NCBI RefSeq assembly: GCF_030684315.1
Contig: NC_081397.1
Span: forward strand, 9,238,001 to 9,302,000
Reading direction: 5' to 3'
Length of the DNA: 64,000 nucleotides
Source of the DNA: Stegostoma tigrinum
Taxonomy: Eukaryota
In this document: positions 1-64,000 of the stretch, one piece after another
Layout: every line of letters begins with the position of its first letter
Position numbering within the stretch: the first letter of the stretch is position 1
Position numbers and translations under genes: made by a program
Notes under the pieces: generated by a model
What the model saw: the letters and a program-made list of their open reading frames with translations, nothing else
What the model was told of the DNA's origin: nothing
The model's database searches: none

Positions 1-361
1 AAATGTTTGCTTCAATATCTGTACTCCATATCTACTTCCCATGTGGTTGGTCAAACTAACAGCATCATCTATGTGTTCACTTGACTGTAACACTAAAAGT
101 ACCCTTACTAAATGCAGATTTCATGCTGTTCCTGTGTATATATTTTGGATGAGGATTCAGTCTGTCATTCCTCCAAAGTGAAATTGTTTAGAACTGGGTG
201 GCTGGAAGTGACGGTACAGATAAAACATATACACTGGTATTTCCTCAATGGTGTTTGACTCTTGGTTAGAACACATCTCTCTGGAAATTGCATTCAATGT
301 GTGAGATTGAATCTGCTATCACTGTGGCTAGGATATTCTATGCTCTGACAGTGCAACATAC

Positions 362-443
362 CTGGTGGTTGTTGTAAGATGCTGGTCACAATTGGCTTCG
401 AACTGAGAAAACACTAAATTGTCCTGGTCCTTCAAGTATTGGC
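362..443 (-). other. Putative 82-nt exon (paralog of candidate gene exon 2)
   Basis: Minus strand ccttcttcctccag|...|GTATGT; open in phase 1 (QYLKDQDNLVFSQFEANCDQHLTTTT). Confidence 0.45.
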
Positions 444-1129
444 CTGGAGGAAGAAGGAATACCTCCTGTAAACTAACATCAGTTGAGATTGATCAGAGTG
501 ATATTGCCAATGTAACATTCAGTTAATTATTCATTAGGATTGTTTGTTTTGAGCTATTTATTTGAACAGAACCACGGTCTGATTCTACTCCGAGCCTGAG
601 CTTCTCCTTGTCTATTTTCTTTTCTTAAAATTCGAATACCCGGTTGAGTGAGATCCAAAAGCTAACCAACACTGATACAGCTGCATGAGTGGGACTACAT
701 ACTGCTAGTGGGTATATGGATATGCGAGTTTCGTTGTCCATCTATATCTGTCAGCTCCCTCTTGTTGAATGCGTCAGTGTAGTTACAAATATATACCTGT
801 CAGTATATGCTCTGTTAATTTTTTTTAATAAATTCAAATGTAGCGAGAGACAGTGAAATGCTCTGTTTACGAGCAGTACAGGCCGATCACAGTCAGCAAG
901 GATGTACAGAACAAAACAACTCAGAGAGGCATGCAGGTTACATTTCACAGGGTGCGCACTCGGAGAGATCAACATTAACAAGATCATCATTATTTGAGGC
1001 CAAAGAGTCGATTCATCAATTTAATAATGAACAGAAAGAAGTTGCCCCTGAACCTGTTCGGGCTTCTGTATCTTCTGCCTGATTCAAGAGGTTGTAGGAG
1101 ATTATTCATCCCTGGAACATCTATACACC

Positions 1130-1530
1130 GTTACCCTGTGCAGACTGATCTCAAAACTGTGTGACCTTGGTCTCGGCTCCACCCACTGCAACTGGATCCT
1201 CAAATTTCTAACCCATAGACTGCAATCAGTGAAGACAGACAACTGCATCTCCTCTACAATAACACACAACACTGGAGGCCACCCGCCAAGGATGCAACCT
1301 CAGGCCCCTACTGTGCACCCAAAACTGTGGCGCCAATTTCCAAATGAACACCATCTACAAGTTTGCTGATGACACCATCATAGTGGGACACATATGGAAC
1401 AACCAGGGGTCAAAACCCAGAAGGGAGATAGAGGGCTTGATGACATGGTGCAGTGAAGGCGACCTCTCTCTCAATGTTGGAAAAACTAAAGAACTGACCA
1501 TTGGCTTCAGAAAGAATGGGGGAGCACCAC
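1130..1530 (+). mobile_element. Rex1/Babar-like LINE reverse transcriptase fragment
   Basis: ORF 1344..1739 starts IYKFADDTIIVG...LMTWCSEGDLSLNVGKTKELTIGFRK, typical of Rex1-clade RT motifs; truncated and degenerate. Confidence 0.7.
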
Positions 1531-1534
1531 CACT

Positions 1535-1640
1535 TCCGCCGCACCCCCACCCCCCACCTGCCCCTCCGCACACCCGCTACCCCACCCGCCCACCCCCCCC
1601 CCCCGCTACCCCGCCCGCCCACTCCCCCGCCCCCTCGGCC
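1535..1640. repeat. C-rich low-complexity tract
   Basis: Runs of C (up to ~12) between two LINE fragments. Confidence 0.8.
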
Positions 1641-3180
1641 CACGATGTTGTGCCGAACGTCTCCCCTAATCCTCATGTCTATCTAACCTCCACTCCTACC
1701 TATTGCTATCATCCATATGCCTGTCTCATAGCTGTTTAAATGGCCCGAAAGAGGCTGACTCCACTCTCCTTTCCAGAATGCATTCCACACCCCGACCACT
1801 CTCTGAGTAAAGAACCCACCTCTGACTTCTCCCCAATATCTACCTCCACTCACTTTAACACTCTGCTCCCTCACAATAGCTACCTTCACCCGAGGAAAAA
1901 GTCTCTGGCTGTCCATTCTATCTATACCTCTGATCATTTTGTACACCTCTATCAAGTCATCTCTCATCCTTCGTCGCTCTAAAGAGAAAAGCCCAAGGTC
2001 TCCCAACATTTCCTCATAAGATCTTCCCTCCATTCCAGGCAACATCCTGGTAAATCTTGTCTGCACCTTTTCCAATGATTCCACATCTTTCCTGTAATGG
2101 CATGACCACAACTGGACTCAATACTCCAGATGTGGACGAACCAGACTTTTGTATAGCTGGAGCATGACTTCATGGCTCTTGAACTCAATCCCTCTGTTAA
2201 TGAAAGCTAACACAACATACGCCTTCTAAACAACTCTATCCACCTGGCTGGTAGCTTTCAGGGAGCTGTGAACATGAACCCCAAGATCCCTCTGCTCCTC
2301 CACACTGCCAAGAAACTTTCCACTAACCCTGTATTCTGCTTTCAAGTTTGTCCTTCCAAAATGTATCATCTCACACTTTTCAAGGTTAAACTCCATTTAC
2401 CAATTCTTAACCCAGCTCCGTATACCATCAATGTACTTTTGTAACCCAGAACATGATCCACCTTCGTATCGTCTGCGAACTTGCTGATGCATTCTTCCAC
2501 GCCTTCAACCAAATCATTTACAACAATCACAAATGGAAGAGAACCCAGAACAGATCCTTGTGGTACACACTCGTAATTGAACACTATATCAAATATTTTC
2601 CGTCCACTACTACCCTTTGTCATCTAAGGGTCAGCCAATTCTGAATCCAATCTGCCACATTTCCCTCTATCCCATGCCTCCTTACCCTCTGCATGAGCCT
2701 ACTGTGGGGAACCTTATCAAACGCCATACTTAAATCCATGGATACCACATCCACTGCTCTACATTCATCCACGTGTTTGGTCACCTCTTCAAAGAATTCA
2801 GTAAGGTTTGTGAAGCATGTTTTACCCCTCAGAAATCCATGCTGACTGTCCCAAATCAAACTGTGCCTTTCTAAGTGATCAGAAATCCTATCTCTCAGAG
2901 CCCTTGGCAATAATTTGCCCACCACTGACGTTAGGCTAACTGGTCTGTAATTTCCAGGGTTATCCCGATTTCCTTTTTTGAACAAGGGATTGACGTTTGC
3001 CACTCTCCAATCTTCCAGCACTCTACCCGTTGACAGTGAGGGCGAGGAGATCATTGCCAAGGGCCCTCCAATCTCTTCCCTCGCTTCCCACAGAATCCTT
3101 GGATAAATCCCATCAGGCCCGGGGGACTTACCTGTCTTCACCTTCCTCAAAATTCCTGGCACATCTTCCTTCCTAACATT
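1640..3180 (-). mobile_element. CR1 LINE ORF2 3' fragment (frameshifted)
   Basis: Minus ORFs give KSPGPDGIYPRIL, NYRPVSLTSVVGK, AFDKVPH, VPQGSVLG, ISKFADDTKV, LEKVQTRFTRMLPG and FFTQRVVGVWN. Confidence 0.92.
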
Positions 3181-3344
3181 GGTAGGCTAGAAGAGGTCAG
3201 ACTGTTTCATACTGTTAAAAAAAAATCCTTCAGAATCCTCCGATCCTTCAGCCACTTCACTTCAATCAATGACCTCTGATTTTTGAACAGTTTCTCCAAG
3301 CAGGTTCCTCCTGTCCACTCTGTCTCTCCTTTTCACAGTTTTGT

Positions 3345-4190
3345 TTTCTATAATCATGACACCCCTCAGCCTCCTCTATTCCAAGCAATATAACCACAAC
3401 CTCTGCAATCTCTCCTCGTAGCTACAATCTCCAGCCCTGGCAACATTCTGGTAAATCTCCTCTGCATTCCCTCCACAGCAATTACATCCTTCCTGTAATG
3501 TGGTGACCAGAATGCACACAATACTCCAGTTGCAGCCTCACCATTTCCGGATACAGTTTCACAGTTATATCCCTACGTTTGTATTCCATACCACTGTCAA
3601 TGAAGGGGAACATTCTGCATGCCTTGTTTACAATTCTAAATCCTTGTACTGCTACCTTTAGCGACCTGTGCACCTGCACACCAAGATCTCTCACTTCATC
3701 TACCCCTCTCAATATATTCTCAATTATTTTTGATTCCATTTACTGTTGGAGCTTCCAAAGTGCATTATCTCGCACTTATCAGAGCTGAACTCCATCTGCC
3801 ACTTTCCTGCCGACTCCATGAAACTATCTGTACCATTTTGCATCTTACAATTATCCTCTGCACTACCCACTACATGGCCAAGTTTGTGTTGTCTGCAAAC
3901 TTCTCAAATAAGCCCAACACATTCAAGTCCAAATCATCAATGTAGAAAACGGACAGCAGGGGTTCCATCACTGAGCCAAGCTGAGCACCACTTGAAACAG
4001 CTTTCTATTCACAAAGGCAGCAATCAACCACTACATTTTGTTTCCTGTTACTGAGCCATCTTTGGACACAATTCAACATATTGCCCTGTATCGCAGAGGC
4101 TCTTACTTTTTGGACCAGTCTACCATGTGGCACTTTGTCAAATACCTTACTAAAATCCATACAGATGGCATCTGATGCACTTCCCTCACA
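3345..4190 (-). mobile_element. Degenerate CR1 RT fragment
   Basis: MDFSKVFDKVPHGRL and RDLGVQVHRSLKV motifs; paralogous copy with the same junction into the minisatellite at ~24640-25828. Confidence 0.85.
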
Positions 4191-5910
4191 CATTCACATC
4201 ACAGAAACTGACAAGGACAGACTGATAACTAAAGTGATATATCCACATTGTAGAAACTGACAGAGACTGACTGATGAATATGTTTACATATTCACACAGA
4301 AGTAGTTAGTCACTGCCTATTTCTGCGATATAAATATGAGCTTATTTATCAATCTGTTTATATTAGTTTCTGCCATGTGAAATTTTGAGTGCAGTTATCA
4401 GTTATCTGTCAGTTTGTGTACTGTGCATATGAGAGTGCAGTAATTAATCTCTAGCTGTAAGCATCTGCTACTTCAAAACATGAGTATAATTATCAATCCT
4501 TACCTGTTAGGTCCTGCTATGTGAATGCATTGAGTGCTGTGATCAATCTATTCTTGTCCTTGTGCTCTGTGAAATAGCATTTTAAATTTGTCCCTGTCAG
4601 TCTGATATGTGAATGCATAAGTGTATTTACCACTCTGTCCCTGCCAGTTTCAGGTCTGGGAATATATAAATATAGTTGTCTATTTTTATCTGTCAGTTAC
4701 TTCTTTGTCAATATGTGAATGATGTTAGCTGGAACTAACAGACAGCAATTGATATGTTAATATGTGAGTGCTGTTATGGATCTGTGCCTGTCAGGTTCTC
4801 CTCTTTGAATATGATTTCAGTTATCAATCTATGCCTATCAGTTTCTGCTCTGTCAATCTGGGAATAAAGTTATCAATATTTAATTGGCAAACACTTTTCT
4901 GTGAAAATGAATTTAGTGGTTCAAACGTACTTTTCAGATGATGTCAAATGAGCCTGGGAGTGATATTTTTATTCTGTCCATGTCAGTTTCTTCTACGTGC
5001 AGATGTCAATGTCATTATTATTCTGCCCCTATCAGTTTCTGGTTTGTGAACGTGAGGATTTAGTTATTGATCTCTACCTGTCAGTTTCAGCTAAAAGAAT
5101 GAGAGTTTCACTGCTGATTTCTGCCTGTCAGTTTCTGCTCTGTCTATGTGAGTTTAACAATCAGTCTATCCCTCTCAGACTGCTGTGTGAATATGTTTGT
5201 GTAGTTATCAATCTGTACACTTTCAGCCTCTGCTTTGTGAATATGTTTGTGTAATTCTCAGTCTATCACTTGCAGTTTCTGTTATGTCAATATATGAGTT
5301 TAGTTATCAGTGAATACCTGTCAGTTTCTTCTGTGTGAATATGTACATGTCATTGTCAATCAGTACCTACGGCAGCAGATGAGTGTAGTTATTGGTCTAT
5401 GCCTGTCAGTTTCTGCTCTGTGCATCGGTGAGTGAAGTTACCAATCTGTGCCCGATCAGTTATTTGAAACCAAGACTATTACAAACAATCATTCTGCTTT
5501 GGGAATGTGTGATTTTACCCATCAATTTCCACCTATGAGTTTCTGGCTTTGAATAGGCAAATGCATTTATCAATGTGTAACAGTCAGTTTTTATTCTGTG
5601 AATTTGTGTGTAACAACATTATTCTTGCTGTCAGTATCTGCAACATAAATGTGAGGCTGCATTTCCCCATCTCTCCAGTCAGTTTCTGCTGTGTGAATGG
5701 CCAAGTCAAATTATCAGTCCATGCCTGTCAGTTTCTGTTATTTGAATGTGAATATGTGATTCATCATCAATTTTCTTTTGTGTGTTTCTGGAATGTGAAT
5801 GAGTCAGTGTAGGTATCAATCCGTATCTGTCAGTTTCTACTGTTGTGTATCAATGTGCCTTGATTCTCTTGCAACCAGTAATATTCTCTGTGAATATGCA
5901 ACACATTCTG
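4190..5910. repeat. Degenerate ~49-bp minisatellite array
   Basis: Consensus about CTGTCAGTTTCTGCTGTGTGAATATGTGAGTGTAGTTATCAATCTGTAC; spacing of 49 measured at 5271/5320; the first ~120 bp are in inverted orientation. Confidence 0.85.
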
Positions 5911-7340
5911 ACACAGGTAATACAGCGTTGAGACTGGATTTCAATCTCTTCGGCATTTTGAGACTTCTTGGTTCGTTATCAGTTGGCAGGATCTCGGAGG
6001 GGTCATATAAATGGGACTGGTTTCCTATGAGAACCATTCTGAATCAACAACACAATTTACAGTTTGTGTGCTGAGTGTGGGTTTTATATTCCGATTGTAT
6101 CATATGCTGATTCTCTGTCTCAGTACGGGATTTGTTTTTTCAGGTTTCAGTAGTATCAATGAGACATTTAGATTCATTTTTTTTTGTATTGGACATCGTT
6201 AGTGCTCTTTCTTAAAGATTTTGTTTTGCACCTGTCTGTCTATTTCTATGTTACATTTTTAAACTAATACTCTATACAACAGAATATCATTTACTTCATC
6301 ACCAGGATCAGAATCAAGGTGAGGTGCAGCGTGGAAGCAGACCATTCAGCCCACTGTGCCTGCACTGGGACATTACATTCTGCATACTAGTTTCCAGTAA
6401 TTGTTGGAATTGTGAACTTCTTCCACTCACTGCCAGTGTCTGTTAGTGCCAATTTGACATTATTTCTCCAGTTATCAGCCTGCGAATAGCTGCAGTGCTA
6501 GCTTCGTGATGTCGGCAACCATCTCAGATACAGTAGATATTCACTGACTCTGTATGACTGAGGGATTAATATTACACTGACATTTGTCCGTACCATGAGG
6601 ACTAATGTGATTGTGCTGTAGGGAAGGTTGACATGAACATCAAGCCCTTTGTAGAAAATTGAAACAAAAAATTCAAAGAGATACACAATGTTTCTTGCCA
6701 GACTGAAGAAAAAAAAAGAAATATTAACTCCTGTAAGGTGAAGAAATGATAAGGGTGAGGATAGCAGTTCCTCTTCAGCCTCAATACATTCATGGAAATA
6801 GAATGCTGGCTGATTGGGATTTTAAAAGTTGTTCATTGAAAAAAAAGGTGCAGACGCAATGGGCTGACGGGCCTTTCTCTTGTGCTGCAGAGTTCTGTAA
6901 CTTGAGGGTGTTAGTGGAGATCATTTTGAGTCTATCATTTTCTATGATTTGCAGTGAACACAAAACAATTTAGTTGTTCCACATTGTAACATACACCTTC
7001 AGTCAGTCAGAGTGTGTGTGTGTGAGAGTGAGAGGAGGAGAGAATTATTCATCAAAGGATTAATTCTGTCCTTCTCAGTCACTGATAAACTTCATATAAA
7101 CATGTTTCATCCACTTTAGTAACTCTTGTTGCACAGGTTCTTCCCATTTCTGTACTTAACATCTCACTGAGGTATGCCTGTTGAAACTATGTTACAGCAT
7201 GATCTATTGTTTGTCTTGATTGTAACTTTGAAAATGCCCTTATAAAATGCAGATTTAATGCTGTTCCTGAGTGTCTATTTCGGATGACCAATCAGTCTAT
7301 CCATCTTCAAAACTTGTGTCAACGTCAGTGGGCTACATAC

Positions 7341-7422
7341 CTGCTGATTGTTAGCAGTAACTGGTCAGACTTGGCTTTGTACCGAGGAAATACAACATCA
7401 TCCTGGTGCTTCAAGTATTTGC
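7341..7422 (-). other. Putative exon 2 (82 nt) of unknown gene, copy A
   Basis: cttcctccag acceptor and CAG|GTATGT donor; in frame with putative exon 1 at 8122-8185, giving C-KYLKHQDDVVFPRYKAKSDQLLLTIS. Confidence 0.5.
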
Positions 7423-8121
7423 CTGGAGGAAGTCAACATACAGAAAGTCTGGCCGTATTGAACTAATCAACATAACATCAAGTTCATAATCATTGGGACG
7501 TGTGTTTGTTTTTAAAAGAAGAAAACTAGCAAATTGAACAGAACCAGAGGCTTTATTCCCTGTTCTCCAGATCTGCTCCTTTTCTGGGAATTCTCATGGT
7601 ACTTTTTTTTTCCTGAAATAATTCGAAATCAACTGAGTGAGAATCAGAAACTGAGCAACAACTGTACTTTCATACATGGGGCTATCCGAAGAAACAGGCA
7701 TGCATACACAGTTCAATATCCAGCTCACAACACACTACCTGTGAAAAGGAAGAACAAAGGGCGCTATTTTAAATGTTTCAGGTGAGAAATGTAACCTGGG
7801 GACTCAAATACCTGTCCTTTTCAGGGTTATAACATGCCTCTAGTCTGTGTTTCCACTGTTCACGGCACTATGTCCATCCCAGTTTAGAGGATGAAAAGCA
7901 CAAGACTGACCCCCAGCAGCAGCTTCTTGCCGCTGTGTCTCCCTCCGCAGGCCCACACACAGCCCGAGAAAGGCCTCTCTCTCCCCGCCCCCAGGCCGCT
8001 CACTCCAAGTTCCGGGACCAGTTCCTGCTCCGCTCCGCCTCTTACCAACAGCCCCCGGTTCTCCCTGAACTGAGCCCGAATCAACGCCGGTCTCGGAGCC
8101 CCCTCTGTGTCCCAGACTCAC

Positions 8122-8185
8122 ATCTCGATGCGCTGCTGGAAGGAGCCTGCTGTTCCCTCGCTTCCCTGGGCGCTGGTCTCTCCAT
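8122..8185 (-). other. Putative first coding exon of unknown gene, copy A
   Basis: gccgcaATGG Kozak context, MERPAPREAREQQAPSSSASR, then T|GTGAGT donor (8121-8116); lies in a GC/CpG-rich block nearly identical to 40735-41105. Confidence 0.5.
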
Positions 8186-8219
8186 TGCGGCCTGTTTCAA
8201 ACAAACTTCTTCCACTCAC

Positions 8220-8260
8220 TGAGTCAATGGCAGCGCTGGGGGAGGGCCTCACGCATGCGC
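8220..8260 (-). promoter_or_regulatory. Candidate promoter motifs (AP-1 TGAGTCA, NRF1-like CGCATGCGC)
   Basis: TGAGTCA at 8220-8226 and CGCATGCGC at 8252-8260; both retained in the paralog near 41050-41171. Confidence 0.5.
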
Positions 8261-8264
8261 TCCT

Positions 8265-8720
8265 CTGGGTTGTGTGTGACAAAGGGAAATGCAGGGTTGC
8301 AGGGAAATGGCGGTGCAATGGTTCTGGGAGGGGCTGCTGTTCAGTGGGTCGGTGTGGAATTTTAGTTGGGCCGAAGTATCTGTTTTCACATTGTAAGGAT
8401 TCTATGATGATTCTATGAAGCGTGCTGCAGATTAGGCGCATAATTGTGAACTATGTGCCAATGTTTTGTTCTGCTCATGTCACCTTCCTTACTGTTTTCA
8501 TATAGAATAAAAGTTAGAGCATAATTTTGAATGCTCCTGTTTCCTCCCGCAGTCCAAAGGTGTGCAAGCTAGGTGGATTGGCTATGCTAAATTGCCCGTG
8601 GTGCCCAGAGATGTTTAGGTTTGGTGGATTAGACATGAGAAATAAAGGGTAGGGGAATAGGTCTGGATAGGGTGCTCTTCAGCGGGCGATGAGGACTTGT
8701 TGAGCCAAATGGCCTGGAGC
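8265..8720 (+). mobile_element. HE1/V-SINE-like fragments (two 3' pieces)
   Basis: TTTCCTCCCGCAGTCCAAAGGTGTGC...GGATTGGCTATGCTAAATTGCCC V-domain-like core at ~8540-8600 and ATTCTATG tail repeats at ~8398-8417. Confidence 0.65.
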
Positions 8721-8949
8721 GGTTCAATGTGTGGCAGCATCTTCGAAGGAAAAAGGAACAAAATTAACATTCTGGGTCCAGTGACCTTTCCGCAGATTTG
8801 ATGGTGGCTGGGAAAACGTCAGTTTATATGCAGATAAAAGGGGAGTGTGATGGGGTTTGGAATAAATGTTAGGATAGAGCCTAACAGAGAGAAGAACATT
8901 TGGACAGAGCAAGAATAATGCAGACATTTCAAAGAAAAAAAAATGCCAG

Positions 8950-9570
8950 CTGTGGACATCACTGACTGGTCTGAGCATTGATTGACCCTCCTGAAATGCC
9001 CGTGAGAAGGCGGTAGTGAACTGCCTTCCTGAACCGTTGCAATCTCTGAGCTGTAGGTTGGCCCACATTGCCATTAGTCAGGGAATTGCAGGATTTTCAC
9101 GGATTGACACAGACTGAACGGCCAATATACTTCCAAGTCAGGATGGTGAGTGTCTTAGAGAAGATCTTGCAGATCGTGCAGTTCCCATGAACCTGCTGCT
9201 GCTGTCTTTCAAGATGGAAGTAGTTGTGGGTTTGGTAGGTGCTATCTAATTTTATATTTGAGAGAGTGGATGTTTGTGAATGTGGTGCCAATTAAACAGG
9301 AGCAGCTTTTTCGTGGATAGTACCTTGCTTGCTGTGTGCAGTTGGAGCTGCACTAATACAGGTAATGGGGGCTACAGAGGGGAAACCTTTACATTCCTGA
9401 CTTGAATGTTGGAGATTTTGGACAGGTTTGAGAAATCAGGAGGGAAGTTACTTGCTGCAGTATCCATAGCCTTGGCCCTGTTCTTGTAGCCAATGCATTT
9501 ATCGGGTGAGTCCGGTTCAATTTGTCCTTCATGGTAGCTCCCAGGATGTTGACAGTGGAGGATACAATGA
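8950..9570 (-). mobile_element. Degenerate LINE 3' fragment (family not assigned)
   Basis: ORF 9389..9583 (VNILGATMKDKLNRTHPINALAT...RLWILQQV) resembles the C-terminal RT region of CR1/L2-type LINEs. Confidence 0.5.
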
Positions 9571-10024
9571 TGCTGAGGCCCAAGTCAAAGAATGCCTTAC
9601 TGCACGACTCTGTGACACAGTTTTACACTCACACACTGATCAGACTTGATATAGCCTCCATCCACCCTAACAGCAAGCTCTATCACTACAACCCCCCACT
9701 ACAATCCCAAATCTCACTGGTATTGTATAGGTTAATGTGAGTGATAGTGAACAGAATTGGACATGTTGCACTGACCCTGAGAACAATCCTCTTGTATTAC
9801 AGTGGGGTCATCACTATTCCTTCTCCTCTCAGAAAGTCTGTCCGGGCACACACTCACCTTGACAGTGGTTAGCTACATACCCCCCATGCTGAGAAACTGC
9901 ACCATCTGTGTGTCTCTGTTTAGTGGAGAACAGCTGATCTCCTGTTGGGATTGATTTTGTACTGTTCACTGTCAGAGCAGGAGGAGCAAATACAATTGAA
10001 AACATTGGAAACGCTCACTGAAGT

Positions 10025-10125
10025 GAAGGCCAAGCTGAAAACCGAAGTTACCAAGAAAGCAGCAAAGAAATGAACCTGTCGGTGCAACATGTAACCACCT
10101 GAACCCAAAAGCTCCTGTCAGAGAC
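10025..10125 (+). pseudogene. Histone H1 3' remnant
   Basis: Last ~15 codons (...VTKKAAKK TGA at 10071-10073) and 3' flank match intact H1 at 46468-46625; stem-loop decayed to AGCTCCTGTCAGAGAC; the rest of the gene is absent. Confidence 0.85.
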
Positions 10126-10344
10126 ACCGACATCTCTCAGGAGAGAGCTGGGCCCGGATCAAAGGATCCCTGTCCCAGTTCCGGTGGAGATACGGACATT
10201 AATTGATTTGAATAACTCAAAACACACTTTCTCGGCTTCATTTACACCCAGCTCTTCTCACACATTCTACAAGGAATCAGTGTGAGGTTCCCCCTCTCAT
10301 TTTAACTGACCATCAGTTCGGGTGCAGTTGCAGTTCATGAACAA

Positions 10345-11245
10345 AAACAAAGTTGTTGGAAAAGCTCAGGTTTGGCAGCACCTATGGAGGGGAAAAAAAG
10401 GAGTTAACGATTCAGGCCCAGTGCCCTTTCCTCAGAACTGGATGCAGAGAAATAAAGCTGAGGCCTTTGTTGAGTACAGAGCATCCAGCATCGGAGAGCA
10501 GAAGGTTAGGAGGGATGGTGAATACCTGGCAGGAGGTGAAGAGTTTGGGGGAGGGGATAGAGTCAGAGGGAAGGGAAGGAGAGGTAGGTCCCAGAGAGCC
10601 ATGAGTAGTTTTGAGTTGGTGCATCTTGTGGGCCTTATTGCCTGAAAGGAAAAGAAAAAAAAAGTCCCTTGTTAGCACGACAAATGAGTCGGAGGATGAA
10701 GTGGTATCAGAGATAATGGGAACTGCAGATGCTGGAGAATCCAAGACAACAAAACGTGAGGCTGGATGAACACAGCAGGCCAAGCAGCATCCGTGCTCCT
10801 GAGATGCTGCTTGGCCTGCTGTGTTCATCCAGCCTCACATTTTGTTGTCTGTGGAGGATGAAGTGGAACTGGGGAGTGGAGCAGCCCTGAGCCAGTGTGT
10901 TACGATGCTGTTGGAGAGAGAGGTTGAGAGTATGCATGTGCCGCCACATGGCACTCAGGGTGGATCTCAGGATGTGGTGAGAGCAGCTGTCCGTGAAACG
11001 TTGAACATTATGGAGGTATCTATGCTCCTGGGAGGATTCAAAACATGAGGGATGAAACTTGAGTTGTAATCCACGTGGGGTGAGCCTGAACCAGAGGCAG
11101 TCATTGAGGAATGTGACATGGCTGTGGAAAGTGAAATGGCTGGATGAAGGGTCTCGGCCCAAAATGTCAGATTTTGAGCTCCTAAGATGCTGCTTGGCCT
11201 GCTGTGTTCATCCAGCCCCACACTTTGTTATGATGGCTGTGGAAA
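10345..11245 (-). mobile_element. Nested Penelope-like element fragments (N-terminal ORF plus short terminal insertions)
   Basis: VFTIPPNLLLSDAGCSVLNKGLSF and FHSHVTFLNDCL...PRGLQLKF; nested insertions with TSDs GGAGGATGAAGTGG (10691-10704/10853-10866) and ATGGCTGTGGAAA (11118-11130/11233-11245). Confidence 0.75.
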
Positions 11246-11806
11246 TGTCAGTTTCAGTTCCTGTCCATTTCTATTTCACATATTCAGGGAGTCAGTAACA
11301 CTGGCGCAGAAACCCCGCTTCACAACACAGTCCCCAAGAAATGATTTTGTCTGATTCACCGGGAGCAATGGAAACTGACTGTCGGATTCTACAGCATCTG
11401 CAGTTCCTGCTATCTGTGAAATGGAAGCTGACATGCTGTCTTCTGAAAGGAAGGCCAGGACATGGGCTTTTGATTGTTTCACAACTGCTTTTAAAATTGT
11501 ATCAGTGATATCAGCTTTTGTGCTCCTGAGATGCTGCTTGGCCTGCTGTGTTCATCCAGCTTCACACTTTGTCATCTTGCTTTTAAAATATCCAGGTTTT
11601 ATTATCTTTGAACACAAGTTTGGGTCTGCAGGTTTTCTGCCGGGCCTTGTGTTCACTGCCCTTGTGGAGAAAAGGTTTAGTTCCAGATCCAGTTGGGGGC
11701 GGCAGTAAGCTGGAGGCGGAGCTGGACATTTCTCTGTTTGTCACTCAGTTTTCTGCCAGCCTCTCACTTTCTGTCAGCTGTTTCTCAGTCAGGTCGGGGC
11801 AGGCAG

Positions 11807-11813
11807 TATAAAA
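11807..11813 (+). promoter_or_regulatory. H4 TATA box
   Basis: TATAAAA ~60 bp upstream of the H4 ATG, preceded by TCAGTCAGGTCGG resembling H4 site II. Confidence 0.7.
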
Positions 11814-11860
11814 AAGGAAGGTGAGGCAGCTCGGCTCTCAGTCGGCAGCGATTGGAGTGA

Positions 11861-12181
<321 letters not shown>

Positions 12182-12211
12182 GCAAATCGTCCCTTTTCCA
12201 GCGAACCCAAA

Positions 12212-12227
12212 GGCTCTTTTCAGAGCC
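12212..12227 (+). terminator. Histone 3' stem-loop (H4)
   Basis: CCAAA GGCTCTTTTCAGAGCC ACCCA, then purine-rich HDE-like GAGAG. Confidence 0.97.
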
Positions 12228-12532
12228 ACCCAAACACTCCGCCTGAGAGCGGAGACCTGAGGATGGGGAACCAGCACATAGGGCTGGTGCAGCGACTTTT
12301 AATGACGCTCCCAGGAATGATAATTTGTTCAGTTTTGATTCTGGTAGCCGTGCCGAGGTTTTAGTGGCGTGTTCATTCCACCTGCCTGTTAGAGATGGTC
12401 AGGAAATGATTCAGAGCCCTCTCCGCGCTGACTGCAAGTTAGGTTCACAAGAAAATTTTGTGAAGCATAAGATATAATCTTAGGCGCAGGCGCATGGGAC
12501 TTTTTAATATTTTGTAAGGTCAGGCTGAAATC

Positions 12533-12547
12533 GGCGGGCGATTTGAA
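12533..12547 (+). promoter_or_regulatory. CDE/CHR-like element upstream of H3
   Basis: GGCGG-GCGA-TTTGAA (4-nt spacer); the paralog at ~48138 reads GGCGG-GCTT-TTTGGA. Confidence 0.5.
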
Positions 12548-12729
12548 ATTGACCAACTGTCATTTGAAGTTAACCAATCCAGCCTACAATAATTATTTTA
12601 CTGACTTTTCTGTCCTTCAGTGGCTGTTTCTCGGGGATTTGAGGGACGGGACTCGAACAAATCCCAGCTCTAGGGCGGGCTCTCCATCCTCTTAAATAGG
12701 CAGCGCCGCATCAAGTTCAGCATTGATAA

Positions 12730-13167
<438 letters not shown>

Positions 13168-13211
13168 ACGGAGCGTGCCCGGCCCTGCACATTCACCTCG
13201 AGAAACACAAC

Positions 13212-13227
13212 GGCTCTTTTCAGAGCC
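13212..13227 (+). terminator. Histone 3' stem-loop (H3 copy 1)
   Basis: GGCTCTTTTCAGAGCC followed by GAGAGAG HDE-like element. Confidence 0.95.
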
Positions 13228-13582
13228 ACTAAACTGTCCCGAGAGAGCAGCAATCGTCAGGCACTGGACTTCAGTTAATGTAAACGCAGAGCGTGCTATT
13301 GATGTCTCAATGCAACGGGAGTTGCAGAAACTGAATAGGTCTGTGAGATGCACGAATTCATACTACAGACGATGCAACTCGGGACAATCAGGTTTATAAA
13401 TTTTCAGTAATCACAACACATTCAAGTACTGCACTCCATATTTTATAACTTATACATTTCCATTTGAACCGCCTGTGTGCGAATTGCTTCCCGTGGCGTT
13501 TCCCCAGCTCTAACTGAACTTGGCGGAGGAGGATGGTGGGTAACACTCGCCAAATTCAAACCCCACCACAACATACAAATGA

Positions 13583-13828
13583 CATCCCCTCCCTACCTCC
13601 CCACTTACACCCTCTCCACCTATCTTCTTTTCTCTCCATCTTCGGTCCGCCTCCCCCTCTCTCCCTATTTATTCCAGAACCCTCACCCCATCCCCCTCTC
13701 TGATGAAGGGTCTAGGCCCGAAACGTCAGCTTTTGTGCTCCTGAGATGCTGCTTGGCCTGCTGTGTTCATCCAGCCTCACATTTTATTAGCTTGGAATCT
13801 CCAGCATCTGCAGTTCCCATTATCTCTG
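13583..13828 (+). mobile_element. Penelope-like terminal fragment with 10-bp TSD
   Basis: ATACAAATGA at 13573-13582 and 13829-13838; the site is empty in unit 2 (~49163). Confidence 0.85.
13700..13727 (+). ncRNA. Minimal hammerhead ribozyme core (Penelope type)
   Basis: CTGATGA-AGGGTCTAGGCCC-GAAAC-GTC: both conserved boxes, stem II hairpin, palindromic ACGT stem III and GUC triplet. Confidence 0.7.
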
Positions 13829-14171
13829 ATACAAATGATTTTTGTAGTTTTGCCCAAATCTCCCACTAGTGTATTCGATCCTCTGAGGCTGGTCGGTTCT
13901 GTCTCGAATGGCCTCTTTCTGGCACCGAGCTATTCCATGTCTCTTGTTCCCTGCCACCGGATGGATGGGGATACTTTTTTGAGTCACTATTTAAAGTCGC
14001 TGTCCCGACAGCGAAACCTCCAACTTGATTCGTCCCGTTCTAGTTTTATCACTGTTAAAGCGAAAACAAAACGGACTATTTTTGCGTATTTGGAGGCCCC
14101 GGTTTGCACATAAAATCAAAATTAGTTAGCCAGCAGTGACAGTCTAGCTGCTTTTCACTGATGTTGGGAGT

Positions 14172-14187
14172 GGCTCTGAAAAGAGCC
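14172..14187 (-). terminator. Histone 3' stem-loop (H2A copy 1)
   Basis: Minus strand CCAAA GGCTCTTTTCAGAGCC AC. Confidence 0.95.
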
Positions 14188-14217
14188 TTTGGGTTGTCAG
14201 GTTACAGAACGGTCTCT

Positions 14218-14670
<453 letters not shown>

Positions 14671-14863
14671 TTATACCTTCGGGAGGAATGGGGGTGCGGC
14701 CATTGCTGATTGGTCACATTGTTCAGTATCTCCTAATGTCGTTTCAATGCCCAATCAGATATCTGCTTCACTCACCAATCCGGAGGGGGCCCGGGGAGGA
14801 GGCCGGAAAATCCCGGCGCCAAAGCATCAACCGCTTTCTTTCAAACTCGAAAAGCCCGCCAAT
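14671..14863 (-). promoter_or_regulatory. H2A promoter: TATAA, three CCAAT boxes, E2F/CHR module
   Basis: TATAA 14671-14675; CCAAT at ~14709, 14751 and 14775; TTTGGCGCC and TTGGCGGG...TTTGAA on the minus strand at 14812-14863. Confidence 0.7.
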
Positions 14864-16659
14864 ATATACCAAACAGTAAGAAGGCAAACAAAGAATAATG
14901 CTTATTTATTTGAAGTAGTTTACTTTTAGAATATACCGACATGATTCACACAATTTCAGTCATTCCCTAGCCTCCTTCCATCTGTATTTGTGATCTTGAA
15001 AGGATTGTTTCCTCGAACTTTACAAATAAACAGAAAGAAAAAAAAAACGCACGAAATCCATTCCCTGCGTAGATACTATTTTACATCAGCACCGGGCTTT
15101 TTTGATCGAATTCTACTCATTTATTCCGTGTGCGCGTATTAGTGCTTTGGATAATATTTTTAAAATCGCCCTCCCTATTGCTCTCGACTGCACTTCAACA
15201 ATAGTTCTACGTTTGCGATGCAAATGTTCTAGTTTCATTTCAGGTCGAAATTCTCCCGCCGACAGCAGAAAGCCTCATATCGAGTTTTCCGCAAAACCGG
15301 AGAGAACACGCGGGGAGATCTGAAAAAAAAATCCTCAGTGTGTAAACTGTTGTAAAAGACCGGCGCCAAATCATCAACCGTCTTCTTTCAGAATTTGAAA
15401 AGCCCGCCAATCTGGACAAGACGAGGAAGACGTTTTTCACAGAATAGTGCATTAATGCTTACGATTTAATTGCCTTTTAGATTACAAATGGATGCTTCAC
15501 TCCATCTCTCTTTCTCACTCCCTGACCTAATTGAATCCACCCATTTCTGATTTGAGTGGAGTTTTCCGAACAGGCAGAAACAAAATAAAACAAAGCGCCA
15601 ACGTCCGCTTCTGTTTTTGTATTTCACGTTTTAAACGCTCCCCAACATATTGATAAGGCATCAGGCAACGTTCATCCGGCTGAGCGCATTAACGGGCAGC
15701 ACAGTCTTCAGCCAATTTCGTAAAGTGGCCCTTATTGATTGTGATAGATCAGGTTTCCGTTTGATCTCGGTTCATTTTGAAAGCCTCCAAGCGAAAGCAG
15801 AAAGCCCCACGTACTGCATTTTGAGAAAAGAAAATCACAAATCCCGCGTAGAAATTTAGAATTGAAATTAAACTGAAATCGCAAGATATTTCTATTCGTC
15901 GAACTCAAATACGAGGTCATTTCATTTTGGTTGCCACAGTTGGATTTCGGGGTTCAGAACCCACCGCGATTAGTTTGAAAAACCCTCCAGTGTACAAGAG
16001 GAGGAGGAATGAATAATTAAAATTTTCGTTTATAAGCTTAATTACATTGACGTTGCAAATGAATACTTGACACACTGTTTCTTCATCGCATCTGTCCATT
16101 TCTGCACTTGATGAGAATTTTCTGAAGTTAGGAACCAGGAAAACAACTACAAAAGCACGGCATTCTGCAACTTTTTAATTTCAATTTTTCAAGTGCACAC
16201 CGAATATTGATTAAACCTTGCACAACGTCCTTTCGGATGAACGCGTTCAAACTTTAAACAACAGCTTGAAGTTGCCCTCCCCCTATTGCTCTTCATCAGA
16301 CTTCAGGCACAATCGCAATTCGGCAGTTGTTCTTGTTTTATATTATTAAAAGAAAAAAAACAGTAGATTGTAAACTCTATTCATGGGATTAGAAGTTAAT
16401 TTTGTTTCGGGGTGATCAAGTGTTAAAGAGGAACGCGAATGAAACGGAAGTTGCTAAAATATGACTCACTGGCGATAATTATGCTCGTTGCAGATACGGG
16501 GAAACGAGACAGGGTATGGCCGCAACTGAAACTAAAGGGCAGATCAGGGTCCACCCATAAACTTGTACAACACACGTAAAGCCTAGGGACGTTAATAATA
16601 CAAACCGAAAATATTTCGCAAACTTAACGTGGTTCAGCCGTTTCAGAGAAGTTGTGGGT

Positions 16660-16675
16660 GGCTCTTAAAAGAGCC
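16660..16675 (-). terminator. Histone 3' stem-loop (H2B copy 1)
   Basis: Minus strand GGCTCTTTTAAGAGCC ACCCA. Confidence 0.96.
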
Positions 16676-16715
16676 GTTGGGTTTTGGATGTGTTTTCTCT
16701 ACACAATGTGGGGTC

Positions 16716-17096
16716 TCACTTGGAGCTGGTGTACTTGGTCACCGCCTTTGTACCCTCCGACACGGCGTGCTTGGCCAGCTCCCCGGGCAGCAGCAGCCGC
16801 ACCGCGGTCTGGATCTCCCGGGAGCTGATGGTCCTGCGCTTGTTGTAATGGGCCAGGCGGGAAGCCTCCCCCGCGATACGCTCGAAAATATCCTTGACGA
16901 ACGAGTTCATGATGCTCATCGCCTTGGAGGAGATGCCGGTGTCGGGGTGAACCTGCTTCAGCACTTTGTAGATGTAGATAGAGTAACTTTCTTTCCTGGA
17001 TCGTTTCCTTTTCTTGCCGGCTTTCCCCGGCGCCTTCTTGATGATTTTCTTGGCGCCCTTCTTGGAAGGTTGCTGCGCTTTCTTCTCATCCGCCAT
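16716..17096 (-). CDS. H2B: Histone H2B
   Basis: [17 protein letters not shown]...[27 protein letters not shown]...[10 protein letters not shown], 126 aa. Confidence 0.98.
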
Positions 17097-17148
17097 ACTA
17101 ACAGTCACTTTCAGACACAAAATAAGCGAAAACAGGCTCGGAGCTCGC

Positions 17149-17260
17149 TTTTTATAGCCTGATCGCGTCAGCAATGCTAATGAGGGATGGAGGAAAGTCT
17201 TATTCATGATTGGGTAGTTTAAAAGAATGTCAAGCATGACAGCAGCCTCTCTGTGATTGG
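17149..17260 (-). promoter_or_regulatory. H2B promoter: TATA, octamer-like H2B box, two CCAAT
   Basis: TATAAAAA 17149-17156; CTCATTAGCAT 17174-17184 (one mismatch to ATTTGCAT); CCAAT 17209-17213 and 17256-17260; same layout in unit 2. Confidence 0.75.
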
Positions 17261-17659
17261 TTAGTTTGGGACACAATGTGAATCTGTCAGGATCTGCAAC
17301 GAAATGCGAGACACAAACCAAATTTTGAACACGGATCTAACTCCTAACTCACTCGAAAATCAACTGGTTATTGTCATTTAATTATATCTGGAACACAGTA
17401 TCTGTGAGATTTTAAATGTGGCAGTGTGTTTTATTCTGCTCATGACAGTCTTTTGTGCATAACATATTATTTTGTTTCATCTCTCTCTGAGTTCCGCAGG
17501 ACACTTGTGTCATTGAGAGATTCAGGTTTATTGAAGGATAGTTTTGTCCAATATCTGTCAGTCTTTCCTATGTGAAAATGCGAGTGCAGTTATCTATCCG
17601 TCCCTGTCTGTTTATGCAGTGTGAATGATTATCACTCTCTCACAATCTGTTCCTGTCAT

Positions 17660-20420
17660 ACTGTCATAGAGATGGATAGCACTCTTGGGTCCACCTCGGC
17701 CTTAAAAATCAGATTTCGTAAATTAATCTAGTCCCATTTACCAGCATTTGGCCGATATCGCTCTAAACCCTTCCTCATCCTGAAACCATCCAGAAGCCTT
17801 TTAAACGTTGTAATTGTCCCATCCTCCACCACTTCCTTTGGCAGTTCAGTCCAATTATGCACTACCCACTGCGAGCAAATGTTGCCCACCTTAGGTTATT
17901 TTTCTCACCTCTCACCTGAAACCCATGCCCTCTAGTTAGGGATTCCTCTACTCTGGGCAAAAGAACTTGATTATTCACCCTATCCATGCCCCTCATAATT
18001 TTATAATCTTCTGCAAGGTCTCCACTCAGCGTCCAACACTCCATGGAAAACAAGCCCCAGTAAGCCCTGTCTATTCAGTCTTTCCCGAAAGGCCAAGTCT
18101 CCGGCCATGGCAACAATCTTTTAAACATTTTCTGAACCCTTTCGAGTTTTAAAAAAACCCTTCCCCATTTTAAGGGGACACAAGACCCAAATGCAGTTTC
18201 TCAAAAGTAGCCGAACCAATGTTCTGTACAGCAGCAACATGACCTCCCAAACCATACATTCAATGCACTGACCAATAAAGGCAAGTGTATGAAATGCCTT
18301 CTTTGCTGACCTGTCTATCTGTAATTCTACTGTAAGGAGCTATGAACCTGCACTCAAAGACCCTTTGGTTTGGCTTCCCTGGAGCTTACCTGGAGCCTGC
18401 CAGTCCTGCCCTGATCTTCCCTGACAAAATGTAGCACCTCATGCTTATCAAGATTTAACTCCATCTGACAATCCCCAGCCCAGTGGTTCTTCGATCAAAG
18501 GTCCCATTGTTGTCTGAGGTCATACAGTCATACAGCATGGAGAAAGGCACTTTAGGTCAAACTGGTTCATGTTGACCACAGTGCCGATTCAGCTAGTTCC
18601 AATTGCCTGAATTTGGTCCATGTCCCTCTAAACCCTTGCTATTCAAATGTTTTTTTCAATGTTCCTATTGTACCTGCCTCAACCACTTTCTCTGATCACC
18701 TATTCCACATATGCACCACTCTCTCATGTCCTTCTTATACCTTTGCCCTCTAGTTTTCAATTCCCTATTCTTGCAGAAAAAATACACTGTATGCATTCAT
18801 CCTAACTGTCCTCTGATGATGTAACACACATCAATAAGGTCATACCTCATTCTCCTATGTTCCAAGGAATAAAGTACTCTCCTGGCTAATCACTCCCTAT
18901 AACTGAGGCTTCCTTGCCCTGGCAACATCCTCGTAAATCTTTTTTGCACACTTTCCAGTTTAACAATGACTTTCCTATAACAGGATGACCAAACTGTACA
19001 TGATCCTCCAAATGTGGCCTTACCAGCAACTTCTACAACTGTAACGTACGTCCCAACTCTTGTACTCAATGTTCCACCCAATGAAGGACAGCATGCTGAA
19101 TGCTTTCTTCACTACCCTGCCCACTTCTGACATCACTTTCAATGAACCATGTACTTGTATTCCCAGATGCCTCTGTTCCACAACACTCCTCAGGACCGGA
19201 ACACTTACTGTGCAAGTCCTACCTTGGTTTGACTTTCCAAAGTGCAAAACCTCACACTTATCTGAATTGAATTGCATTTTCCAATCCTCAGCCCACTTAC
19301 CCATCTGATCAAGATCCCTCTGTTATTTTTGACAAACTTCCTTGCTATCAACAATACCTTCTAATATTGTTCATTGGCAAACTTACCAATCTTAACTTGT
19401 ACATTCACATCCGGATCATTTATATAAATGACACATAACTAAGGTCACAGCACCAACCGTTGCGGCACACCATTAGTCACAGGCCTCCAGTCCAAGAAAC
19501 AACCTTCAACCATCACCCTCAGCTCCCTACCATCAAGTACATTTTGAATCCATTTAGCTAACTCCTCCTGTGAGCCATGCAACTAAACCTCCTCACTGTC
19601 TAGCCATGCAGGACTTTGTCAAAGGTCTTACTAAAGTCCACACAGACAACATCCACTCCCGACGCTTATCTATCCAAATGGTTACCTCTTTAAAAAACTC
19701 AAACATTTGTCAGACATGACTTCCAACTCGCAAATCCTTGCAGGCTATCCCTAATCAGACATTGACGATCCAAAGTTGGTTGATTCTGTCCCTCACTATC
19801 CTCTCCGATAGCTTACCTCTCACTGACATCAGGCTCACTGGCCTGTAGTTCCCTGGCTTGTCTTTGCTACCTTTCCTAAACAATGGAACAACATTACCCA
19901 CCCTCCAGTCTTCCAGAACTTCACCAGTGGCTAAAAATGAAGCAGAAATCTCTGCACGATCTCTGCAATTTCTTTCCTAGCCTCCCACATCATCCAAGGA
20001 CAGACTTGATCAGGCCTCGGGAATTCATCCACCTCAATGTGATCTAAGGCTGCAAACACCTCCTCTCTGGTAATATGTATGCAGTCTAAAAATATCTCCA
20101 CTTGTTTCTCTTATTTCCTTAGCATCCACGGTTCTCTCCTTAGTAAACACGGAGATGAAATATTCATTAAAAATCCCCTCCCCTGGCACCGCGATCTGCT
20201 GTGGCTCCACACATAGATCACCATGTTGACCTTTAAAGGGACATTTTCTCTCCTGAGCCACCCTTTTACTCTTAATATAGCTGTAGAACCTCTTGGGATT
20301 ATCTTTACCCTAATCTGCCAGATCCATCTCATACCCTCTTTTTGACCTTCTGATTTCCCTCTCAAGTGTTCTCTTACACTTTTTGGAGCTATCTAGAGAT
20401 TCACCTGAGTCTGATAGCTT
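17660..20420 (-). mobile_element. Mosaic of degenerate CR1 fragments
   Basis: MGKWAEDWKMQFNSDKCEVLHFG, LESVQKRFTRMLPG and FNEYFISVFTKE motifs. Confidence 0.85.
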
Positions 20421-20439
20421 AAACCCAATGTATTCCTCA

Positions 20440-23400
20440 TGAGTGTATTCACTCATATGTCCCCTTCAGTTTCCTGTCATATGAAAATGTGAGGTTAGTT
20501 ATCAATCTGTACATTTTTGTCTGCGCTCTGAATGTTTGGCAGCAGTTATCACTCTGTACCTGTCAGGTTATGCTCGATGAATAAATTTTCAGTCAATCCA
20601 TGACTGTTTCTGTTATAAGAATGCAAGAGTTATTTATCATTCTGTTGCTGCCAGGCTCTGCTATGTGAATGTCTGATTGCTTTTATCAGTCTTTCCCTCT
20701 CAGTTTCTCTGTGCATATGGGAGTGTGGGTATGGGTATCAATTTGTACCTGCCATTTTCTGGTATCTGAATATGAGAGTTTGGATGTCAATCTGTACCTG
20801 TCACCTTCTGGTGTGTCAATATTTGTTTTAAGCTCTGTGACTGTGAATGTCATTTTCAGTCTCTCTTGTTTCTGCTATTACAACATTTCACTTTAGCTAT
20901 CAATGTGATGTTAGTGTCTGCCAGGTGACTATTTGAGCACAATTATCAATCTATAACTGACAACTTTCCAATATGCAAGGATGAAAGTGTAATTGTCAGG
21001 CTGATCTGGTCAGTATGTACAATGTGAATAAGGGAGTGTAGTTATCTGTCTGTCTCTGTCAAGTTCTATACATGTCAACCTAAGTGTAACCTGAAAGACA
21101 ATGTAATATCAATATGTGACCATAGTTATCAACCTGTTCCTGACATTTTCTGCTGCGAGAAGGTGAGTGTCGTTATCCTTCTAGGTCAGTCAGTCTCTGC
21201 AATGTCCATCTGAAAGTTTAGTTATCAATTCATCCCTGGTGTTTTCTGCTCAGTGAATGTGTGTAGTCATCAAAGTGAGCCTGTCAGGTTATGCTGTGGG
21301 AGACAGAGTGTTATGATCAGTCTGCTCATGACAGTATTTGCTGTGTGAATATGCGAGTGTAAATATCTACCTAGACCTTTCAGTTTCTGATTAGTGAATG
21401 TATGAGTGCAGTTTTAATTTGTATCTGTTAGTTTCTGGTCTGTGAATCTGAGAGCGCAGTTGTCAACATCGTCCACACAGTTTGTGTTAAGTGAATGAAT
21501 GCAGTTATCTGTCTGTCTCTGTTATGTGAATGTATGAGTCCATCATCATCCTGTACCGTCAGTTAATGCACTGCAACGAGACAGTGTAGTGATCACCCTG
21601 TCCCCGTCAGTTTGTCAGACTTGACTATGAGAGTGTTGTTATTCATTGATGCCTCTCAGTTTCTGCAATATGAATGTGAAAATGCCGTTATCAATCCATA
21701 CTATTCACTTCCTGCTGTGTGAATGTGTGAGTTCATTCTCTGTTTCTGCTATGTCAATATGACAGTTTAATTATCAATCTGTACATGTCAGTTTCTGTGA
21801 GATGAATTTGTGAGTGCAGTTTTCAACATGTAACAATGAGATTCTGCTCTGTGAATACTTGAGTGTCGTCATAAATCTATACCTGTCAGTTTACGCTATA
21901 AGAAACTAGGAGTGTGATCATCAACCTGTTCCTGTCAGTTTCTGGTAAGTAGGTACCTGAGTATAGATACCATTCTCTTCCTGTCAGTTTCTACTCTGAA
22001 CGTGTTTCTGAAATTATCAGTCTATCCATGACACTGCTTTGCAACAGGAATGTTTCGTTATCAATCTGTATCTGTCAGTTTCAGTTCTGAGAGTCTGAAA
22101 GCATAGTTATTAAGGTTTGTAATTCATACAGATCAGGTACTCAACTACAACAGCAATCATCCCAAGTGTCATTTCCAATAACTACAAAACAGATGACAAC
22201 AGAAAGACACAACACGTCGAGATACTAGTGACCCTGCCATACATTAACGGCATGCCAGAAATGATCACTAGATTACACCGCCCAGTAGGAATCATGATTG
22301 CCCCCACAAACCAACAGCTACTGATGAGAATAAAGGATCCACCAACCACGACCGACAGAACCAATATTATTTACAAGATACAATATTTATAAGATGTTAT
22401 AAGTTATTTACAAGACTATGAAAGGATCGCCATAAACATTACATAGGGTAAACCTGTTGCAAACTAGACATCAGCATTCATAATCACCATCCAGCTACCA
22501 AGGGACATGGCCAACTATCATTCATCTCAATACACATGGGCAAAGAGTGACACCAATTTGAATGGGACAACGTAGCCATCCTAGGACAAGCCAACCAAAG
22601 GCACTCACCAGAATTCCTGGAGGCTGGCACTCAAACTGAAACTCCATTAATAAACATGTCAAGCAGGATGTCATATACTAAGATACTAATCCAGAAGAGA
22701 TGCCACCCACCCCAGCAAACCGAGGCACATAAACAGTAAGTAGGACAGAACACCACTGCTTCACTGATGATGTCACGTAGGATGATGACAAAACATTTGT
22801 GAAGAAACTTACAAGCTTGGCAAGCAAGTCAGCAAAAGCATAGTTATGAATCTGACCCTGACAGTAACTGCAATGCAAATGTGACGGCAATTGTCAATTT
22901 GTATCTGTCAGTTTCTGCAATTTTGAATGTTACTGTTATCAATCTCTGTCAGTTTCTACTTGGTGACCGTGTGAGTACAGTTATCAATAAGGACCAGCCA
23001 GGTTCTTTTCTGTGAATATCATAGTAGTTATCAAAATGTACCTGGCAGTTTATGCCATGTAAAACTGGGAAGGCTGGCTCCAGCTTCTGCAATTCTTGCT
23101 CTCTCCAAGGTTATTTTCAATCTATTCCTATCAATTTCTTCGATATGGAAATGTGCATGTACAGCAACCTGTCTCTATAAGTTTCTTCTCTGTCAATTTG
23201 CAAGTAAACCTATCAATATGTACCTATGAAAATCTACTTTGTGAGTATTTGAGTACAATTATCAAGCTGTGCCTGTCAGTATTTTTTAAATCTGTGGATA
23301 TGTGAGTGCAGTTATAAATCTGTACCTATCACTTTATGCTCGGTGTAATTGTGAGTGTTATCATCAATATATCCCTGCCAGTTTCTGATAATGTGGATAT

Positions 23401-23620
23401 GACAGTGTAGTTATCATTCAATTTCTGTCAGTTTGCTGTGTGAATATGAGCGTGGTTATTAATGTGTGCATGCCAGTTCTGACTGTGGGAATATTTTCAT
23501 CAATCTTTACCTGTCAGTTTATGCAAACTCAACATGTGAGTTTCATTATCAATCTTTTTTGGTCTGTTTCAGTAAATATGAATCTGAAGGGTTAGGTATC
23601 AATCCATACTTGTTGCTTTC
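20440..23620. repeat. 49-bp minisatellite array, interrupted by a Penelope fragment
   Basis: Dozens of CTGTCAGTTTCTG...GTGAAT...GTTATCAAT units. Confidence 0.85.
22130..22845 (+). mobile_element. Penelope/Poseidon-like GIY-YIG 3' fragment
   Basis: Degenerate TLPYING...HYIG...FEWDNVAILGQA...EFLEA and a decayed CTGATGA hammerhead box at ~22764; paralog at 55780-56500. Confidence 0.7.
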
Positions 23621-23685
23621 TACTTCTAAAAGTGGCTTAATGGTCAGCAATCAATTATTTTATGGGTTGACGTGTGATTCATAAC

Positions 23686-23894
23686 GTTCTGGATGTGAGT
23701 TTGCTCGCTGAGCTGGAAGGTTAGTTTTCACACGTTTCGTCACCAGTCTAGGTAACATCATCAGTGAGCCTCCGACGAAGCGCTGGTGTTATGTCCCACT
23801 TTCTGTTTATCTGTTTAGGTTTCCTTCCAGCTCAGCGAGCAAACTCACATCCAGAACCTCAAACTGACCTATAAATCTTCTCAAAACTCGCTAC
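23686..23894. mobile_element. Penelope-derived foldback insertion with 9-bp TSD
   Basis: 35-bp perfect inverted arms 23686-23720/23823-23857; ATTCATAAC at 23677-23685 and 23895-23903; minus-strand CTGATGA...GAAAC core; empty site at ~57253. Confidence 0.8.
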
Positions 23895-24170
23895 ATTCAT
23901 AACATGATAGATGTTATTAGAGTAATGTTATGTGGATTTCCTTCAATTTCTGAGAGTATACTTTGTACAAAAATGGTGTAAATGTCAATGGGCTGTGAAT
24001 AATGAAACTTGTCGGAACTGGGCATTTTGAATGGAGAGAAAAGAAAAATAAAATTGCATTTTACTGTTGGTTTGAATATATCTGTTGGAAATTAAGCTCA
24101 GTGTGTGACTGACTCAATCTGCTCTGTGACTGTGGAAAGGATGTTCTCTGCTCTGACAGTGGGAACATAC

Positions 24171-24251
24171 CTGCTGTTTATTAGGATGAGCTGGTCACAC
24201 TGGCTTTGATCTGAAGCAATGTTACATTGTCCTGGTCCTTCCAGTGTTTGT
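24171..24251 (-). pseudogene. Frameshifted paralog (81 nt) of candidate exon 2
   Basis: Splice sites retained, but 1 nt shorter and with a TAA in the phase-1 frame. Confidence 0.4.
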
Positions 24252-24639
24252 CTGTAGGAAGACAGAAAAGATAGCTCCTGTAAACCAACATCAGTTGGAT
24301 TTGACAATACTTAACCGATCAATACAACATTTTGCTAATAGTCATTTGGATATTTTACTTAACACCAGGGATTCGAGCAGAACTATGGGTCTGATTCCAG
24401 ACTTGTCCTGAGATACTTCTTGTCTGATCATTTTTAAAGACTTCAAGACCATTTGAGTGAGGTCCAAAAAGTACAAACCTGTCTGTGGATACGCGTTTAG
24501 TTATTGATCTATTCATGTCAATTTACTACTTGATGAATGTGAGAGTGTCATTGTCAAATTTGGTAAATTATTTGTGTATTACACAGCAGAGACTGACAAG
24601 GACAGAATGATGCTGATCTACAGACCAACTCAAACGATC

Positions 24640-25828
24640 CAGCACAGAAGGCATCCATTTGGGTCATCATGTCCATGCTGATCCAAACAACACCAGATAG
24701 CCATCTTCATCCCATTTTCCTGCACACATCCCATAGCCCTGCAGCTTACAGAACTTACGGGGGAGGTTCAGGTATGCTCTTAAAAGAGTTTAGAGTCTCT
24801 GCCTCCACCACCAACTCAGGCATGGTATTGGAGATACACACCTTCTTGTAAAAATGATTTTCCTCCCATCACCTCTAATCCTTCTGTCACTTCACTTTAA
24901 TCTATGACCAATGTTTTTTTTTAAATTCCCTACCAAGGGAAACATGTTCCTCCTATTTACTGTCTCTCGCTCCCCTTCCCAATTTCATACGCCTCAATCA
25001 TGGCACTGCTCAGTTAATGCTGTTCCAAGGAATACAACTCCAACCTCTCCAATCACACCTCGTAGCTGCAGCTCTCCAACCCTGGCAACGTTCTTGTAAA
25101 ACTTCTCCACACTCTCTCCCCAGCAATAACATCCTTCCTGTAATATGATGTCCAGAACAGCACACAATACCCCAGTTCCAGCTTCACCAGGGTCTTCTGC
25201 AGTTTCATCATTATCGCCCTACTTTTGTGTTCCAAACCTCTGCCAAAGTAGGACAGCATTATATACACCTTTTTAACAACCTTATCTATCTGTACTGCTA
25301 CCTTCATATTCCAGTGCACTTGCACACCAAGATGACTTGCTTCATCCGCCACACCACTGCCCCGCCACCTCTTGTCTTCCTATTTATTGTTTCACCTCCA
25401 GAAATGCATTACCTCACACTTATCAACGTTGAACTCCATGTGCCACTTACCTGCCCACGCCACAAAACCACTGATATCATTTCAGAGTTGATCGCTATCC
25501 TCTACACTACCCAAAACATGGTTATTTTTTGTGTTGTCTGCAAATTTCCAAATTGTGTCCCTCATGCTCAAGTCCAATTGTTAATGAATAAAACAAACAG
25601 AGATTCCAATAGCAAGCTGTGTGGAACACCACTTGAAACAGCTTTCCATTCATAAGGGCAGTCATTGACCATTACCATTTGATTCCTGTTGCTAAGCCAA
25701 CTTTGGTTCCAATTTAAACACATTGCTCTGTATCCCATGTGCTTTTCTATTTTTGATTAGTCTGCCATGTGGTACTAAGTCAAATGACTCACTAAAATCC
25801 ATGTAGTCAACACCCATTACACTGCCCT
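24640..25828 (-). mobile_element. Degenerate CR1 RT fragment
   Basis: HLGVQVHWNMKVAVQIDKVVKK...YCVLFWTSYYRKDV. Confidence 0.85.
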
Positions 25829-25829
25829 C

Positions 25830-26430
25830 ACACATTCACGTGGCATTTACTGACAGGGGCAGATTGTGAAATACAACTGCGTCTTCACAAAGCAATCAGT
25901 GTCTGTTCCTGCTGTATAGATTTGTAAGCTTTGTTATTAACCTGTTTATGTTAATGTATGAACACACAACATGAATATTGGAGTGCTGTTATTAACCTGT
26001 ACCTGTCTTTTTCTGCTGTGAGAGTCTAAGAATTTGGTTATTCATCCTTAACTATCAGTTTCTGCGATGTGAATATCCAATGATTGCTGTTAATGTGTAA
26101 CTGTCAGTTTCCTCTACATGAATATGTGAATGTAGTTATCCATTTCGACCTGTCCTTCTTGACTATATGGATATACAAACATGATCAAACTGTTCCTATC
26201 AATATCCACAGTGTGAATGTTTAAGTGCATTTATAAACCTTTTCCAGTCAGTTTCTATGTTGTGAGAATGGAAATATAATTATTAATCTCAGTGTTAGAT
26301 TCTGTTCTGTGAATATGAGTATAGTTATCAAACTGTACCTGTCAGTTTATGTCATATGAAACTGGGCGTGTTATACAAATCTCTTTGTATCAGCTTTGGC
26401 TTTATGAACATGAGAGTGTAGTTAAACAGT
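25830..26430. repeat. 49-bp minisatellite array
   Basis: Same unit; inverted first unit as at 4190. Confidence 0.75.
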
Positions 26431-29400
26431 CATAGAGTGATACAGATGGAAAACAGACCCTTTTGTTCCAACAGTCCATGCTGACCACAGGTATCAATTT
26501 CATTCTTTTCCTTTTAACATCTACTCCTTGCATGTGAATGAGATTTCTAATGTGCTGCCAATCTAAATTAAAGGCAGGTACTGGTCTGAGTCACACTGTC
26601 CTTTTGTATATGTCTACTTGTCTTTCCAGCTCTGCATGTATGATCTGATAGCCTTTAGGAGGTGGGATTAATGTATGACAAATTTTCTTATGTTAAGTAA
26701 GTGTGGACATGCTTCTGCAATAGTCAGTCTCTCAACAAGATTGAGAGTGTGGTTAAAGTTGGTTTTCATCAACATCAGGCTAGCAGTCAGCATGGGATCC
26801 ATTCAGTCTCTGGTATTGTGTGCAAAGTGCTCCTCATTCATTGTCATTGTCTTTCACAGTACGGGTTTCATGTTATGTTCAACATGTACATTGCAAGAAC
26901 TGCTGGAGTTTTATTTTTTTGCTCTGGATTGGTCAGTTTCTCATCTGAATGTGTATTTCAAATCTATCCCTTCTGTAACAAGATCATTATGAGTGTTTCT
27001 TCAATCTATTTCCAATAATCTCTGGTTTTCTGTCTTGATCTGGGTCTGCTCATGTCACTGTTTGATCTCCTTTTTGGTCCATTTAACAACAACATTTTTA
27101 TTCAGTTTGTTTGTATGAGATTGTGCTGCTTTTTAATTTGTACTTTCTCCAACAGAAATTGATACATGAGTTACACGTCCAAGTCTAAGACATGATGAGA
27201 TATTTGGAGGCACATTTCATCTGGATTTCAATTTACCTCTTGGGCTGTTTCAGTAGAGTCCATCGTGGATCATGCAATAGCTTCAATATTTTCTAACGTA
27301 GAGAACAAGACTAATTTGCTTTCGACCAAGCTGATACCACATACTTTATCTAAAAGGAATGCACTCACGTACTGGGATTGAAGTTCTTCACTCTCACCCT
27401 GTCCTGTTAACAGTTCATGAAAAGCGAGCTCTCCCCACCAATGTGATCTTCGACAGTGAATATATTTTGGTGTTTTTGTATGGACATCTACTGACGTGGC
27501 AGCATCTCTGTGCTTTGTCAATTATTGTGTGCACATTGTGTATTGGCACCATCTCACTGCATTTGTTGTTGTGTCAGAAAATCAGTTTCCTCAAGTCCTT
27601 AATTGCATGAATAAGGAGAATACCTGGTGCATCCTATTTGGTCTTCTCTGTTACTTGTTTCTTCCATTCACAGGTACAATTAATGTATTTACGAATTACT
27701 TCTCTACCTGTCAGAATGTGCTATTCAATGGGACTGCAGGCTTCACTCCGTTGCCCTTAAAAATTAGACAGACAGTCAACACAGACCAGCGTGATTATTT
27801 TGTGAAGAACTTGGAAACTAAAAATTAACACACAGGACTGGGGCTGCTCTCTGATGCGCAAATTCTCAGAATTCATATGAGTTTTTTGAAAAGAGCTGTT
27901 GTGATGAAACAAGATAGACAGCCACAATCGATGGACCCTGTTTCAATCTTCCTGCATTGTGTTACTGAGCAGTTTAAATGTTTCCTGGAAATTGGAAAAC
28001 CATTTATCACAGTTGGAGAGGAGAGAGTTTTCAAGTCATCTCTCCTGTAGTGAATGGGAAAGAGCTGAAATTCTTCAGTTGTTTGTGCCTGTAGCATTCA
28101 CAGGCAGATGAACACACAGGACATTGCAATAGTAATGAGTCTGTGCTTTTCTTCAGAGTTGAGTAGGGAAACATAAGAGACCTTTGCAACTGCTATATTG
28201 CAGAGTCTAAACAGCAGTGGTGATATCAAGGGACATCTTCAAGATGATAGGAGTATTGTTTCATATTGCATAGTGACATTCATTTTGGAATACTGAAGTA
28301 AATGCATTAATTTAATGTGTAATTGCTAAAGGGAAAGTGCCATGAACAAATCAACTGCACTGCAGCTGACTGATCACAATATTCCTTGTGCAGGAAAGAA
28401 AATTGGCTTATTTACTTCAATTTTATTTTGTGGCTCGGACATTACCCTCTCTGTGTGGGGAGGAAGAAGACAGAAGTTTTGTCTTCTGTCATGCTTTGGA
28501 GTAAACTGGAACAGTCAAACTAAATTTACTGAAGAATAAACATTGTTGAACTCTCCTGGCAAACAAAAAAAAACGTTTACTGTCTACCTGATTTGGCCAA
28601 ATCCTTCTTTCTCCATTGTTTTGAAAAAAATGACTTTTTATTATGTTCCACATTTGAGAAAATGGCATCTAATTTTCTAGTGTGTGTGATGTAATACTTC
28701 AAAGGGAGTGTCATGTGGAACACAGGGCTATTTGAATAAAATTTAAGCTAATTGGGAAAAAAACGGTTCACAATTATAAAGTCCTCTTGCTGAGGACAGA
28801 ACAAAAGAAAAATCTATTCCCGCTCAGTGAAAAAATTGACAACTATTCGGTGATCAAGGTAGGGATGGTAGTTCCTCTGCCACCATGATATATTGATGGA
28901 AATTGAATGCTGGCTGAATGGACGTAGAATTGTTGCCTGGTTGTTTCTAACCAGTACAGGCTCAGTGAGAAACAGAACTGTTTGCTGTGCCGCAGATGTC
29001 TATGACTACATATGTGAGAGTGATAATTATTCACATTTTCTGTTAGCTGGAGTTTAAATGGAACTCCATAGCTGTTAGTCCTTGCATCATATCTGTCGTT
29101 ATGGTGTTTGCATTTTGAACTAATTCTGAATCAGTCAGTACCTATGGCTGTCAGTCCATCCACATGGAGACAAAGCAAAGTTAATATCACACGTCCTGTG
29201 ACATTTCTTCAGAACAGAGGTTGAACTTCCGAACACTCGTTTCTCTTCACAGGTGCTGACAGGCCTGCTGAGTTTTTGCAGCAATTTCTACTTCTGTCTC
29301 TGATTTCTATCATCTGCAGTTCCTTGATTTTCCATTTGCCAGACTTTGACACTGAAAATTCACATCATTTATTTGTCGTGTTTATGTATGGGATTAATAC

Positions 29401-30231
29401 TTATCAAAGGAGCAATTCTGTCCCGATCAGTTATTGGTCAACTAAACTTAAATATCATTCGTCATTTATTTTGGTGACTCATGACTGTTAGTGACTGCAG
29501 TATTTTCTACATCTGCATTAAACATCTACCTCTACTAAGATTGTTGATACAGTGTAACAGAGTGATCATCTGGATTGTAACTTGAAAAATATGCTTAATA
29601 ACCGTAGATTTAATTCAGTTCCTGACTGATTTCAGTTGCTGTAACTGACAGAGACTGATTGATAATGACATTTATATGTTCATAAAAGCCATCCATCCCT
29701 GTCTGTTTCTGCAATGTCAATATGTGAGTTTAGTCATCAATCTGTTCATGTTAGTTTCTGCCATGTGAATGTTTGAGTGCAGTTATCAGTTTGTTGGTTT
29801 TGACAATGTGAATGTGTGAATGTAATGAGCAATCTGTATCTGTCACTTTCTGCTGTGTGAATATTTAAACATAGGCATCAGTTTGCACCTGTCAGTTTCT
29901 TCCATGTGAAAGTAGTTATCAATCTTTGCCTGTCAGTTCAGCTTTTGTCAATATGAGAGAGTAGTTATCAAGTTTTACCTGTCAGTTTCTGCAAAGGGAA
30001 TGTGAGAGCACATTTGTCAATCCATGTAGGTCAGTTGCTGCTTTTCAATGTGTGTAATTATCAATTTTTACCCATCCAATTCTGATTTGTAAAAAAAAAA
30101 CTAAGATAGTTATCAAACTGTACCTGTCAGTTTTTGGTAGATGGAACTGGTATCATCATGGTTCCAAGATAATAAAATGTGAGGCTGGATGAACACAGCA
30201 GGCCAAGCAGCATCTCAGGAGCACAAAAGCT

Positions 30232-30259
30232 GACGTTTCGGGCCTAGACCCTTCATCAG
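30232..30259 (-). ncRNA. Minimal hammerhead ribozyme core
   Basis: CTGATGAAGGGTCTAGGCCCGAAACGTC on the minus strand. Confidence 0.7.
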
Positions 30260-31932
30260 AGAAGGGGATGGGGAGAGGGAACTGGAATAAATAGGGAGAG
30301 AGGGGGAGGCGGACCGAAGATGGAGAGTAAAGAAGATAGGTGGAGAGAGTGTAGGTGGGGAGGTAGGGAGGGGATAGGTCAGTCCAGGGAAGACGGACAG
30401 GTCAAGGAGGTGGGATGAGGTTAGTAGGTAGCTGGGGGTGCGGCTTGGGGCGGGAGGAAGGGATGGGTGAGAGGAAGAGCCGGTTAGGGAGGCAGAGACA
30501 GGTTGGACTGGTTTTGGGATGCAGTGGGTGGGGGGGAAGAGCTGGGCTGGTTGTGTGGTGCAGTGGGGAGAGGCGACGAACTAGGCTGGTTTAGGGATGC
30601 AGTAGGGGAAGGGGAGATTTTGAAACTGGTGAAGTCCACATTGATACCATATGGCTGCAGGGTTCCCAGGCAGAATATGAGTTGCTGTTCCTGCAACCTT
30701 CGGGTGGCATCATTGTGGCAATGCAGGAGGCCCATGATGGACATGTCATCTAGAGAATGGGAGGGGGAGTGGAAATGGTTTGCAACTGGGAGGTGCAGTT
30801 GTTTGTTGCGAACTGAGCGGAGGTGTTCTGCAAAGCGGTCCCCAAGTCTCTACTTGGTTTCCCCAATGTAGAGGAAGCCGCACCGGGTACAGTGGATGCA
30901 ATATACCACATTGGCAGATGTGCAGGTGAACCTCTGCTTAATGTGCAATGTCATCTTGGGGTCTGGGATAGGGGTGAGGGAGGAGGTGTGGGGACAAGTG
31001 TAGCATTTCCTGCGGTTGCAGCGGAAGGTGCCGGGTGTGGTGGGTTTGGAGGGCAGTGTGGACCGAACAAGGGAGTCACGGAGAGAGTGGTCTCTCCGGA
31101 AAGCAGACAGGGGAGGGGATGGAAAAATGTCTTGGGTGGTCGGGTCGGATTGTAAATGGCGGAAGTGTCGGAGGATGATGCGTTGTATCCGGAGGTTGGT
31201 GGGGTGGTGTGTGAGAACGAGGGGGATCCTCTTGGGGCGGTTGTGGCGGGGGCGGGGTGTGAGGGATGTGTTGCGGGAAATACGGGAGACGCGGTCAAGG
31301 GCATTCTCGATCACTGTGGGGGGAAAGTTGCGGTCCTTAAAGAACTTGGACATCTGGGATGTGCGGGAGTGGAATGTCTGATCATGGGAGCAGATGCGGT
31401 GGAGGCGGAGGAATTGGGAGTAGGGGATGGAATTTTTGCAGGAGGGTGGGTGGGAGGAGGTGTATTGGGCCTCCTGCACTGCCACAATGATGCCACCCAA
31501 AGCTTGCAGGAACAGCAACTCATATTCCGCCTGGGGACCCTGCAGCCATATGGTATCAATGTGGACTTCACCAGTTTCAAAATCTCCCCTTCCCCTACTG
31601 CATCCCTAAACCAGCCTAGTTCGTCCCCTCTCCCCACTGCACCACACAACCAGCCCAGCTCTTCCCCCCCACCCACTGCATCCCAAAACCAGTCCAACCT
31701 GTCTCTGCCTCCCTAACCGGCTCTTCCTCTCACCCATCCCTTCCTCCCACCCCAAGCCGCACCCCCAGCAACCTCATCCCACCTCCTTGACCTGTCCGTC
31801 TTCCCTGGACTGACCTATCCCCTCCCTACCTCCTCACCTATACTCTCTCCACCTATCTTCTTTACTCTCCATCTTCGGTCCGCCTCCCCCTCTCTCCCTA
31901 TTTATTCCAGTTCCCTCTCCCCATCCCCCTCT

Positions 31933-31960
31933 CTGATGAAGGGTCTAGGCCCGAAACGTC
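31933..31960 (+). ncRNA. Minimal hammerhead ribozyme core
   Basis: CTGATGAAGGGTCTAGGCCCGAAACGTC. Confidence 0.7.
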
Positions 31961-33303
31961 AGCTTTTGTGCTCCTGAGATGCTGCTTGGCCTGCTGTGTT
32001 CATCCAGCCTCACATTTTATTATCTTGGAATTCTCCAGCATCTGCAGTTCCCATTATGTCTCATCATGGTTCCAGTCAGTTTCTGCTATGTGCTGGCTTG
32101 AGCATATTTACTAATCTGTCACTTTCAGTTTCTCCTGTATATCTGACAGTGGAGTTACTGATCTCTACCCGTTTCTGCTTTATGAATGCGTGAAAGCATT
32201 TATCATTCTCTCCCCATCAGTTTAAGCTATGTGAACGAATGCATTTATCATTCTGTCCCTGTCAGTGTCTGTAATGAGAATATTCAAACGTGTTTGTGCA
32301 ATTATTATTCTATCCCTGATAGTTTCTGCTCTGTGAATATGTGCTTCAGTTATCAAAAAATACCTGTCAGTTTCTACTTAGGGAATGTGTGAACACTGTT
32401 TTTCATTTGTACCTGTCAGCTTTGGTTTTGTGAATAATTGTCTGCAGTAATTAATCTGTACCTGCCAGAGCTTTCACGTGAAGATGTGAATATGATCATT
32501 AATCTGTCCCTCTCAGTTTCTGCTCAGTAATATGTGTGTTTAGTCATCAATCTGCAGCCATCACTTCCTGCCTCGTGAATGCGGGACTGTATTATGAATA
32601 TGTCTAAGGTTCCTGAGTATATTTGTAGGTTAGGTCGTGGATACTGTGGTTGGTTCGCTTGCCGAGCTGGTTCATTCATTTGCAGATGTTTCATGACCCC
32701 GATGGGTAATATCATCGGAAGCTGCAATGAAATGTTTGCAAGGTAATGAACCAGCTCAGCAAGCAGTCCAATTACGTGTTACGAAAATATGCCTGTCAAA
32801 TTCATCTATGAATATCCAAGTGTCGCTATCAGTCTCTCAATGTTTATGCTTTTTCCTTCTATAACGTGTGCATGCATTTCTCAATTTTTCCCAGTTTTTT
32901 GTGGTCTGAATGTGTCCAATTATAATTCTGTCCTGATCATTTTCTGATATGCGAATATGAGAGTGTACTTATCACTATGTGCGTGTCAGTTTCTTCCCTA
33001 TGGCTGTGAGAGTGTATTTACCCACTTGTCCCAGTCAGATCCTGCTCTGTAAATCTGAGTGACTAGTTATTAACCTCTTCCTGTCGCTATCTGATTAGTG
33101 AATGTGTGAATGCACTTGTCATTCTCTCCCTGTCAAGTTTCTGCTGTGTGAATGTGCAAGTGAAGTTCTCAACCTGTGACTGTCAGTTTCAATCAAATAT
33201 TCTACTTTTAGAAGTTAGAACATAGAACATAGAACAGTACAGCACCAAACAGGCCCTTCAGCCCACAATGTTGTGCCGACCATTGATCCTCATGGATGCA
33301 CCC

Positions 33304-36300
33304 TCAAATTTCTGTGACCATATGCATGTCCAGCAGTCTCTTAAATGACCCCAATGACCTTGCTTCCACAACTGCTGCTGGCAACGCATTCCATGCTCTC
33401 ACAACTCTCTGCGTAAAGAACCTGCCTCTGACATCCCCTCTATACTTTCCACCAACCAGCTTAAAACTATGACCCCTCGTGCTAGCCATTTCTGCCCTGG
33501 GAAATAGTCTCTGGCTATCGACTCTATCTATGCCTCTCATTATCTTGTATACCTCAATTAGGTCCCCTCTCCTCCTCCTTTTCTCCAATGAAAAGAGACC
33601 GAGCTCAGTCAACCTCTCTTCATAAGATAAGCCCTCCAGTCCAGGCAGCATCCTGGTAAACCTCCTCTGAACCCTCTCCAAAGCATCCACATCTTTCCTA
33701 TAATAGGGCGCCCAGAACTGGACGCAGTATTCCAAGTGCGGTCTAACCAAAGTTTTATAGAGCTGCAACAAGATCTCACGACTCTTAAACTCAATCCCCC
33801 TGTTAATGAAAGCCAAAACACCATATGCTTTCTTAACAACCCTGTCCACTTGGGTGGCCATTTTAAGGGATCTATGTAGCTGCACACCAAGATCCCTCTG
33901 TTCCTCCACGCTGCCAAGAATCCTATCCTTAATCCTGTACTCAGCTTTCAAATTCGACCTTCCAAAATGCATCACCTCGCATTTATCCAGGTTGAACTCC
34001 ATCTGCCACCTCTCAGCCCATCTCTGCATCCTGTCAATGTCCCGCTGCAGCCTACAACAGCCCTCTACACTGTCAACGACACCTCCGACCTTTGTGTCGT
34101 CTGCAAACTTGCTGACCCATCCTTCAATTCCCTCGTCCAAGTCATTAATAAAAATTACAAACAGTAGAGGCCCAAGGACAGAGCCCTGTGGAACCCCACT
34201 CACCACTGACTTCCAGGCAGAATATTTTCCTTCTACTACCACTCGCTGTCTTCTGTTGGCCAGCCAATTCTGTATCCAAGCAGCTAAGTTCCCCTGTATC
34301 CCATTCCTCCTGACCTTCTGAATGAGCCTTCCATGGGGAACCTTATCAAATGCCTTACTGAAGTCCATATACACCACATCCACAGCTTGACCCTCATCAA
34401 CCTTACTAGTCACATCCTCAAAAAACTCGATAAGGTTTGTAAGGCATGACCTACCCCTCACAAAGCCGTGTTGACTGTATTTGATCAAGCCATGCTCTTC
34501 CAGATGGTCATAAATCTTATCCCTCAGAATCCTTTCTAACACCTTGCAGACGACAGACGTGAGACTTACCGGTCTATAATTGCCGGGGATTTCCCTATTT
34601 CCTTTCTTGAAGAGAGGAATTACATTTGCCTCTTTCCAGTCCTCAGGTACGACTCCAGTGGAGAGCGAGGATGCAAAGATCTTCGCAAGTGGCGAAGCAA
34701 TTGCATTTCTCGCTTCCCAAAGCAGCCGAGGACAAATCTGATCCGGGCCTGGCGACTTGTCAATCTTAATGTTTGACAAAATTTTCAGTACATCAGCTTC
34801 CTCTATCTCTATCCATTCCAGCATGCACACCTGCTCTTCAAAGGTTTCATTCACTACACAGGTCGTTTCTTTCGTAAAGACAGAAGCAAAAAACTCATTT
34901 AGGGCTTCCCCTACCTCCTCAGGCTCCACACACAAGTTCCCTATGCTATCCCTGATCGGCCCTACTCTTTCTTTGACCATTCTCTTATTCCTCACGTAAG
35001 TGTAAAATGCCTTTGTGTTTTCCCGGATTCCTTCTGCCAAGCCTTTCTCGTGCCCCCTCCTGGCTCTCCTCAGACCATTTTTGAGCTCCTTCCTTGCCTG
35101 CATGTAATCCTCTCTAGCTGAACTTGACCCTAGCTTCCTCCACCTTATGTAAGCTACCTTCTTACTTTGCACTAGAAGCTCCACCGCTCTCGTCATCCAA
35201 GGTTCCTTTATCTTACCCCGTCTTGCCTGTCTCAGAGGGACATATTTACTCATCACTCCCAACAACTGTTCCTTAAACCATCTCCACATGTCTATAGTTC
35301 CCTTACCATGGAACAACTGCTCCCAGTCCATGCTTCCTAACTCGTGTCTAATCGCATCATAGTTTCCTCTTCCCCAATTAAATATCCTCCCATTCTGCCT
35401 AATCCTCTCCTTCTCCATAGCTATGTAGAATGAGAGAGTGTTATGGTCACTATCACCAAAATGCTCTCCCACCACAAGATCTGATACCTGCCCCGGCTCG
35501 TTTCCGAGCACCAAGTCTAGAATGGCCTCTCCCCTCGTCGGCCTGTCAACGTACTGCGTTAGGAAACCCTCCTGAACACACCTTACAAAAACAGCTCCAT
35601 TCAAATCTTCTGCTCGAAGGAGGTTCCAATCAATATTAGGAAAGTTAAAGTCACCCATTACAACAACCCTACTGCGTCCACACTTTTCCAAAATCTGTCG
35701 ACCTATGCTTTCTACAATCTCCCTGCTGCTATTGGGGGGCCTGTAGTAAACCCCTAACGAGGTGACTACTCCCTTGCTGCTCCTAATTTCCACCCATACT
35801 GACTCAGTAGGCAGATCTTCCTCGACAATGGAAGCTTCTGTAGCTGTGATACCCTCTCTGATTAGTAGTGCTACACCCCCTCCTCTTTTTCCCCCCTCCC
35901 TATTCTTTTTAAATGTTCTAAACCCTGGAATATCCAGCAACCATTCCAGCCCATGAGAAACCCATGTCTCTGTTATGGCCACAACATCATAGCACCAGGT
36001 ACTGATCCATGCTCTAAGTTCATCACTTTTATTCCTGATACTCCTTGCATTAAAGCAAACACACTTTAACCGATCCCTTGGTTCCTTCCCAGGAAAATCC
36101 TTCCCACTAGCTGGTCTACCTCTTGCTACTGCCTCACCTGCATCAACGCTCACCTCTGGTATACAGCTCAGGTTCCCACCCCCCTGCCATACTAGTTTAA
36201 ACCCTCTCGAACTACTCGAGCAAACCTTCCACCCAGGACATTGGTCCCCTTCCAGTTCAGATGCAACCCGTCCTTCTTGTACAGGTCCCACCTTCCCCAG

Positions 36301-36312
36301 AAGGCATCCCAA
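33304..36312 (-). CDS. CR1 ORF2: APE endonuclease plus reverse transcriptase (true start uncertain)
   Basis: NARS, ITETW, YRPP, GDFN, LDLVL and SDH endonuclease motifs; QGSVLGP and FADD RT motifs; no stops over 1002 codons; the track start at 36312 is TTG. Confidence 0.95.
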   Translation of the reverse strand: MGCLLGKVGPVQEGRVASELEGDQCPGWKVCSSSSRGFKLVWQGGGNLSCIPEVSVDAGEAVARGRPASGKDFPGKEPRDRLKCVCFNARSIRNKSDELRAWISTWCYDVVAITETWVSHGLEWLLDIPGFRTFKKNREGGKRGGGVALLIREGITATEASIVEEDLPTESVWVEIRSSKGVVTSLGVYYRPPNSSREIVESIGRQILEKCGRSRVVVMGDFNFPNIDWNLLRAEDLNGAVFVRCVQEGFLTQYVDRPTRGEAILDLVLGNEPGQVSDLVVGEHFGDSDHNTLSFYIAMEKERIRQNGRIFNWGRGNYDAIRHELGSMDWEQLFHGKGTIDMWRWFKEQLLGVMSKYVPLRQARRGKIKEPWMTRAVELLVQSKKVAYIRWRKLGSSSAREDYMQARKELKNGLRRARRGHEKGLAEGIRENTKAFYTYVRNKRMVKERVGPIRDSIGNLCVEPEEVGEALNEFFASVFTKETTCVVNETFEEQVCMLEWIEIEEADVLKILSNIKIDKSPGPDQICPRLLWEARNAIASPLAKIFASSLSTGVVPEDWKEANVIPLFKKGNREIPGNYRPVSLTSVVCKVLERILRDKIYDHLEEHGLIKYSQHGFVRGRSCLTNLIEFFEDVTSKVDEGQAVDVVYMDFSKAFDKVPHGRLIQKVRRNGIQGNLAAWIQNWLANRRQRVVVEGKYSAWKSVVSGVPQGSVLGPLLFVIFINDLDEGIEGWVSKFADDTKVGGVVDSVEGCCRLQRDIDRMQRWAERWQMEFNLDKCEVMHFGRSNLKAEYRIKDRILGSVEEQRDLGVQLHRSLKMATQVDRVVKKAYGVLAFINRGIEFKSREILLQLYKTLVRPHLEYCVQFWAPYYRKDVDALERVQRRFTRMLPGLEGLSYEERLTELGLFSLEKRRRRGDLIEVYKIMRGIDRVDSQRLFPRAEMASTRGHSFKLVGGKYRGDVRGRFFTQRVVRAWNALPAAVVEARSLGSFKRLLDMHMVTEI

Positions 36313-37091
36313 TTATCAACATATCTGAAACCCTCCCTCCTACACCAGCTGCGTAGCCACGTGTTCAGCTGCGCCCGCTCCCTGTTCCTCACCTCGCTAT
36401 CTCGTGGCACCGGTAGTAAACCAGAGAACACTACTCTGTTCGTCCTGCTCTGCAGCTTCCATCCTAACTCCCTGAAATCACTTTTTATATCCTCAAACCT
36501 ATTTCTGGCTATATCATTTGTGCCAATATGTAACACGATTTCTGGCTGTTCACCCTCCCCTTTCAGAACTTTATACACCCGATCGGAGACGTCCCGGACC
36601 CTGGCACCAGGGAGGCAACATACCTTCCGGGAATCCCGATCTTGCCCACAAAATCTCCTGTCGATTCCCCTAACTATCGAGTCCCCTACCACGAGTACTT
36701 TTCTATTCTGCCCCCTTCCCTTCTTTGCCACAGTGTCAGGCTCAGTGCCAGAGAACTGACTACTATGGCTTTCCTCTGGTAGGTCAACCCCCCCAGCAGT
36801 ATCCAAAACGGTATACTTATTGCTGAGGGGAATGCCCACAGGGGATCTCTGCACTGTCTGTCTGTCCCCTTTCCTCCCCCTAACTGTAACCCATCTATCC
36901 TCGTCCTGAGCCTTAGGAGTGACCAACTCCCGATAACTCCTCTCAATTACCCCCTCTGCCTCCCGAATGATCCGTAGTTCATCCAGCTCCAGCTCCATTT
37001 CCCTAACACGGTTTTCAAGGAGCTGTAGCTGGGTGCACTTCCCGCAGATGTAGCCAGCGGAGACGTGTGCCACATCTCCCAACTGCCACAT
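36192..37091 (-). CDS. CR1 ORF1: zinc finger/leucine zipper plus SGNH esterase-like domain
   Basis: CGKC and heptad leucines, VVGDSIVR, CLPGA, HIGTND and DGLHLN motifs. Confidence 0.92.
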   Translation of the reverse strand: MWQLGDVAHVSAGYICGKCTQLQLLENRVREMELELDELRIIREAEGVIERSYRELVTPKAQDEDRWVTVRGRKGDRQTVQRSPVGIPLSNKYTVLDTAGGVDLPEESHSSQFSGTEPDTVAKKGRGQNRKVLVVGDSIVRGIDRRFCGQDRDSRKVCCLPGARVRDVSDRVYKVLKGEGEQPEIVLHIGTNDIARNRFEDIKSDFRELGWKLQSRTNRVVFSGLLPVPRDSEVRNRERAQLNTWLRSWCRREGFRYVDNWDAFWGRWDLYKKDGLHLNWKGTNVLGGRFARVVREGLN

Positions 37092-37662
37092 TTTGCAGGT
37101 TTTCTTTGATGTTCAAGTATCTGCTCCACAACACAAATCAGATTTTACTTGTTGCCAAATGTGTAAAGTGCTAGAAATGAAACTGTTAGAGCTTTTAGCA
37201 TTGAATGTCTCTGGCAGAGTGCCTGAGGGCTGAGGATATTCCACAATATTCAGGCTGTGGTACAGTTGAAATTTTATTCTGGGATTGGTCACTGTCTTGT
37301 CTAAATGTGCTCAGAGTTTAATATTCATTTTCTTTGAAAGTTCACCATACAATATCCTCTTCAATTTATTGGAACAGTTCATGAGAATTCTGCTAGAAAA
37401 GTCAACAGCTTTTTTTTCTCTGATGGAGCGACCAAATGATATTTAGTTTATGATCACAGCAATTACCATGGATTTAAATGCATGGGAATTGGACTCCTTA
37501 GCTCAAATTCTGTTCTGTTTATCTCTTATCATGAAAAGCTAGCTCTCTGATCTGAAATCCATGACAAGAAATCATTTTGAATGTTACATGTTCTGAGGCT
37601 TGCAGTGTATGTGATTTTCATGGCTGTTACATGTTGTAGCACGTGTTGGGATTGTGCAGGTA

Positions 37663-37796
37663 NNNNNNNNNNNNNNNNNNNNNNNNNNNNNNNNNNNNNN
37701 NNNNNNNNNNNNNNNNNNNNNNNNNNNNNNNNNNNNNNNNNNNNNNNNNNNNNNNNNNNNNNNNNNNNNNNNNNNNNNNNNNNNNNNNNNNNNNNN
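37663..37796. other. Assembly gap
   Basis: 134 N. Confidence 1.
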
Positions 37797-39482
37797 TTCA
37801 TGCGAGCACGAGATTGTGACAGCGAAAAATCACGTGCACTCAGTAGCATTCTCTGTCAGGTGTTGGCACAGGACATGGGCATTTAAAAGTCATGTTACTT
37901 AATTGTTCTGTCTCTGCCTGGGACACGTGTTGGGCAAACGATCAAGACTGTCCCTGCTCAGTTACTGATGTGAATGTTTCCACCCATATCTGTACTCATT
38001 ACCTACCTCACATATGGTTGGTGTAACTATGCAATGGCATGAACTAATTATTCACCTTAACAAGGTGCACTAAGTATTCCTTTTGTGATACAGGAAAGCC
38101 TCCGGAGACTAATTAATATCTCCATATGAAGCTTTTTCCCTAATGCTTTTAGTGATCTTTGTATTTTATTAAGTACATATATTTCGAGATTTCAACATAA
38201 TTATATGAAGAATCTTTAAATAAAAGTATTTCTTAATACCATGAATAATTTCAAAGAAACAACGAATTGCTTCATATGTTTTTTTTCTGCAGTTTTTATG
38301 AAATTCTAGGCTGACTGTCATCTGGGATCATTCACGTCACTTTCCCGAACTGACTCTGTTCACCTAAAGGGACAACTTCCATTCATTAATGAGATTGGAA
38401 TTAATTATAACTGTAATTGAATGAACGTGTTTGATCCTCTGGTACTTATGTGAGCCATAATCCCATTAGTTCATCTGTTTGTTATTGCAGGAGTTTACCG
38501 TCCCCTTCAATGTTTGTTCCAAATCTTCAAACAGTCTCGCACAAACCTTCTTGCAGTTGTTTATGCAAATGCTCCCTTTTGTGTCAGAATAACATCTTCT
38601 CTTCTAATAGTAACACCTCTAATTTTTTATTCATTCACAGCATGATGGTGTTGCTGACTCGGCTTGCATTTATTGCCTGCACCTAATTGCCCAGAGAGCA
38701 GTTCAGAGTCAACCTCATTGCTGTGGGTCTGGAGTCACACGTAGGCCAGACCAGGTAAGCATGCCAGTTTCCTTCGCTCAAGGACACAAGTGAGCCAGAT
38801 GGATTCTTTTTCCTGACAACAGACAATGGATTCATTGTCATCATTACATTCTTAATTCCAGATGTTTTTTTAATTCAAATTCCACCATCTGCTGTGGCAG
38901 TGATTGAAGCCATGTCCCCAGAATGTTGTCTGGTCTCTGCATTAACAGTCCAGTGATACGACCACTAAGTCAATGCCTCCCAGATCTGGTGGCCTTTGTT
39001 CAGAACTGAGGAAGCATACCAGGCCTGAAACGTTAACTCTGATTTCTCATCACAGATGCTGCCAGACCTGCTGTGCTTTTCCAGAATCTTCTGTTTATTA
39101 ATTGTCTTCCTTAGTCACTGATAACATCTAAAGTTTCCTTCCATGTCTGTACCCAATATCCACTCCATACATGGTTATATTGTAACAGTGACAACTTGAT
39201 CTATTTATATACCTTGACTGTAACTTTAAAAATGCCCTTCCTCACCAAGCATTCAATGCAGTTAGTGAGCATATATTTGTGATGAAGATTCAATTAATCC
39301 CTCTTCAAATGCTAAAAATGGCAATGGGCTTTCAAAGACGAACTTTACTGGAATTGCACTGGGTTTTGTTGATGTTGTTTGGCCCTTGGATTGAATGTAG
39401 ATATCTGGAATTTGAGCTCAATGCAAGTCTTACCCCTATGACTGTGGAAAGTAAATTCTCCACTCTGACAGTGCTAACATAC

Positions 39483-39561
39483 CTGCTGTTTGGTTGGAGC
39501 AGCTGGTCACACATGCTGTACCAAGTAAATATGAAATTGCCTTGGCCCATCAAGTATTTGC
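39483..39561 (-). other. Putative exon 2 (79 nt) of unknown gene, copy B
   Basis: ttcttcctccag|...|GTATGT; 3 nt shorter than copy A, so the frame is kept: KYLMGQGNFIFTWYSMCDQLLQPNS. Confidence 0.5.
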
Positions 39562-39874
39562 CTGGAGGAAGAACAGAATTCTCCTGTAAATCAACATCCA
39601 ACGAGTTTGCAAATATTAAAACTGATCAAGGCAAAATTGAATTAATACTCATAACACTTCGTTGTTTTAAAGCCAACAATTCAAACAGAGAAGAGGCTGG
39701 CTCCATAATTTACCTGAGCTCCTCCTCGTCTCTTTCTTTACGCGAAATTCTGAAACAATTTATTAAGATGCAATGAATTGAATGCTTACACAGTTCAATA
39801 CCCAGCTCCCAATACACTACCCATTTAAAGGAAGGACAACAGACACTATTTAAAACGAAACACACTACGAGTGC

Positions 39875-40579
39875 AGGTGCAGAACACCTCCGCTCAGTTC
39901 GCAACAAACAACTGCACCTCCCAGTCGCAAACCATTTCCACTCCCCCTCCCATTCTCTTGATGACATGTCCATCATGGGCCTCCTGCACTGCCACAATGA
40001 TGCCACCCGAAGGTTGCAGGAACAGCAACTCATATTCCGCCTGGGAACCCTGAAGCCATATGGTATCAATGTGGACTTCACCAGTTTCAAAATCTCCCCT
40101 TCCCCCACTGCATCCCTAAACCAGCCCAGTTCATCCCCTCCCCCCACTGCACCACACAACCAGCCCAGCTCTTCCCCCCCACCCACTGCATCCCAAAACC
40201 AGTCCAACCTGTCTCTGCCTCCCTAACCGGTTCTTCCTCTCACCCATCCCTTCCTCCCACCCCAAGCCGCACCCCCAGCTACCTACGAACCTCATCCCAC
40301 CTCCTTGACCTGTCCGTCTTCCCTGGACTGACCTATCCCCTCCCTACCTCCCCACCTACACCCTCTCCACCTATCTTCTTTACTCTCCATCTTCGGTCCG
40401 CCTCCCCCTCTCTCCCTATTTATTCCAGTTCCCTCCCCCCATCCCCCTCTGTGATGAAGGGTCTAGGCCCGAAACGTCAGCTTTTGTGCTCCTGAGATGC
40501 TGCTTGGCCTGCTGTGTTCATCCAGCCTCACATTTTATTATCTTGGAATCTCCAGCATCTGCAGTTCCCATTATCTCTC
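39875..40579 (+). mobile_element. Penelope-like 3' fragment with 15-bp TSD
   Basis: ACACACTACGAGTGC at 39860-39874 and 40580-40594; MSIMGLLHCHNDATRRLQEQQLIFRLGTLKPYGINVDF; hammerhead box mutated to GTGATGA at 40451. Confidence 0.9.
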
Positions 40580-40951
40580 ACACACTACGAGTGCTGCGTT
40601 TATCCTTTACATGATTAACACATTTGTCTGTACTGTGACTTCTTTACGATTCAATGCCAATTCGCAACAAACAACGTGAAACAGAAGCTAAACGAGGAAT
40701 TACCATCAGCGTTCGGAGAATTAAATATCACAAGCCTGACCCCCAGCAGCAGCTTCTTGCCGCTGTGTCTCCCTCCGCAGGACCACACACAGCCCGAGAA
40801 AGGCCTCTCTCTCCCCGCCCTCAGGCCGCTCACTCCAAGTTCCGGGACCAGTTCCTGCTCCGCTCGGCCTCTTACCAACAGTCCCCGGTTCTCCCTGAAC
40901 TGAGCCCGAATCAATGCCGGTCTCGGAGCCCCCTCTGTGTCCCAGACTCAC

Positions 40952-41015
40952 ATCTCGATGCGCTGCTGGAAGGAGCCTGCTGTTCCCTCGCTTCCCTGGG
41001 CGCTGGTCTCTCCAT
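40952..41015 (-). other. Putative first coding exon of unknown gene, copy B
   Basis: gccgcgATGG, same 21-aa peptide and GTGAGT donor as 8122-8185; NRF1-like sites at 41092-41100 and 41162-41171. Confidence 0.5.
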
Positions 41016-41219
41016 CGCGGCCTGTTTCAAACAAACCGCTTCCACTCACTGAGTCAATGCTCCTCAATGGCAGCGCTGGGGGAAGGCCTCACGCATGCGC
41101 TCCTCCAGTCACAACATGCCTCTTTTTTGGTTGTTTTGGGGCGGGGGAGTGAAAAATTATCGCGCATGCGCTGCTTTTCACAAAGATTCCCATAAACAAA
41201 CATCAATTGGTCATTGACA

Positions 41220-41428
41220 GTAGGAACTGCAGATGCTGGAGAATCTGAGACAATAAGGTTAGAGCTGGATAAACACGGCAGGCCCAGCAGCGTCAGAAGA
41301 TCAGGGAGGCTGACCTTTCGATCCTCGGCCCTTCTTCAGAAAAGACTCCCGGCCCGAAACATCCTCCTTCCTGCTCCTCTGATGCTGCTGGGCCTGCTGT
41401 GTCCATCCAGCTCCAAACCTTGTTATCC
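41220..41428. mobile_element. Older Penelope-derived foldback insertion
   Basis: Imperfect ~70-bp inverted arms (GAGCTGGAT...CAGGCCCAGCAGC vs GCTGCTGGGCCTG...ATCCAGCTC). Confidence 0.65.
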
Positions 41429-42779
41429 AATGGTCTTTTCCGTAATTCCCTTTACTCCCAGTGTGAGCAAAGCAAGTGGGGCTGTTGGGGAAAGGGCAGG
41501 GAACGTTTCAAGCTGGGGCTTTGGCTCTTTCTGAACCTTCAATGGAGATTATTCCGGATCATGTTAATAACTGCCTCCCTCCGGCTCTCTTACAATCTGA
41601 TGGGGAAGCACTGATGCTGACGGCCATTCCATTCATTTAATGCGCTTCACCATTCTATAACATCACGTCGGATCTCATGTCAACTGCAGTTTTCATTCCT
41701 GCTGACCTTCGCCTCATTTTAACTCTGTCAAACTAACATACAGAGCGATGGAATAAATGGGACATTTGAAGGAAGGCAGAATACAACTGTTGGATGGAGT
41801 CTTGCGGCGCAGGGGTAATGTCACCATTTATGGGTCAGGTGGACCCTGCTGAAGTTACACACGAACGAAAGTTTTTCAATATCATATCTGAATGCCTCCA
41901 GATGCAAATACCAGTTTCGAATAGATGACTGATTTTGTATGCTGCAGACAGAAACCTTCTGATGAAAGGGATACCTCAACCACAGACCCTAAATGTTCTT
42001 GTTTACTCACTCCTGGGACGTGGATGTCGCTGGCTGGGCCGAAATTGTTTGCCCGTCCCGAGTCGCCCCCCGCGCCACCCCCCCGCCCCGAGAAGGTGCT
42101 GCCGAGCCGCCTTCCAGAACAATTGTCGTCCGTGTACTGCTCACATTGCCGTTAGTAGGGAGTTCCAGGGTCTTGATCCAACGACAGTGAAGCAAAGGGG
42201 ATATATTTCTAAGTTAGTATAGTGGGTGGCTTGGAGGAGAACTTGCCCTCGATCTTGCCCAGTGTTCCTAAACATCAGCCGCCCAAATTCTTTATACTGA
42301 TGTATTCGTGAGTATGGAAGGTGCTCTTTTTACAGTTTACAAAACTGTCTTTTCAGAGGGCAATTTAACACCGTTTTTGATCCACGGTGGAGGCGTACAA
42401 ATGGAGAAGAAAATGAACTTGAAAGAAAATAAAAGTCCCTGAACTTGGGGAACATTTCAAAATCTGGAATGAAGGAACAAACAAATGCATTGATTATGAA
42501 TGAGAAAATGAGGAAAAGTTTTTTACAATTGCAGAAATCTTTAAAAAAATAACTGTTAATGTCTTGATAAATATGTAAAAGGAGAATGGAAATAAATCTA
42601 GGTTGGTAAACACAAATGCACATCACTTACAATCAAAAAGAGGGGAGTCCATTGTGAGGAATAAAAAAAATGGCTATCCAACTGACTACTTACTGTTGTT
42701 CTATGTTCACACAGGGTGACACACATAACACGTCAGGAATGTTGTGGAAAACAGAGTTTAGTGAGAGGGAGACTCTGAA

Positions 42780-44810
42780 TCAAGCCAGTATTATTCAGTA
42801 AATTGTGTTGGGAAAATTGGTAGTACTGAAGGCTTGGAAGTACCGGGGACTGATAACTTATGTGCCAGAGCTCTTAGTGGCCATATTGGTGATGATGTTC
42901 CAAACCTTCATAGGTGCTACAATAATTTCCAAAGATTGGAGGGTAGCTAATGTCAACAATCTATTTGTAAAGGGAGTGTTGAGGTAAAACTTGTAATTTT
43001 AGACCATTCAGCCTGCAGGAAAAAAATGCAGATAATTGGAATGAAATGTCAGGATCAGACAGAGTCAGCATGGATTTGAAAGAACTGTTCCTCTGCTGTA
43101 CTATTCAATGTTCCCAGCCTGATTAATCTACTGGATTAGGGATGTTAAAGCAGAGCTGTTCATTTTAATTTACCAAAAAGCTTTTTTAACAAAATCCCAC
43201 AAAAGATGTTATCGTGTTAACACCAAGGAACTGTGATTGGTGCAAAGCATTCAGAATGATTAAAAAAAAAACTCTAGCTGGATAACAAGAGATATGGAGA
43301 GGGAAGAAATGATTTTTTTTTTCCTCAATGACAAGAATCAGTTTTAGGATCAAACGTCTTCACAACATGTTCACAGTAATTTAGATATTTGTAACAAGAC
43401 CCGGGTGTCTCCTACGCTAATCACTGAAAGTAAGCATGCAGATGCACCAGGCAATGAGGAAGGCGAGAGGTATGTTGGCCTTTGTGGAAAGTGAATTTGA
43501 GTACAGGAGAAACAGTGAATTGTGACAATTTATCAGGGCATCTGTGAGGCAACACATAGAATACTGAGAGCAGATTTGGCCTCCTTACTGAGGAAGGATG
43601 GTGTTGCTGTGAAGGTAATTTTAACAGGCAGATTGCTGGGATGGAAGGAGAGGTTGAATTAGTTGTGAATATATGTGCTGAAAGTTAGAAGAATGAGGGA
43701 TTCTCTTAGAAATCTGTAAGACACTGTCAGACCGAGAAAGTGTAAATGCAGAAAAATATTCCTGTTGGTAGGAGTCATATTTTTAGGAGAAAGGATAACC
43801 CTTTCATGACTGAGAAGCCGAGAGTCTACTTAATTCAGAAAGTGGTGATCTTGTGAAATTCCCTGCCACAGAAATCAGCCACGTTCAACACATTGTATGA
43901 GTTCAGTATGGTGCAGGTGTAGCACTTGTGGCCAAAGGGAAGCAAGGTATAATTGGCTGAATGGCAAGTGACAGAGAGTGAAGATGGAGGGTTGTTTTTT
44001 CGACTGTAGGCCTGTCATCCAGAGGTGTTCCCCAGGGATTGGGACTGAGTCCTCTTTCGCTTGTCATTATATAAATGATATGAATGAGAAGAGAGAAGTC
44101 ATGGCAAACACGTTTGTAGATGATAACAAACTCAGCAGCATAGTATTCAGAGGAGAATGAGTCCTAAGATATCAAATGGATCTCGATCCTTTACCTCGAT
44201 GGGCTGCAAAATGACAGATAGAATTCAATCTGGATGAATGCAACATTTTGCATTTTGGAGCAACTTACAGAAGTAGGCCTTGAATGATTAATGGTAGGTC
44301 CTTGGTAGTGTTGTAGGACCTATCCTGTTGAAGTCTGCATCACTTCTAAACGGGTTGTTTATGAAGGCATGCTTACCTTCATTGCACAGTCCTTTGAGAT
44401 TATGAGGTGGGTAGTCACATTGAGGTTGAGAGGTCACCTTATAGAAGTGTTTAAAATAATGAGGGGATGAGACAGTGTTGACTGACGTTGTTCTTTTCCT
44501 GAGTTGTGGGTGGCGGCTGGGGAGGAATTGAAGACTAGGGCGAACATTTTTCATGTGACGGGAGAGAAATTTTTAAAAAGACACTTGCGTTTTGTTTTTG
44601 AACAGAGCATGGGCGCATGTGGAATGAAGCTCCTGATGAAATCGTCTCTATGCCTACAACTATAACATTAAAACGACATTTGGATAAGTACATAAATAAG
44701 AAAGGAAATAGGCCAAGGACAGATCGGTGGAATTAGTTCAGTCTGGCATTATATTCGCCATGTTATGGTCGGACTGAAGGTTATGCATCCTTGTTGAATG
44801 TCTCCATGTG
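42780..44810 (+). mobile_element. Highly degenerate CR1 fragments
   Basis: DWRVANV and FVDDNKL remnants, plus CR1 3' UTR-like ends. Confidence 0.7.
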
Positions 44811-44891
44811 AGAGAAAAACGGGCACAGGCTATTGAGTTGGATGATCTGCCATTCTCATGATGAGTTGGAGGGGAGGTTTGAAGGAGCTGT

Positions 44892-44919
44892 CTGATGAAG
44901 GGTCTAGGCCCGAAACGTC
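44892..44919 (+). ncRNA. Minimal hammerhead core in a ~95-bp Penelope terminal insertion
   Basis: CTGATGAAGGGTCTAGGCCCGAAACGTC; flanked by GGTTTGAAGG at 44876-44885 and 44986-44995. Confidence 0.65.
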
Positions 44920-45724
44920 AGCTTTTGTGCTGCTGAGATGCTGCTTGGCCTGCTGTGTTCATCCAGCTTCACAATTTGTTATCTTGGTTTGAAGGGCTGA
45001 TTGGTTAGGTCCAGTTGACATTATTTATGTTTCTATTTCTGTTTATTCCCAGAACCGATGTTGAGTATTGTCAGCGAAATTAAAAATACTGATCTGGGTG
45101 ATCAATATAAGTTCAAACCAGATGATTGACTTTTGGAGCTGAATCTGGAGAAGAGCGAATCTCCGGCGCACAGTCCTCAGAGAGTTTAACACTTACTGAG
45201 GAGAAAAACTGCAACTAACTCCCTGGATGTCGGAGCAAAAGCTGAAAGGAAAAGAAAATATATCCTTCCACATTTACATTTGGCGATATTTCTGGCATGT
45301 GACTGTGTGGATGTGAATATTGAATCAGAGAGACAGTGCGAAAAGGGCGGGCGGGTTAGGCACACGTAACTGTGCTTGTCTGTCCGCTCATATCATGATA
45401 TTTCCGAATTTCTCTTAATCAGATCGAAAATAATTTCAATTCAAGTTATCCTCCTGCTCCCCCACTAAACCCCAAAGCTAGAATTCAAAGCTGTGTAATT
45501 GTTAATTTTAAGATTTCAGTCTGAAAGTGATGATAATGCCAGCGTTCAGCTCAGAGAGCGCGATGAGTGCAGCAGCAAAATGCGTTTAACTCGACAACGG
45601 AGCCGTCAATTCGAGTGAAAACGCTTCGGCCGCAAACCTTCCCGTGTCAGGGTCAGGAACGATCGAGCCTGGCTCTCTGGAGATGCGGAATTGCAGAGGA
45701 ATTGGAGAGTTTCTGCCGAGAGAG

Positions 45725-45731
45725 AAACACA
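45725..45731 (+). promoter_or_regulatory. H1 AC box
   Basis: AAACACA ~150 bp upstream of the H1 ATG. Confidence 0.75.
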
Positions 45732-45877
45732 GACAGGCAGCAGGAGCAGGGAGCTGAGGGCAGGTTGTCTCCGCGCCGTCCGCTCGCTGCCTTTAAGTTG
45801 CTCAGTGCCGCCACCAGCAGCTTCATTGCTGACCCAGTTCAGTTTGACAGAGAGAGATTCAGCGCAGAGTTCCCGAC

Positions 45878-46516
45878 ATGAGCGACAGTACAGCCGCCGA
45901 AACGGCTCCTCCAGCCTCCGCTAGCACCAAACCCAAGTCTCCCAAGAAGAAGAAGGCGGCGGCTTCCAGGAAGAAACCAGCCGGTCCCGGGTTGGGCGAG
46001 CGGATTGTGAAGATTGTCGGGGAGAACAGCGATCGGAAGGGGACGTCTCTGGTCGCTATAAAGAAGGCGCTGCAGAGAAGCGGGGTCAATGTGGAGAAGC
46101 AAAATGCACAGATCAGGATGGCTGCCAAGAGGTGCCTGGCGAAAGGCTCCCTGGTTCTGGTGAAGGGCCAGGGCGTCTCCGGCTCCTTCAAACTCGCAAA
46201 GAATCCAGTCAAGGCAAAAGTGGGAAAGAGGGCGAGACCAGCAGCAGCCGCCAAGAAAGCAGCCGTGAAGAAAACAACGAGCAAGAAGGTGGCAGCGAAA
46301 AAATCCCCAGCCAAGAAAGCAACAGGCAAGAAAGCGGGCGGCAAGAAGGCAGCAACGCCAAAGAAAGCGGCGAAGAAAGCAGCGCCGAAGAAAAAGACTC
46401 CCGTGAAGAAGGTGATAAAGACCAAGAGCCCCAAGGCCGCAAAGCCGGCCCCGAAATCGAGGAAACCGAAGGCCAAGCCCAAAGCGAAAGTGACCAAGAA
46501 AGCAGCAAAGAAATGA
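45878..46516 (+). CDS. H1: Histone H1 (linker histone)
   Basis: 212 aa; globular domain (SLVAIKKAL...VEK...KGSLV...GVSGSFKL), Lys/Ala/Pro-rich tail with S/TPxK motifs. Confidence 0.97.
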   Translation: MSDSTAAETAPPASASTKPKSPKKKKAAASRKKPAGPGLGERIVKIVGENSDRKGTSLVAIKKALQRSGVNVEKQNAQIRMAAKRCLAKGSLVLVKGQGVSGSFKLAKNPVKAKVGKRARPAAAAKKAAVKKTTSKKVAAKKSPAKKATGKKAGGKKAATPKKAAKKAAPKKKTPVKKVIKTKSPKAAKPAPKSRKPKAKPKAKVTKKAAKK

Positions 46517-46552
46517 AGCAGTCCGTGCAACGTGTAACGACCTGAACCCAAA

Positions 46553-46568
46553 GGCTCTTCTCAGAGCC
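46553..46568 (+). terminator. Histone 3' stem-loop (H1)
   Basis: CCAAA GGCTCTTCTCAGAGCC ACCA, then AGGAGAGAG HDE-like element. Confidence 0.95.
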
Positions 46569-46917
46569 ACCACATCTTTCAGGAGAGAGCTGAGCCCGGA
46601 TCAAATGATCCCTGTCCTAGCTCCGAGTGCAGGAATAAATTAGACACTAATTTATGTGAATAACCGTTCCGTATTTACCCACCGGATTTACACTCAGCCC
46701 CTCTTCCATACTCTACAATGTGTGAGTGTGAGGTCCTGCTCACATGGACCATAGGCTCTCGTGCTTTGTCAGTTCATGTCAGTCTGCTTTTCACACATGT
46801 AGGGAGAGAGTCTCAAAGAGACTAACACGCCCTGAAACTCCTCTTCACCACACAATCCCCATCAAATGATTTTGTCTCATTCAACTGGGGGAATAGAAAC
46901 TGACGTGGAAATTGAAG

Positions 46918-47380
46918 CAAGACAAAATTTGAGGCTGGATGAACACAGCAGGCCCAGCAGCATCTCAGGAGCACGAAAGCTGACGTTTTGGGCCTAGACC
47001 CTTCATCAGAGAGGGGATGGGGAGAGGGAACTGGAATAAATAGGGAGAGAGGGGGAGGCGGACCGAAGATGGAGAGAAAAGAAGATAGGTGGAGAGGAGA
47101 GTACAGGTGGGGAGGTAGGGAGGGGAAAGGTCAGTCCAGGGAAGACGGACAGGTCAAGGAGGTGGGATGAGGTTAGTAGGAGATGGAGGTGCGGCTTGAT
47201 GTGGGAAGAAGGGATGGGTGAGAGGAAGAACAGGTTAGGGAGGCATAGACAGGTTGGACTGGTTTTGGGATACAGTGGGTGGAGGGAAGAGCTGGGCTGG
47301 TGGTGTGGTGCAGTGGGGGGAGGGAAGAACTGGAATGGTTTTGGGATGCAGTTGGGGAAGGGGAGATTTTGAAGCTGGTA
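46918..47380 (-). mobile_element. Penelope-like terminal fragment
   Basis: Matches 30167-30630; hammerhead GAAAC mutated to AAAAC. Confidence 0.85.
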
Positions 47381-47404
47381 TAGCCCACATTGATAATGGA
47401 AGCA

Positions 47405-47626
47405 GAGGTAATGGGAACTGCAGATGTTGGAGAATTCCAAGATCATAAAATGTGAGGCTGGATGAACACAGCAGGCCAAGCAGCATCTCAGGAGCACAAA
47501 AGCTGACGTTTCGGGCCTAGACCCTTCATCAGAGAGGGCGAAGGGTCTAGGCCCGAAACGTCAGCTTTTGTGCTCCCGAGATGCTGCTTGGCCTGCTGTG
47601 TTCATCCAGCCTCACATTTTATTATC
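47405..47626. mobile_element. Penelope-derived foldback insertion with 15-bp TSD
   Basis: 90-bp arms 47438-47527/47540-47629 (2 mismatches, 12-nt spacer); TTGATAATGGAAGCA at 47390-47404 and 47627-47641; intact hammerhead core on the minus strand 47505-47532. Confidence 0.9.
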
Positions 47627-48327
47627 TTGATAATGGAAGCAACCGTGTTGTCTTGTTAAGAAAGGCCGGATCATGGGCGTTCAATTGTATCGCAACTGCT
47701 TAGAAAAAAATCCTGTTTTTGTCTGCTTCGAACATGAAGCTCGAGACCGCAGTTTTTTAATCCCGAAAGTTGTGTTCACTGCCGTTGTGGAGAATAGTTT
47801 TATTTACAGATCTAGTTGGGGGCTGGAGTTAACATATATTGCTGTATTTGTATTTCATTAACCGTTACAGGAATGATATTTCGTTCAGTTTTGATTCTGG
47901 GACACCCGTGGAAGTTTTAATTTACTTTCCATCTGCCTGTTGCAGGAAGCAATGCCAAACGCCCTCCCCCTTTCCTCACGCCTGTTACAGACAGATGAGG
48001 CAGTCCTGTCGTCCTGTCTCCGCTGATGTAGATTTTATTCAAAAAATTTAGTTTGCAAAGTACACGATTTGATCGGAGTCGGAGTTTATTTTCCTTTTAA
48101 ATATTTACCTTAAACTCAGGATCGCGAGGGTAAAATCGGCGGGCTTTTTGGAAGTGACCAACTGTCATTTCAATTTAAACCAAAAAATATTTTTCTGCCT
48201 TTTCAGAACCTTCCGGAGCTGTTTCTCATGGGGTTGAGGGACGGGACTCTAACAAATCCCAGCTCTAGGGCGAGCTCTCCATTCCCTTAAATAGGCAGCG
48301 CCGCCACAGGTTCAGCATTGAGAGTAG

Positions 48328-48762
<435 letters not shown>

Positions 48763-48806
48763 ACGGAGCGTGCCCGGCCCTGCACATTCACCCCGAGAAA
48801 CACAAC

Positions 48807-48822
48807 GGCTCTTTTCAGAGCC
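48807..48822 (+). terminator. Histone 3' stem-loop (H3 copy 2)
   Basis: GGCTCTTTTCAGAGCC. Confidence 0.95.
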
Positions 48823-49530
48823 ACGACACTATCCAGAGAGAGAGAGAACAGCAATCATTAGACACGATGGACTGTAGTTAATATAAACCCACAGCATACT
48901 ATTGATGTTATGTCTCAATGTCACCGCTGTTACAGAAACTTAGTGCATCTCTCAGGCCCAATAATTCCCCCGAGTTGTGAAACAGGTTTATAAGTGCTCA
49001 GTAATCACAACACAGTTCAAGTACTGTACCTAACATTTTATAAATTTCCGATTCAAACGCCTTTGCTTGCCAATTGCTTCCCTTGGCGTTTCCCCAGCTG
49101 CAACTGAAGTTGACGAATGAGGATGTTGGGAAACAGTGGCCAATTCGAAAAGCGCACCAAAATATACAAACGATTTTTATATTTCTGATCGTGCAATTGA
49201 AATTTTGCCTCATCTCACACGAGTGTATTCATTCGATCCTCTGAGGAGGCTCGGTTTAGTCTCGAACGGCCCCTTTCTTGCGGGGAGTTAGCGCATGTCT
49301 TTTGTTCCCTGTCGGCATAGTGATAGGGAAACCGCTGTGAGTTACTATTTAAAGTCGCTGTCCCTGCAGTAAAACTTTATTACTCCCCTCCGACAGCTGT
49401 TCTAGTTTTCTTTAGGTTAAGGCAAAAAGGAAACGGATATTTTTGCGCATTTAGTCCCGTGTTTGCACATAAAATTAAAGTAAACCAACCAGCAGTGACA
49501 GTCTAGCTGCTTTTCACTGACTTTGTGGGT

Positions 49531-49546
49531 GGCTCTTAAAAGAGCC
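49531..49546 (-). terminator. Histone 3' stem-loop (H2A copy 2)
   Basis: Minus strand GGCTCTTTTAAGAGCC ACCCA. Confidence 0.96.
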
Positions 49547-49576
49547 TTTGGGTTGTCAGGTTACAGAACGGTCTCT

Positions 49577-50029
<453 letters not shown>

Positions 50030-51216
50030 TTATACCTTCGGGAGGAATGGGGGTGCGGCCATTGCTGATTGGTCACATTGTTCAGTATCTCCTAATGTCG
50101 TTTCAATGCCCAATCAGATATCTGCTTCCCTCACCAATCCGGAGAGGGCCCGGGGAGGAGGCCGGAAAATCCCGGCGCCAAATCATCAACCGCTTTCTTT
50201 CAAACTCGAAAAGCCCGCCAATAGTTTCAAAACGGGTAGAAGTTTTACAAAGAAGAATGCGTTCATTCTTGAGATAATTTACTTTTAGAATACGCCTGTA
50301 TACTTCACACAATCTCTCTCTGATTCCCAGGCCTAAGTGAATCGATGTGATTATGATTTTGCTTTTTACCCTGATCCTTAAGAATAAACAGATGGCAGAA
50401 AAAGAGCCCGGCGTAAGTTGCTCTGAACAGATGCATTTTATTTCACATCAGCACCCGGATACATTGATAAAAGTATCACACAGCTGTTTCTTTGCCGTTG
50501 AACTCAATACTGCTTTAAACAATATTTTACAATCGCGCTCCCTATTGCACAAGATCAACAATATTTCTACTTTTGCGATGCCAGTCCGGCAGCTGTTCTG
50601 CTTTCATCTCGGTTCACTTTGAAATTTTCCCACCGACAGCAGAAAGCCTCATTTATAGCTTTCTGCAAAACCCGGGGAGATTTGAAAATAAAACAAAATT
50701 CCTCGGCGCGGCAAACGTAGGAAAATACCGGCGCCAAATCATCAACCGTTTTCTTACCGATTTGAAAAGCCCGCCAATATGGGCAATACGAGGAAGACGT
50801 TTTACATGAATGCGTATGATTTAATTTCCTTTTAGATTACAAATTGATCCTTGACATAACCTCTCTCGTTCTCATTCAAAACATCAGCGTCTTCCGAAAA
50901 TTTTGTGATTATTGTGTGAGATCAGACTTCCCTGTTAATCTCGGTTCATTTTGAAAGACTCTACCCGACAACGGGGAACCCCACAGACTGCATTCTGAAA
51001 ATAAATTCACGTAGAGATTTGGAAATTGAAAAACACAAATCGCACGATACTTCTGTTCGTATGTCTCAAATACGGGCTTATTGGTTTTGGTTACCACGAG
51101 AGAGAGTTGGGGTCGTTACCCACAGGGACAAAATCCTACAACGTGTACGAAATTGTAAAACTTAGTTTTTTTTTTCCTAAGAGGAATGAATAATTTAATT
51201 TTTCGCCGAACTTAGT

Positions 51217-51955
51217 TAGAACATAGAACATAACAGCACAGTACAGACCCTTCGGCCCTCGATGTTGTGCCGACCTGTCATACCGATTTCAAGCCCATCT
51301 AACCTACACTATTCCATGTACGTCCATATGCTTATCCAAAGACGATTTAAAAGATACCTAAAGCTGGAGAATCTACTACCGTTGCAGGCAAAGCGTTCCA
51401 TTCCCTTACTACTCTGAGTAAAGAAACTACCTCTGACATCTGTCCTGTATCTTTCACCCCTCAATTTAAAGCTATGCCCCCTCGTGCTCGCTGTCACCAT
51501 CCTATGAAAAAGGCTCTCCCTATCCACCCTATCTAATCCTCTGATTATTTTATATGTTTCAATTCAGTCACCTCTCAACCACCTTCTCTGTAATGAAAAC
51601 AGCCTCAAGTCCCTCAGCCTTTCCTCGTAAAACGTTCCCTCCATACCAGGCAACATCCCAGTAAATCTCTGCACCCTTTCCTCAGCTTCCACATCCTTCT
51701 TATAATGCGGTGACCAGAACTGTGCACAATACTCCAAGTGCGACCGCACCAGAGTTGTGTCCAGCTTCACCATAACCTCTTGGTTCCAGAACTCGATCCC
51801 TCTATTAATAAAAGCTAAAACACTGTATGCCTTCTTAACAGCCCTGTCAACCTGGGTGGCAACTTTCAAGGATCTGTATACATGGACACCGAGATCTCTC
51901 TGCTCATCTACACTGCCATGAATCTTACCATAAGCCCAGTACTTTGCCTTCCGGT
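51217..51955 (-). mobile_element. CR1 3' fragment in the H2A-H2B spacer
   Basis: EQRDLGVHVYRSLKVATQVDRAVKKAY...; AGAACAT repeats at 51218; absent from the unit 1 spacer. Confidence 0.9.
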
Positions 51956-52709
51956 TCATTTTCATATTGCAAGTGCACCCTGAAATATTTATCAAAAACT
52001 CAACGCTCCTGCGGGTGAGAACGGTGAAACTTCAGTTTAAAGTTGCCGTCCCTCTTGTCGTTGATCAGACTTCACACCTGATATGGCAATCCAGCAGCTA
52101 TACTAGCTTTATCTCAGTTCATTTTGAAAGCCTCTTATCGACAGCTGAGAGCCTCATTTACAGTGTTCTGCAAAAATCAGACGACGTCAGTGGCGTTTTG
52201 AAAATTTAATTTAAAAAAAGAACAAATAAATTTCAAAATCTATTCGTGGGACGACAACAGTTACTTTTCTTTCCGGGAGTGAAACTCGTGTTTCATACCC
52301 CACGGGGCACTGTACCTTCTGCCCTGATCAAGGGTTAAAGAATAACTGGAAAATATAGAATTTGCTGAAAAGTGACTCGGTGTCGATAAATATGCTCTCT
52401 ATACAGGCCGGGAAAAGAGACTGGGAAATACGCAACCGACAATAAAGGGCAGAGGGTCTGGGATCAAACGAAATTATTTTTATAATTAAAAACAAAGCTT
52501 AGCGACATTCATTATCCAGACCCAGAATCAATTGTAAAGCTAAAACTTCATTTGAAAAGAAGGGTCTCGCCCCGAAACGTCAATTTACCTGCTTCTCTGA
52601 TGCTGTTTGGTTTGCTGTGGTCATCCAGCTCCACATCTTGTCGTCTCAGATTCTCCAGCATCGGCTATCCAAGTTAATACGGTTCAGCTGTTTCAGTGAG
52701 GTAGTGGGT

Positions 52710-52725
52710 GGCTCTTAAAAGAGCC
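52710..52725 (-). terminator. Histone 3' stem-loop (H2B copy 2)
   Basis: Minus strand GGCTCTTTTAAGAGCC ACCCA. Confidence 0.96.
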
Positions 52726-52765
52726 TTTGGGTTTTGGATGTGTTTTTTCAACACAATGTGGGGTC

Positions 52766-53146
52766 TCACTTGGAGCTGGTGTACTTGGTCACCGCCTTTG
52801 TACCCTCCGACACGGCGTGTTTGGCCAGCTCCCCGGGCAGCAGCAGCCGCACCGCGGTCTGGATCTCCCGGGAGCTGATGGTCCTGCGCTTGTTGTAATG
52901 GGCCAGGCGGGAAGCCTCCCCTGCGATACGCTCGAAAATATCCTTGACGAACGAGTTCATGATGCTCATCGCCTTGGAGGAGATGCCGGTGTCGGGGTGA
53001 ACCTGCTTCATCACTTTGTAGATGTAGATAGAGTAACTTTCTTTCCTGGATCGTTTCCTTTTCTTGCCGGCTTTGCCCGGCGCCTTCTTGATGATTTTCT
53101 TGGCGCCCTTCTTGGAGGCTTGCTGCGCTTTCTTCTCATCTGGCAT
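52766..53146 (-). CDS. H2B: Histone H2B
   Basis: [17 protein letters not shown]...[10 protein letters not shown], 126 aa. Confidence 0.98.
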
Positions 53147-53809
53147 AGCGTCAGTCACTTTCAGACACAAAATAAGCGAAAGCCGTCTCGGAGCTCGCTT
53201 TTTATAGCCTGATCGCGTCAGCAATGCTAATGAGGGATGAGGGAAATCCTTGTTCCTGATTGGGTACTTTACAAGAATGTCACACCATGAGATTAGCCTT
53301 TCTGTGATTGGTTAGTGTCAAACACAAAGTGGATCTCTTCGGTTCTGCAACGAAATGTGAAACACAAACCGAAATTTTGTACACGGATCAAATTCCTATC
53401 TCCCTTGCAGTTGAACTGGTTGTCAATATTTTGAACACAGTCCTGCGAGATTTTAATTGTGACAAGGTGTTTTATTCCGCTCAGTGATCTTTTGTGAGTA
53501 AAATGTTACCTTGTTTCATCACCAGCTGAGATTTCCTTATTAAGCTGTGGGGAGTATTGTTTTGTGAAGACTTTCGGGTTTCTTGAGCGACAATTTGCCG
53601 AATATCTGTCATTCTCTGCATTGTGGAAATGGGAGTGCGGTTCTCGATCTGTCCCTAGAGTTGCAGTGGGGTAGAGATCGCCTGAGGTTTGTCTGGATTC
53701 TCCAGCATCTGCAGTCACCATTATCTCTGATACAATTTTAACTTCACTGCAAAGCTTCTTCCAGGGATGCCTGACTTGAAGAAGTTACCATCCTCCCTCC
53801 AGAATAAAA

Positions 53810-55770
53810 GCAGACTCTTTACTAAATGGGCAGAAAATTCAGAAGTCTTGCATGCAAAGAGACTTGGGAGTTCTACTCCAGGAATGTCTCACGGTAAACT
53901 CGCAGGTTGAGTCAGTAGTCAGGAAGGCAACTACAATACTGGCATTTATTTTGCCAGGACTTCAAGGCAGAGATTGACAAATTCTTGATCTCACAAGGAA
54001 TCAAGGGCTACGGGGAGAGTGCAGGGAAGTGGAGTTGAAATGCCCAGCCGTGACTTAAATAGTGGAGTGGACTTGATGGGCCGAATGGCCTCACTTCCAC
54101 TCCCATGTCTTATGGTCTTACGGACTTGAATATGTAAAAAAAGGATGTACTTATGAGGCTTTAGAAGACTCGAGTCAGGCCACGTTTGAAGTAGCATGTG
54201 CAGTTTTGGGCCCCATATCTCAGGAAGGATGTACTGCCCCTGGAGCAGGTTCAGAGGAGGTTCACGAGAATGGTCCCAGGAATGAAAAGCTGAACATATG
54301 AGCAATGTTTGAGGATTCTGGGACTGTACTCTTTGGAGTTTAGAAGGATGATAATCAAAACTTAGACTACTGAATGCCTGGACAGAGTGGATGTAGGGAA
54401 GATGCTTCCATTGGTAGGAGAGACTAGGACCCAAGGGCACAGCCTTCAAGTAAAGGGCAGGCCTTTTAGAACAGAGATAAGGAGAAACTTCTTCAGCCAG
54501 AGAGCGGTGAATCTATGGAATTCACTGCCACAGAAGGCTGTGGAGGCCAGGTTATTGAGTGCATTTAAGGGTGAGATAGATAGGTTTTTGATTGTCAAGG
54601 GGATCAAGGTTATGGGGAGAAGGAAGGAGAATTGGCTGAAGGAACTTCTCAGCCATGATTTAATGGTGGAGCAGACTTGATGGGCCAAATAGCCTGATTT
54701 CTGCTCCTATGTCTTATGGTCTTATAGTAACACAGTATGGACATGGGCCCTTCCGCTCAAACTGGTTCATGATGACCATGGTGCCCACTCAGCTGGATCC
54801 AATTGCCCACATTATATCCCTCGAAATCCTTCCCTTCCATGTACCTGTTCAAATGTTTTTTTTTTAAGTGTTGATATTGTGCCTGCCTCAACAACTTTCT
54901 CTGGCAGCTGATTCCACACGTGCTCCACTCTCTCTGTGAAGTTGGCACCCCTCAGGTCCTTCTTAAATTCTTGCCCTCTCACCCGAAACCTATGCCCTCC
55001 AGTTTTCAATTCCTCATCTGTGGGGAAAAAAAACAAACATGATTTGCATTTATCTGACCTATGGGCCTCATGATTTTATACATCTGAATAAGGTCACACT
55101 TCATTCTCCTACGGTCCAAGAAATAAAGTCCTACCCTGGCCAACATCTCGCTATAACTCAGGCCCACTAGTCCTGCATAAATCTTCTTTGAACACTTTCT
55201 AGTTGAACTAGGTCTTTTTTACAACAGGGTGACCAAAACTCTACACAATAGTCTGAGTCTATTCTAAATGCCTCGATCAATGAAGGCCAGCATGCTGAAT
55301 TCCTTCTTCAGCACCCTACCCACCTGCGACACTGCTTTAACCAAACGACTTATCTGTACTCCTTGGTCCCTCTGTACCACATCACTAATCAGGGACCTTA
55401 CCATTTACTATACAAGGCTTACTATAGTTTGACATTCCAAAGTGCAACACCTCACACCTATCTGCATTGAATTGCATTTTCCAATCCTTGGCCCACTTCC
55501 CCATCTGATTAAGATCCCTCTGTAATTTTCGATAACCTTCCCCACTATGAACGATACCGCCTAACATTGCATCATCTGTAAACTTACTAATCATGCTTTG
55601 CACATTCACATCCAGATCATTTATGTTAATAACAAATAACAAAGGTCCCAGCACCAATCCCTGTGGCACACCACAAGTCACAGGCCTCCAGTCCGAGAAA
55701 CAATCTTCAACTGTCACCCTCTGCTTTGTACCATCAAGCCAATTTTGAATCCAATGAGCTAGCTTTCCCT
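53810..55770. mobile_element. CR1 fragments (plus ~53810-54725, minus ~54730-55770)
   Basis: FRTEIRRNFFSQRAVNLWNSLPQ on plus; GVPQGLVLGPLLF...ISKFTDD on minus. Confidence 0.85.
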
Positions 55771-55779
55771 GTTCAAGTG

Positions 55780-56500
55780 AGCCACAACACACTGCAGCAT
55801 CCCGGAGTTTCATAAAGCCAAGGAAGAACACAGATAGTGTCTTTAGAAATGACAGTTACTCAAAATGCATTGTTCGCAGATGCCACACAACTGATGACAA
55901 CAGGAAGACACAACACATCCAGTGATAGTAGTCACCAGACTATGCACTGAGGGTGTGAAATAACCACCAGGTTACTCTACCCCGTAAGAATCATGATAGC
56001 CCACGAACTGACAGCCGCTGTTGAGAATGAAGGATCCAACATTCACAATTAGCAGAACCAATGCGATTTACAAGATACCATGCAAATACTGCCACAAACC
56101 TTACCCAAGGCAAACCGGTAGGAAACCCGCCATCAGGATTCATGGACATCAACTCGCTGCCAAAAGTCATGGCCAACTACCACTCACCTTAATGCACGTG
56201 GATAAAGAGGGACACCTGTTTGACTGGGACAAGGTAGCCATCAGAGGACATCCCAAACAAAGACATGCACAAGAATTCAAACTAGAACTCCATTAACAAA
56301 CATGTCCAGCTGGACACCACACACCAACCACTAAGAAACCAATCTGGAAGTGTTGCTCACCACCCCAGCAAACTGAGGCACATAAATAGCAAGAAGGACA
56401 GAATACCAACGTTTCATTCACGGTGCACTGATGATGTTGTGTAGTATGGTGATGAAATGTCTGTGAACAAACTTACAAGCTCAGTGAGCAAGTCAACAGC
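55780..56500 (+). mobile_element. Penelope/Poseidon-like GIY-YIG 3' fragment
   Basis: ORF 56021..56296 NAIYKIPCKYCHKPYPRQTGRK...HLFDWDKVAIRG; decayed hammerhead at ~56428. Confidence 0.75.
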
Positions 56501-56519
56501 AGCATATTTAATGAACTGA

Positions 56520-59500
56520 CCCTGACATTTCAGTGAAAGCGATTATCAACATGTATCTGTCAATTTCCACAATTTGACTGTCACTGTGATCAAACTCTGT
56601 CAGTTTCTGCTTGGTGGCCATGTGAGTGCAGTTATCAATAAGGACGTTTCAGATTCCGCTCTGTGAATGAGAGTAATTATCAAACTGTACATGTCAGTTA
56701 GTTTATGCTGCGTATAACTGGGAAGGCTGATTCCAGAATTTGCAGTTCTTGCTATGTCCAAGGTTGTTATCAATCTGTTCCTGTCAAGTTCGTCCATTGG
56801 ATATGTGCGTGAAAGCAATGTGCACCTATCATTTGCTTCTCTGTCAATTTGCAAGTCCTGTTACCAAGATGTACCTGTGAGAACCTACTCTGAATATTTG
56901 AGTACAGTCAGCAATCCGTGCCTGTCTGTCTGTCGATTTGTGATTGCAGTTCTAAGTTTGTAGCTGTCACTTTGCTCTGTGAAATTGGGAGTGTTATCAT
57001 CAATATATTCCTGCCAGTTTCAGTCTCTGTGAATGCGAGTACAGCAATGAATATGTGCATAATAGTTTCTATTATGTGACTATGTGAACATTTTTCATCA
57101 ACCTTTTACTTGCAGTTTCTGAAGTATTAATATGGTCAAATACCATTTTTTTCCTGTCTGACCCTGCAATATGAATGCTTGAGTTTAGGTAGTACTACTC
57201 CTAAAAGTGGATCAGTTGTCAGGCAGCCAATAATATTATCGGTGGACGTGTGATTCATTATGTGAAGTTGATATTTGAGTAATTCTATGCAGATTTCCTT
57301 CAATTCCTGATGGTATACTTTGGACAAGGATTCAGTCTACCAATCTTCAAAACTGGTGTAAATGTCAATGGGTTATTTTAGGTGAAACCTGTTCAAACTG
57401 GGTATTTTGAATGGAGAGAGAAGCAAAATAAAGTGGCATTCCTCTGTCTTGTTTTATTGTCGGCTTTGACGTGTCTGACTGGAAATTAAAGCTCAACGTG
57501 TGTCTGATTCAATCTGCTCCGTGACTGGGGAAAGGATGTTCTCATGCTGTGATAGTGGGAACATATCTGCTGTTTGTTAGGAGGAGCTTTGTACTGAAGA
57601 AATGATACATTGTCTTGTTCCTTCAAGTGTTTGTCTGCAGGAAGGAAAACACAGATAGCTCCTGTAAACCGTCATCAGATGGGTGTGAAAACATTTAACT
57701 GATCAATTCAACATTTTGCTAATAAACATTCAGATATTTAAATTATCACTAGGAATTCTAACAGAACTGTGGGTCTGATTGCACTCTTGCCCTGAGCTGC
57801 ACTACATTTGATCAATTTTTAAAACTTCAACTCTATTTGAGTGATGCACAGAAAGTAACCAACTCCCGTACAGCTCCATGACTGGAACTACCTAATGCAA
57901 GCTTGTCTGTGCGTATGAGTTTAGTTACTGATCCATTCATGTCAGTTGCTACCTGTTGAATGTGTGAGTGTAGTTATCAATGTGTCCCTCTAAATCTTTG
58001 GCAAATTACTTCTGTATTACACAGCAGAGACTGACAGGGAAACATTGGTCCAGACCAATCATTGTAAAAATGGTACAGAACAGAAGGAGGTCATTTGGTG
58101 CATCATGTCCATGCTGACCCAAACACCCCCAGATGGCCATCACAATCACACCTTCCTGCACACATCCCATAGCCCTGCAGGTTTCATTCGATTATCCTTC
58201 AGAACTTGGTCCATATGTGACAGACCATCAAAAGAGGAGAGCCAGATTATTTTGTGAAGAATTTGGAAACTAAAATTTAATACTGAGGACCATTGGGTAA
58301 GTACCCAGGTTTTAGATAATGAGATTTTTTTGAAAAGAACCGTTGTTATGGAACAAGATGGACAGCCACACTCCATTGATCCTTCAATCTTCCTGCATTC
58401 GAAAACTGAGCATTTTAAATGTTTCATGTAAAGTGGAGAGCCAGTTACCATTTAAATTATTATTTTTTAAAAAATAAATGTCCATGATTATAAAATCTTC
58501 TGGCTTACAACAGAACAAAAAAAATCTAGCTCCACAAGATGAAGAATTTGAGAACAATCCTGCGATAAAGGTGGAGATGGTAGTTCCCCTGCCACCGTGA
58601 AACATTTATGGAAATTGAATGCTGGCTGAATGGATGTAATTATTGGCTTGTTGTTTCTAATCATTGCAGGCTTGGAGAGACAGGACTGTTTGCTGTGCTG
58701 TCGTTGTCTATGACTAGATATGTGTGAGTGATAATCATTTTGTATAGATCATGTTTCTGTTAGCTGGAGTTTAAACGGACTGTTAGTCCTTGGATCACAT
58801 CTTTAGTTATGATGATTGTATTTTGAACTAGTTCTGAGTCAGTCAGTACCTGTATCTGTCAGTCCATCCACATGGAAACAAAGCTGAGTATTATTACAGG
58901 TCGCGTCGCACTACCTCAGAACAGAGGTTCAACTTCAGAACACTCATTTCCATACTCATATGCTGATAGACTTGCTGAGATTTTGCAGCAATTTCTACTT
59001 TTGTTTCTGATTTCCAGCATCTGCAGTTCCTTGGTTTTTCTATTTGTCAGGAAAATGTGTTTGAAGTTCTCATGATTTATTTGTTATGTTTATATATGGG
59101 ATAAATATTTATCAAAAGGAACAATTCTGTCCAAATCAGTTACTGGTAAACTAAAATGAAGCGTCACTCTCAACACAAAACCAAAGTTGTTGGAAAAGTT
59201 CAGCAGCCCTGGAGGCATCTGTACATGCAGTTATCAATTTATACTTGCTGGTTTCTATGATGTGAATATATGAATGTAATAACCAATTTATATCTGACAG
59301 TTTCTGTGGCATGAATATTTAAATACAGTTATCATTCTGCCCCTGTCAGTTTCTTCTATGCGAATGTAATCATCAATCCTTACCTGTCAATTTCAGCTTT
59401 TGTCAATTTGTGAGCATAGCTATCATTCTGTCCTTGTCAGATTCTGCTCTGCAAATGACAGTAATTATCACATTTTACACAGTTCTGAGGAAGCATCACC

Positions 59501-62220
59501 AGACCTGAAACATTAACTGATTTTCTCTTCGTAGATGCTACCAGACCTGCTGAGCTTTTCCTGCATGTTCTCTTTTTGCTCCTGATTTACAGCATCAACA
59601 ATTCTTTTGTCTTTTTATGTTAGATTTTACCTTTCAGTTTCTGCAAATTGAATGTGTGAATCCAGTTGTCAATCTATGTCAGTTTCTGCTCTTCAATGAG
59701 TGTAGTTATCAATTTTCTCTGTCAAATTCTGCTTTGTAAATAACTAAGTATAGTTATCTCTTTGTTCTTTGTATATCAATAACTACACTCTTGTATTCAC
59801 GTATCAGAAAATGACACGGATAATGACAATTAGGCACACATTCAGAATGCAAAAAAACTGACAGGTACAGATTGATAAATGTATGCACACATTATAAACA
59901 TGTCGAGATTGAGATGAATGAAATGACATAAATGGATCAGAAACTAAACTCATATGCACAGACAAGCTTGCATTAGGTAGTTCCAGTCATGGAGCTGTAT
60001 GGGTATCGGTTACTTTCTGTGCATCAATCAGTTGGAGTTGGAGTTTTTAAAATTGATCAAATGTAGTGCAGCTCAGGGCTAGAGTGCAATCAGACCCACA
60101 GTTCTGTTTGAATTCCTGGTGATAATTTAAGTATCTGAATGTTTATTAGCTAGATGTTGAATTGATCAGTTAAATGGTTTCACACCCATCTGATGACAGT
60201 TTACAGGAGCTGTTTTTTTTGTGTCAGTTTCTGCTACATGCTAGCATGAGCATATTTACCAATCTGTAACTTTCAGTTTCTCCTGTGTGTATCTGACAGT
60301 GTAGTTATAAATCTGTTATAACAAGGCACAGAGCTGGATGAACACAGCACGCTAAGGAGCATCAGGGGAACATGAAAGCTGATGTTTTGTGCCTGGGCCC
60401 TTCTTCAGAAAATTGAGAGTGTGTGAATACATTTATCATACTCTCCCCATCAGTTTCAGCTGTACGAATGAATGAATGTAGTTGTCAATCTGTCCCTGTC
60501 AGTATCTGAAATCAGAATATTCAAGCATGTTTGTGTAATTGTCAGTCTATCCCTGATAGTTTTTGCTCCATGAACGTGAGGTTTTGTTTTTAATATATTC
60601 CTGTCAGTTTCTGCTTGGGGAATGTGTGAGCATTTTTATAAACCTGTACCTATCAGATTCTGTGTCATCAAGACAGGAATTTAGTTATTAATCTGTACCT
60701 GTTATCTATGGTTTTGTGAAGAACTGGGTGTAGTTATTGATCTGCATTTGTCAGGAGCTGGCACGTGAAGATGTGAGTGTAATTATCAATCTGTCCCTCT
60801 CAGTTTCTGCTGTGTCATATGTGAGTTTAGTTGTCAATCAATACCCATCCATTCCTGCTTCATGAATGTGGGAGTGCATTGCAAAAAAAAAATCAAATTT
60901 CTGTGAATGTGCAAATGCAGATCACAATCTCTACATTTTTATAATGTGTGCATACGTTTATCAATCCGTACCTGTCAGTTGTTTGGCATTCGGAACGTGT
61001 GCAGAACTGTCATTGTCCTTGCCGTTTTCTGATACGTGAAGACAAGAGTGTAGTTATCGATATACAAAGAATAAAGAGAACAAAGAAAATTACAGCAGAG
61101 GAAAATGCCCTTCCGCCCTCCAAGCCTGTGCCGATCGAGATCCTCTGTCTAACCTGTCATCTATTTTCTAAGGGTCTGTGTCCCTTTGCTCCCTGCCCAT
61201 CCATGTACCTGTCCAAATATATCTTAAAAGATGCTAATGTGTCTGCATCTACTACCTCCACTGGCAACGCATTCGAGGCACCCACCACCCTCTATGTAAA
61301 GAACTTTCCACGCATATCTCCCTTAACCTTTCATCCTCTCACTTTGAACTCAGGACCCATAGTAATTGAGTCCCCGACTCTGGGAAAAAGCTTCTTGCTA
61401 TCCACCCTGTCGATATCCCTCATGATTTTGAAGACCTCAATCAGATCCCGAACCACACTCTCCATCTTTCTAATGAAAATAATCCTAATCTACTCAACCT
61501 CTCTTCATAGCCAGCACCCTCCATACCAGGCAACATCCTGGTAAACCTCTCCTGCACCCTCTCCAAACCGTCCACATCCTTTTGGTAATGTGGCGACCAG
61601 AACTGTACACAGTATTCTAAATGTGGCCGAACTAAAGTCTTATACAACTGTAACATGACCTGCCAACTCTTGTACTCAATACCCCGTCCGATGAAGGAAA
61701 GCATGCTATATGCCTTCTTGACCACGCTATTGACCTACGTTGCCACCTTCAGGGAACAAAGGACCTGAACACCCAGATCTCTCTGTTCATCAATTTTCCC
61801 TAGGACTCTTCCATTTACTGTATAGTACGCCCTTGAATTAGATCTTCCAAAATGCATCACCTCACATTTGCACGGATTGAACTCCATCTGCCCAACTCTC
61901 CAGTCTATTTATATTCTGCTGTCATCTCTGACAGTCTCCTTCACTATCTGCTACTCCACCAATCTTAGTGTCATCTGCAAACTTGCTGATCAGACCACCT
62001 ACACCTTCCTCCAGATCATTTACGTATATCACGAACAACAGTGGTCCCAGCACAGATCCCTGTGGAACACGACCGGTCACAGGTCTCCAATTTGAGAAAC
62101 TCCCTTCTACTACTACTCTCTGCTTCAATGATATGTGATTGTCACTTTCTTCTCTATGGCTGTGAGTGTATTTTCTCATTTCTGCCAGTCAGATCCTGCC
62201 CTGTAAAGTTTGAGTATGTT
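56520..62220. repeat. 49-bp minisatellite arrays (56520-57170, 59220-61060, 62130-62220)
   Basis: Same unit; paralogous to the arrays at 22850-23620 and 29640-33190. Confidence 0.75.
61063..62125 (-). mobile_element. CR1 3' fragment
   Basis: VPQGSVLGPLLF...ISKFADDTKIGG and VRPHLEYCVQFWSPHY; inserted inside a minisatellite unit. Confidence 0.9.
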
Positions 62221-63520
62221 CCACAATATTCATTCTATGGTACAGTTTAAGTTTTATTCCAATATTGGTCAGTCTCTGGTTTGAATGTGTTGAGTTTAAT
62301 GTGCACATTTTTGTTGCAAGTTCGCTGTACGAATCATTCTTAATTGAAAGTCAAAAAACTTGGTATCTGCTTGAATATATGTTGTTTTCTGTCTGTTTTC
62401 AGGTCAATATTTAATTTCCTTCAGGTAGATTTAAAACTTTATATTCGGCAGTGGGTTCTGCTATCCTGTTTGTGGGACAAACAAAGTCAATGGCAATATA
62501 GGTTTCAATCTGACACTTGTCCTGATGTGCAATTCCTCCAGTTTGTACAAAAGGAAAAAAAAACTTCAGTTACCTCTCTCAGTCTAAGACACGGTGAGAT
62601 ATTTGGAGGTACATTGAATGTCTTGTTCAATCTACTACTTCATGGGAAGTAATTATGTCAAAAAATTCATACAATTTTTTTGATGATGTCGCAAACAATT
62701 GATACTTAATTTATGACCATGGCCATTACCATGTAGTTAAATCCTACAGGGAGTGCATGGAGATTGGAGAACTGAGCTCACTTTTTGTTCTGTTTGTCTC
62801 TTTCATAGAAGGCTAGCTCTCTGACCTGAAATCTGAGAGTAGAAATCATTTTTAGTGTTACATGTGCTGAGGCTTGAAGTGTACATGGTCTTCATGGCTA
62901 TTAGATGTTGAGGAATGTGTGTTGGAACGGTGCATGTATGTATTTGGAATACATTGTAAATCACTCAGTAGGGGGTGTGTATGTGTGCGTGTGTGCGCAC
63001 TTGTGCAGTTTATGTTATGTGCTCTCAGTAACCATTTTATGTCACACATTTGGAAGTCACATTATTTCATTCTTCTCTCTATGCCTGGGACATCAATTTG
63101 TCAAAACATAGACACAGCCCTGATCAGTTACTGATAATGTGAATGTTTTCTTCCATATCTGTACTCACACTGTGCGAAGTAACTGTGTAACTGCATGAAC
63201 TATTTCTTCACCTTGACAGTAACTTGAAAAACATGCTTACTAAATGCAGATTTACTGCAGTTCCTCGGTGTCCGTCTCAGATGAAGATTCAGTCTGTGAC
63301 TTCACAAAAATGTCATAAATGTCAGGAGGCTATGAATGAAGAAAATTATAGCAACTGTGGAGGTGTGCATTGGAAAGAGAGAAAACAAACCACTTGTATT
63401 TTGTTGCTTGTATTTGACTGTTGGCTTGAATGCATTTTTCTGGAAATTAAGTTCAACGTGTCTCTGAATCAAACTGCTCTTTGCCTGTCGAAATGATGCA
63501 TTCTGACAGCGGTAACATAC

Positions 63521-63602
63521 CTGCTGTTTGTGAGAAGCAGCTGCTCACACTTGGCTTTGCACCAAAGAAATGATACACTGTCTTGGTCCTTCATGTATTT
63601 GC
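63521..63602 (-). other. Putative exon 2 (82 nt) of unknown gene, copy C
   Basis: ttctgttttcatccag|...|GTATGT; open frame KYMKDQDSVSFLWCKAKCEQLLLTNS. Confidence 0.45.
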
Positions 63603-64000
63603 CTGGATGAAAACAGAAGAGAAACATTCTGTAAATCAGCATCAGCCAAGTTTGACAATCTCAAACAGATTAACGTACATTCAGTTGATAATTATTAGGA
63701 TGTTTCTTTTCTTCAACTTCACCTGACAATGTAGCAGAGCTCCAAAAGCTTGAGATTTTAAAATAAACCTATTGGACTATAACACAAATCATGAGACTTC
63801 TGCCTTTTCTTTGAAGCCATCAATTCAAACACAGGTCTAACTCAGCGAGGTCCAGAAACTGAACAATTGCACAGCTGCATCTAAAGGTGCTACCTGAGGA
63901 TGCTGTAATATTGACACAGTTTGTGTCACCAGATCCCAACACACTAACTGTTGTAAAGAAGAACAACAGACACTATTTCGAATGTTTTTGCTCGAGACAT

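Follow-up and report, generated by a model that had tools for sequence, protein, structure and literature searches.

How the second open reading frame (ORF2) of a CR1 retrotransposon comes to be translated is the question raised by one copy of such an element on the minus strand of a 64,000-nucleotide stretch of the Stegostoma tigrinum genome, which is referred to here, at its full length, as the window. In the available sections of PMC3708506 and PMC5009743, the translation of LINE ORF2 is treated as an open question, to which reinitiation is the usual answer, and the available part of PMC11835228 describes CR1 as outnumbering every other interspersed repeat in the chicken genome. Gene callers start the ORF2 of CR1 at arbitrary Mets. 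The reading favoured here, which we consider probable, is that a programmed -1 ribosomal frameshift at U UUA AAC would produce an ORF1-ORF2 fusion.

The element and its ORF1-ORF2 junction

The features of the element are given in window coordinates:

33216..37100, minus strand: CR1-type LINE copy of ~3.9 kb, with an approximate 5' boundary
33216..33234, minus strand: TTCTATG microsatellite at the 3' terminus of the CR1 copy
36192..37112, minus strand: ORF1, 306 codons from stop to stop, with a zinc-finger remnant, a likely coiled coil and an SGNH/GDSL esterase
33304..36312, minus strand: ORF2 frame, 1002 codons from stop to stop, intact
33304..36201, minus strand: ORF2 read from the heptamer in the -1 frame, 965 open codons through the endonuclease and the reverse transcriptase (RT)
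about 35443-36054, minus strand: APE endonuclease of ORF2 (Pfam PF03372, aa 87-290)
about 33886-34608, minus strand: RT of ORF2 (Pfam PF00078, aa 569-809)
36195..36201, minus strand: heptamer T TTA AAC, in the canonical X XXY YYZ phase with ORF1
36198..36204, minus strand: second canonical heptamer, G GGT TTA, overlapping the first and one codon upstream
36192..36194, minus strand: ORF1 stop TAG, adjoining the heptamer (TAA in loci L019 and L023)
36174..36188, minus strand: G-rich tract (11 G in 15 nt) spanning +7 to +21 past the heptamer, a candidate 3' stimulator
36143..36190, minus strand: third-frame ORF of 15 codons, with its ATG at 36190, 1 nt past the ORF1 stop
35656..35658, minus strand: first ATG in the ORF2 frame, codon 219, inside the endonuclease

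The copy is truncated at its 5' end just inside ORF1, within the zinc finger, and lacks the native start Met and the first Cys; no convincing target-site duplication was found at it, the best match being 5 nt. Elements of the CR1 type end in short tandem repeats at the 3' terminus, with neither poly(A) nor LTR, and the same is seen in this copy, whose terminal TTCTATG repeats are presumably typical of CR1. Within ORF1, the SGNH/GDSL esterase region occupies about 36246-36689 (minus strand), with a Pfam match to the GDSL esterase PF13472 at aa 142-289 and a profile match to the ZfL2-1 ORF1 esterase 4C1B (E 2e-42), and the top homologue, at 99% identity, is recorded under Stegostoma tigrinum. 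The zinc finger and SGNH esterase of ORF1, truncated at the N-terminus, and the APE endonuclease followed by the RT in ORF2 (Pfam) correspond to the esterase-type CR1; this class assignment rests on the domains of both ORFs together with the esterase tree, where the element falls among ORF1s of shark, turtle and bird and away from the DGLHP class.

The window also holds further CR1/L2-like ORF2 fragments, found as 3' pieces without ORF1 at 1777-4187, 17788-20432, 24773-25829, 43403-44572, 51217-51956, 53798-55771 and 61201-62126. Two similar histone gene clusters (11789-17336 and 45848-53311) were recognised from translations, with ORFs for H2A (14218-14670, 49577-50029), H2B (16716-17336, 52766-53311) and H1 (45848-46516), and H3 and H4 appear on the strand opposite the listed ORFs. 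Another ORF, at 30850-31605 (minus strand), ends in ...YCIHCTRCGFLYIGETK, a terminus that we take to resemble Penelope-like elements in their GIY-YIG endonuclease region, and an assembly gap (N run, 37662-37796) lies ~550 nt upstream of the 5' end of the CR1 element.

The original prediction had read the ORF1 terminus on the minus strand as GAG GGT TTA AAC TAG, with TTTAAAC at 36201-36195 in the X XXY YYZ phase and abutting the stop, and had taken the -1 frame (FKLVW) for the intact frame of ORF2, all of which was confirmed, with this frame continuing as FKLVWQGGG. As in canonical frameshift signals, ORF2 can be read without interruption in the -1 frame starting at the heptamer and has no start codon upstream. 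Its lack of any ATG until 35658 (codon 219), beyond the NARS, ITETW and YRPP motifs, had also been pointed out correctly; this codon is the sole Met in the first 260 of ORF2, and the linker of ~45 aa ahead of the endonuclease is free of Met. The first in-frame AUG lies ~530 nt 3' of the ORF1 stop and the nearest AUG is out of frame, an arrangement unlike that of the SART1/L1 type, in which an in-frame AUG overlaps the ORF1 stop or lies near it. The ATG just past the stop belongs, as had been stated, to the third frame and to an ORF of 15 codons, which was found in none of the 10 other junctions described below.

Canonical heptamers in the reading phase number five in the 1271 codons of both ORFs, and two of them fall within the final three codons of ORF1, although the overlapping G GGT TTA is not a general feature, as the residue preceding Leu varies among relatives. 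Given Gly-Leu-Asn, the choice of GGT TTA AAC has p=0.009 under the codon use of the element itself, in which TTA accounts for 10 of 110 Leu codons.

Conservation of the junction in proteins and DNA

Among the best 120 of 148 ORF1 homologues, among whose named sources are sharks, rays, coelacanth, mormyrid fish, frogs, turtles, lizards and a hummingbird, 92 carry the motif D[GR]xH[LP], and 79 of these 92 end in Leu-Asn-stop (LN), nearly all of them at a distance of precisely 26 aa from the DG motif; with or without the motif, the ending is found in 84 of the 120. A profile search on representatives at 50% identity (best 150; 94 with the motif, including one false RT match) gave endings of 45 LN, 6 GN, 1 Ser-Lys-Asn and 2 Ser-Asn, all six GN enders being Gln-Gly-Asn. 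In these representatives LN remains at the stop whether the tail behind the DG motif has 25, 26, 27, 32 or 39 aa, and it therefore tracks the stop and not the fold, while the DGLHP-type (L2-like) esterases, taken as a control, end in LN in one of eight cases. Read back from protein into codons, Gln-Gly-Asn would fit G GGA AAC, a Gln codon being able to close with G, and Ser-Lys-Asn would fit A AAA AAC; of the four heptamers that the available part of PMC5009743 names as most prone to shifting, three are U_UUA_AAC, G_GGA_AAC and A_AAA_AAC.

Immediately before LN, 11-12 different residues of diverse chemistry occur, and the amino acids for which no codon ends in T (E, Q, K, M and W) occupy this position in 3 of 68 distinct tails and in 1 of 45 representatives; a single residue further upstream, the figures are 38 of 68 and 14 of 45. 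Given that positions -6, -7 and -9 are likewise poor in these residues (3, 4 and 4 of 68), the argument from depletion is weakened.

A quick tree of 83 esterase cores, from which the tails were left out, places LN in 36 of the 38 rows of the branch that holds the named vertebrate sequences and in none of the seven rows (six of them DGLHP) of the L2-like clade. A second branch mixes LN (11), GN (6), KN (1) and other ends (20), GN being scattered with five changes for six rows, and several distant esterase-ORF1 clades, amounting to 29 of the 83 rows, are without such an ending. As the branches differ in this way in their LN, GN and KN content, the signal is widespread and not universal.

Some of these homologues deserve a comment of their own. 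The branch of esterase ORF1s with Gln-Gly-Asn or Ser-Lys-Asn ends (P0301, P0311, P0316, P0322, P0327, P0331 and P0337) and the P0347, P0350 and P0363 families, in which LN follows longer tails, suggest that esterase-type CR1 elements with the same signal may exist outside vertebrates. The same ORF1 type occurs in a teleost, Paramormyrops kingsleyae (P0054), which the quick tree pairs with a softshell turtle row, near a coelacanth row, and for which horizontal transfer and a relic lineage are candidate readings. Finally, shark-like CR1 ORF1 and ORF2 proteins are filed under Pseudomonas aeruginosa and Carnobacterium maltaromaticum (P0006 and P0123), on contigs of 3-4 kb, and are likely to be host contamination of bacterial assemblies.

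At the DNA level, a search pattern built from ORF1 motifs upstream of the junction, with the junction itself excluded, matched 29 metagenome loci, of which 13 were CR1-like, 15 had no tblastn hit and one was a weak, non-CR1 GDSL match (L025). L007 and L017, which diverge before the junction, and L029, which ends before it, were left out of the count, and the remaining 10 junctions, mostly in decayed copies, belong to L002 and to nine bird-like contigs that share one sample id. Five of them have an exact TTTAAAC and four have it with one mismatch, and in L009 a deletion has damaged it; Leu is encoded by TTA in 7/10 and Asn by AAC in 9/10, and the preceding wobble base is T in 8/10. The codon after the heptamer is TAG in five and TAA in two, with CAG, TGG or TGA in the remainder. 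The expectation that TTTAAAC would be conserved at synonymous positions was thus borne out beyond the shark family, by proteins and by a small DNA sample of 10 loci, 9 of them from one sample id. The -1 frame is open from the heptamer into the endonuclease in L002, L006 and L009, with no Met before the NARS-type motif, and an in-frame ATG ahead of the endonuclease, which had been named as one of the observations that would tell against the prediction, is present neither in the window copy nor in L002 or L006.

Chimeric protein predictions that carry FKL (in one case LKL) in the ORF2 frame at the junction number 12 of 251 proteins, from a ray, a tortoise, a wall lizard, an ibis, a stork, a godwit and others, and, as LN-stop stands in one frame and FKL in the other, the nucleotides T TTA AAY are therefore fixed. 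One such record, P0186, shares 97% of its residues with P0363 as far as RYL, after which P0363 continues with LN-stop and P0186 with KLVGQGG, close to the KLVWQGGG of the shark, into the endonuclease without a Met. P0186 is a single record in a distant branch of the quick tree, most readily taken for a copy that carries a one-base indel and not for a naturally fused family; a weak search among longer proteins (8000 candidates scored) found no natural esterase-endonuclease-RT fusion with several members among its 11 hits.

Divergent contigs have loose ends at 36206 (119 in X1, 80 in X10) and at 36171 (67 in X1, 55 in X10), and, because these ends pile up at the two positions, other subfamilies have in common a conserved island of 36 nt around the heptamer. 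Among 40 variants listed of 225, none falls inside the island, and the six listed in the linker create no in-frame ATG. The sequencing runs consist of assembled contigs, including X15 and X16, whose RNA origin is a guess and which have no bearing on expression. No match turned up in viral contigs (five scans), plasmids or phages, and 23 matches in genome contigs were dismissed as chance.

A frameshift mechanism and its rivals

In the mechanism proposed here, ribosomes completing ORF1 would pause at the heptamer, where most of them would terminate and release ORF1p, and a minority would re-pair one base back and read on into the ORF2 frame. The product would be an ORF1-endonuclease-RT fusion, of about 306 + 963 = 1269 aa for the truncated window copy, and the outcome would be a high ratio of ORF1p to ORF2p, as with gag and gag-pol, and a replicase built into ORF1p oligomers. 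The anatomy of the junction and the conservation of its signal across esterase-type CR1 elements are firm, and both support the fusion by -1 frameshift that was originally suggested; from these we infer the shift itself, its rate and the working of the fusion as a replicase. The available sections of PMC3708506 argue that the functions of ORF1 require its synthesis apart from ORF2, which counts against a fusion.

The usual second element of a frameshift signal is a structure 5-9 nt 3' of the heptamer (PMC3542737, available part), for which a hairpin and a G-quadruplex had been put forward at this junction. The hairpin is indeed present in the predicted fold of the window copy, although it is no more stable than shuffled sequences (z 0.06 over 80 nt), is not shared by other loci and starts ~3 nt past the heptamer, which is too near, and with z values of 0.06, 0.01, -0.54 and 0.67 against shuffles it was rejected. 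The G-quadruplex did not hold, being absent from the minimum-energy fold of the window copy, where only a two-tier pattern is possible; it enters the fold of 2 of 10 junctions, and a three-tier pattern is found in none. No stem-loop is common to the 11 junctions folded (21 folds), z falls below -2 in one only and the L002 junction is almost unstructured; the predictions, which covered nested folds and G-quadruplexes, gave no stimulatory stem-loop 5-9 nt downstream. Rfam had no match at the junction. A long-range duplex between the G tract and the region coding for CCLPG, 430 nt upstream (-25 kcal/mol), was also rejected, as 10 of 40 shuffles equalled it and it was not repeated elsewhere.

What does recur 3' of the heptamer across the junctions is the immediate stop and a G-rich tract. 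A content of 11 G in 15 is attained by 0.13% of the 15-nt windows of the element, and a purine- and G-rich tract lies at +7 to +21 in the 10 other loci, with 6-10 G of 15. We suggest tentatively that the pause may come from the adjacent stop and the G-rich tract, acting as sequence or bound by protein, and not from a classical pseudoknot, and this is the weakest step of the mechanism.

Translation could, on the other hand, stop at the UAG and resume in the ORF2 frame, either from a near-cognate codon or, in certain families, from an AUG of the linker; what is conserved would then be a termination/reinitiation signal. LINE precedent exists, as reinitiation has been proposed for L1 and shown for SART1 (available sections of PMC5009743 and PMC3708506), and the initiation of L1 ORF2 is thought to be independent of AUG (PMC5009743, available part), because of which a missing AUG alone proves nothing. 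The window copy offers the in-frame near-cognates CUG at 36171 and GUG at 36153; a linker Met is present in 8 of the 11 chimeric proteins whose linker was measurable and in turtle and lizard ORF2 predictions, and 15 sea-turtle predictions begin at a Met ~24 aa before the endonuclease motif. Given these linker Mets, reinitiation is conceivable in some families, where it could coexist with frameshifting. The N-terminal Mets of records from metagenome sources were not counted as AUGs; they may stand for GTG or TTG that a gene caller turned into Met. Reinitiation nevertheless leaves unexplained the exact X XXY YYZ phase, the choice of TTA and AAC, the constant -1 relation and the swap to Gln-Gly-Asn or Lys-Asn endings, and the linker Mets vary in place, with none before the endonuclease motif in the window copy, L002, L006, L009, P0186, P0205 and P0222. 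We regard it as an unlikely account of the junction.

The heptamer might also be the by-product of two overlapping protein constraints, with Leu-Asn needed at the C-terminus of ORF1p and Phe-Lys-Leu at the N-terminus of ORF2p, a reading that we hold to be highly improbable, even though L and N are invariant in an alignment of 26 sequences (rows picked from the homologues) and almost every vertebrate copy has its stop 26 aa from the DG motif, close to where the last helix ends. Tails of 25-39 aa all place LN at the terminus, its replacement by GN or KN is non-conservative and L2-like esterases are mostly without it, and FKL, which sits 35-109 aa ahead of the endonuclease motif in a linker that shows no other conservation, would be translated only by ribosomes entering from ORF1, because it has no start codon. 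Very little probability is likewise given to a role at the RNA or DNA level, whether as a splice acceptor (CTAG) for an ORF2 mRNA, as a site of polymerase or RT slippage on T3A3 or as a packaging or processing signal. The TAG could serve as an acceptor AG, and a few single genomic copies that carry a 1-nt indel, either in the heptamer or immediately ahead of it (P0186, P0033 and P0130), speak for such a role; the splice acceptor was rejected, however, given that no polypyrimidine tract plus AG occurs in the 300 nt upstream or in the 200 nt downstream and that the TAA of L019 and L023 retains the stop and abolishes the AG. No joint at 36192 was seen among 15 listed of 85 joints, which is weak evidence as the joints are from contigs, and runs of three bases are short for polymerase slippage.

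The programmed -1 frameshift also admits a wider reading, which as one joint claim we consider conceivable and rather doubtful. Esterase-type CR1 elements from sharks to birds, and a wider, probably invertebrate, branch, would share the frameshift, which would have been kept since the origin of jawed vertebrates at least, with U UUA AAC, G GGA AAC and A AAA AAC interchangeable, and which would be driven by the stop and the G tract, without a pseudoknot, to give an uncleaved esterase-endonuclease-RT replicase. A gag-pol-like fusion, if true, would alter the annotation of CR1 ORF2, would tie an esterase and oligomer module to the replicase and would bear on the design of a CR1 retrotransposition assay that works. 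In that case there would also be a very widespread -1 frameshift of vertebrate genomes, seemingly without a classical stimulator.

Comparison with known systems

The closest description is that of CR1 subgroup 7, with ORF1 type IVB, which resembles the window element in its zinc finger/leucine zipper and esterase ORF1 and its APE and RT ORF2, and the available text of PMC4120745 mentions no frameshift or junction signal for it; this ORF1 type is given there as exclusively vertebrate, whereas here the relatives ending in LN, GN or KN form a separate branch. The available parts of PMC5006619, PMC3905857, PMC11835228, PMC4255032, PMC11203168, PMC13708176 and PMC8665684 contain no report of a CR1 frameshift, and those of PMC5009743 discuss HeT-A and TART and do not mention CR1. 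No report of a CR1 frameshift signal was found in the literature searched, as far as its available text extends, older CR1 papers lying outside that search. The chicken and turtle CR1 papers of 1997 and notes in Repbase or Dfam may already have noted the overlap or proposed a frameshift, and the newness of the signal is provisional.

The ORF1p esterase of zebrafish ZfL2-1 (PDB 4C1B) is homologous to that of CR1 ORF1 (E 2e-42), although the Leu-Asn end is for the most part missing from its DGLHP class (present in 1 of 8), unlike the shark CR1. L1 and SART1 have a bicistronic LINE RNA and a low output of ORF2, as CR1 would, and differ at the junction, where L1 has a spacer, with AUG-independent initiation considered likely, and SART1 an overlapping UAAUG (PMC5009743 and PMC3708506, available sections), whereas CR1 has no in-frame AUG and its frames overlap at the slippery site. 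In the APE-type non-LTR elements TRE5-A and TRE3-A of Dictyostelium, a -1 frameshift is required for ORF2 according to a figure legend in the available part of a review (PMC5911963); they belong to another clade, have an unrelated ORF1 and are likened to CR1 through one review sentence.

Viral -1 frameshifting, as in the coronavirus IBV (U_UUA_AAC) and in retroviral gag-pol, has the identical heptamer and the same X_XXY_YYZ phase as CR1 (PMC3542737, available part), and in both a structural ORF is followed, in the -1 frame, by one for the polymerase (PMC3542737 and PMC5009743, available parts). CR1 differs from the viral systems in that no stable conserved stem-loop or pseudoknot was found 5-9 nt downstream, in that Pfam found no protease domain to cleave the fusion and in that the host is a non-LTR retrotransposon. 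A stop directly abutting the heptamer is also known from Rous sarcoma virus and equine arteritis virus. The CR1 junction is a genuine feature of these elements, conserved over great evolutionary depth, and most likely it would work like viral -1 frameshifting, yet without the stimulatory structure in the folds examined.
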